A DNA stretch of 45,569 nucleotides from Promethearchaeota archaeon (GCA_016930515.1 JAFGGO010000087.1:1-45569); one strand, 5' to 3'. Counted from the stretch's first letter, positions 1-45,569 are shown. Notes: generated from the sequence alone by a model not told the origin. A program made the numbers and translations.

Positions 1-318
1 ATTGATATCGATAGTTATGGGTTGACAGCAAGTGATTTTTACGATTCCGATAAAGTTGTTCTTTTACGGTTTGCTTGCATGATAAAAACCAATAATTTTC
101 ATTCAATAATAGATTGGAAAGATATATTCAAGAATTTTCCCATAGCATTTAAAGAATTTGAATCGTTTTTTTCGAAAGAAAAAGTTACATGGTATATTAA
201 ACAATGTAGTTCGAATTTAAAATTAATTGTTAATAAAATATTAACGGAACCCGAGTATATTGAGATCTTAAAAGAAAATGAAAAATTTTGGAAAGATTTT
301 CAGAATAGAATTAAATGA
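1..318 (+). CDS. Partial hypothetical protein (C-terminal part; frame open from window start)
   Basis: Frame 1 is open from base 1 to TGA at 316-318; no recognisable motif. Confidence 0.5.
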   Translation: MDIDSYGLTASDFYDSDKVVLLRFACMIKTNNFHSIIDWKDIFKNFPIAFKEFESFFSKEKVTWYIKQCSSNLKLIVNKILTEPEYIEILKENEKFWKDFQNRIK

Positions 319-388
319 TATATTTATTTGTAAATTAAACTATAAAGTAATGAAAAATTGAATATATAAAAAATAAAAAAAAGTAAAG

Positions 389-1324
389 TTAAGTTGTATT
401 TGATTTTTCTCCAGAACGCTTGTCTCTGATTTGATCCATGTGTTCAGCTGTTAAGAGGGAAATGCTTCTTTCCTTAGCCCAATCAACGCAACCTTTTAAA
501 GCTTTTTTCAAGAATATTCTCGGAACTCTAACTAATTTTGCACACGCTTCTTCCGTGAATTTTACATCAGGATCCATCCTATCCGCTGCGTATTGTACCG
601 TAGATATTTCGACTGCTTTGTTTTTTGGGATGGCTTCTGCATAAGGTGCCTTGAACTTAGCGATCCAGAAGTTTGTATTGTCTCGGTATCCGTAATCAAC
701 GGGAATGTTCGGAAAACCCTTTGAAGAAACTCCATCAACAATACAGCTTTTATATTCTGATTTCATTAAGATGTTATCGATTCTCAAGATAAAATGTGCT
801 CCGAACTCGCTCGTGATACCGTTAAAATCGTGATATGGTGGTGAATACCTTTCTTGAACTTCGTCCTTATCTGCTCCATCTAAATGACTGAGCCAGGTGC
901 ATTCAAAAACTTGATACGCCTCTCCAATTATTTTTGGATAATTTCCTTCTGGATCTTCTTTCTTTTTTTGACCATCAACTAAAGTAAAAATGCAATCTTT
1001 CATTTTTTCTTCTGTAGAATCGCCTGGAAACCCAAGTGCCACGCACTGTTTTATGAATTTTTTATCGTCTGGAACGAAGTTAAGGGAACATTTTTTTCTT
1101 TTGAGGATGTTCCTTGCCGTGTTTGAGTTGTTTCTCGCTTCAAGAAGCATGGTATAGTGATCTTTTCCTGCAATGTAGTAAGGAAATACGAGCGAATATG
1201 GTCCGATGTTAGTTTCTCCCTCATCGGTTAGAGAACCAATGGCGATGATAGGCATGGGAAAAAACGAGCTCGTTTGATAAAAGTTATCTAATATATTGAT
1301 CCGTTCAAAATTGTTTACTACCAT
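389..1324 (-). CDS. Flavin reductase-like (split-barrel, DIM6/NTAB type) protein with C-terminal PCP_red-like helical domain
   Basis: PMPIIAIGS..GETNIGPYS, NTARNI, LNF and FEC motifs resemble flavin reductases; C-terminal KFTEEACAKLVRVPRIFLKKALKGCVDWAKERSISLLTAEHM matches the PCP_red pattern. Confidence 0.7.
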   Translation of the reverse strand: MVVNNFERINILDNFYQTSSFFPMPIIAIGSLTDEGETNIGPYSLVFPYYIAGKDHYTMLLEARNNSNTARNILKRKKCSLNFVPDDKKFIKQCVALGFPGDSTEEKMKDCIFTLVDGQKKKEDPEGNYPKIIGEAYQVFECTWLSHLDGADKDEVQERYSPPYHDFNGITSEFGAHFILRIDNILMKSEYKSCIVDGVSSKGFPNIPVDYGYRDNTNFWIAKFKAPYAEAIPKNKAVEISTVQYAADRMDPDVKFTEEACAKLVRVPRIFLKKALKGCVDWAKERSISLLTAEHMDQIRDKRSGEKSNTT

Positions 1325-1392
1325 TTAGGTGTTCTCGTTTATGTTTTAGCAATCTTATTCTTATTTTAATAAAATATTGCTTCAAAAAAAAA

Positions 1393-1412
1393 ACAATTGA
1401 AATTTCAATTGT
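1393..1412. promoter_or_regulatory. Perfect 20-bp palindrome in a divergent promoter region (candidate operator)
   Basis: ACAATTGAAA|TTTCAATTGT lies between divergent genes starting at 1324(-) and 1549(+). Confidence 0.45.
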
Positions 1413-1548
1413 GAATTCGCATAATACGCGCAATTAAATGGAGAATTTTCACCTCAAAAATATATTTGTTTTAGAATGTAAAAAACATCTTTAATAAAGG
1501 GTATCTATTTATCTAGTATATAATCATCATATAAAACGGAAATTTAAA

Positions 1549-2811
1549 ATGACTACATATTGGGCTCCATTGCTACACATTTACCAACCTCCGACGCAAG
1601 AAATAGATATTTTAAGAAAGATCAATAAGGAATGTTATGTACCGTTATTTTCAGTTATTGAAAAAAACGATAATTCAAAATTTTGCTTGAATATTAACGG
1701 TGTTCTTATGGAACTTCTAAAAGAATACGGGATGGATGATACATTAGATTTATTAGACCAATTAGTAGTTGCGGGTAAGGTGGAAATCTTAGGTACGGGA
1801 AAATTTCATCCAATCTTACCTTTAATTCCAAAAGAGGAAGCATCTCGTCAAATTCGGATGAACGAGGAAAGTAATAGAAACGAATTCGGAGCTTCCTGGA
1901 TGCCAAGAGGATTTTTTCCTCCAGAAATGGCGATATCTACCGAAACAATAAATCTAATTGGTAATCTAGGGTATAAATGGGTCATCATGAGCGGAATTGC
2001 GTGTCCGACGGAAGAGAAAGGAATAGAATGGCCATACAATAAGATTTATTCTGCACCTAATGGAATGCTCCTGTATTTCAGGGACGACATTCTAAGTAAC
2101 AAAATCGCCTTTCAAAAAATTGGCGCTAAAGAATTCGTGCAAGCATTAGGTGAAATATATCCTGTAAAAGATAAAACCAAAAACGATAAAGATAAATATA
2201 TAATCACTGCAATGGACGGTGAAACTTTTGGACATCACATTCCTAACTATGAAAAAGTTTTTCTTGCTAAAACTCTAGATTTAGTAAACAAGGAATCAGA
2301 CATTGAAACAATTTTCATTTCAGATTTATCCCAAAAATTTCCAATTGACAAGAAAAAAATCCTTCCCCGGAACTCGTCCTGGAGTACGAATTACGAAGAT
2401 CTAAAAGCAAGTGTTCCATATCCCTTATGGAAGCATCCTGATAATAATGTACATAAATATTATTGGAAAATTCTAAAAAGCCTGAATCGCCTGCTAAAAA
2501 TGGCATCAAAAATAGATCATAGCTCTAATTGGGACATTGAAAATTATTACAACACGGCACGTTGGTTTTACGATCGTGGAATACATTCTTGTCCTCCCTG
2601 GTGGGCAAATTTCGATCGTGGTATGTGGAGTCCCAATCTCATCTATAAGGGTGTGGAATTGCTAATAAGATCTTCCTTAAATGCACAACTTGCCCTGGTT
2701 CACGCTAAGAATGAAGAAGGAGAGGGATATTTTGATAGTATTTCGTATTACCACGGATTACTTTTAATGGAACTTTATAATACGACCAAACACAATTTAA
2801 AAAAATTATAA
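1549..2811 (+). CDS. Glycoside hydrolase family 57 protein
   Basis: HIYQP, HPILPLI, GFFPPEMA (nucleophile Glu), DGETFGHH (acid/base Asp). Confidence 0.9.
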   Translation: MTTYWAPLLHIYQPPTQEIDILRKINKECYVPLFSVIEKNDNSKFCLNINGVLMELLKEYGMDDTLDLLDQLVVAGKVEILGTGKFHPILPLIPKEEASRQIRMNEESNRNEFGASWMPRGFFPPEMAISTETINLIGNLGYKWVIMSGIACPTEEKGIEWPYNKIYSAPNGMLLYFRDDILSNKIAFQKIGAKEFVQALGEIYPVKDKTKNDKDKYIITAMDGETFGHHIPNYEKVFLAKTLDLVNKESDIETIFISDLSQKFPIDKKKILPRNSSWSTNYEDLKASVPYPLWKHPDNNVHKYYWKILKSLNRLLKMASKIDHSSNWDIENYYNTARWFYDRGIHSCPPWWANFDRGMWSPNLIYKGVELLIRSSLNAQLALVHAKNEEGEGYFDSISYYHGLLLMELYNTTKHNLKKL

Positions 2812-2834
2812 AAATTTTAAATCTTAAATCAGAT

Positions 2835-3893
2835 ATGAACGAAAAGACCGAAACAGTTTGCAATTATTGTGGTGCTAGGTTTGAAAGCCTAAAAATTTAC
2901 TGTCCTGAATGTGGAAAATTAATCGATAATGTTCCATCTTTAAAAAAACAAACACTTAAAACAATAAATAAAAAAAGAATATGTAAAGGATGTGGTTCTA
3001 CAATAGAATCAAAATCCTTGGAGCAATGTCCAATATGCAACACGGTTCTTGATCAAATTCCTGAGATTGCTGAGAATCGAGATAAAAAAGAATTTGGACT
3101 GATATTTGATAGTAGAGGTCGAAAACTTGAACCAATAATAAATAAAAAATACTGGAATTATAAAGAGGGTATTAAAGTATTTGAACTCTCTATATTGAAT
3201 TATGTCATCACTTATATATTATTATTGAGTGTTCTAATTGTTCCAGATACTCAATCGAATGATCCTTCGTTTATAACTTTAATTTTAGAAATGCTTCCAC
3301 GAATATCCTTAATAGCATACCCTCTTTATTATATAATTTCAAAAAAACACGATTATTCTAAGCTTGGTTTTGATTCAAATCCTAAAAAAATAATTATAGC
3401 TTTTATTCTTGGGATTATAGGCTCGCTAGCATTGTTATTCTCAAATTTCGGAATGGAATTAATCCTTAATAGATTTATTTCTGTGGATTCTCCAGGATTT
3501 ATTGAGTATTTCAATAATCTTTCATTGATTAAAGCCATTCTTGGTTCTTCGGTAATTTTTGTGATTATTTATTTATTAATCTCAAGTTTAGCGATCGTAG
3601 CCGTTGAGCTAGCCTATCGAGGTGTTTTACATCGTTCGTTAAGGGCTAGGTTTGGTTCAACAATTAAGGCAAGAAGTGTTGTGGTAATACTCTCATCGCT
3701 TATATACGGGAGCATTGAAAGCTTTTTTTTCTTTCCTGCTGATTTAGTGTTAGGCGTGTTTATTTTCATAAATTATATTGCGATGTTTATCATTCTTGGT
3801 GTGATATATGAATTTAAATCGAATTTATACACGACTATAATTGCTCATGTACTATTTAATACAATATGGGTTGTTGTATTTGTTTTTTTTTAA
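2835..3893 (+). CDS. Double zinc-ribbon plus CPBP/Abi (type II CAAX protease-like) membrane protein, degenerate active site
   Basis: Four CxxC pairs at the N-terminus; multiple TM segments; VELAYRG (motif 1) and IIAHVLFN (motif 4). Confidence 0.8.
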   Translation: MNEKTETVCNYCGARFESLKIYCPECGKLIDNVPSLKKQTLKTINKKRICKGCGSTIESKSLEQCPICNTVLDQIPEIAENRDKKEFGLIFDSRGRKLEPIINKKYWNYKEGIKVFELSILNYVITYILLLSVLIVPDTQSNDPSFITLILEMLPRISLIAYPLYYIISKKHDYSKLGFDSNPKKIIIAFILGIIGSLALLFSNFGMELILNRFISVDSPGFIEYFNNLSLIKAILGSSVIFVIIYLLISSLAIVAVELAYRGVLHRSLRARFGSTIKARSVVVILSSLIYGSIESFFFFPADLVLGVFIFINYIAMFIILGVIYEFKSNLYTTIIAHVLFNTIWVVVFVFF

Positions 3894-4004
3894 ATAAGTC
3901 GCCCTTAATAAATAAATTTAATACTTGAAAAATCACTTAACTCTTCTAGTATTTTTAATGTTGAATGCTTTGATTATTTAATTACTATTTCGAGAGTACT
4001 TAGC

Positions 4005-4727
4005 GTGGGAAGAGCAATCTATCGTAACAAGGGTTCAAAAGAAAACATCGTAATTTCAATCGCAGGCGCACACGGGGTTGGAAAATCCACGGTTTTTTCG
4101 CTTTTAAAACGAAAATCAGACGCTAAAGGAGATTCCAAGCTAAGATTCTTTCCTGAACGATATATAAAAAAACCCCCTTTTCCTTTTGGATCTTCCGACA
4201 AGCAAATCGCCTTCAGGAGCGAAATCCATTTTTTACAGCAATTTATAAAGAGAAATCAAAGTGTCTCAAACTTCGACGAAAAATACAACGGGAGGATACT
4301 AATTTTAGATCGAACGCCCTTATGCGTTCTGATATATTCGAAAAGCTTGAACCTGAAAGAAAAGGATTATAACCTCATTCTCGACACGTATAGATCCGTT
4401 AAATGGAAAGAGGATTATATAATTTATCTTTCGGCAAAACCCGAAACAATTTTGAGGAGGATCATCCAGAGGGGCTCACTGGATCATATGAGAAAGGAAT
4501 GGAACGAATACGAAAAAAATTACTTGCTTTCGATATTATCCTACTACAATCAATTCTTGCTTTCTCAGAAAGATAAGGGAAATCTTTTTGTTATAGATAC
4601 GGATAGGCTCGATCCAGAAGATGTGGTCTTGGAAATCGAAAAAATCATTTTCAGTGTAGCGGGTTATTCTTTTAAAACGCGTTTAAAAACGCCAAAAACC
4701 CAGATGAATATAAACAAATTCTTTTAG
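4005..4727 (+). CDS. Deoxynucleoside/thymidylate kinase family P-loop kinase
   Basis: GAHGVGKST P-loop, LILDRT, IIYLSA.PETILRRI..RG. Confidence 0.8.
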   Translation: MGRAIYRNKGSKENIVISIAGAHGVGKSTVFSLLKRKSDAKGDSKLRFFPERYIKKPPFPFGSSDKQIAFRSEIHFLQQFIKRNQSVSNFDEKYNGRILILDRTPLCVLIYSKSLNLKEKDYNLILDTYRSVKWKEDYIIYLSAKPETILRRIIQRGSLDHMRKEWNEYEKNYLLSILSYYNQFLLSQKDKGNLFVIDTDRLDPEDVVLEIEKIIFSVAGYSFKTRLKTPKTQMNINKFF

Positions 4728-4928
4728 GAAGTCTTAGAAACCTCAATTATCAAATCATTTTTTCTTTTTAGAATGAGATCATTGTTATATTTAATTAATG
4801 CTTTTATTATAATCTTACATTCGCATGACATAAATATATTAAGAATGTATATTATGATATATCCTAGAGGATTAGTAAAAAAATTGATATCAAAAACTAC
4901 AAATCGTTATAAATATTAATGAGAAATC

Positions 4929-5894
4929 ATGTCTGAAATAGCCGCACCTATTCGGGAAAAGATGATGTTTTTATTGAAAGATGAAGAGCAGAAAACCGAT
5001 TTACAAGGACTTTCTATAATATCCCGAATCGGAATGAAAATTGTATCTGCGAATTCCATGGAACTAGACGCGGATGCTAGTTCTGCATCGTGTACGGCTT
5101 TAATAGACCTGGGACTTCGACTTTCTGACGCTACTAATCATGGATCTTTAACGGAAATAGTACTTCACAACGCAGGCGGTTATAGCATTGTAGTCGCCAT
5201 AAATGACGAGTTTATTATATTTTGTGGTTTAAAAGCTCAACCAAGAATCGGATATTATTTGGGATATCTAAGAGAATTAGCTATAAAACTCCGCATTCTT
5301 ATCTCAGGAGAGGAGATAACGGAGCTCTCGATGAAGCTGGAAGAATCTAAGGCTGAAAAGGCAAAACAAGAAGAAAAGATCGAAGAAGAAAAGGAAACCA
5401 CATTCAAACCTTCCATCGAGCAGGACAAGGCAGCTTTAGATGGGCTTTTAACCTTTTTAGACGATTGGGACGCAGAAGAAAAAGCAGCAATGGGTGTTAT
5501 AGACGAATTCGAAGACCTTGAAGGGGGAAATAATATCGTAAGTATTCCTGGAACTGCTATAATGGGAACTAATCCTCCTTCTAGTAGTCAAAGTGTGATT
5601 AGTAGTAAAGAGCCTCAATTTGAGGTTTATGAAGACGAAGTTCCTCCCATTCCCCTTGAAGATTATACTCCAATGGAAATAGAGGACGAAACAAGACAAG
5701 AAGCTCCCGTTATACTCTCTCAGGCAGAAACATTGCCCCCTTTCGATAATTTACCGTCCTTTGACGAAATAAATGTTCCTGATTTTGATTCTATTTCCAA
5801 AGACACTGAATATGATGTTGAATTTGTATTAGACGAGGAATCTGACGCTTTAGACTCTGTCTTGAAAGATTTAGGATGGGACGAGGAAAACTAG
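4929..5894 (+). CDS. Roadblock/LC7 domain protein with long acidic, low-complexity C-terminal tail
   Basis: N-terminal ~125 aa fits Roadblock (LQGLSIISRIG..., GSLTEIVLHNAGGYSIVVAIND); the remainder is E/D/P-rich. Confidence 0.75.
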   Translation: MSEIAAPIREKMMFLLKDEEQKTDLQGLSIISRIGMKIVSANSMELDADASSASCTALIDLGLRLSDATNHGSLTEIVLHNAGGYSIVVAINDEFIIFCGLKAQPRIGYYLGYLRELAIKLRILISGEEITELSMKLEESKAEKAKQEEKIEEEKETTFKPSIEQDKAALDGLLTFLDDWDAEEKAAMGVIDEFEDLEGGNNIVSIPGTAIMGTNPPSSSQSVISSKEPQFEVYEDEVPPIPLEDYTPMEIEDETRQEAPVILSQAETLPPFDNLPSFDEINVPDFDSISKDTEYDVEFVLDEESDALDSVLKDLGWDEEN

Positions 5895-5953
5895 CGCGAC
5901 ATGCCTTGAAAAAAGAATTCGAAAAGAAAAAATAGGTTCTATTCATATTTTAC

Positions 5954-7318
5954 TTGATGAGTATTTTAAATAAGGTTCTAAATATTTTAGATGAACATTA
6001 CCTTTGTCTGCATTGTTTAGGACGGATGTTTGCCTTGTTAGGTACCCATACGACCAATGATGAAAGGGGTAGCTCCCTTCTTCTAACACTTACTCTTGAA
6101 AATCACGCAACATATCTCTCAAAAGATAAAGAATCCGCACAAATCGCTATAAAGAATCTGAATTTGTTAGCAAACAATGCAAGGTTTGAACCCGCTCGAA
6201 AAGTATTGGAACAGGAAGGATTCAGCACATTCTCAAATAATAATGAAGAAAATTGTTTTTTATGCAGAAATATTTTTGAGAACACATCTGAATACATTAA
6301 GGCAGGGATAAAAGTCTTAGAATCAATAGAATTTGAAAATTTTTTGATAGGTACGAGTCTTGATCCAGAAATAATAAATAAGGAGGATCAATTTAAATCA
6401 AAATACAACCTAATCGAATCAGAATCTTTTAAAAGTCATTTTAATCGGGAGATTGGTCGTAAAATGGCCTTAAAATTGAACAAACCATCAGAGTTTAATA
6501 ATCCAGAAGTAACGCTAGTATACTCTCTCGGATACGAATCTTTCTCTATAGAAACGATGACAAAATCAGTGTTTATTCGAGGGAGATACAATAAACTGAT
6601 TAGAGGAATTCCGCAAACTCATTGGGATTGTAGGGCCTGTCAAGGGAGAGGATGTGAAAAATGTGATAATACTGGAAAACAATACATGACTAGCGTTGAG
6701 GAACTAATCTCTCCAGAATTTCTAAGACAGTCCTTAGCTCAAGGTACAAAATTTCATGGTGCAGGAAGAGAAGATATAGATGTAAGAATGTTGGGAGATG
6801 GGCGGCCTTTCGTACTCGAGCTTATTAGACCTATTAAGAGAAGATTGAATTTGAATAATATTGAAAAAATTACAAATAAAAAAAATAAGAAAAAGATACG
6901 AATTAGCCAACTTGATTTTGCATCTAAAAAAGATGTTATTAAAATCAAAACAAATTCTGAGCACTCAAGAAAAAGCTATAAGGCTATCGGACAAATTAAT
7001 CTAAAGATAACTAAAGAAGAATTTGACCTAAAAGTAAAAAAGCTCAAAGAATTAATTGTAGGGAACGAAATAAACCAAAGAACTCCAATAAGGGTTTCTC
7101 ATCGCAGGTCAGATAAATATAGAACGAAATTTATTCACGATATTCAAGCCAAATATTTAAAGCCTAATTTATTTGAGTTTTATATTGAAGTTCAAGGCGG
7201 TACCTATATTAAGGAACTCATTCACGGCGATAACGGGAGAACAACTCCCTCTTTTTCCGATATCTTTGGAACTCCCATGATATGCAAGGAATTGGATGTC
7301 ATTGAAATTTTTCAATGA
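5954..7318 (+). CDS. pus10: tRNA pseudouridine(54/55) synthase Pus10
   Basis: LCxHCLGR, GRYNKLIRGIPQT, FHGAGREDIDVRMLG (catalytic Asp), GGTYIKELIHGD; sits upstream of rpl21e. Confidence 0.95.
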   Translation: MMSILNKVLNILDEHYLCLHCLGRMFALLGTHTTNDERGSSLLLTLTLENHATYLSKDKESAQIAIKNLNLLANNARFEPARKVLEQEGFSTFSNNNEENCFLCRNIFENTSEYIKAGIKVLESIEFENFLIGTSLDPEIINKEDQFKSKYNLIESESFKSHFNREIGRKMALKLNKPSEFNNPEVTLVYSLGYESFSIETMTKSVFIRGRYNKLIRGIPQTHWDCRACQGRGCEKCDNTGKQYMTSVEELISPEFLRQSLAQGTKFHGAGREDIDVRMLGDGRPFVLELIRPIKRRLNLNNIEKITNKKNKKKIRISQLDFASKKDVIKIKTNSEHSRKSYKAIGQINLKITKEEFDLKVKKLKELIVGNEINQRTPIRVSHRRSDKYRTKFIHDIQAKYLKPNLFEFYIEVQGGTYIKELIHGDNGRTTPSFSDIFGTPMICKELDVIEIFQ

Positions 7319-7417
7319 TTCTCAATAATCAATTTTTAATAAAATTGATAAATTATCGCTCATTCAATTATCTATTATTAGATCAAAATAAGTACATTCA
7401 TTACAAGGTGTTTATAT

Positions 7418-7732
7418 TTGACATTACACAAGGGATATCGAAATAAAACCCGTAAGAGACACAGAAAAAATGTAAGAAGTAAGGGTCTTGGGTCGATCGA
7501 AAAATACTTGGTTGATTTCGATGTTAGCGCAAAAGTAGATATTATCACTGACCCCTCCCAACATAAACGAGGGATGCCTCACCGACGCTATCACGGCAGA
7601 ACAGGAACAATTATCGGAACTCGAGGGCGTTGCTACATTGTTAGCGTGAGTTTGGGTGAAGCTACAAAAACCCTAATTATTGGGAAGGAACATCTTAGAC
7701 TAAATCACGACTATATTAATAAAATTAGGTGA
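7418..7732 (+). CDS. rpl21e: 50S ribosomal protein L21e
   Basis: KGYRNKTR, GMPHRRYHGRTG, EHLR; TTG start after AAGGTG. Confidence 0.95.
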   Translation: MTLHKGYRNKTRKRHRKNVRSKGLGSIEKYLVDFDVSAKVDIITDPSQHKRGMPHRRYHGRTGTIIGTRGRCYIVSVSLGEATKTLIIGKEHLRLNHDYINKIR

Positions 7733-7739
7733 ACGAGGA

Positions 7740-8105
7740 ATGTCTGGCCAAAAATTAGACGAAGAATTGGTTTCAATTCCAGAAGTTAAAGAAATCATGG
7801 AAAAAGTAAAGGAAAAGATATTAGAAATAGACTCTGAAGAAGGTATGACTCATTTTCAAGAAATAACCTATAATTACGTGAATAAATTCGCTAAAATGTC
7901 CTTACAGAGCGCAAGAAAAATTCAAAAACTACTCACCGAAAAATACGAATTGGAAGAACTTTACGCCGTAAATATTGTAAATATCGATCCCACAACGGTT
8001 CCCGAGCTTAAAGTAATACTAGAAAAATCTTTTAAGGGTAAATCGCTCACCGATGACGAATTACAGGAAATGTTGTACCAAATCGAGGACTTCAAAAGTT
8101 CTTAA
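7740..8105 (+). CDS. rpoF: RNA polymerase subunit F (Rpo4)
   Basis: VSIPEVKEI, YVNKFAK, IVNIDP...EL; canonical rpl21e-rpoF-DUF655-ksgA order. Confidence 0.9.
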   Translation: MSGQKLDEELVSIPEVKEIMEKVKEKILEIDSEEGMTHFQEITYNYVNKFAKMSLQSARKIQKLLTEKYELEELYAVNIVNIDPTTVPELKVILEKSFKGKSLTDDELQEMLYQIEDFKSS

Positions 8106-8272
8106 AGAATCACCCTATTTTAATCCGCTTATCGCATTTATTTGATTTTTAACACCGAAGAATTTATATAGATGTGAAGGCTTTAATTTTAATGAAAGTT
8201 TAGGTTTATCAATTGCAAAATATCAAATAGTAATGGTTTCTACAACAATTAATATTAAGAGAACGGTTTTAC

Positions 8273-8926
8273 ATGGAAAAAAGATATCAAGATCGATCCA
8301 GGAGGTCTTCTCAAAGGAGACCTCCTCAGGACAGGGGTCCCCGAAAAAAAAGGCAATTTATAAAGAAAGAGAGGGACTTGATAGTTCTAGATATTTTACT
8401 TCATGGACATCCCGAAGATAATAAGCCTACTTGGGTCAAAGTTCCCCTATCTCAAATAATTACTTTCCCTGATTTCGTGCTTTACGAGGTAAAGATCAAT
8501 AAAGATTCGAGCATTAGAGTCCAAGAAAAAGGGACTTATGAAAAATTTTTGAATGAAAGAAAGATGGGTGATGTCATAAAAAAAATCGATTATAACGATC
8601 TAACTCCAACTTCAAAAGCCATTATTCAACCCGTTCTCGAAGCAGAAGTTTTAAATTATGAAGAAGAATTTATCAATTTTTTCAACAAATCAACATCAAT
8701 CACTCCTCGAATGCACGCGCTCAAGTTGATTCCTGGAATAGGACAGAAACACATGTGGGAGATAATAGAAGCTCGCCAGAAACAGAATTTCAGCACATTC
8801 CAAGACATCGCAGATAGAACGAGCGTTGCGCACCCTGCGAGGCAAGTAGCCTTGAGGATCATCAAAGAACTACAACGGGACGGAATTAAATACTATCTCT
8901 TTTCCAAAACAAAACAATACGAATAG
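8273..8926 (+). CDS. DUF655 family predicted RNA-binding protein
   Basis: YNDLT, FINFFN...ITPRMHAL.LIPGIG.K HhH motif, KYYLF; conserved synteny. Confidence 0.9.
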   Translation: MEKRYQDRSRRSSQRRPPQDRGPRKKRQFIKKERDLIVLDILLHGHPEDNKPTWVKVPLSQIITFPDFVLYEVKINKDSSIRVQEKGTYEKFLNERKMGDVIKKIDYNDLTPTSKAIIQPVLEAEVLNYEEEFINFFNKSTSITPRMHALKLIPGIGQKHMWEIIEARQKQNFSTFQDIADRTSVAHPARQVALRIIKELQRDGIKYYLFSKTKQYE

Positions 8927-8931
8927 TTCCA

Positions 8932-9774
8932 ATGAACTTGCAAGAAGTCAAGCTAATTTTAGACCAGTTAAATGTGAAACCAAATAAACTGAAGGGCCAA
9001 AACTTTTTAATTGACGATAACATAGCTAATAAAATCATAGAATCATCAAAAGTAAAAAAAAACGATACTATTTTAGAAATAGGTCCTGGATTAGGTGCCT
9101 TAACAGAAAAACTCTTAGAAATTGCTAAAAATGTCATATGCGTTGAAATTGAATCCTCATTTTGCTCTTATTTATTGGAAAGATTCGTAAACTATGATAA
9201 CTTAAAAGTCATCAATGCTGATATTCTTAAACTCGATATTCCACAACACGACAAGGTTGTATCAAATATTCCTTATAAAATTACAGGACCTATACTTGAA
9301 AAACTCTTTTTTAAAGAAAAATCTACTCCTGGTATAATTACTATTGAGAAAAAACTTGCTAAGAGAATTACGAACTCTAATGATTATAAAAACACATCGA
9401 GAATTGGAATTAATGCCAATACTTTTACAAATCCCATGTATATATGCGACATTTCCCCTCGTAGCTTCTATCCCGCTCCATCTATCGATCTTTCCATGAT
9501 TGCTTTCCAACCAAAAAGGAATTTAGACTCCTTTTTAAAAGAAAAGTCTACAAGGCGCTTTTTTCTTGATTTTATCGCCGGAATCATGCCTTATAAAAAT
9601 AAAAATATCTTAAACGCAATAAATATTTTTTTAAAAAATAATACCCTGAATAAATTGAATAAATTAGATGTTCAAGATATTTTAACAACACAAAAATTCG
9701 ATAACAAGAAAACTTTTTGTTATTTACCTTTAGAATTGCTAAGCATATGTAAAGATATCTACAAGTATATTTAA
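8932..9774 (+). CDS. rsmA: 16S rRNA (adenine-N6,N6)-dimethyltransferase KsgA/Dim1
   Basis: GQNFL, LEIGPGLGALT, VVSNIPY, FYPAP. Confidence 0.95.
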   Translation: MNLQEVKLILDQLNVKPNKLKGQNFLIDDNIANKIIESSKVKKNDTILEIGPGLGALTEKLLEIAKNVICVEIESSFCSYLLERFVNYDNLKVINADILKLDIPQHDKVVSNIPYKITGPILEKLFFKEKSTPGIITIEKKLAKRITNSNDYKNTSRIGINANTFTNPMYICDISPRSFYPAPSIDLSMIAFQPKRNLDSFLKEKSTRRFFLDFIAGIMPYKNKNILNAINIFLKNNTLNKLNKLDVQDILTTQKFDNKKTFCYLPLELLSICKDIYKYI

Positions 9775-10476
9775 TTGGTGGTAAAAATTCCTGAAATAAA
9801 GGATCCAATCATAAAAGCGTGCAACGAAGCCTTATATTACCCTTCAGATGATTCGTACCTTTTAATAGACTATTTTTACTCACATACAACACCAGAATCT
9901 TTTGATGGTATTAAATTAGAGTTCATTAACAATATTTTAGATATGGGGACTGGGACTGGAATTATTGCTCTTTCTTTTTTATATCTTAAGCAGGAATATC
10001 AAAACCTTAATCCCCATATTTATGCCTCAGATGTTCTCGAATCTGCCATAAAATGTGCTAGAATTAACGAAAAGGCTAACAATTTTCAAGAAGAAATAAC
10101 ATTTATTTTATCAGATCTCTTTTCAAATTTTCCCTCTTCATTGAAAAATAGTTTCGATGTAATTGTATTTAATCCTCCTTACCTGCCCTCTTCGGATTTA
10201 TTGAACGAAACGAAAAAAAACGATAAAGATCTATGTTGGGATGGTGGAAATACGGGTATAGAAATTCTAGGTGACTTTATCACACAATTAAAGGATTTTT
10301 TGCATCAGGAATCGTCCAAAAATGCAAGATCGTATTTTATTAGTTCAAGCAGGACTGATTCGAATAAAATTGACAAGATAGTTGAAAAAAACGAATTAAA
10401 ACGAGAAATACTCTGTAAAAAAAGATTTTTCTTCGAGGATTTATTTTTAAATCGGCTCGAAATGTTCTCAATTTAA
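9775..10476 (+). CDS. HemK2/MTQ2-family (release factor glutamine) methyltransferase
   Basis: YYPSDDSYLL, LDMGTGTG, FNPPY, WDGG; follows ksgA. Confidence 0.9.
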   Translation: MVVKIPEIKDPIIKACNEALYYPSDDSYLLIDYFYSHTTPESFDGIKLEFINNILDMGTGTGIIALSFLYLKQEYQNLNPHIYASDVLESAIKCARINEKANNFQEEITFILSDLFSNFPSSLKNSFDVIVFNPPYLPSSDLLNETKKNDKDLCWDGGNTGIEILGDFITQLKDFLHQESSKNARSYFISSSRTDSNKIDKIVEKNELKREILCKKRFFFEDLFLNRLEMFSI

Positions 10477-11777
10477 AAAGGTCTTCGGTTTCTTCTCTTT
10501 TCTTTTAGCTCAAATCCATTCTTACCTAACTGACGCGAAAGATTATTCATTAATAAATTGATCTCGGAAGGCTTAAATACAGCCCTTCGATGGGCTTCGA
10601 TCTGAGGTATGGGGAGGCCATAATGATCGTTCAGACTCGCAATTGGAAGTAATATTGAGGAAATTAAATCTGCTTTTCTCGAAGCGTCTCCAAAATTTGT
10701 ATTTTCGTCAACAAAAAATTCAATTCTCGAAGGAGTATCGTTTTTTGCTGATTTTAAATAAAAAGCGTAAAAATCTAATGGAAAATAATAGGGAATTTCC
10801 TTTTTGATCCCTTCTTCGCGTATTTTATCCATTTCTCGCTTGCAATTGAATATGCAACTTCTTTCTGATTGATTAAGAATCCTATTAAACAAATCTATAT
10901 CTGAAAAGTAAGTCATTACTTGTCGATAATTCCCTCGAGTGAAATCTTCTAAGTTTGAATAGCTGGGTTTTAACAATTGGATTCCATCTCTCAAAAGGTT
11001 AGTTAAGGCAGAAGTTCTGGTATCCTTGATCGATCCTATTAAAAGAATTCCTTGATTTTGACAATTTGAATATAAACGAAGAAATTCTTTCAATAATGCA
11101 TCGTATTTCAGAGATATTTCGGGATCTTTTGAGAATATCAAATTAATTGGCATTACCAGTATCGTACCGTCGATGACTATTATATCTATTTCGTGGTCCT
11201 TTCTAATCATTTCGTTGAGCAAGTTAACTTCCATTCTCCTCATTTCCATCGATGTTTTTGCATCAATTGCTGTATCATCTTCGTGAAGGAAATTTCCTTG
11301 GACTCTATAGTTATTGTAACCGCTTAGATCGGGGTAATATTCGATGCTCGCTGTTGTGTTTTTATAAAAGTGGTATTTAACGGCAATTGTTTTTAAAAAA
11401 GAAAAATCCATGTTCATGTATTTTTTTACAACAGAACTTCCATCTACAGATACCAAATTTAGTCCGCTTATATTAGATGCATTCACTTTTTTTTTTAAGA
11501 AGTTTTCCTTGATATAGAAAGTTGGAAAACTCATAAAATCGCTAAAATCAAGATAATCTTCATTTTTAATCATTATCTTAGCGAATTCATCTTTAATTTT
11601 TTCAAGTTCTATTACTTCTTGAGCGATGAGTTTTAAATCCGTAAATAATACTTGTTCTTTAGTGTGTCCCTCTACTATAGTATCCGAGAGATCGTGAATA
11701 AGACTTGTATTATCTTGTGAATTATCTTTCAAGCTGTTTCCTTTTATCATTGAATTAGGATCGTTAGGCGTTGCCAA
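10473..11777 (-). CDS. nurA: DNA double-strand break repair nuclease NurA
   Basis: VSVDGS, IVIDG, GSIKD, RIEF, YGLP.PQIEAH...V motifs. Confidence 0.85.
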   Translation of the reverse strand: MATPNDPNSMIKGNSLKDNSQDNTSLIHDLSDTIVEGHTKEQVLFTDLKLIAQEVIELEKIKDEFAKIMIKNEDYLDFSDFMSFPTFYIKENFLKKKVNASNISGLNLVSVDGSSVVKKYMNMDFSFLKTIAVKYHFYKNTTASIEYYPDLSGYNNYRVQGNFLHEDDTAIDAKTSMEMRRMEVNLLNEMIRKDHEIDIIVIDGTILVMPINLIFSKDPEISLKYDALLKEFLRLYSNCQNQGILLIGSIKDTRTSALTNLLRDGIQLLKPSYSNLEDFTRGNYRQVMTYFSDIDLFNRILNQSERSCIFNCKREMDKIREEGIKKEIPYYFPLDFYAFYLKSAKNDTPSRIEFFVDENTNFGDASRKADLISSILLPIASLNDHYGLPIPQIEAHRRAVFKPSEINLLMNNLSRQLGKNGFELKEKRRNRRPF

Positions 11778-12013
11778 ATAATAATTACGAGTGATAAAAT
11801 TTACTAATTTACTGAAAATATTATTTTCGTGAAATTAAATAACAAACCTTACAACAATCTCTTAATTAATAAAAATGCTTATTTTTGCATTTTTATCACT
11901 TAATAGTTAATATTTAAATCCTTGTAGCCTATATGATAGTTAAATTTGTTTTGTACTAGTTGAAGCAAAGTTAAAATTATTCTCCATACATTAAAAAACG
12001 GAAGTGGAGCACG

Positions 12014-12547
12014 ATTAATTACGATTACACATTTAAAGTAATGATGCTTGGAGATGCCTCTGTAGGGAAGACCTCCTTGACGGTTAGATATATTTCAGGT
12101 ACTTTCATGGAAGACCTAAAGCTAACTATAGGAGTTGATTTTTATTCAAAAGTTTTCCAATATATGGGAAAAAATGTAAAGTTTCAAGTATGGGATTTCG
12201 GGGGAGAAAAGCGGTTTCGGTTTTTATTATCCCAGTACTGCAAGGGTGCTAACGGTGCTTTCTTTCTCTACGATACGACCAATAAAACAACTCTAGAACA
12301 TTTATCTGAATGGACACAAATCGTAAGAGAACACGCTGGCAAAATTCCGATTGTTTTAATCGGATCGAAATGCGACCTTGAGGCATATAAAGTAGTTCAA
12401 GAAGAAGAGGGAAGAACCAACGCACAAAAATATAACTTATCTGGTTTTATCGAACTCTCTTCAAAAACGGGAAAAAATGTAACCGAGGCGTTTGACCAAA
12501 TGACGGTTTTACTCTTTAAAACTTACGCTCCAGAAGTTTTTAAGTAA
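12014..12547 (+). CDS. Rab-like small GTPase (probable ATT start at 12014; first ATG at 12041)
   Basis: GDASVGKT, TIGVDF, WDFGG, SKCD, SSK; in-frame upstream INYDYTFKV matches the Rab YDYxFK beta-1 strand. Confidence 0.9.
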   Translation: MNYDYTFKVMMLGDASVGKTSLTVRYISGTFMEDLKLTIGVDFYSKVFQYMGKNVKFQVWDFGGEKRFRFLLSQYCKGANGAFFLYDTTNKTTLEHLSEWTQIVREHAGKIPIVLIGSKCDLEAYKVVQEEEGRTNAQKYNLSGFIELSSKTGKNVTEAFDQMTVLLFKTYAPEVFK

Positions 12548-12593
12548 TCTTTAATTATAATATGTAGTTTAATACACGGTTTTATGCACTCAA

Positions 12594-14006
12594 ATGTCAG
12601 ATTTAGAGAAATTATTCAATCCAAGAGCAATTGGTATCGTTGGAGTTAATGACAAGCAATACGGGGGCGGTTATTTTTTAGATACATTGCAAAAAGGAGG
12701 ATATAAACGCCCTATCTATATATTCAACCCTCGCTTAAAGGGATCGATGCTCCTTGGTGTTGAAGTTTTAGGATCAATCATAGAAGTACCTGATACCGAA
12801 CCAATTGATTATGTTATATTAGCAGTTCCTGCTGAGCAATGCCCTACACTCTTAGAAGAGATTGGACAAAAAAAAGTACCATTTGTTACTGTTTTTACAT
12901 CGGGTTTTTCTGAAATTGGGAATGTTGATTTAGAAGTACAATTACTCGATATCGCAAGAAAATATAACATCAGATTAATTGGTCCAAATTGCATGGGTAT
13001 ATTCGTGCTCAAGAGTAAGGTTTCCATTTCGCCGTTCAATTTTCCTGGATGCGGAGATATCGGGATGATATTTCAATCGGGAGGACAATCTGTTTTTTCC
13101 GCTTTGCGTGCTCAATCAATATTCGGCGCACCCTTTAGCAAGGTAATCTCTATTGGAAACCAAATTGACCTTAACTTTGTCGATTTTCTCAAATATTTTT
13201 TAAAAGACGACGAAACAAACATCATTGGCTTATATGTTGAAAATTTAAAAAGTAAGGAAATTGGGCGAGAATTTTTTCAAATCGTGAAAAAATTATCACT
13301 TTCTAACAAACCAGTCATCATATGGAAAGTTGGTTATGGTGGGTCAGCTCAAGAAGCCATACTGTCCCACACGGGGGGTCTTGCGGGATCCATGAAGATA
13401 TGGAAAGCAATTGCGAAACAAACCGGAGCATTTCTTGTGAAAAGTTCTAGCGAATTGGTTAATCTTGCGATGAGCTTTAGCCATCTTAAAAATTTTTCGA
13501 TTAATAGAAATATGGGCGTAACTGGGATGGGTGGTGGTGTCTCAATCGAGGTTACTGACCTATTTGAACGTTACGGCTTGAAAATACCAAAAATAGAACC
13601 CAAGACGGTTGAAAAATTTAAAACATTTCTTCCTGAGGTAAACACTATCTTTAGAAATCCTCTAGATTTAGGCGGAGCGGGAGCCATTCCATCTGTGTTC
13701 TACAAAACGCTTATTACCTTAGATTCCGATCCAAATGTTTCGGCAGTAGTATTCATAAAAACATACGATTTTAACGAGGAATTTCTTCAAGCTGTTATAA
13801 GGGCGCGAGAAGAAATGAAGAAACCTTTAATCTGCGTATCCGAAAAAATTTACGATGATATGGAAGATCATGTTAATAAATTAAAATTCAAGCAGGAAAT
13901 GTTCAAAAGACAGGTTCCGATTTTCGAATCAGCTGAAGAGGCTGCAAGATCACTTCGTGCAATATGTGAATATAATGAATTCTTGATAAAGACAAGTTCT
14001 TTATAA
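12594..14006 (+). CDS. NDP-forming acyl-CoA synthetase alpha-type subunit (CoA-binding protein)
   Basis: LFNPRAIGIVG, IGPNCMG, FQSGG, SIGNQIDL, SHTG (phospho-His), NPLD. Confidence 0.9.
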   Translation: MSDLEKLFNPRAIGIVGVNDKQYGGGYFLDTLQKGGYKRPIYIFNPRLKGSMLLGVEVLGSIIEVPDTEPIDYVILAVPAEQCPTLLEEIGQKKVPFVTVFTSGFSEIGNVDLEVQLLDIARKYNIRLIGPNCMGIFVLKSKVSISPFNFPGCGDIGMIFQSGGQSVFSALRAQSIFGAPFSKVISIGNQIDLNFVDFLKYFLKDDETNIIGLYVENLKSKEIGREFFQIVKKLSLSNKPVIIWKVGYGGSAQEAILSHTGGLAGSMKIWKAIAKQTGAFLVKSSSELVNLAMSFSHLKNFSINRNMGVTGMGGGVSIEVTDLFERYGLKIPKIEPKTVEKFKTFLPEVNTIFRNPLDLGGAGAIPSVFYKTLITLDSDPNVSAVVFIKTYDFNEEFLQAVIRAREEMKKPLICVSEKIYDDMEDHVNKLKFKQEMFKRQVPIFESAEEAARSLRAICEYNEFLIKTSSL

Positions 14007-14216
14007 TTAGGACGATCATTTATTTTAAATTTCATTCCTAAGTTCTTAGAAAATAAGTGTATGGACATTCCTAAGATGACACACTATTTCTCTTTAAAAA
14101 TATTTATTTACAAAAGGCATTTGATTTCAAATTTATTCAAATATGCATGTGTGATTTAAGAGATAATAAAAAAAAAGTAAAATAAGGAAATTAATAATAA
14201 TGCAATTTAGACTGGT

Positions 14217-14423
14217 TTAAATCATTCCAATTGCGATTTTCATGTCGCCTTGAGTGACTTTCTTTCTACCAGCGTGTTTCGCAATGTCAAGAGCGCATGC
14301 AGTTAGACTTTTGGCATATTCCTCCAAATAGTCCATTAACTTGTCAACTGCGGCTCGACTTACGATCTCAGCGCCAGATTTCTTCATTAAAGCTCTCAAG
14401 GGACTCCAAGCAAAAGCTGCCAT
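14217..14423 (-). CDS. Archaeal histone (HMf-type fold)
   Basis: PLRALMKKSGAEIVSRAAV...AKHAGRKKVTQGD; GGAGG spacing favours the ATG at 14423 over the one at 14432. Confidence 0.92.
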   Translation of the reverse strand: MAAFAWSPLRALMKKSGAEIVSRAAVDKLMDYLEEYAKSLTACALDIAKHAGRKKVTQGDMKIAIGMI

Positions 14424-14841
14424 ATTTTTCATTCCTCCACATGTTTGTTAATAATACTTTTAGTATCGTTCTTAGCATAAACCTTTGATAATAAAAGTAT
14501 TTATTAAGATTAAATTAGTTTTACTTGTATTTAAATGTACTGTTTGAAGTGGGGTGATCGACCCATATTGGATTGAGATAATGCGCGAGTTTCGACCGAC
14601 AAAAAAAATCATCAAAAAAAAGTTAAAAATTTTTTACTACCCATATCGGATCGATATAACTAGTGAAATATATTATTAGAATTAAGCGATAATGATCTCA
14701 TTTAATATTAATGTCTAGTTAAAGCATAAAGAAACAGAACAATAATCCAATATATCTCTTTTGAAATAAAAGGTTTAGGAATTTGAGTAATATTCCTCGT
14801 GTCTAAAAGCTATGAATAATTGCAATTTATTAAATTGATTA

Positions 14842-15202
14842 CTATTGAAAATTATGACTTAGAATATCAAAAAATAAGATGAACTTCTCCTCCAAAGAAA
14901 TGGCGAAAAGACTGTTAAAGAATTCTGCTCCTTTATAAAGATCTTTTACACGATTTTGTGGGTATTTTAAAAAGAATGTCGTCGACCTTAATTTTTTCGC
15001 ACGGTTCCAATTTGTCGAATATTATATCCTCGAAAGTCTCCAATTTTTTAAGTTGAGTCTTTTGCATGTTGAAGTGAGTATATATTATCTATTGATCTTT
15101 GATTTGTCTTCCAACTATATAAAGGTATGGGAATAAACGGAAACCTTAAATATCATGTTTAAGAACAGCTGATAGATTTTCGGATATTCTAATACCACCC
15201 AT
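14842..15202 (-). pseudogene. Possible decayed gene remnant of unknown family
   Basis: Manual translation MGGIRISENLSAVLKHDI*GFRLFPYLYIVGRQIKDQ*IIYTHFNMQKTQLKKLETFEDIIFDKLEPCEKIKVDDILF, then a frameshift to KYPQNRVKDLYKGAEFFNSLFAISLEEKFILFFDILSHNFQ*. Confidence 0.3.
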
Positions 15203-15305
15203 TAAAAAAACCAACACATAAATATAGATAAAAAAATATGAATAATCGACTCTCTTACATGTCTTTATTGAACACAAAGATGTTCCAAAAAGAATAGCAA
15301 ATAGA

Positions 15306-16739
15306 TTATATATTTCGCTTTTTACCGTAGTTATATAGCGCTATAAATGCCTGTGCTGCTCTTTTCATGCTTGGAAACACAATAAAACCGTCATTTACTA
15401 AGTTCTGATAAAATCTTGTTCTATTTTCGCTAGGATATTCTGGTAAAGTTATAATGAGAATTTTACCTAACTTTTCGATGTGTTTTTTGATTTTTAAGAT
15501 GTTTTCGTAATACCATTGAAATTCAGGATCTTGAATGTTTCTCCACGAGTCGCTTTCAATGATCACGAGGTCGATTTCGTCCGTGATCGCCGCTTTTGCG
15601 ATGTTCCTATATGCATCCGTGTAAACCATCCAGGGAAGGTCCAAGGGATTATTGAGGCTTCCCACCTTAAGTTGATGTATGTCTTGTAGTTTTTTGAGGG
15701 TTTCGCCTTCGAAATATGGTAAATCCAGTCCAGATTGAGTAATGATATCTGCAGCCAATATTCCAAAACCTCCCGACCATACAATCACGAGCACGCTTTT
15801 CCCTCGAGGGTAAATCTTGTCATTCTCTCTATTTTTAATTAATTCGTGAAACAAGTAAGTATAATCAATCATATCATCAAGCGAGGGTGGAACATCAATG
15901 GTAGGTGTCTGTTTGAAGATTGCATCCCAAATCTTGTGATCCGATACAATAGCTCCAGTATGCGTGACCGCAGCAATCTGCGAACGTTTCGTTCGACCTC
16001 CTTTCATAAATAGAACGGGCTTTTTCATGGCTTTTAAAACATGATATAATCTACGCCCCTCACGAGGGTGTAATTTGGTAAATCCTTCCAAATATACACA
16101 TATAACTTTTGTTTGAGCGTCATCGTTTAAATATTTTAAAAAATCAGATATTTGAAGGTCAAGACAATTTCCCACGCTCGCCCCTTTTGAAAACTTAAGA
16201 TCGTGTCGAGCCTCCCCAAATACAATTGTTTTTGTGTGCAAATCTCCCGATTGATATATTAAACCAATGGGTCCCGATTTGTTAGGAAAGTTAGGATTGT
16301 ACGAAACGCCCCCAGAAGGGCAATACACGCCCATACAGTTTGGGCCGAGAACTCTCGCTCCATTGCCTTCTTTTTTTATCAGATTCTTTATTTCTCTTTC
16401 AAGGTTTTCTCCAGCTTCACCTGTTTCGCCCATTCCGGCAGTAAAAATGTGAAAAAACTTAACCTTTTTTTTTGATAATATGTATTTTAGCTTTTCCACG
16501 AGTTCTTCTGTTCTTATAGCAACTATCACCAAATCGAGCTCGTTTAATGGTATGTCGTCAATAGTTTTGTAGCATTTCTGACCAAACAGTTCATCCTTTT
16601 TAGAAGTAACTAAATAAAGGTTTTCGAGATTATAGTTTTGACTCACGAGACCCGTAATGAAAAACTTGAATCTGTTACTTGCGTAGACTATTGCAACACT
16701 TCTGGGATAAAATAGAGGATCTAAAGAGTTATCGGTCAT
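15306..16739 (-). CDS. NDP-forming acyl-CoA synthetase alpha-type subunit (second paralog)
   Basis: LFYPRSVAIV, LGPNCMG, YQSG, SVGNCLDL, THTG, SGGFG, NPLD. Confidence 0.9.
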   Translation of the reverse strand: MTDNSLDPLFYPRSVAIVYASNRFKFFITGLVSQNYNLENLYLVTSKKDELFGQKCYKTIDDIPLNELDLVIVAIRTEELVEKLKYILSKKKVKFFHIFTAGMGETGEAGENLEREIKNLIKKEGNGARVLGPNCMGVYCPSGGVSYNPNFPNKSGPIGLIYQSGDLHTKTIVFGEARHDLKFSKGASVGNCLDLQISDFLKYLNDDAQTKVICVYLEGFTKLHPREGRRLYHVLKAMKKPVLFMKGGRTKRSQIAAVTHTGAIVSDHKIWDAIFKQTPTIDVPPSLDDMIDYTYLFHELIKNRENDKIYPRGKSVLVIVWSGGFGILAADIITQSGLDLPYFEGETLKKLQDIHQLKVGSLNNPLDLPWMVYTDAYRNIAKAAITDEIDLVIIESDSWRNIQDPEFQWYYENILKIKKHIEKLGKILIITLPEYPSENRTRFYQNLVNDGFIVFPSMKRAAQAFIALYNYGKKRNI

Positions 16740-17248
16740 GACACGTGAAAGGTTTATGTATAAAACTACTAAAGGAAATGTAACAAACCTTAAGTTATTA
16801 TCGATAATTCATAATTTTCCAGATTTGTCGTACTTTCTAATTACAAGCAAAACAAATTGAAGTAGAAAAGATGAGAAATAAGGTCATTTAACTTAAGGAT
16901 AATTTTCTACGCAAAATAGAAATTTTACGATATAGTTGAATTAAACGAAATCTCAATTGAAATGAGTTTTTAATTAATAACTAATTCAAAAAAAAGATTT
17001 AACAAAATGGTAAAAATCAATAGAAAAAAGACGCAAATAATTATTTTAGAGATCATTACGGCAGCTAAGAATTAAAAATAATAACATAAACCACGAAAAT
17101 AATTGATTTTATTGAGGTTATTACTCAATTTGAATTACTAAATCCACTTTCTTCTTCTGATTTAGATTTTTTTTATGTTTCAACTTCTAGTTATCGTAAT
17201 GTAATAATTTTTATATTCAATCCCGTTGTTAATAATAAAACTCACGAT

Positions 17249-17809
17249 GTGATGTTGATGGAAAAAAAAGTGAGAGGTGGCCTTCTCAAGGCAACCGTAA
17301 AGGCTATTAGGGCTAATAAGACGGGAGTTTACGACAGCTTGATAAATGATGACGACAAAAAAATAGTCCGCCAACAAATCCTCGAATCGGCTTGGTATCC
17401 ATTTGACACTTACAAGCGTTTACTTAACACCGTTGCAAAAATAATTGCGAACGATGATGTTAAAATAGTTGAAAAATGGGGCTATTCCGATGGAAGAAAA
17501 AATGTCACTAGAATACATAAAGGACGTTCCCAAAAAATTACTCAACGGCTCGCCATGAAGGCGTACAACTCGTTATTCAAATTATGGTTTAATTTTGGCG
17601 ATCAAAAAGCAGACCTTGTTTCCGAGAACGAGATGCATTTGGTATTAGATGGATTCGATCCCGATTTCAAGTTCTTTTATTACTTGGCAAAAGGTTGGAT
17701 GACTTCTTATTTTGAAAATTACTTCAATGCTAATATCTCTGCGACCTTTCTGAAGAAGTCTTGGGAAGGTGCTGATAAAACAGTGATCGGCTTGAAATGG
17801 AGCTCTTAA
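17249..17809 (+). CDS. Hypothetical protein, V4R/HNOB-like (DUF2378-like) small-molecule-binding fold
   Basis: KVRG, IL.SAWYPF, WG..DG, LWFNFG, GW pattern; fold assignment tentative. Confidence 0.5.
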   Translation: MMLMEKKVRGGLLKATVKAIRANKTGVYDSLINDDDKKIVRQQILESAWYPFDTYKRLLNTVAKIIANDDVKIVEKWGYSDGRKNVTRIHKGRSQKITQRLAMKAYNSLFKLWFNFGDQKADLVSENEMHLVLDGFDPDFKFFYYLAKGWMTSYFENYFNANISATFLKKSWEGADKTVIGLKWSS

Positions 17810-18012
17810 ATTTTGTTTTTTTGGTAATTTTTTCTTCCTAGAGGAGAATTAATGAGCATTTCTTATTCTTTAAAAGTTATCTTCTATTAAACAAAAATTA
17901 TTCAAGAATTAAAGAATATAGAATTAACAAGAAAAAAACAATCTCAGATCGAAATTCATACCTATTTATTAGCTTATTTTTAGGCAGTGTCCAATTGTCA
18001 AATATATCGATA

Positions 18013-18603
18013 TTATAATCCTTTTTTTCCAACTATTTTTTCTAAACAATTATAACAATACAAGGGTAGGGATTTGAACTCCGTTCCACAATGGGGGCAT
18101 CTATAGGTTTCCTTGAAATCGATCTTTTGAAGATCTTTTATTTGGTCTTCCTTTGATTTGAAAAATCGCTTGGTTATTTGGGGGAAGCAAGCGGACAGGA
18201 TTGAAATATAAACGCCAAGAAAAGCCGTCTTTGTAATTAGCTCTTGAGAGCGCCCGGAGTAATATAGAGGTGAATATCGGGAGAGAAACACGTAAAAGAA
18301 AAAGTTAAGCAGAATAAATAATGTCAAGACGGAGAAAAGTGCCTTTCTCGAATTTTGAAACGCAAACACGGGAATTAACAAAGCAATCGTCCAGATAAAA
18401 TACACGAAAATTAATTCTTCGGTTCCTTCAAAGAGGAAATAATTGGCTAAAAATTGAATTGCGAATTGTTGGACCGGATGGATGCCTCCGTCGAACTGAA
18501 TGGTAAAAAAGCGTCCAAAACCATAAATAAATCCGCTCAATAGGGCGAATTGACAAAGTAAGATCACAATCTTGCTTTGTGTTATCTTTCGCAAGTCGGT
18601 CAT
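18013..18603 (-). CDS. Membrane protein (~4 TM) with C-terminal zinc ribbon
   Basis: Hydrophobic segments; CPHCG...YCYNC at the C-terminus. Confidence 0.75.
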   Translation of the reverse strand: MTDLRKITQSKIVILLCQFALLSGFIYGFGRFFTIQFDGGIHPVQQFAIQFLANYFLFEGTEELIFVYFIWTIALLIPVFAFQNSRKALFSVLTLFILLNFFFYVFLSRYSPLYYSGRSQELITKTAFLGVYISILSACFPQITKRFFKSKEDQIKDLQKIDFKETYRCPHCGTEFKSLPLYCYNCLEKIVGKKGL

Positions 18604-18797
18604 ATGAGCTAGATAATATTTAAAAGATTAAATAAATAGTAGTATTTTTATCATAGAACAGTAATGACATGTATCTTTTTTTTAAATGTCATTTATCTTG
18701 AACAAACAAGAAGAAAAAAACCGGATCTAACCAGGGATAATTTAAATAGATTCAGTAAAAAAAATAATTTAATATATTTGCATGATATTTATTAACA

Positions 18798-18877
18798 TGC
18801 ATCTGGGAGGATTTGAACCTCCGTTGGCGTCTTATCGATGAAAATGCGCCGTGCTGACCAAGCTCCACTACAGATGC
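18798..18877 (-). tRNA. tRNA-like RNA with non-canonical anticodon arm (identity unassignable)
   Basis: Minus strand: acceptor GCATCTG/CAGATGC+A, TA, D arm GTG-GAGCTTGGTCAG-CAC, T arm GGAGG-TTCAAAT-CCTCC. The 28-nt middle is ~5 nt too long. TTAAATA box ~30 nt upstream. Confidence 0.75.
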
Positions 18878-18996
18878 AGTGATTATGTGAAATAATGAAA
18901 ATACGTATTTAATTCTAATAGGTGATTATTAATTTTAATACGAAGGATTTATTAAAATTCGTGTTTTGCGAGGAATTTTTTAAAAAGGAATTAACC

Positions 18997-21174
18997 ATGA
19001 ATGAAAGCTTATATCACGAAGAAAAAGAGATCTTAGAACAATTAGAGGGTGTTCTTGGAAGGAAACTCCCCCTATTGGACGAAATAAAATATAAATCGTT
19101 TGGAATACAAGTGCAACGCGGAAACATTGTTGGATTGGGATTATTTAATTCTAATCTCGATAGAATTCCTGAAATAATCGTCAATCTTCCAATGATTCAA
19201 TATTTGTGCTTAAACTCAAATAAATTAACGCAAATTCCAGAATTCATTGGTGAATTACAGAACTTAAAAGTTCTTTTTTGTGAAAAAAACAGTTTGGGTG
19301 AAATTTCCGAATTAACTATAAACGTTCTTACGAACTTGTTAAATTTAGAGGACTTGCGACTTGGTGGTAATAAGATCACATCTATTCCAACATCTATTGG
19401 GAATTTCCATTCTTTGAAAAGGTTAGATTTGGATAAAAACGGTCTCGTGGAACTTCCAACAACCCTTGGAAACATTGAAAATTTGGAGCATCTCGAGTTA
19501 GGAGGCAATCAAATACGCGTTCTCCCCGATTCGATTGGGAGATTTAAATCATTAATGTATTTAGATCTGAAAGGAAATGAACTTTCAAGACTCCCATCAG
19601 AATTCAGAAATTTGAACTCGTTGCAAACTTTAAATCTGAGTGGAAATAATTTAAAATCGATTGATATTCTATTTTCTAAATTAATTTCGCTTGTTAATTT
19701 AAATCTTAGCAAAAATGATTTAACAGGATTTCCCGATCCAATACTCTCCTTACCGTCCTTAAAAATTCTTGAGTTAAACGATAATTCTATAAAAAATATA
19801 CCAGAAAATATGACATTCTTATCAACGCTTATAAAACTCGACTTGAGTAATAATGAATTGTATAGATTGCCAGAATCCATTGGATCATTAATCTCAATCA
19901 TAGAGATAAATATCAGCGGTAATAAGATACGAAAGATTCCCGAGTCCTTCTCGTCATTATCCAAAATGGAAAAATTAAACATGAGTTACAATCGATTCAA
20001 ATCCCTTCCTAAGCACATTGGACAATTACCCTCGCTTAAATTACTCAACTTAAGAAATAATAGACTTTTTTATTTGCCCGAATCGATCGGAAACTTGAAA
20101 GCTCTTGAACGATTGGAATTATTCAGTAATTCTTTATATTCTTTACCAGAAAGTATCGGTGATCTGGTTGAACTAAATGAGTTATTTTTATATAATAATC
20201 GCTTGGAAAGCCTTCCAGATTCAATAGGAAATCTTAATAAACTCAAGATTCTAGAATTAGGAAAGAACAGGTTAATAGAGCTTCCGAGCGCTATTGGAGA
20301 TTTAAAATCTTTAATATCATTACGATTGAGTAGAAACAAGCTCAAAAACCTTCCAGAATCTATTGGTAACCTAATTTTAGTGAAAAAATTATACTTGTAT
20401 AACAATAATTTTTCGCAAATTCCGGCTTTCCTATGGCCGTTGAAAAACTTGGAAATCTTGCGCTTGCAAGGAAATCCATTAGACCCTTATTCAAAGGAAA
20501 TTTTAGAACGAGACCTGCCCTCGATTTTAGAACATTGTAGAAAACGAGCAACGATAAATGTTTTTATCAGTCATGCTATAGAAGATGCTGATGAGTATAA
20601 AGTAAGAGAATTGGTTCTATTCTTGGAAAAACAAGCCGAAATCAACAACGCGTATATTTGCGAACAAGACTTAAAGGGAAATATCGATAGATTCATGGAC
20701 GAAACGATACCTCTCTGTCAACTCTTAATCTTTATAGCAACGAGGAAATCGGTGTTTAATTCAATAGATTGCAAGCACGAAATAGAGTTGGCTAGAAATC
20801 TTGAATTACAGATAATCCCAATTAAAGGATACGACATATATTGGAATGATCTTGAACAATTAGAACTGAACAGGGAATTTGGTTTTGAATTTACCTCTGA
20901 TAAATTTCACGACTTCTGTAAGGAAATATACGATTATATTTATCAATTTAAAAGAGAGACTGATCTATTAAATAAAACTCAAAACAAGATCAACGAAAAA
21001 ATAACTAAAACACAGTCTCTAATTAAAAAAAATATAAAATCCGATATATTCACGAAAAAACTCGTTCAAAACATATTGGACATAGAAAACTTGAATATGG
21101 TTTTACAAAGAAACGAAATGTCGTTTGGGGAATATTTAATTGAAATAGGAAGAGTAATTCAGGATGATGAGTGA
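18997..21174 (+). CDS. Soluble LRR-TIR protein (~20 LRRs, TIR domain, helical tail)
   Basis: ~20 repeats of 23 aa, LxLxxNxLxxLPxSIGxL; then VFISH...LLIFIAT.KSVFNSIDCKHEIELA...IIPI (TIR with Glu). ATG at 18997 preferred to GTG at 18922. Confidence 0.9.
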   Translation: MNESLYHEEKEILEQLEGVLGRKLPLLDEIKYKSFGIQVQRGNIVGLGLFNSNLDRIPEIIVNLPMIQYLCLNSNKLTQIPEFIGELQNLKVLFCEKNSLGEISELTINVLTNLLNLEDLRLGGNKITSIPTSIGNFHSLKRLDLDKNGLVELPTTLGNIENLEHLELGGNQIRVLPDSIGRFKSLMYLDLKGNELSRLPSEFRNLNSLQTLNLSGNNLKSIDILFSKLISLVNLNLSKNDLTGFPDPILSLPSLKILELNDNSIKNIPENMTFLSTLIKLDLSNNELYRLPESIGSLISIIEINISGNKIRKIPESFSSLSKMEKLNMSYNRFKSLPKHIGQLPSLKLLNLRNNRLFYLPESIGNLKALERLELFSNSLYSLPESIGDLVELNELFLYNNRLESLPDSIGNLNKLKILELGKNRLIELPSAIGDLKSLISLRLSRNKLKNLPESIGNLILVKKLYLYNNNFSQIPAFLWPLKNLEILRLQGNPLDPYSKEILERDLPSILEHCRKRATINVFISHAIEDADEYKVRELVLFLEKQAEINNAYICEQDLKGNIDRFMDETIPLCQLLIFIATRKSVFNSIDCKHEIELARNLELQIIPIKGYDIYWNDLEQLELNREFGFEFTSDKFHDFCKEIYDYIYQFKRETDLLNKTQNKINEKITKTQSLIKKNIKSDIFTKKLVQNILDIENLNMVLQRNEMSFGEYLIEIGRVIQDDE

Positions 21175-21300
21175 GAACATGCGTTTTTTTTTATAATATT
21201 CTTCGTTTATGAATTGAAACCTCTAAACCGCAAAATTTTTTCTTGAAACCTCGTTATTATTAACCGCGCAATAAGGTGCGAGCATGTATCGGTTATCGAT

Positions 21301-21423
21301 AATTTTTTTTCGCTCCGATTCCGCACACGCATGATCAATAATCGCCTTCATCATGGTTCGCCCATCTGACAAGCGTGAAGGAGGATCCACTGAACATCCC
21401 GCTCCTACAAGAAGCGTCAATCT
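21301..21423 (-). pseudogene. Truncated paralogous copy of the SIR2 N-terminus
   Basis: 123-bp diverged copy of 23015-23137 (LLVGAGCSVDPPSRLSDGRTMMKAIIDHACAESERKKI), then unrelated sequence. Confidence 0.85.
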
Positions 21424-23188
21424 AATTCTTCATTTGCTCCTCTAAAGTATCGATTTTATCTTGGACTATTTCAACCAGAGGTGCATTAAGTTCTTTAAAT
21501 AATGCCAGGGCATCCCTAAAATATTGTAAAGACTCACCCAATTGCCCTTTTTCTTCCAATAATGCCCCCATATTTTTTAATATAAAAGCCTTGTCTCTCA
21601 GGTCGCCTAATTGATCCTCAATCGCTAGTGCTTCCTTATAGTTTTGTAATGCCTCATCTAGTTGACCTTTTCCATGCAATATTTGTCCGATATTGTTTAG
21701 TTGCGTGGCTTTGCCACTCAAGTCGCCTAATTGTTCAAAAATGGTTAAAGCTTCCCTAAAGTGTTGTGATGCCTCATCCAGTTGTTTTTTTCCATGCAAT
21801 AATAGATATCCAATATTATTCAATCGCGTGGCCTTGCCTCTCAAGTCATCTAATTGCTCATCGATGGTCAAGGCATCCCTATAATATAATAATGCTTCGT
21901 CCAGTTGACCTATTCCATATAATAGTGAACCGATGTTGCTTAATGGTGAAGCCTTGCTTTTCAAATCACCTAGTTGCTCGTAAATGGCTAAAGCCTCCCT
22001 ATAGTACTGCAACGCCTCATCTGCATGCCCTTTTCTATGCATTAGTAATCCAATGTTGTGAAGAGAATTTGCTTTCCATTTTAAATTGTTTTTTTTTTCA
22101 GCAAGTTCAAGGATCATTTGAGAACAATACATTGCATCCTCAATCATACTAAAACCAAAATAAATATTGAAAGGTATGATATATTTTTGAAATTCATCAG
22201 GAGGGGGGAGGTTAGTTTCAATCCACCTTGATGCAACCATCATTGAATTAGTTGAGCTCAGATCTGGTTCGCAATCAATAAACTCTCGAAGCAAGTGCGT
22301 TGTATTACCGTCCACCCTATATACATGCTCTACATTATTCATCTGATAGAGATCATTGAGAATTTGAGTTACTTTATCTAAATCCTTACGTCCTGTTAAA
22401 ATAGACTCATTTAGTTCTTGAATTTGTATTGGGCTTTCTTCATTTTTCACATGATTGATCCACACTATATCTTTCAAATCTTTTAATATTTTAAGAGTTG
22501 GGATGATATCAAAATCATCGCTTCCCGAATAGCCCATCACGACCAATGTTCGATTTCTTGAAATGCTTTCAAATAAAGGGCGCTTAAATGGCTCCACTTG
22601 AAAGACGCTCTCTCCTTCTTTCCCAGAACCAAATGCTTGAATAGTTGCAATCAAAGAATCTCTTGTAGACACCCCCATAATGATATTTTTCGTAGAACCG
22701 TGAATTTTATAAATGGGCTTTTTTCCCATTTGTATTAACTTATCAGGATCATGATATTTTTCAAAATCTTCTCTTGTAATTACAGGAATTATATCTTCTT
22801 TATGAACGCTAGATTTTAATAACGCGTATTCAATTAAAAAATCAAAATTTGTTGTCATTACGTTTTGACCTTTCTTGATCATGTTTGCCAAGAAAAAATG
22901 TTGTATATTTGGAGATTCACATTCTCCATAATAATCAATGAGTTTTAATTCAGGGTCAAACTGGTCCCTGACGCTCTCAACTAATTGTTCAAATCGGAGA
23001 TTTTTTAAACCTAGAATTTTTTCTCGTTCAGATTCCGCACACGCATGATCAATGATAGCTTTCATCATGGTTCGCCCATCTGCCAAGCGTGAAGGAGGAT
23101 CCACTGAACATCCCGCTCCTACAAGGAACATTAATCTTGCATCATCAGCAAATAAATCTTTAATGGTTAGACTAGTAGATTTTATCAT
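21422..23188 (-). CDS. SIR2-like domain plus TPR repeat protein
   Basis: FLVGAGCS, TTNFD, KIHGS, GYSGSDDFD; five ~40-aa TPR units at the C-terminus. Confidence 0.9.
   Translation of the reverse strand: MIKSTSLTIKDLFADDARLMFLVGAGCSVDPPSRLADGRTMMKAIIDHACAESEREKILGLKNLRFEQLVESVRDQFDPELKLIDYYGECESPNIQHFFLANMIKKGQNVMTTNFDFLIEYALLKSSVHKEDIIPVITREDFEKYHDPDKLIQMGKKPIYKIHGSTKNIIMGVSTRDSLIATIQAFGSGKEGESVFQVEPFKRPLFESISRNRTLVVMGYSGSDDFDIIPTLKILKDLKDIVWINHVKNEESPIQIQELNESILTGRKDLDKVTQILNDLYQMNNVEHVYRVDGNTTHLLREFIDCEPDLSSTNSMMVASRWIETNLPPPDEFQKYIIPFNIYFGFSMIEDAMYCSQMILELAEKKNNLKWKANSLHNIGLLMHRKGHADEALQYYREALAIYEQLGDLKSKASPLSNIGSLLYGIGQLDEALLYYRDALTIDEQLDDLRGKATRLNNIGYLLLHGKKQLDEASQHFREALTIFEQLGDLSGKATQLNNIGQILHGKGQLDEALQNYKEALAIEDQLGDLRDKAFILKNMGALLEEKGQLGESLQYFRDALALFKELNAPLVEIVQDKIDTLEEQMKN
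21480..22075 (-). repeat. ~120-bp tandem coding repeats (TPR units)
   Basis: Recurrent A..L.NIG..L..KGQLDEAL..Y.EAL.I.EQLGDL..K, visible at DNA level; boundaries approximate. Confidence 0.8.
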
Positions 23189-23427
23189 CTATTCACCTAA
23201 AAATAGACCTTTTTATTTTCTCATGATTTACCTATTATATTAGAAATATACTAGAAATATATTAAGCTAAGTTATATTAAAATTATTACTTAGAATATTA
23301 CATTCTCGATCAAACATCAAGCATTTATCCATCATTTAGATTATTCATATAACATGAAGTGCTGGAGTAGCTTTAAAAATGTGATAATATTTTTATTGAA
23401 ACAAATGTTAGGAAGACTTCGTTTTTA

Positions 23428-23870
23428 TTAACCTCGAAACCATTCAAATCCATTTTTAACTTTTTCTAAATAGTACGACTTCAAATCTAAGATAGTGTCT
23501 AATAATAATAAACGACAAGCAATTATCTTACTTGCTTCTAGAGATTTCTCCAAGGCAATCCTAATCATGGTCGCTCCTAATTTTTTACCTTTATACTCAT
23601 TATCAATACCCAAGCGTCCTAAAAGTACTATTGGAATTTGTCCATTCCAAATATGCTTGCATCTCCTGTGTTTAATTGGGATGCGGAAAGCGTAAAAAAA
23701 GCAATAATTTCTTTAGTATCTTTCAAATAGAACACATAGGTCCTTGATAATTTTCGCTCTTGATTACTAAATGCACAATTTTTCAAGAAATAATTAATAT
23801 CATCATCTCCACAATCAAAATGATTAATAACCATCTCTTTACTTAATTCTTTAAATACTAAATCCGTCAA
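23428..23870 (-). pseudogene. GNAT acetyltransferase toxin (AtaT/TacT-like), frameshifted near 23638
   Basis: FDCGDDDINYFLK...RTYV...IIAFFTL in one frame; IPIVLLGRLGID.EYKGKKLG in the next. One extra A in GACAAATTCCA restores a single ORF. Confidence 0.8.
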
Positions 23871-23882
23871 TAAAAAAATCTT

Positions 23883-24128
23883 TTATAATTTTTCAATTTC
23901 TTCTAAAGAAATGATAAAATCATTTTTTATCAATCTTTTAAAGAAATCATAAGAAGATTTAAAAAAAGAACGAGTTACTTTATCAATTTTTGTATTATCA
24001 AGTTTTTCTTCAAGATCTCTTGCCTCTTGCTCAGTTAATACAATCTCTTCTGAATCATCAAAAAAGAGGTTTTCTTTAAGTATTTTTCCGTTTTTCTTAG
24101 CTTCCTCGTCTCTTGATGTGGTCATCAT
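23883..24128 (-). CDS. Small protein, putative antitoxin
   Basis: 81 aa immediately upstream of the GNAT; IVLTEQEARDLEEKLDN resembles the C-terminal helix of DUF1778-type antitoxins; no clear RHH. Confidence 0.5.
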   Translation of the reverse strand: MMTTSRDEEAKKNGKILKENLFFDDSEEIVLTEQEARDLEEKLDNTKIDKVTRSFFKSSYDFFKRLIKNDFIISLEEIEKL

Positions 24129-24261
24129 AATGTATATGGAATTATTACTTTTAATTATTTTTGATGTCTAAAATTTATGGAGTGATAATAATTGAATGAA
24201 TGATTGAGTTAATGAATAAAAAAAGTAATTCTAGAGAAGTTATATTCATTAAATAGAATTC

Positions 24262-24645
24262 CTTCTTGAGCGAGATAAGCGCTTCGGGACGCTCGAAATC
24301 CTGACAACGAAAGGGCCTGACCCGAGCGGAGGAAGGCTCAAAGGGGCTCGATCGACTTGACGATGGTTGGATCGAACCCGTCCTCGTGCATTCCTTTCGT
24401 CCCCTCTCCGCCCCACCCATCATTTGTCGTCTGGCCTTCCCTTCGGTTCGAAACCGAAAAATTTTTATCCTTCGCCTCACTATTCCCCATTATCGTGCAA
24501 GCTACCTTTTTCCCTTTTGTCGTTTTTTGCCCGCAAGAAGGTGCTCCCAAACCCGCAAGACACACGGGACCGGCAAGAACAGCGGCCGAAAGGACGACTG
24601 AAGGGACGAACGAGAACGAAGGCGATTGCTTTCGCCTTTCAAGCT
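24262..24645. ncRNA. GC-rich structured non-coding element (candidate ncRNA or leader)
   Basis: Hand counts of 26-38 GC per 60 nt versus AT-rich flanks; several hairpins and nested long-range complementarity; only implausible ORFs. Confidence 0.45.
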
Positions 24646-24658
24646 TTAAATTTTACAA

Positions 24659-24679
24659 TTTAAATAATATATATTTAAA
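24659..24679. promoter_or_regulatory. Back-to-back TATA-like boxes upstream of rpoA'
   Basis: TTTAAATA on + (24659-24666) and on - (24672-24679). Confidence 0.4.
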
Positions 24680-24731
24680 ATTTCAAGATCAAGCTTCAAG
24701 ATCAGTACACATTAACGAGAGTGCGTGAATC

Positions 24732-27698
24732 GTGAGTTACACATTTAGTAGAACAAAACTGGTAGAAAAAATAAAGTTCGGACTACTCAGCCCGAACGAG
24801 ATAAGAAAGATGTCGGCGGCCAGGATCATAACGGCCGATACTTACGACGAGGACGGCCTGCCCATTCCGTCGGGCCTCATGGACCAGCGCCTTGGCACCA
24901 TCGAACCGGGACAACGCTGTAGCACGTGCGGAAATTTGGTAAGTAATTGCATGGGCCACTTCGGCCACATCGAGCTGGCCCGGCCTGTGATACATGTTGG
25001 CTACGCCAAAAAGGTCCTAAAAGTCCTTCGGTCCATTTGTCCCGAGTGCTCGAGACTAATGCTTTCGGACGACGAAAAAGAGGCGTTTCGAGAGGAGATT
25101 AAAAAACAAATACAAACTTCCGTTGAAAGCGACGAGGACGCTACAAAAATCATTTTCAAAAGGGCTCGCAAGAGCAAGAACTGTCCGTTCTGCGGCGCTT
25201 CCAAGAAAAAGATCGTGATTGAAAAACCCACCACCTTCTACGAGGAAGAGGAAGGGAGAGGCTCTCGTAGGATTACGCCTATCGAGATCATCGAACGCCT
25301 CAAAAAGATGAACGATTCCGACCTCAGGTTTTTAGGCATTCAACCCGAAAACGCTCGACTCGAGTGGGTCATTTTCACTGTCTTGCCCATACCTCCCGTG
25401 TGCGCTCGACCTTCGATTACCTTGGACAGTGGCATCCGTTCGGAAGACGACTTGACTCACAAGCTCGTGGATGTCATTAGGATTAACCAACGATTGAGAG
25501 AAAACATCGATGCTGGAGCGCCTCACTTGATCGTGGAAGATTTATGGGAGTTATTACAATATCACATCACGACTTACTTTGATAATCAAGTTTCGGGAAT
25601 TCCCCCCGCCCGCCATCGCTCTGGAAGGGCACTCAGGACGCTTACTCAAAGGCTCAAGGGAAAAGAAGGGCGATTCAGGAGCAATTTAAGTGGAAAACGG
25701 GTCGATTTCTCGGCCCGAAGCGTCATTTCCCCTAATCCTTATATTAGCATTAACGAAGTTGGAGTTCCTATCGAGATCGCAAAGATCCTTACCATTCCAA
25801 CCAATGTAAACGATTGGAACATCGAAGAGATGAAACAATTGGTCATAAACGGACCTAACATCCACCCCGGTGCTAATTACATCATAAGAAACGACCGGCG
25901 AAGGATTGACCTTCGATACGTCAAGAACAGAAAGATCATTGCAGACATGATCAATCCGGGATTTACTGTTGAAAGGCATTTGAGCAACGGAGACTTGGTT
26001 TTGTTTAATAGGCAACCTTCGCTCCATCGAATGTCCATCATGGCGCACGAAGTTAAAATCATGGACGGCAGGACTTTCAGATTGAATCTTACAGTCTGCC
26101 CTCCCTACAACGCCGATTTCGACGGGGACGAGATGAATCTGCACGTGCCCCAGAGCGAGGAAGCTCGAACCGAAGCGGAATTATTGCTTAAAGTTCAAGA
26201 GCACATTTTATCTCCGAGGTTTGGAGGTCCCATACTTGGAGGCATTCAAGACTTTATATCGCACGTGTTTCAATTCACGAGCAAAAATTCGGTTTACAAC
26301 CTAAAAGACGCAATGAAACTTCTTTACATGGGGGGCGTGTTTCGTGACAATCCCGATTTCAAGTTCGAAAGCCTGAAACCTGTTATAACAGATCCTGAAC
26401 CGATGTATTCTGGAAAACAAATTTTTAGCGCCTTATTCCCCGACGATCTCAACATTCGAGTACGTTCAAAGTTCTGCAAGAAATGCTACTTGAAAGAAAA
26501 TGGAAAGTGCAAGGAACTCGATTGCGAATACGACGCTTACGTGAATATAAGAAACGGAGAGCTCATCACGGGTACCATCGATGAGAACTCGTTCGGCGCA
26601 ATGCAATCCAATAGCATCCTCCAGAGAATCATTAAAGATCACGGAAATGCTCGAGGGCGCCAATTCTTGGACGATGCAACCAAGATGCTTCTTTACGTTA
26701 TTAGACAGAACGGCATGACCATGGGGTTAGACGAAGTACATGTTCAAGGAAAGGCGTACGAGGCAATTCAAAACATTTTACACGGCGCAAATATTGAGGC
26801 GGATAAACTCATCAATGCTTTTTACGATAACGACACGAATATTCTCAAGCGCGCTCCTGGTCGATCGATGCGAGAAACATTAGAACTCCGATTGAGACAA
26901 GGACTGGCAGAAGCGAGAAAGAACGCAGAAGAAACCGCAGCCTTTTTTATTGGAGATAAGGCTCACTCGGTTATCATGACTAAATCGGGTGCTCGTGGTA
27001 ATATCCTAAACCTCGGACAAATGTCTGCCGTGGTAGGACAACAAGCCATCAGGGGCGAACGAATCAACAGGGGCTACAGCCTGAGAACGTTACCTCATTT
27101 CAAGGTGAACGATCTCACTCCTAAAGCGAGAGGTTTCGTAGAATCGTCGTATCGAAACGGATTGAAACCTGCCGAATTCTTTTTCCACGCTATGGGTGGT
27201 AGGGAAGGATTGGTAGACACTGCGGTGCGTACCAGTACTTCTGGATACATGCAACGTCGTTTAGTCAACGCGCTTCAAGACATGGTGATAGAAAACGACG
27301 GCACGGTGCGTAATTCGGATAAGAATATCATCCAATTCAAGTTTGGAGACGATGGGATTGATGTCATGCACACCGACCACGGTCACGCCGTAAACCTCGA
27401 TGTATTGCTGTTAAAAGCGAAGGCTTTAGATGTTGGTTCGATCCGAGAAGAACTCAAGAAGGACGAAACTACAAGGAAAAGCACTCCCAAGAAAAAAGAG
27501 TCCCCTCCAAAAGAATCTAAACCAACTTCTGCAAGTAAAAAGGCCGAGGAAAAGAAGCCTGTTGAGGAAAAAGCACCAACGACGGATGAAGAGTCCTTAC
27601 ATGCCGAATTTGAAAAGGAAACAGGCAAGAACGCAATCTGGCGCGGTAAAGAAACCAAGGCCTACCAAGATTGGAAAGCGGAAAAGCTTGGAAGTTAG
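24732..27698 (+). CDS. rpoA1: DNA-directed RNA polymerase subunit A' (Rpo1N) with C-terminal extension
   Basis: CxGHFGHIEL, GKRVDFSAR, NRQPSLH, catalytic NADFDGD, GGREGLVDTAVRT. Confidence 0.98.
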   Translation: MSYTFSRTKLVEKIKFGLLSPNEIRKMSAARIITADTYDEDGLPIPSGLMDQRLGTIEPGQRCSTCGNLVSNCMGHFGHIELARPVIHVGYAKKVLKVLRSICPECSRLMLSDDEKEAFREEIKKQIQTSVESDEDATKIIFKRARKSKNCPFCGASKKKIVIEKPTTFYEEEEGRGSRRITPIEIIERLKKMNDSDLRFLGIQPENARLEWVIFTVLPIPPVCARPSITLDSGIRSEDDLTHKLVDVIRINQRLRENIDAGAPHLIVEDLWELLQYHITTYFDNQVSGIPPARHRSGRALRTLTQRLKGKEGRFRSNLSGKRVDFSARSVISPNPYISINEVGVPIEIAKILTIPTNVNDWNIEEMKQLVINGPNIHPGANYIIRNDRRRIDLRYVKNRKIIADMINPGFTVERHLSNGDLVLFNRQPSLHRMSIMAHEVKIMDGRTFRLNLTVCPPYNADFDGDEMNLHVPQSEEARTEAELLLKVQEHILSPRFGGPILGGIQDFISHVFQFTSKNSVYNLKDAMKLLYMGGVFRDNPDFKFESLKPVITDPEPMYSGKQIFSALFPDDLNIRVRSKFCKKCYLKENGKCKELDCEYDAYVNIRNGELITGTIDENSFGAMQSNSILQRIIKDHGNARGRQFLDDATKMLLYVIRQNGMTMGLDEVHVQGKAYEAIQNILHGANIEADKLINAFYDNDTNILKRAPGRSMRETLELRLRQGLAEARKNAEETAAFFIGDKAHSVIMTKSGARGNILNLGQMSAVVGQQAIRGERINRGYSLRTLPHFKVNDLTPKARGFVESSYRNGLKPAEFFFHAMGGREGLVDTAVRTSTSGYMQRRLVNALQDMVIENDGTVRNSDKNIIQFKFGDDGIDVMHTDHGHAVNLDVLLLKAKALDVGSIREELKKDETTRKSTPKKKESPPKESKPTSASKKAEEKKPVEEKAPTTDEESLHAEFEKETGKNAIWRGKETKAYQDWKAEKLGS

Positions 27699-27802
27699 AG
27701 CCTAAGTTTCAAAAAATAAAGAAATATTTATTTCTTTTTCACTTTTTAGAATTATTATACGGATATATTTATTGATATATCGCCAGTCAAATTGAGGATT
27801 GA

Positions 27803-28231
27803 TTGCTGATGTACGAAAAAGAAACGCTTGTTGATAAACTAAAAAATCTCGGCTATTTTGATGATGAAAACGAACTCGAAGTCGTCTTCACATTGGAGGA
27901 ATATTTCGAAAACCATCCTAAGGATGACGAATATTGCATCATTAGCGTGAACGTGTATCCAGATCCTCCTAAAACGGACGATTTTTACCAGACAATGCTT
28001 GACATTCGCAACATGGAAGAAGTACAAGATGTGCTGGTTAGAATAATGGACCATGATAGCCAAGATTGGTTCGTATCAGATACCGTATTAATCCTCACGA
28101 AATTGTCAGTTGGCAAGGTAAAAGAAATCACGAAACACCTTGAACCAGACGTCGAACTTGGTTGGTGGGGTTTAAACGATGCCGTAAATTTTCCTCCAAT
28201 ACAGGAAGGGATGAGTGTAATCTCCCTATAG
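27803..28231 (+). CDS. Acidic hypothetical protein, possibly C-terminally truncated
   Basis: 142-aa acidic ORF; ends ISL followed by TAG TAG GAT. Confidence 0.6.
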   Translation: MLMYEKETLVDKLKNLGYFDDENELEVVFTLEEYFENHPKDDEYCIISVNVYPDPPKTDDFYQTMLDIRNMEEVQDVLVRIMDHDSQDWFVSDTVLILTKLSVGKVKEITKHLEPDVELGWWGLNDAVNFPPIQEGMSVISL

Positions 28232-28510
28232 TAGGATAAATTTTTCTTCTTTTTCCTTCCTATAAATTAATCAAGAAATATGATTTAAATCGCATCAAAA
28301 CCATTATTATCTAACTATCCAATAAATTCTAAGTAATATATATAAAAATGAAAAAAAAAAATTGGACCAATAAACAATTACAATAAGGTGCTTAAAACAA
28401 TTTTTACACATTCTCTTATGAGCAAGAGTCAGCAGGGATTGTTCTCCTAAAGAATTATCAAAATTAGTTCTAAATTACATTAAAAATTTAGGTAATAAAG
28501 AGGAAAAAGC

Positions 28511-29512
28511 ATGAGCCATAAGGAATTTAAAATCAACGATTACATCACGCTTAAATTGGAAAATGACAATACGATAATATATGTAGACGAAAAACCGTTT
28601 ACTCAATGCAATGACTTGAGGCTGGTTTTCCACTTCGATCAAGAACGTAAACTAATGCATGAAGAGATAGAATCAATTGATGAGATTGTTGGAAATTTTA
28701 GAATGCCTTGCGGAAGAACAACTTTTAATGGTGGAAAGATTGAATATTCTTCAATTGAAGCATTTTGGGGGCATTGTTCTAATTTACAAGTATGGGCGGA
28801 GCATGATTACGACACGCGCCTTCTCACATTTGGCTTGTCTTTTCCCTTGTTGGAACGGTTAATCGGATCGGGGGATAAATTGGCTAAAAGCATGTTCAAG
28901 GACGAAATCGTCAAAAGAATGCGTGGAAAAAATCAAATTGTCATTTCATATTTGATTAAGAACGATTATTTAAAGTATTTTACCGAATCCGAACTCGAAG
29001 CGAGGTTTCCAGAGTGGGAATTCGTTGAGATTTACTCAAAAAGAATACCCGTAATAAACGGTGTATTAAACTTAAGCAACAAGGGAATTAATAGTATTGA
29101 AGAAATCAAAAACCTTGGGAATCTCACTTCTATTTGCAAATTAGATTTACACTCAAATAACCTCAAAGAACATTTGAGTTCAATAGGTAATTTGAATTCA
29201 CTTCGGAATCTTGACCTATCTTTTAATCAATTAAACAACATTCCTAATTCAATATGTAACCTAAAATCGCTTGAAATACTATCCTTGATCCATAACAATC
29301 TTAAAAGCCTTCCAGAATCTATAGGAAACCTTACTTCACTCCAAAAGATAGATCTCCGCCATAATCACATAACGCATATTCCCAAGAGTATTGAAATGCT
29401 CAATAAATTACGAGAATTAAACTTGGTGAACAATCCCGTTTCGAAAAAGGATATAGATAGATCCTTATTAAAGCACTTTAAAACAATAGGAACAGATATT
29501 TTTTTCAATTAA
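28511..29512 (+). CDS. LRR protein with Lokiarchaeia-type N-terminal domain
   Basis: EFKINDYITLKLE...FWGHCSNLQVWAEHDYDTRLL N-terminal region plus ~6 LRRs; GAGG SD. Confidence 0.85.
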   Translation: MSHKEFKINDYITLKLENDNTIIYVDEKPFTQCNDLRLVFHFDQERKLMHEEIESIDEIVGNFRMPCGRTTFNGGKIEYSSIEAFWGHCSNLQVWAEHDYDTRLLTFGLSFPLLERLIGSGDKLAKSMFKDEIVKRMRGKNQIVISYLIKNDYLKYFTESELEARFPEWEFVEIYSKRIPVINGVLNLSNKGINSIEEIKNLGNLTSICKLDLHSNNLKEHLSSIGNLNSLRNLDLSFNQLNNIPNSICNLKSLEILSLIHNNLKSLPESIGNLTSLQKIDLRHNHITHIPKSIEMLNKLRELNLVNNPVSKKDIDRSLLKHFKTIGTDIFFN

Positions 29513-29771
29513 AAATAACATAACCCAGACAGATCAGAAAATAGCTGAGAAAGTCAATAGAATTGAATCCACGGCAACTAGCATTGAAAGCATCACGGAA
29601 TCCATTAATTTAGCTTCAAAACACTCGAAAGAGGATGTAGATCAACTTTCTGAGATTAACACGGCAACCGAGGAGCAGACAGCGTCAATGCAGGAAGTAT
29701 CCTCGACCGCCATAAAACTAGGAACGCTTGCAGAAGACTTAAAGCAAACCTTAATACGAAAAATGAAATAG
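29511..29771 (+). pseudogene. Orphan C-terminal fragment of a methyl-accepting chemotaxis-like protein
   Basis: Unannotated frame KNNITQTDQKIAEKVNRIES...TEEQTASMQEVSSTAIKLGTLAEDLK...KMK*, paralogous to 30671-30931; no start codon at its 5' end. Confidence 0.85.
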
Positions 29772-29965
29772 TGCCGCTTTAATGCAAGAGCTACCTCTAA
29801 CTTCATTTCAATTTGAGATCCCCCATTGAGGAGCTGAAATAGGTATTATTAATCAAACAGCTAAATAAAAATAAAATTTAACTAATATCACAATTGAAAA
29901 ATTTAAATAAAAATTCCAATATCATAGATATAATTAACATAAATGTTAAAAAATGAAGGAAAATT

Positions 29966-30931
29966 ATGCTAAATCAGGTATTAGGAACTGCATCCTTAGA
30001 ATTTGCTCTCTCCTTAGTATTTATTGTTTTTACAGTTATTCCAATTATTATTAAATACTATTATAAGATAGATGCGAGATCAACTGAATTTAAGGTTCTC
30101 GTCATGTTTGTGGTATCCGTTGTAGTTTTATTAGTTTTAGTCATTATAACAACTATGGGTTTTGATGCTGATTTCATTGTTGTTTTTTGTTTGGTTCCTC
30201 CCGCAGTAATTGTCATAATATATACTTTAATTTATATTTTAAAAAAAATTCGAAGTCAAGAAGATTCGTTAAAATCGCAACAATCAGCCCTTCAAAACAT
30301 AATTAAAAGCGCAGAAAGCGTTGCCCTAAATGTTGCGGGAATGGCTTCCGAATTGGCTTCAAGCGCCAGCGAGGTAAATTCTTCAGCAGAAGAAATAAAT
30401 ATGATCACGCAGAATGGCCAAGAAACATCTCAGTACTTGATGAACTTGCTCAATCAAATTAATGAAATGGCAGGGCTGGTAAGAACAGTTTCGAGCGAAA
30501 TGAGGCTGTCTACTAAAGACATTAATAAAATTATGACCATACTCGTGAGTCTTTCGGAACAAACGAACTTACTAGCGCTTAACGCAAGCATCGAAGCTGG
30601 TAGGGCGGGAGATTATGGGCGTGGTTTTGCGGTGGTAGCGGAAGAAGTAAGGAAATTGGCGGAACAATCGAAGAATAACATAACTTAAACCGACCAAAAA
30701 ATCACAGAAATCGTGAATCGAATCGAATCAACGGTGTCTTACATTGAAAACATTACCGAATCAATCAATCTTGCTTCTCTAAGCTCGAAGGAAAATGTAG
30801 ACCAACTTGTTGAAATTAATACGGCAACCGAACAACAAACCGCATCAATGCAGGAAGTATCTTCGACTGCTTCCCGATTAGGCACGCTTGCCGAAGAATT
30901 GAAAGAAGTACTAGTACAGAAAATGAAATAA
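29966..30931 (+). pseudogene. Membrane methyl-accepting chemotaxis-like protein interrupted by in-frame TAA (30686-30688)
   Basis: 3 TM segments; [34 protein letters not shown]; the downstream ORF at 30713 is in the same frame. Confidence 0.85.
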
Positions 30932-31114
30932 TTCCCTCTTTTTTTACTTATATAATTCAGATCTTGTAGTAGAAACCAAAAAATATTTATTTTTTACGAT
31001 ACTAATTTCTATAACGTGAAACATTTATTGATTTATTTCATTCTATATTCTACTTGTTATAATAATAATTACGATATAACGATTTTCAATACAATTTCAG
31101 AGGTATAAAATACT

Positions 31115-32314
31115 TTGGCGAAAGTTACTCCTAAAATGTTGGAAGAATCCTTAAAAGAATTGCAAGAAGATGGCATTCCAGAAGACTTAATTGAAAAGAT
31201 TAGCGAGAAGTTAAAAGGCGAAGAACTAGAAGAAGAACAGCTCGAATACTTTTTGAATAAAGTATACATCAACTTTAACAACGCCGTGGAAGAACCTGGT
31301 GAACCCTGTGGAACCATCGCAGCACAATCTATTGGAGAGCCAGGTACTCAAATGACGCTCCGTACCTTCCACTACGCGGGAGTCGAGGAGTTCTCTGTCA
31401 CGCAAGGCCTCCCGAGGCTGATAGAAATCGTGGACGCTCGACGCTTTCCCAGCACTCCGATGATGGAAATTCATCTTGAAAAAGGATATTGCGAAACCGA
31501 AGAAAAAGCGATTAAAGTTCACAACAGGATCGAACAAATCAGGATCGAACAAATAACTCACGATGTAGATCTTGATTTTGTCAATTGGAATATCATCATC
31601 AATTTAATCCCTGAAATATGCGAGAGAAAAGGCATAGACATCGACGAGATTCCAGAAGTTTTAAAACGATACAAGAAAAAAGGTTCGATTACGAGAGAAG
31701 GAAACTCAATCATTATCGATCCTGGCATTGAAGATCTCCAGAGCTTACAAAAATTACGAGAAAAAATCTTAAAGAAGGTTGTAAAAGGAATACGAGGCGT
31801 TAAGCGTGGATTGCTCACTCCAGTCGATAGTGGAAAGGAATGGGTCATTAAAACCGAAGGTACTAACATGCAAGGAGTCGTTCAAATTGAAGGTGTTGAC
31901 GCTTCAAGGACGGTGTCCAATCACATTCACGAGGTCGAAAAATTATTTGGTATTGAAGCCGCAAGATCAATGATCATTGTTGAAGCACAAAAAGTTCTCG
32001 AACAACAAGGCTTAGATGTGGACTTGCGCCACCTACTCATCTTAGCGGATCTCATGTGTCATTCTGGAACCATTCAGTCCATTGGAAGGCACGGTATTTC
32101 GGGTTCTAAATCAAGCGTATTCGCAAGAGCAGCTTTCGAAGTAACTGTCAATCAATTACTTGACGCTGGACTTTACGGAGAAGAAGAAAAATTACTTGGA
32201 ATTCCCGAAAATGTCATAATCGGTCAAGTTGCAAAGATTGGTACGGGCTCCGTTCAGGTCATGTTTGACCTCGATGCGAACTTGAAGATTTTAAACGAAA
32301 AAAAGCAATTATAA
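31115..32314 (+). CDS. rpoA2: DNA-directed RNA polymerase subunit A'' (Rpo1C)
   Basis: AAQSIGEPGTQMTLRTFH, VTQGLPRLIEI, ARAAFE, ENVIIGQ..KIGTG. Confidence 0.98.
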   Translation: MAKVTPKMLEESLKELQEDGIPEDLIEKISEKLKGEELEEEQLEYFLNKVYINFNNAVEEPGEPCGTIAAQSIGEPGTQMTLRTFHYAGVEEFSVTQGLPRLIEIVDARRFPSTPMMEIHLEKGYCETEEKAIKVHNRIEQIRIEQITHDVDLDFVNWNIIINLIPEICERKGIDIDEIPEVLKRYKKKGSITREGNSIIIDPGIEDLQSLQKLREKILKKVVKGIRGVKRGLLTPVDSGKEWVIKTEGTNMQGVVQIEGVDASRTVSNHIHEVEKLFGIEAARSMIIVEAQKVLEQQGLDVDLRHLLILADLMCHSGTIQSIGRHGISGSKSSVFARAAFEVTVNQLLDAGLYGEEEKLLGIPENVIIGQVAKIGTGSVQVMFDLDANLKILNEKKQL

Positions 32315-32418
32315 TTAGAATAGTATAAATGGTACGAAATAGCAAGAAATTAAAACGATAATGCATTCTTTTTATTCACTACATCGAAAATGGTAACACA
32401 AATATCAGTTGAAGAATA

Positions 32419-32799
32419 ATGGCGCGGAAGAAAAATAGAGAAGGTGTGGGAGACTCTATTGACTTATCGAGAAAGAAAGTCAAGGAATTCGACATTGATA
32501 CAAACATTAAAGTCGCCTATAAAACGGGCAAGATAGTATACGGTAAGAACCAAGTTTTAAGGGAAATGAGGAAAGGCTCCTTTAAAATGATCCTCATAGC
32601 AAATAATTGTCCAAAAGAATTGGAAGACCAGCTCAATTATTATAACAAATTATCTGGAAACAAGCTCTTCTTCTATAAATATGGGGGGTCTTCGTACGAT
32701 CTTGGATTAGCGTGCGCAAAACCCTATTGGATTAGCGTTCTGGGAGTGATAAATCCCGGAGACTCGGACCTGTTGACTTTAAAATCCAAAAGCAATTAA
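32419..32799 (+). CDS. rpl30e: 50S ribosomal protein L30e
   Basis: KTGKIVYG, IANNCP, LGLACAKP, PGDSD; synteny. Confidence 0.95.
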   Translation: MARKKNREGVGDSIDLSRKKVKEFDIDTNIKVAYKTGKIVYGKNQVLREMRKGSFKMILIANNCPKELEDQLNYYNKLSGNKLFFYKYGGSSYDLGLACAKPYWISVLGVINPGDSDLLTLKSKSN

Positions 32800-32821
32800 C
32801 CGTACAATATGATTTTAAACA

Positions 32822-33310
32822 ATGCTAAAAAAGAATATTAAGATAGATAGAAAGTCAATGGAACTTATTTCCTTATTTAATAATATTTCTGGAGCAATCG
32901 TGAAAGATTGCTTGATTTTTGAAACTCCTGAAAATTACGATAATGAAAAATCGGAAGTAATCATATTTTTAGTCAAAAAAGATGACATTGGCAAAGCCAT
33001 TGGAAAGTCAGGAGAACACGTTAAGGATTTAATGACCAAGCTTCAAAAGAAAATTGATGTTATTCCGTTTTCGAGCGACATAAGCACCTTCATTCAATTC
33101 ATTTTAAACACCTCAAAATCTGCTGTAAAGGTTCAAAACATAGAAATAAAAGAAAACAAGAACGATAAAAGAACCGTGGTCATTTCAGTTCGTCCTCAAG
33201 ATAGAGGGAAAGCAATCGGTAAGGATGGAAGCATGATACGGAAAATTAAGACTCTCGTTCTCAGACATTACGATGTGGATAATGTTATCATTAACACTCA
33301 TAATGCATGA
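32822..33310 (+). CDS. nusA: Archaeal NusA-like transcription factor
   Basis: Two KH motifs (GKAIGKSG, GKAIGKDG); synteny. Confidence 0.93.
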   Translation: MLKKNIKIDRKSMELISLFNNISGAIVKDCLIFETPENYDNEKSEVIIFLVKKDDIGKAIGKSGEHVKDLMTKLQKKIDVIPFSSDISTFIQFILNTSKSAVKVQNIEIKENKNDKRTVVISVRPQDRGKAIGKDGSMIRKIKTLVLRHYDVDNVIINTHNA

Positions 33311-33396
33311 ACTTTATAAATTCAAAAATTTTAAGTTCAAAGCCGTATTATTTTATCTATTAAATTAAGTGTAAAACGATTTTTGGTCTTTAAATT

Positions 33397-33831
33397 ATGG
33401 GAAAACCGAAAGGATTATACGCTGCTCGACAACTCCAGAAAAATCGAAGAAAATTCAAATGGAGCAAGACGCAATACAAGCGTACGAAATTGAAACTCAA
33501 ACAAAAGAGCGATCCCCTTGAAGGATCACCTCAAGCCCTAGGAATAGTTCTCCAAAAGGTAGGTCGTGAAAGCAAGCAACCAAACTCGGCCATTCGGAAA
33601 TGTGTCAGAGTCCAACTTAAAAAGAACGGTAAAGCGATTACTGCGTTTCTACCAGGTGATGGTGCCTTGAACTTCATAGACGAACACGATCGAGTCATCG
33701 TTGAAGGAATTGGAGGTGCTAAAGGAAGAGCTATTGGTGACCTTCCGGGTGTACGATGGAAGGTAACAAAAGTTAACGGCGTATCGTTGGATGCGTTAAT
33801 ATATGGTAAAAAGGAGAAACCAATGAGGTAA
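33397..33831 (+). CDS. rps12: 30S ribosomal protein S12 (uS12)
   Basis: [25 protein letters not shown]. Confidence 0.98.
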
Positions 33832-33836
33832 ATCAC

Positions 33837-34457
33837 ATGAGCAATGAAATCCAAGAAGAAGAAGTAAAATTATTTAACGCCTGGAGTTTTAAAGATGTGG
33901 AAGTCCGTGATTTCACGCTAGAACATTACATCAATCTTAAACCCATTATTGTGCCTCACTCGTGCGGTAGACACGAACACAAGAGATTCTGGAAATCGAA
34001 CATTTCTGTCATCGAACGATTTGTAAATAGATTGCTTGCTCCCGGATTCATTCAGGGGAAAATTAAAGGGAGAAAAAGCTCTTACAATTCGGGAAAGAAG
34101 AGCAAGCTCATCAGTAGCATTAAGAGCGCCTTTGTCCTTATGAATCTTACTACGGGCGAGAATCCCGTTCAAATCCTTGTCGACGCAATTATTAACTCTG
34201 CTCCACGCGAAGAGACCACCAAAATCGCAATGGGGGGTATCAGTTATGCCAGTTCGGTGGATGTGGCGCCCCAACGAAGGGTAGATCTCGCTATCAAGTA
34301 TATCGTTCAAGCAATCGGCACAAAATCGCATAGCAATGTCAGACAGTTCGAGGAAAACATCGCTCAAGAACTGATCTTGGCGGCCCGAAACAGCCAAGAT
34401 TCGAGAGCCGTGAAGCGCAAGGACGAAATCGAAAGAATCGCTGTCTCGGCGAGATAG
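33837..34457 (+). CDS. rps7: 30S ribosomal protein S7 (uS7)
   Basis: ENPVQILVDAI.NSAPREE, VDVAPQRRVD, ERIAVSAR. Confidence 0.98.
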   Translation: MSNEIQEEEVKLFNAWSFKDVEVRDFTLEHYINLKPIIVPHSCGRHEHKRFWKSNISVIERFVNRLLAPGFIQGKIKGRKSSYNSGKKSKLISSIKSAFVLMNLTTGENPVQILVDAIINSAPREETTKIAMGGISYASSVDVAPQRRVDLAIKYIVQAIGTKSHSNVRQFEENIAQELILAARNSQDSRAVKRKDEIERIAVSAR

Positions 34458-34608
34458 CTTCTTGTTCTATTTATTCTTTTACTTATTATTTTAATTTTAC
34501 TTTCGATATATCACATTCATATCACATGTTCTTAGGTTAAATCAATTTTAAATACTTGAAGACTTTATTATTCTTTAAAGAGATTTAGTAAAGCTATACA
34601 AAGACTTC

Positions 34609-36573
34609 ATGAATTCCGACAAAAATAATGTTAGTTTGGAAAAACAACTTAAAACTATAGGTCAGAAAATAAGGATAGACATCTTAAAAAACTTAAATAG
34701 TACTATAATGCCCGTTCCTTTTTCTTCCCTTCAGAAAGAAATACTTGATGATCGCCATAATTCTACGAATTTCTCTTTTCACTTAAATTCATTAAAAAAA
34801 ATGGATTTAGTGGCTTCTGAAACAGAGGGTTGGAAACTCACAACTTTAGGAAGAAAAATACTCAAGCACATTCTTTTAATTGAACAAGTCATTGTCGAGC
34901 AAGAAAAATCGCTCATGGTAAGAACTTCGAAATATTCAAAAGAACCATTTAATATCAATAAAATCGAGAATTATTTAATCTTAGAAGGGAAAATGGAGGC
35001 TAACGAGGCAAGAAACATCGCAAGAGATGTAAAAACGAGGCTATTCAAATCAAATATTGAATATCTAACAGCCCCTCTGATCCGAGAATACATAAACGGA
35101 GTGCTCCTAGAAAGAGGTTTTGAACAAATCAGGCATAGATTAACAAGACTAGGTACTCCCCCTCACGATATCAAGCGCTTTTTGGCATTAAATCAAAACT
35201 CAATAACAACAGAAAATGTGTTAAAAAACCTTGGTTCCGATGTTTCTGAACAATTCCTCTTGTTAAACCTATTACCAAACGATTTAGCCGATTCCTACAT
35301 TTCAGGCGAAATTGTCCTACTTCACTTAAACGCATGGTGGCTCAGACCATTAAGTTTAGTGGTCAACACTGAAAGTATTTTAAAATCTCTTGCAGGGGAT
35401 AAATTAGTCACTCAGGTTCAGGGGGTTGATCACACAAAAATAATGTCCATGATTACTGGTTTTGTTGAAGTTCTTAATGGATTTTTACCTTTCTATTCGG
35501 GGGATCTTTTAATTTCAAATTTTAGCGAGATGTATTTCTCCACCTTTAATTCCATTATCAAGGAAAATCGTTTATGTTATTTTGATCTCTTCTTTCGGCA
35601 AATTAGATTACTAGAGGGAAATTTCTCCTTAAATGATCCTCGATTGCTTTTTGATTTTTCTGCAGAACAATTGGATATCTCAATACATGAAGATATAAAG
35701 GCATTTGATACGTTTTTGAAGTATGCTGAACGACATTATCCCTCAAAATCTTATGTGACTTGCGACTATTCCAAGATGGATGCTAGTATCGTGAAGCAAC
35801 TCATGAGAGAAAATATTGTATTTTACAACAAGAAATTGACAAACGCTATTAATTCATATATCGTAAATATAAATAATCCAACAGATTCGAAAGAAAACGG
35901 CATTATTTTAGATAAGGTTTTACTTAATTTTCCCTTAATTGCGAGAGAGGCTTCTCAAAATGACAATAAATTCATTGATTTAATCCTCGAAAAATTAGAA
36001 GTGGTTTTTAAAATTTTCGAACACAAGAAAAAATTGATAAAGAAGTCATTAAATGCCAACAAAATTTGGAACCTACTCCTTGAAAACCATTTTAATTACG
36101 AGAAAGAAAAATGGATCGATCAATCCATAAAATCCGTGAGCTTTTTTGGATTAAACGAGGCGATTAACCTTCATTGTGGTATTGAGATGGATAGAAATGA
36201 AAATAGCGCGAAATTTGCGCTAAACATCCTTGAATTAATGAAAAATGTCATACAAGAAAAAAATAATAGCGAGGGAGAGAATTTTATTTTGGGACAACCA
36301 CATCGTGGCAAGTACCTTGAATCGAATAATACTAATGAAATTAATAGCAACAATGTTATTAACCCTGGTTATTCCGCAAGAATTATCAGGGAAAATTCAA
36401 AATTGCCCTTGTCCCAAAAAATTAAAATATTCGAAAAATTTCAAAGCATCTTGAATGGTGGCGTGTTATTGAATCATCGAATGAAAAAAGACGATAATGA
36501 TATAAAGAAGGATATTCAGATGTTATTAGATGCTAATCTTAACGCTTTTTCCCTAAATGGAAATATGACATGA
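34609..36573 (+). CDS. ArsR-like wHTH, ATP-cone and degenerate class III RNR (NrdD-like) fusion
   Basis: RIDILKNL...FSFHL..L wHTH; VRTS...F...KI...LTAPLIREYIN..LLERG ATP-cone; RLG.P, LNFPLIA, FFGLNEA NrdD-like segments; no C-terminal RxxGY or CxxC. Confidence 0.8.
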   Translation: MNSDKNNVSLEKQLKTIGQKIRIDILKNLNSTIMPVPFSSLQKEILDDRHNSTNFSFHLNSLKKMDLVASETEGWKLTTLGRKILKHILLIEQVIVEQEKSLMVRTSKYSKEPFNINKIENYLILEGKMEANEARNIARDVKTRLFKSNIEYLTAPLIREYINGVLLERGFEQIRHRLTRLGTPPHDIKRFLALNQNSITTENVLKNLGSDVSEQFLLLNLLPNDLADSYISGEIVLLHLNAWWLRPLSLVVNTESILKSLAGDKLVTQVQGVDHTKIMSMITGFVEVLNGFLPFYSGDLLISNFSEMYFSTFNSIIKENRLCYFDLFFRQIRLLEGNFSLNDPRLLFDFSAEQLDISIHEDIKAFDTFLKYAERHYPSKSYVTCDYSKMDASIVKQLMRENIVFYNKKLTNAINSYIVNINNPTDSKENGIILDKVLLNFPLIAREASQNDNKFIDLILEKLEVVFKIFEHKKKLIKKSLNANKIWNLLLENHFNYEKEKWIDQSIKSVSFFGLNEAINLHCGIEMDRNENSAKFALNILELMKNVIQEKNNSEGENFILGQPHRGKYLESNNTNEINSNNVINPGYSARIIRENSKLPLSQKIKIFEKFQSILNGGVLLNHRMKKDDNDIKKDIQMLLDANLNAFSLNGNMT

Positions 36574-36631
36574 TTTTAAGGCATAAAAGACCCTATCTAT
36601 AATAAGCCATGAACTCATTTTTAGGTTAATT

Positions 36632-37555
36632 TTAATCCATAAGGAGTTCTGCCAAAAGAGCTTTTCTCATAGCAAGTCCATATCCAGTTTGCTTGAAATA
36701 AACGGCTTTATCCTTGTGCTTATCAACGCTAGGCTCAATTTCCGTGACTCTTGGCAGTGGATGCATGAGCTTGAATGTTTCCTTGGTCTTTTCCAAGTCA
36801 TCCTCGGTAAAAATAAAAGAAGACTTCACTTTCTCGTATTCTTCCATGTCTACAAACCGTTCTTTTTGAATTCTTGTCATGTAAAGTACATCCAGACTCT
36901 CAATGATGTTTCGGTAATTCACGAGTTCCTTGAATTTTACTTGGTTTTCTATTAAATAATCCTTGTATCTATTTCTCAAGGATAAATCTCTTGGGCTGAT
37001 GAAATACAAGTTTGCATCGTAATTGGAAAGCAAGATTGATAAGGAATGAACCGTTCGTCCATATTTCAAGTCCCCCACGATACCGATGTTTAACCCGTCA
37101 ATCTTCCCGCATTCCTCTTTTATGGTGAGAAGATCTAGTAAAGCCTGTGTCGGGTGTTCTCCACTGCCGGATCCTGCGTTGATGATCGGGATTTTAGCAA
37201 ATCTTGAAGCAAGTTTAGCCGATCCTTCCAAGGAATTTCTCATTGCGATGCAATCTGCATAATTCTCCACCGTTCTTATGGTATCGGCGATACTTTCGCC
37301 TTTTTTAACTGACGAAACATCTTCAGTTTGAAAACCAATGACATTTCCCCCTAAGCGATACATTGCCGATTCGAAACTCAAGCGAGTTCGTGTTGAGGGT
37401 TCGAAAAAAAGTGTTGCTAGAATCTTTCCCTCCAACACATTAGAATTCTTAATTTTGAGCATTTCGCTTCCTTTCTTCAGAATGAATTCGATGTCGTCCC
37501 TATCAAACTGCTTGGCACTAATGATCCCCTCGTGGAATTTTTCTTTAAACATCAA
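36632..37555 (-). CDS. pyrB: Aspartate carbamoyltransferase catalytic subunit
   Basis: FFEPSTRTRLSF, HPTQALLD, GDLKYGRTVHS, HPLPR. Confidence 0.98.
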   Translation of the reverse strand: MMFKEKFHEGIISAKQFDRDDIEFILKKGSEMLKIKNSNVLEGKILATLFFEPSTRTRLSFESAMYRLGGNVIGFQTEDVSSVKKGESIADTIRTVENYADCIAMRNSLEGSAKLASRFAKIPIINAGSGSGEHPTQALLDLLTIKEECGKIDGLNIGIVGDLKYGRTVHSLSILLSNYDANLYFISPRDLSLRNRYKDYLIENQVKFKELVNYRNIIESLDVLYMTRIQKERFVDMEEYEKVKSSFIFTEDDLEKTKETFKLMHPLPRVTEIEPSVDKHKDKAVYFKQTGYGLAMRKALLAELLMD

Positions 37556-37771
37556 ATGACCCTTTCCAACTTCCTTTAATAACTTAGTATGTTAATATGC
37601 TTTAAAATGTTTTTTATTAAATATTAGATTATTTGGAAGGATGTAGAAGGGAAGTAAATTTGAATGTCTGTTTGCATGAATAAATACAAGCGTCTAAGAC
37701 GATTAGGAGTTCCAAAATAATAAAACTTAAAATTTAAGATACATTTTTTTCCTAATAAGAAACAAAGAAAA

Positions 37772-38059
37772 GTGATTATTATTAAAGTTCCACGAACCAT
37801 AAATCGATACTGTCCTTATTGTCGCGAACATAAAGAACACTCCGTTTCAGTATATAAGAAGGGAAAGGAAAGAATGTTAAATCACGGTAGAAGGAGGGTT
37901 GAAAGAAAGAAGGCTGGATACGGTTCTTTTCCAAAAGAAATCTTTCATAAAAACGCCAAGATCAACAAGCGAACCCAACCAATGTTAGAGTGCAGTGCTT
38001 GCGGGAAAAAGCATTATACAAAATCGTATCGAGTTAAAAAATTTGAAATCGTGGATTAA
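37772..38059 (+). CDS. rpl44e: 50S ribosomal protein L44e (eL42)
   Basis: KVP...YCPYC..H..H, GYG, C..CGK; true start may be ATT at 37781. Confidence 0.95.
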   Translation: MIIIKVPRTINRYCPYCREHKEHSVSVYKKGKERMLNHGRRRVERKKAGYGSFPKEIFHKNAKINKRTQPMLECSACGKKHYTKSYRVKKFEIVD

Positions 38060-38080
38060 ATCCAAACGAGGAATAAAAAT

Positions 38081-38287
38081 ATGCAAAAAAGTAAAAAATC
38101 AAAAGAATTAATTCCCCAACCTCAAAGTAGGTTTCTTCGGGTTAAGTGCTTAAATTGCGGGAACCAACAGATAGTATTTGGATGTTCTGCCACGGATGTT
38201 GCTTGTTTAGTGTGTGGAAAAACCCTCTTGCAATCAACAGGTGGAAAGGCGCGCATACTAACGAAAATCTTAGAAGTATTAACTTAA
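38081..38287 (+). CDS. rps27e: 30S ribosomal protein S27e
   Basis: [17 protein letters not shown]...TGGKA. Confidence 0.97.
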
Positions 38288-38375
38288 ATTTAAAAAATCT
38301 TTCCTTAATTTCTGTATTTTAACCTGTTATTTCATCCATACCTATTAATACAAACAAATTTGAAAAATACAATAG

Positions 38376-39176
38376 TCAGTTTGTGATAATAAACTTAAAT
38401 TTTTCACCCTCTATGATCCAAGCGTTTAGAAATTTATTATTCGATCCTTGATTCCAGGTTTGTTCAACAGATAACAACTCATCTTTTAATTCAGTTAAAA
38501 GGTTCACCCCGGCCTCATACTGCTCGTGCGACGGAAATATTTTTATAATTCTTTTTTTTTTTGATATTTGAATTAATTTATCCAAGCTATTCAGGAATAT
38601 ATGAATATTTTTTTTATGTGGAATGTAAACAGAACCATAGTGTGCTGCGTCCCCCGTAAAAAGATCACCGTTGGACGAAATTAACGCAACAGAACCATTT
38701 GAATGTCCTGGAACATGAAATACTTCTAATTCAATCCCTCCTAAATCAAATTTTTTGCCCTCAACTATTGATAAAATCGACTTGGTGGGAGCAATTTTGA
38801 AATTAAAGTTTGCATATCTTTTAGCAAGACTTGTTGGGGATGATTTTAACTCTGAAATGTCTATACTACTTTGAATGTTTCTTGTTTCCTGTTCGTGAAT
38901 GAATATCTCAGAAAATTCGTGATTTGAGCCAACATGATCCCAATCAGAATGAGTGTTGAGCACGAAAAGAGTTCTATCGCCAATGATTTTTTCAATTGTT
39001 CTCTTTATTGAAAATACACCACTACCCGTATCAATTAGTAAAGCAGAATGAGTTCCCAAAACTAAATACATGTTTGTATATTCTGTAAGGAAGCGTGGGT
39101 CAATATCCCATAATCTCTCTCTTATGACATATAGATCGTCGTATATTTTTATTGTTTGAAAGTATTTATCGTTCAT
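38376..39176 (-). CDS. MBL-fold metallo-hydrolase
   Basis: LIDTG, THSDWDHVG, PGHS.GS, FTGD, PSH. Confidence 0.9.
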   Translation of the reverse strand: MNDKYFQTIKIYDDLYVIRERLWDIDPRFLTEYTNMYLVLGTHSALLIDTGSGVFSIKRTIEKIIGDRTLFVLNTHSDWDHVGSNHEFSEIFIHEQETRNIQSSIDISELKSSPTSLAKRYANFNFKIAPTKSILSIVEGKKFDLGGIELEVFHVPGHSNGSVALISSNGDLFTGDAAHYGSVYIPHKKNIHIFLNSLDKLIQISKKKRIIKIFPSHEQYEAGVNLLTELKDELLSVEQTWNQGSNNKFLNAWIIEGEKFKFIITN

Positions 39177-39403
39177 GGTTTTATATTATTAGGTGATCAT
39201 ATTATATTTTAACAATTAAAAAATATTCAACAAATTTAAATGGAGCAAATATTGAATCTGTGAAGTCAATATTTCAGCTGTTAATTTCATTCTTTCGTAA
39301 TCTTTATATCTATAATCATAAAAATTTACTTTCCAGGCGTTAAGACTTTTTATATATCTGATGAAAAAATCACTATAAAGGTTGAAAATTATTCTAGCAA
39401 AAT

Positions 39404-40018
39404 TTAAAGAACTCTTTGGCCCATATAATGAAGATTAATTTTAGAATCCTTATATTCTAGACACGTAACTGAGCCATGAGGGATTTTAATATTCCAATAT
39501 AAAGATAATGAAATTTTTAAAGAGTTAATGAGTGTTGCGCGGATAGGTCCACCATGAGTAATTAAAAAAATTGTATTATAATCAGTATTTAAAATGAGTT
39601 CCATGACATTTTTTAAACGAGTAGTTAATTCTTTGACATTCTCTCCATTAACTGGGGAAAATTTATCCGGAGAATTCATCCATTTTAAGTATTCCTCGTT
39701 ATATTTTGATTTAATTTCGCTAAATATTAAATTTTCCCAATCTCCAAAATCTATTTCTCTCAAATCATCCAATTCATTTGTTTTAAGATTAAAAAAATCT
39801 GATATAATTTTAGCAGATTATTTTGCCCGAATAAGAGGGCTTGTATATATTGAATCTGGATTGTAGTTTTTTAAAAACAAAATTAGTTTTTTTATTTGTT
39901 GAAAACCATTTGTATTTAAGGGTTCGTCTGTTCTACTACCACACAATCTATTTTCTAATGATGAATTAGTTTGACCATGTCTTATCAAATAAATATTTTT
40001 CATATTAGTCTTCACCAT
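39404..40018 (-). pseudogene. Histidine phosphatase family (CobC/PGM-like) interrupted by in-frame TAA (39818-39820)
   Basis: LIRHGQT, SPLIRAK*SAKII...LREIDFGDWE, GEN, THGG all in one frame. Confidence 0.85.
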
Positions 40019-40269
40019 TATTCCTTTTAGATATCATAAAAACAGTTATTATGAATTGGAAATATCTCATAAACTTTGTTCTATTGTCTTGGTGGTTTGG
40101 TAATAAACATCACTTACGATTCCAAATTATTAGTTGATTCTCACCTATTATAATCATTATCAATTAAACAATGTTTTTTAGAAGATTTAAATAAATCTAT
40201 TTTTATGATATAAATGTCAAAAAAAATTCTATAATTACGTCAAATAATTATATCTATTGGCGCAAACGA

Positions 40270-41442
40270 ATGGCTCCTCCTCAATATCTCTCGAAAAAGA
40301 AAAAGACAGAACGATTGAGTTTTACGATAACACCCCATCTCAAAAAAGAATTGAGCGATTTTTTCGAAGAGCAGAAGGAGAAAAACCAAGAAAATCCTGA
40401 ATATAAGAGTATATCATCGTTTTGCTATCATGCCATAAAGGACATCTTAGATATTAAGAAAAAAGGCCTTAGCTTGGATTCAATCCGATCGTCTCCCGAC
40501 GCCGAGACTGAAAACTTTTACGATCGAATCACCTTCCGGGCGCTCATTGATAATTTCGAACTTGGCATCATGGCGAACAAATACAACGACGAAAACATAA
40601 AAATCCCAAACTTTCTCTATTTATTCAAGCGATTTATCTTAGCAACAACAGATCCTGGAGATTCTCAAGGCATTCAAAATGTCATTCAAAAAGTGAGGAA
40701 TTTTTTGGTTTCAAACAAATTAACAAAAGACTTGCGAATAGATCTTTTTCATAAAGTACAAAATAAGTATAACGAAGGTGTCTTGGAATTCGTTGGGAAC
40801 TATCTTAATCTCCATTTTGAAAACTGTAAAGCAATGGCTGCTTTACTTGGTATTCTTGGAATAAAAGTGGAGGACTTCACATTTTCTGAGAAAGATATTT
40901 ACGCAAGATTCGATGTTGTAGAAACAGAATTGTTTTACAAGAAAGAGAGTTTAAAAAAACAAAGAAGTGTTTTGTTAGAAGAAAATCTCAAATATATAAT
41001 TAATTACCAGAAAATAATCAATGATGATCCGATGTATTTTTGGATGAAAATATCAAGTAGTAACGATGTCTTCTTAGATTTCATGACTCCAATGGCTTTT
41101 GAAAAGGTTTTTCAAAAAATAATTCAACAATTTGAAGAATTTGGAGAGAAAGACACTTTTTTATTAAATATCCTAATGTTTTTTCAAAATATCCATTGGA
41201 TAATGATAGAAGATAAAGAACACCTTTCTTTTAGATTTAAATTACTTTCTGAACAATCACCTATATTATCTGAGTTAAGAAAACAACTCAGAGAAAAATA
41301 TAACAAGGATTCTGAATTGAACGAATTAATGAATTTATTAATCGAAGAAAAATCCCAAAAACACGTTCTCTTTTTTAATTCTATAAAACAATACGCAAAT
41401 ATCAAGAGAGAAAACGATATTTACTATTTAGAAAAAAAGTAA
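40270..41442 (+). CDS. Hypothetical protein with N-terminal ribbon-helix-helix-like region
   Basis: RLSFTITPHLKKEL...SISSFCYHAIKDIL beta-alpha-alpha pattern; remainder unassigned. Confidence 0.55.
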   Translation: MAPPQYLSKKKKTERLSFTITPHLKKELSDFFEEQKEKNQENPEYKSISSFCYHAIKDILDIKKKGLSLDSIRSSPDAETENFYDRITFRALIDNFELGIMANKYNDENIKIPNFLYLFKRFILATTDPGDSQGIQNVIQKVRNFLVSNKLTKDLRIDLFHKVQNKYNEGVLEFVGNYLNLHFENCKAMAALLGILGIKVEDFTFSEKDIYARFDVVETELFYKKESLKKQRSVLLEENLKYIINYQKIINDDPMYFWMKISSSNDVFLDFMTPMAFEKVFQKIIQQFEEFGEKDTFLLNILMFFQNIHWIMIEDKEHLSFRFKLLSEQSPILSELRKQLREKYNKDSELNELMNLLIEEKSQKHVLFFNSIKQYANIKRENDIYYLEKK

Positions 41443-42981
41443 TTAATATTTCTGGATTTTCGATTTGATCTGTATTAATTTGGATTGATATTGTTCCGAT
41501 AAGCTCGAGGGCATTCTAATACTGAAAGATTCGAAGTTTTGCTGGCTTAAATTAATGAGAGTCCAAATTGCATTCTTTATTTTTTTTGAGTTTGAAATAG
41601 CGTGAAGGGTTACGAGTTTATCGGCGATATTTGAATAATAGTCGATTAGTTTTAACTCGCTTTCGTAATATGCCTCAAATGTATATGGGAGAATATCAAA
41701 ACCAAACCCAAGGTTTGGGTGGTTAAAGGGTAAATAACCTTCCATATACAAAAAATCGTGTGGGACTTGGTCTAAAAATAATCTTTTTTGAGCCTCTAAC
41801 TCTTTAAAAATTTGTGTTCGAGGTATGGGTTTAAAGGTGTTGAAAGAGACGATGTCCGAATTCATTTTACAGTTGTTTTTTATATCCACATGTATGTTTT
41901 CTTTTGTATGTATTGGTAAACCAATTATGCAAGTGTGAAATCCTATTATCCCGTTCTCATTCAATCGATTGATTACTTCTTGTGAAATGTTTTTATTTTT
42001 CATATAACCACCATATAGAGTACTTTCAATTCCATAATTTATTCCAAAAAGCTTAATAGTAGAGAATTTTTGGATTCTTTCCAGATCAAACTTATTAATA
42101 TGCTCGAGTGATGCCAATACCGTAATAAATACTTGCTTATCGTAATTATTCCGGTTTTCTATAAAGTAATCAAAGACCTTTTTCCAAGTTTTTTCAGGAT
42201 AGAATCCATTGGGATCGCATAAATATACGAAAATCTCTTTTTGGCGAGTATTTATTAAATTTTCAAAAAAGCTTATAATTTTTAACGCGTCAGAGAATGG
42301 AAAATAATCGTAAAAATTAGGAGTAATGCAAAAATCGCATTTATAGGGGCATCCAAGCTGGGTTACCATATAGGCGGTTTTGATCGATACGGGTAAATTC
42401 GTATTATTACCGTAAATAATGGGAATTTTAAAATCTCGTCTAGTTAACGGCGATAATCCAAATTTGCTCCGAAGAAAGTTTACTCCTTCTCCTATGCATA
42501 AATCGGTAGGCGGAACTATCTTTTGTAATTGAGAATAAACCGCTCCTATTCCTCCAACATAAAGAATGATGTGCGAATACTCTTTCTGAAGAGTTCCTAT
42601 GAGTTCAATCGTGTTCTTCATTCCAATTGCATATGTACTGAGTGCAATATGGGTTACATCATCATGTTTAGCTATTAAATTGTGTAAGCTTTCTTTCGTG
42701 CAAGTTTGATTGATTACAACGCTCTCTATTTCAGGAATATTTACCGCAATGAAATTTCCCTCGATATTAAGATTAATATCGGTAATCGCTGGGATCGAAT
42801 TCTTGTTTAGTGGATTTAATTTTTCTCCATAGAGTTCAAATGCTCGTTCGATCGAGCCTTTATTTATCAACGGGTTATCGTCATAGACGGGATTATTTAA
42901 AACATCCAAGGCCACTTGTTCCGTCGTGTATATATTTGTCAGGCTTTTAATAAATAAGATTTTTTTCATTATTCTCTTCAT
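41443..42981 (-). CDS. Radical SAM protein, probably with N-terminal B12-binding-like domain
   Basis: GCPYKCDFC; HIALSTY, LYVGGIG, IGEG; YGIES; IIGLP; PIPRT. Confidence 0.85.
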   Translation of the reverse strand: MKRIMKKILFIKSLTNIYTTEQVALDVLNNPVYDDNPLINKGSIERAFELYGEKLNPLNKNSIPAITDINLNIEGNFIAVNIPEIESVVINQTCTKESLHNLIAKHDDVTHIALSTYAIGMKNTIELIGTLQKEYSHIILYVGGIGAVYSQLQKIVPPTDLCIGEGVNFLRSKFGLSPLTRRDFKIPIIYGNNTNLPVSIKTAYMVTQLGCPYKCDFCITPNFYDYFPFSDALKIISFFENLINTRQKEIFVYLCDPNGFYPEKTWKKVFDYFIENRNNYDKQVFITVLASLEHINKFDLERIQKFSTIKLFGINYGIESTLYGGYMKNKNISQEVINRLNENGIIGFHTCIIGLPIHTKENIHVDIKNNCKMNSDIVSFNTFKPIPRTQIFKELEAQKRLFLDQVPHDFLYMEGYLPFNHPNLGFGFDILPYTFEAYYESELKLIDYYSNIADKLVTLHAISNSKKIKNAIWTLINLSQQNFESFSIRMPSSLSEQYQSKLIQIKSKIQKY

Positions 42982-44531
42982 GTTTTATAATTTGTTTTTG
43001 TTGAAAATCTATCTATTTTTTTTTCGTTTTTGTTCATTCTTCTCGAATATATTTCGATCAAATCGTTAGGCATTCTTTCTTTAAAACTTTTAAAATTAAT
43101 CCTACTTAAACCAAGAAATATTGAAGCTAACCTCTTGAGTTTTCTTGAACTCGTGTGTTCTAATAAATTCAATAACTTTTCGCTAATTCTTCCCCAAAAA
43201 TCTATTTCTTTCTTCTCAGACTCACAATATGCTCTAAATACATGTGAAAGAATATCAAAACCATATCCTAAATGAGGGTGTCGAAAAGGCATGAATTCAA
43301 AAGCAAATAAAAATTCGGGGGGTAATTCTCTTCCGAATAATCTTCCCTGTGTCTTTAATTGATTATAAAGAACTGTATTTGGAATGGGTTTAAACGAATT
43401 GAGAAAAAACCTATCCGAATCATATTCCAAATTGCTTGCTATTTCTTTATTAACCAATTCTGGCGTGTGGAATGGTAATCCGATCATGAAAGTATGGTAT
43501 GTAATTATGTTCAGCTCATTTAATAATCTAATAACCTCTCTTGGATTCCCTTCATTTTTTCCATATGGTTTTATTGTTGATTCAATACCATAATTAATAA
43601 AAAACAATTTCAAAGGTGATTGCTGGATTTTTTTCAAATCGAACTTGCTTAAATGATGTAAGGATGCTAAGCTCCAAATAAAAATATTTCTCTCATATTT
43701 TTTTTCGTTTTGGATGAAATGATCAAATACTTTTTTCCATACATGTTCTGGATAAAACGCATTAGGATCACATATGTGTAAAAATATATCCCTCGTGCTA
43801 TTGTTGTAAGCTTTTTCTATATGGTTAATTATATCTTTATGAGTGGAAAAAGGGATGTATCCTGGAGTATTCGATGAATAACAAAAATCGCAGGCATTTG
43901 GACACCCTAATTGCGTGATTAAATAGGATGCCTTTAATGGGATAGGAAACTGACTCATGTTACTAGTTATTTCGGGAATGATGAGTTCTGTTCTTGAAAG
44001 TAGTCTTAAACCAAATTTCGCTCGAAGCCAATTTACTCCTTCTTGCTGGCATAAATTTTGTTTAGGTACGAGTTCAGAAAGATGAGGATAAAAAGCACCG
44101 ATACCACCAACAAATAATTCAATGTGAGGATATTCCTTTTGTACGGTTGTTATCATTTCAATGGTTTTATCCATACCCATTGCGTAGGTTGTAAGACCAA
44201 TATGAGTAATATCTTCAAATTTATCGAGATATTCCATGAGTAATTTTATATTAGCCGTTTTATTACTTACAATCGAAACGATTTCAGGAATATTTTGTGC
44301 GATGAAATTTCCTTCGATATTGAGGTTATAATCGTTTGCACTAGGGATGAAATTTCTATTATTCGGATTTAATTTATCGCCATACAGTTCAAATGCGATG
44401 TCAATCATTTTTTTATTAATTAAATTGTTATTGTCGTATTTGGGATTGTCTCTGACTTGTAATGCGAAGTCTTCCGTGGATAATAGAACTTCCGGCATGC
44501 TTTTCATAAATAATATCGTTGGTTTGGACAT
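42978..44531 (-). CDS. Radical SAM protein, paralog of the downstream gene
   Basis: GCPNACDFC; HIGLTTY, LFVGGIG; YGIES; MIGLP; PIPNT; ATGA overlap with the next gene. Confidence 0.85.
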   Translation of the reverse strand: MSKPTILFMKSMPEVLLSTEDFALQVRDNPKYDNNNLINKKMIDIAFELYGDKLNPNNRNFIPSANDYNLNIEGNFIAQNIPEIVSIVSNKTANIKLLMEYLDKFEDITHIGLTTYAMGMDKTIEMITTVQKEYPHIELFVGGIGAFYPHLSELVPKQNLCQQEGVNWLRAKFGLRLLSRTELIIPEITSNMSQFPIPLKASYLITQLGCPNACDFCYSSNTPGYIPFSTHKDIINHIEKAYNNSTRDIFLHICDPNAFYPEHVWKKVFDHFIQNEKKYERNIFIWSLASLHHLSKFDLKKIQQSPLKLFFINYGIESTIKPYGKNEGNPREVIRLLNELNIITYHTFMIGLPFHTPELVNKEIASNLEYDSDRFFLNSFKPIPNTVLYNQLKTQGRLFGRELPPEFLFAFEFMPFRHPHLGYGFDILSHVFRAYCESEKKEIDFWGRISEKLLNLLEHTSSRKLKRLASIFLGLSRINFKSFKERMPNDLIEIYSRRMNKNEKKIDRFSTKTNYKT

Positions 44532-44571
44532 CTTTAATTAATCAACTTGTAATTTTTAAATATAATTCAAC

Positions 44572-45552
44572 TTACTTGCCTTTGGAAATTCCAAATAAAA
44601 TTCCATCGTTCTTTCCGTAATATGGTAAATATCCAAGATATTTGATATCAAATCGAATCATTAAATCCTGTAGGTCCACATCGTTAATATTAACGATGAG
44701 AGAAATCGATTTAACTTCAGGAGATTTATTGAAAAAAGATAAAATCTCTTTTAAAATGGAATACTTTATCTTATATGACAATATTCCATTGAAATTAAAA
44801 TTATACCAAGAATTCTGTTGCTTGTTTTCCAAGAATTCAGCAACAACAATATTATCAACTATCAAGAAATATTTTGTTGGATTTTTGTTTGAGTTTTTTT
44901 CAATTTTAATATTTTTTACCAGTATATTGGAATTGTAAGGATAGTTGAATGTTCTTCGTATTACTATTCTTTTTAATCCTAATTTTTCAAGACTTGCTTT
45001 AATCTCATCAATAAAAAAAAGATGAGGCGTGATAAGAATCAATTTATTGTCAAAAACAACCTTACTGAAGATTAAGATCTTGGTTTCGTTGTTGTAAAAT
45101 GGTATGGTACCAACCTCAATGAATTTAAATTTTCTAAGAATTTCAATTATTGAGGAATTATGTGAATCTATGAAAGCGAAAATTGAATGGAAATCAGTAT
45201 CCTTATAATTTTTTATTTCATCAATCATTGAGATGCTTAAAAGAGTCATTATACCAAATTTTCTAAATTCTTGTTTTAACATTGTTAATTTCAAGATAAC
45301 CATCTGATTTTCTATAACTGCTAGCATTTGGCCAATAAGATTTCCTTTAAAGAAAGCACCTTTCCAAGCACCTCCCATATTACGAATCTTTTTAATATAA
45401 CATTTAATCACATTTATATCGTAAAATTGGTCTTCAAAATAATTTAGATCGTAAATTTCATATATAAGTTTAATCACAGCATCAGCATTTTTGAATGAGA
45501 TTGTTTTTATTTTTAGATGATTCTTAATCTCGTGTCTTAAGATGGAATTAAT
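44572..45552 (-). CDS. GNAT-like acetyltransferase (possibly tandem GNAT folds); probable ATT start at 45552
   Basis: EFRKFGIMTLL acetyl-CoA loop, KFKFIEVGTIP and C-terminal YLGYLPY; frame open upstream of GTG 45477 to ATT 45552, behind GGTGA. Confidence 0.6.
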   Translation of the reverse strand: MNSILRHEIKNHLKIKTISFKNADAVIKLIYEIYDLNYFEDQFYDINVIKCYIKKIRNMGGAWKGAFFKGNLIGQMLAVIENQMVILKLTMLKQEFRKFGIMTLLSISMIDEIKNYKDTDFHSIFAFIDSHNSSIIEILRKFKFIEVGTIPFYNNETKILIFSKVVFDNKLILITPHLFFIDEIKASLEKLGLKRIVIRRTFNYPYNSNILVKNIKIEKNSNKNPTKYFLIVDNIVVAEFLENKQQNSWYNFNFNGILSYKIKYSILKEILSFFNKSPEVKSISLIVNINDVDLQDLMIRFDIKYLGYLPYYGKNDGILFGISKGK

Positions 45553-45569
45553 TTATCTTCACCAAATGG

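Follow-up and report, generated by a model that had tools for sequence, protein, structure and literature searches.

The window, a stretch of 45,569 nt from a Promethearchaeota archaeon (JAFGGO010000087.1 of assembly GCA_016930515.1), contains two adjacent, convergent genes whose stop codons are separated by 247 nt. Homologs come from sources named as Promethearchaeota, which confirms that the DNA is of Asgard origin. The LRR-TIR gene (gene A) occupies positions 18997 to 21174 on the plus strand and joins leucine-rich repeats (LRRs) to a TIR domain. The SIR2-TPR gene (gene B) occupies positions 21422 to 23188 on the minus strand and joins a SIR2 domain to TPR units. Both genes are located in a genome-specific segment of about 6.1 kb (18604 to 24731) that is flanked by a Zn-ribbon gene (18013-18603) and rpoA' (24732-27698). 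The distance from the Zn-ribbon homolog to rpoA' is only 200-430 bp in three relatives of the same genus (G001, G003, and G004) and in one of the same family (G006), and the segment with both genes is missing at the syntenic site in the three same-genus relatives. These comparisons support a variable-island context for the genes.

The segment also contains a tRNA gene, a fragment of a SIR2 gene, and a toxin-antitoxin-like pair of the GNAT type that has decayed. The tRNA-Lys(UUU) gene is at the left edge (18797 to 18878, minus strand; Rfam RF00005, 42.8 bits). ARAGORN detects no other tRNA-Lys in the assembly, and no tRNA was found in the corresponding loci of G001, G003, G004, and G006. Directly after the stop codon of the intact SIR2-TPR gene is the remnant of a second SIR2 gene (21295 to 21426, minus strand), which covers codons ~17-60 and shares 84% amino acid identity with residues 17-60 of the SIR2-TPR protein. 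At the nucleotide level this remnant appears as a 123-nt direct repeat in which positions 21301-21423 are 91% identical to 23015-23137, codons 18-58 of the SIR2 gene itself, so the gene debris previously suspected here is real.

The toxin-antitoxin-like pair is also on the minus strand. Its first gene, in the antitoxin position (23883 to 24128), encodes 81 amino acids and has no family match. Its second gene (23428 to 23870) is broken into two frames, 23628-23870 and 23428-23613. Intact homologs of the second gene are 167-168 amino acids long and match the GNAT family weakly, with Pfam scores of 21.1 bits in one and 18.9 in another (cut-off 20.7). Three relatives between them keep the two genes side by side at five further sites. 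The earlier proposal of a toxin-antitoxin pair therefore holds for a conserved two-gene cassette, whose second gene is broken in the window. The cassette resembles the GNAT/RHH type II systems (TacAT, AtaRT, and KacAT) in having a small gene of 81 codons followed by a GNAT-like gene of ~167, in its tight spacing, and in its patchy, multi-copy occurrence. It differs from them in that the GNAT match is at the Pfam threshold and the gene in the toxin position is split in the window.

The reading frame of the LRR-TIR gene opens at a GTG at 18922; translation from the ATG at 18997 gives a protein of 725 amino acids, with matches to Pfam LRR families. Positions 19126 to 20520 encode 20 LRRs with a period of 23 residues, counted by regular expression (LRR_14, 1e-52; LRR_8, 3e-46). 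The TIR domain follows directly after the LRR cap (20551 to 20958). The Pfam model TIR_2 (PF13676) scores 25.2 bits on this copy, below its cut-off of 28, and PF13676 is present in the precomputed annotation of several homologs. The AlphaFold (AF2) model of the region has a pLDDT of 83.5. Its structural matches (VIA Z) are led by the TIR-APAZ protein of SPARTA (15.9; rmsd 2.5 Å over 129 residues) and SARM1 (15.4), followed by Hydra TRR-2 (15.1), AbTir (14.8), RUN1 (13.9), and ThsB (13.1), and the best Foldseek match is the SARM1 TIR with a probability of 1.00. As modeled, the domain has the flavodoxin-like TIR fold. The glutamate encoded at 20779-20781 is within an S-x-D-C-x-x-E motif, 14 residues past strand C, and all 18 homologs compared have it. 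This is the helix C glutamate of NADase-type TIR domains, and from its presence in the sequence the domain is predicted to be an NADase.

The LRR-TIR protein ends in a helical tail (20989 to 21162; helices 156-218 of the model) that is predicted to form a homodimer. Prediction of a two-copy complex gave a score of 0.63, against 0.00 for the best control, with an interface at residues 161-218; at least 91% of contacts are shared between runs, and the dimer is symmetric with a pLDDT of 82. Of proteins solved as pairs of one chain, 20 of 30 reached a score of 0.63, and of those solved as single chains, one of 23 did.

The SIR2-TPR gene encodes 588 amino acids with matches to Pfam SIR2_2 and TPR families. 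The SIR2 domain (22256 to 23188) scores 39.8 bits with SIR2_2 (PF13289, 'SIRim'; cut-off 24.5). Its motifs are GAGCS (residues 24-28), TTNFD (112-116), HGS (163-165), and GYSGSDD (219-225), with residues that do not vary across 42 sequences, and in alignment they correspond to TTNYD and HGS in SIR2/HerA. The catalytic residues are Asn114 (22847-22849), Asp116 (22841-22843), and His163 (22700-22702). The AF2 model (pLDDT 86.4, pTM 0.88) matches antiviral NADases at VIA Z values from 19.2 to 14.0, including SPARSA (19.2), ThsA (16.9), KomC (16.8), DSR2 (16.4), Avs5 (14.0), and, within this range, SIR2-HerA, versus ~12.5 for the housekeeping sirtuin SIRT3. The family match, the Rossmann NAD pocket, and the catalytic Asn, Asp, and His identify this as a defense-type SIR2 domain. 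The sensor arm consists of five TPR units of 40-41 residues (21449 to 22144; TPR_12, 1e-32), which are visible in the DNA as a 120-nt tandem repeat of 3.6 copies. The Pfam scan of the whole protein returned SIR2_2 and TPR-type families only, with no SLOG or Macro domain.

A Walker A motif is absent from both proteins, which indicates that they lack a central NTPase switch, and no NTPase family was matched in Pfam. The maximum 19-residue hydropathy is 1.19 for LRR-TIR and 1.0 for SIR2-TPR. Having no signal peptide or membrane segment, LRR-TIR should be soluble and cytoplasmic. Translation, repeat counts, motif and structure comparisons, the Walker A search, and hydropathy thus uphold the gene structure given in the initial annotation: adjacent convergent genes, one with 20 LRRs fused to a TIR domain with its catalytic glutamate, the other with an intact SIR2 domain and five TPRs, and no NTPase or transmembrane domain in either.

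Both proteins belong to what look like large, undescribed families that have expanded in Asgard archaea; there are 622 SIR2-TPR matches and 467 cluster representatives of the TIR-tail family at E ≤ 1e-10. The genome studied here has 10 TIR frames and 8 SIR2 frames, as well as 36 LRR and 12 TPR frames of the corresponding types, in keeping with the earlier caveat that both families may be expanded in this lineage. Copy number of both families varies between 0 and 13 per genome across 61 relatives, tandem duplicates and gene fragments occur in both, and protein length follows the number of repeats, from ~590 to 1370 amino acids. Such dynamics are typical of conflict genes. In the closest relative of the SIR2-TPR protein the sensor arm is 52% identical versus 68% for the enzyme, so the sensor is diverging faster. 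The TIR-plus-tail cassette is fused to LRRs, to LRRs with a Roc/Ras GTPase domain, to LVIVD propeller repeats, or to a β-helix, and is nearly always C-terminal among 200 cluster representatives (E ≤ 1e-30).

The initial annotation had offered two interpretations of the gene pair: a signaling module in which TIR activates SIR2, with the TPRs replacing the SLOG domain, or two independent pattern receptors. The module interpretation is unsupported because adjacency of the two genes, the test set by that annotation itself, is not conserved. Across the surroundings of 78 Asgard TIR-tail loci, 1.19 Mb in all, no SIR2 gene was found, a TIR frame is near SIR2-TPR in only four of 80 metagenomic loci and directly adjacent in none, and no TIR neighbor was found for the closest SIR2-TPR relatives (68%, 59%, and 59% identity). 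With either query, TIR was undetected in 8 of 40 relatives that carry SIR2-TPR, and several of these eight genomes are 92-99% complete. The other nine TIR and seven SIR2 frames of the genome itself are scattered singletons on different contigs. No family recurs as a neighbor of SIR2-TPR in more than eight of 80 loci, and the neighbors of both families are mostly housekeeping genes (ferredoxin, enoyl-CoA hydratase, tRNA-editing protein). The data favor independent receptors and bear out both caveats of the initial annotation, on convergent orientation and on family expansion.

The two genes therefore probably encode autonomous single-chain proteins of two families, each combining a repeat sensor with an NAD-cleaving enzyme, and not a conserved two-gene system; the lack of a recurrent neighbor family, the absence of SIR2 near the TIR loci, and the scattering of the paralogs all point to autonomy. 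They appear to adjoin only because both occupy one small, genome-specific variable segment. From the intact, invariant catalytic residues and from the nearest solved folds, which are antiviral NADases, we infer that both proteins cleave NAD and serve in immunity. For LRR-TIR, the tail would hold two chains together, and once the LRRs bound a foreign or aberrant protein, the TIR domains would rearrange or cluster into a composite active site, which TIR NADases need. NAD+ would then be cleaved and either depleted or made into an ADP-ribose-derived product. SIR2-TPR may work as DSR2 does, with the repeat arm holding the enzyme off until a viral protein is bound; activation would then deplete NAD+ and stall the infected cell.

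An unlikely alternative, though the best of those considered, is that these are regulatory or signaling proteins without an immune function, in which the repeats scaffold host proteins, SIR2 is a deacylase or ADP-ribosyltransferase, and TIR is an adaptor or a metabolic NAD hydrolase, all as part of the Asgard LRR/TPR/GTPase repertoire. The housekeeping neighbors and the general expansion of LRR and TPR proteins in Asgard archaea make such a role possible, and the great abundance of both families and the fusion of the TIR tail to Roc/Ras GTPase domains in some relatives are consistent with it. PADLOC calls no known defense system in the window, as had been predicted; its matches are weak and at the domain level, the best being TPR models followed by Aga_SIR2 models (~4e-6). 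Against a non-immune role stand the SIR2 fold, which is nearer to the antiviral NADases (Z 14-19) than to deacylating sirtuins, and the patchy distribution, variable copy number, pseudogene fragments, and strain-specific locus. The shuffling of an enzyme with variable sensors is, moreover, typical of conflict systems.

Less probable still is a coupling like that of Thoeris, in which LRR-TIR detects infection and produces an ADP-ribose-derived signal that the TPR arm perceives, whereupon SIR2 depletes NAD+; this could operate in cis or as a genome-wide network in which many TIR sensors feed SIR2-TPR effectors. TIR and SIR2 are the pair found in type I Thoeris, and the TPR domain of ThsI, a Thoeris effector, has been proposed to sense cADPR (bioRxiv 10.64898/2025.12.03.692087). 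Viruses of Asgard archaea carry Tad2-like and anti-NAD-depletion genes, which would fit such signaling, while complete Thoeris systems were not called in their hosts (PMC13700489). Among 60 relatives, with the window left out, seven TIR/SIR2-TPR pairs lie within 6 kb in five loci where at most 3.4 are expected, an excess that is at most twofold; the two families are thus not wholly independent. The proximity of non-orthologous TIR and SIR2-TPR genes is seen at G003:C255, G020:C25, G006:C9, G006:C47, and G042:C17. The last of these is operon-like, with a Nudix-TM gene, a TIR gene of 249 codons, and, after 50 bp, SIR2-TPR, all co-directional; it keeps the coupled interpretation alive at low odds. 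The rarity of TIR beside SIR2-TPR, the relatives with SIR2-TPR and no detectable TIR, the convergence of the genes in the window, and the Pfam result for SLOG and Macro all argue against it, and phyletically the two families are weakly associated (odds ratio 3, P = 0.10, with no correction for kinship). That the genes are non-functional leftovers of a degrading inserted segment is highly improbable: the SIR2 fragment and the broken toxin-like gene show decay nearby, but both long ORFs are uninterrupted and keep all their catalytic motifs, and both proteins are modeled with high confidence.

A broader and distinctly more tentative possibility is that Asgard archaea possess a large, diversifying repertoire of single-chain innate immune receptors without NTPases, made up of SIR2-TPR proteins and of the TIR and dimerizing-tail cassette on LRRs, LVIVD propellers, β-helices, or LRRs with Roc/Ras, and wired in some genomes to NAD-derived signaling with a membrane Nudix protein and SIR2-TPR. 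The soluble, Toll-like LRR-TIR of the window would then be one member of this repertoire, which, in the lineage nearest to eukaryotes, would be an undescribed archaeal equivalent of both Thoeris and TLR/TNL-type immunity.

Comparison with known systems places the two proteins as follows. Type I Thoeris (ThsB, a TIR protein, and ThsA, a SIR2-SLOG protein) likewise has a TIR protein beside a SIR2 protein with both catalytic sites intact, and the folds are similar (Z 16.9 for SIR2 with ThsA and 13.1 for TIR with ThsB). ThsB is small, whereas the TIR of the window is fused to 20 LRRs; the locus also departs from type I Thoeris in having no SLOG or Macro match in Pfam, convergent genes, and no conserved linkage. 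NLR/STAND proteins, such as plant TNLs and the bacterial SIR2-STAND protein Avs5 (SIR2 Z 14.0), also join an effector NADase to a repeat sensor, but their central P-loop NTPase (NACHT or NB-ARC) is missing from both window proteins. SARM1, SPARTA TIR-APAZ, AbTir, and the plant TIR NADases give the best TIR structure matches (Z 15.9-13.9) and have a glutamate at the equivalent place in helix C (E642 in SARM1; E-to-A mutants of SARM1 and of plant NADase TIRs are among the structure matches). Their identity to the window TIR is only 13-21%, and their partners are different (ARM-SAM, APAZ-Ago, and NB-ARC). Animal Toll-like receptors and Hydra TRR-2 (TIR Z 15.1) share with LRR-TIR the order of an LRR solenoid followed by TIR. 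Toll-like receptors have a transmembrane segment between the two, whereas LRR-TIR has none, keeps the invariant glutamate at the catalytic position, and has the additional helical tail with its predicted dimerization; the likeness in architecture may be convergent.

The defense-associated sirtuins DSR2 and DSR1 are single-gene anti-phage NADases (PDB 8wyb and 8wkt). Like DSR2, SIR2-TPR begins with a defense-type SIR2 domain that contains the catalytic Asn and His and continues into an α-helical repeat arm, and it is a stand-alone gene with no NTPase and no recurrent partner. The SIR2 folds superpose with a Z of 16.4 and an rmsd of 3.5 Å over 239 residues. The sensor of SIR2-TPR is a short array of five 40-residue TPR units, unlike the MID and CTD solenoid of DSR2; sequence identity is 16-17%, and the host is archaeal. 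By sequence, SIR2-TPR does not fall within the DSR families: no DSR model is among the PADLOC matches. The best reading of the locus is that it encodes two autonomous sensor-NADases, one DSR2-like and the other soluble and Toll-like.

The LRR-TIR and SIR2-TPR proteins are most likely two autonomous sensor-enzymes. The initial annotation had proposed either that they form one immune module, in which a TIR-derived signal leads the SIR2 protein to deplete NAD+, or that they are two independent receptors. Every element of its description of domain content and gene layout was confirmed by Pfam matches, models, motifs and coordinates, including the convergent orientation, with 247 nt between the two stop codons. 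The window is contig C139 of an Asgard assembly of 4.0 Mb in 190 contigs that is 94% complete. Homologues bear the name Promethearchaeota, and the family defined by the TIR domain and its C-terminal tail (TIR-tail) is present in Promethearchaeum syntrophicum MK-D1, among others.

The LRR-TIR gene is on the forward strand, from an ATG at 18997 (the frame opens at a GTG at 18922) to 21174. Its product has 20 LRR units with a period of 23 (Pfam LRR_14, 1e-52), a middle domain, and a helical C-terminal end of about 70 residues, with the tail at residues 690-747 as numbered from 18922. The middle domain falls just under the Pfam TIR_2 cut-off (25.2 bits against 28), and the TIR alignment profile returned only coiled-coil noise from the tail when compared with PDB sequences, so identification required a fold search. 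The AlphaFold model of this region (pLDDT 83.5, with 18 homologues as input) has SARM1 TIR domains as its best Foldseek matches. VIA-align gives Z 15.9 and an rmsd of 2.5 Å over 129 residues with SPARTA TIR-APAZ, and Z scores of 15.4 for SARM1, 15.1 for Hydra TRR-2, 14.8 for AbTir, 13.9 for RUN1 and 13.1 for ThsB. The predicted fold identifies the middle domain as a TIR domain. Its putative catalytic Glu (codon 20779-20781) lies within the motif S-x-D-C-x-x-E, 14 residues past strand C, and does not vary among the 18 aligned sequences. The catalytic Glu is E642 in the SARM1 TIR domain and E100 in that of RUN1, and E-to-A mutant structures at both positions are among the structural matches. The predicted equivalence of the Glu to these residues rests on secondary-structure register.

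The SIR2-TPR gene is on the reverse strand at 21422-23188. The N-terminal part of its product matches Pfam SIR2_2 above the cut-off (39.8 bits) and is followed by five TPR units of 40-41 residues each. Its catalytic motifs are intact: G24, A25, G26, S28, T112, N114, F115, D116, H163, G164, G219, Y220, G222 and D224 are invariant across 42 sequences, and a sequence profile aligns TTNFD and HGS with TTNYD and HGS of the SIR2/HerA enzyme. The model (pLDDT 86.4, pTM 0.88) gives SIR2 Z scores of 19.2 for SPARSA, 16.9 for ThsA, 16.8 for KomC and 16.4 for DSR2, and lower scores for SIR2-HerA and Avs5 (14.0 each), FAM118B (12.9) and SIRT3 (about 12.5). The folds closest to this model are those of antiviral SIR2 NADases. 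A Walker A motif and a hydrophobic segment are absent from both the LRR-TIR and the SIR2-TPR protein. A metagenome homologue of 771 aa (P0080) combines SIR2_2, TPR and LRR according to its precomputed Pfam list.

Both families are expanded in the lineage, as had been suspected, and have turned over within it. The source genome has 10 TIR-domain frames, seven of them close relatives of the TIR-tail module, and eight SIR2-domain frames; similar LRRs occur in 36 frames and similar TPRs in 12. All the other TIR and SIR2 copies stand alone, on other contigs and among unrelated neighbours. Across 60 relatives, copy number of the SIR2 domain ranges from 0 to 13 and 40 genomes have it; the TIR-tail module is present in 25. 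Cluster representatives carrying the TIR-tail cassette number 467 at E ≤1e-10, or 200 at the stricter E ≤1e-30. The cassette is almost always C-terminal, joined to N-terminal sensors that include LRRs, LRRs with a Roc/Ras GTPase domain, LVIVD propeller repeats and a NosD-type beta-helix (varied fusions are found at loci L169:2-2383 and L165:405-3206 and in the proteins P0003, P0005, P0007 and P0013). A tandem second TIR-tail gene, on the same strand and about 2.4 kb away, is present in 19 of 78 TIR-tail loci (L077-L099 and others).

A two-gene TIR/SIR2 module is not supported by the linkage data, and neither protein has a conserved partner. The 78 TIR-tail loci were sampled across Asgard lineages with a single genome for each species, and no SIR2 of this family was found in their 1.19 Mb of flanking sequence. 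A TIR profile derived from nine architectures, run against 80 metagenomic SIR2-TPR loci (554 kb), finds TIR frames in four of them, none directly adjacent. No TIR neighbour was found beside the closest SIR2-TPR relatives (68%, 59% and 59% identity), and each neighbour family of SIR2-TPR occurs in at most 8 of the 80 loci. A six-locus cluster of neighbours was considered as TIR-LRR and rejected, TIR being present in L128 alone and the other five being plain LRR proteins. Co-occurrence across genomes is weak (odds ratio 3, P = 0.10, uncorrected for kinship), and no TIR is detectable with a TIR-tail protein or Pfam TIR_2 query in 8 of the 40 SIR2-TPR-bearing relatives, several of which are 92-99% complete.

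Further TIR genes lie within about 6 kb of SIR2-TPR at five loci in the 60 relatives. Four of these are a co-directional arrangement (contig C255 of genome G003), a divergent one (G006:C9), a convergent one with the TIR at the N-terminus (G020:C25), and a SIR2-TPR gene between two giant TIR proteins (G006:C47). The five loci amount to seven TIR/SIR2-TPR pairs, against at most 3.4 expected by random placement, an excess of about twofold, no more than shared variable regions would give. The TIR partners differ in architecture, orientation and sequence, and are therefore not orthologous copies of one module. A notable exception is the fifth locus, G042:C17 (L202 1-4221), where a membrane Nudix gene is followed on the same strand, after 231 bp, by a gene for a 249-aa TIR protein and, after another 50 bp, by SIR2-TPR. 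This row appears to be a candidate module for NAD-derived signalling. A search of the 60 relatives found no orthologue of its TIR above 47% identity, which makes it a single case in the sample. Its Nudix protein is about 575 aa long, with membrane-like stretches and a NUDIX domain at the C-terminus (PADLOC PDC-S07, 2e-15), and it adjoins TIR genes in several Asgard loci (L202, L089, L092, L095, L097, L128 and L169). The lesson of the locus is that neighbouring 'Thoeris-like' domains in a genome with expanded families are not evidence of a system.

The location of the two genes is strain-specific. In G001, G003 and G004, of the same genus, and G006, of the same family, the homologue of the Zn-ribbon gene (18013-18603) is 200-430 bp from rpoA' (24732-27698, single copy in the assembly); 18604-24731 is therefore a segment specific to the source genome. 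The order in G003 (CoA ligase, 186-aa gene, Zn-ribbon gene, rpoA') is that of the window minus anything intervening. The segment holds, in order, tRNA-Lys(UUU), LRR-TIR, a SIR2 remnant, SIR2-TPR, a two-gene cassette and a GC-rich stretch. The tRNA gene (82 nt, 18797-18878) is the sole tRNA-Lys among the 12 tRNA genes that ARAGORN finds in the 4.0 Mb assembly, many of whose tRNAs are probably intron-bearing or unassembled; no tRNA was found at the syntenic loci of relatives. A classical integrative element is unsupported, because no integrase is seen in the segment and no repeat of the tRNA end resembling an attachment site is among the repeats of 18600-24800.

The candidate toxin-antitoxin pair and the gene debris reported beside the two genes both hold. 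The remnant is a 123-nt direct repeat (91%) of codons 18-58 of the intact SIR2-TPR gene, immediately past its stop. The cassette (23428-24128) consists of an 81-aa gene, then a second gene whose intact form has 167-168 aa but which is split in the window, giving frames of 80 and 61 codons. The pair recurs at five further sites, spread over three relatives. The larger protein matches GNAT at threshold level, and the cassette fits the GNAT/RHH toxin-antitoxin class. Pfam and NCBIfam searches at E ≤1 with the small frames of 23428-24480 gave no credible family (the sole listed match is NisI, E 0.049), and PADLOC called nothing on intact homologues of the cassette. The stretch 24150-24700, upstream of rpoA', is GC-rich (about 0.44) and has no Pfam-matching frame; a DNA search with it in 20 relatives gave matches of 33-45 nt only, and Rfam at E ≤1 had no match over 23200-24760.

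A 3.4 kb insertion (27699-31114) separates rpoA' from rpoA'' (31115-32314) and holds three genes, for a 142-aa unknown protein, a 333-aa LRR protein (28511-29512) and a 240-aa MCP signalling-domain protein (29966-30688); rpoA'' directly follows rpoA' in G001, G006, G007 and G008. In this family rpoA' is not preceded by rpoB; in four relatives that position is taken by the Zn-ribbon gene. Opposite strands at 12594-14006 and 15306-16739 encode a pair of CoA-ligase paralogues, both with a flavodoxin domain of the succinyl-CoA-ligase type.

As autonomous sensor-enzymes, both proteins may be NADases that sense a ligand and act against viruses. The SIR2-TPR protein would work as in the DSR2 model, its N-terminal SIR2 NADase being kept off by the C-terminal helical repeat arm until the arm binds a viral protein. 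In the nearest relative the arm is 52% identical and the enzyme 68%; repeat number is highly variable, with protein sizes from about 590 to 1370 aa, and the repeats are alike at the DNA level. These features fit a ligand-binding, fast-evolving sensor. For LRR-TIR, complex prediction with two copies places the tails in a symmetric helical bundle, with a score of 0.63 against 0.00 for the best control, at least 91% contact agreement between runs and pLDDT 82. Of proteins solved as one-chain pairs, 20 of 30 attain that score; of single-chain structures, 1 of 23 do. We infer a dimer joined through the tails, in which ligand binding to the LRRs and clustering of the proteins could switch on the TIR domains. 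Clustering is proposed because the active site required by TIR NADases is a composite one.

PADLOC called no system at the locus, as expected if it is novel, and SIR2, LRR and TPR proteins are not mentioned in the Asgard defence surveys PMC11291487 and PMC13700489. The SIRim survey (bioRxiv 10.1101/2024.09.18.613514) describes eukaryotic SIR2-NACHT-TPR proteins; the archaeal SIR2-TPR family is absent from it. Since the families are missing from these surveys and from PADLOC calls, much of the defence repertoire of Asgard archaea may escape the current census. Asgard viruses carry Tad2-like and anti-NAD-depletion genes for which no matching host system has been called (PMC13700489), which fits uncharted NAD-based defence in their hosts.

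Type I Thoeris has a SLOG or Macro domain and conserved linkage, and the LRR-TIR/SIR2-TPR pair has neither. The SIR2-TPR protein resembles DSR2 on paper, yet lies outside the DSR families by sequence. Neither protein is an NLR, because neither has an NTPase. LRR-TIR shares its domain order with Toll-like receptors but differs from them in that it is predicted to be soluble, keeps the putative NADase Glu and has an extra tail that may dimerise. Should the two act as immune receptors, the prokaryotes most closely related to eukaryotes would employ LRR-TIR and SIR2-repeat proteins that lack an NTPase switch. Such an architecture lies between bacterial single-gene NADase defences such as DSR2 and the Toll-like and TIR-NLR receptors of eukaryotes.
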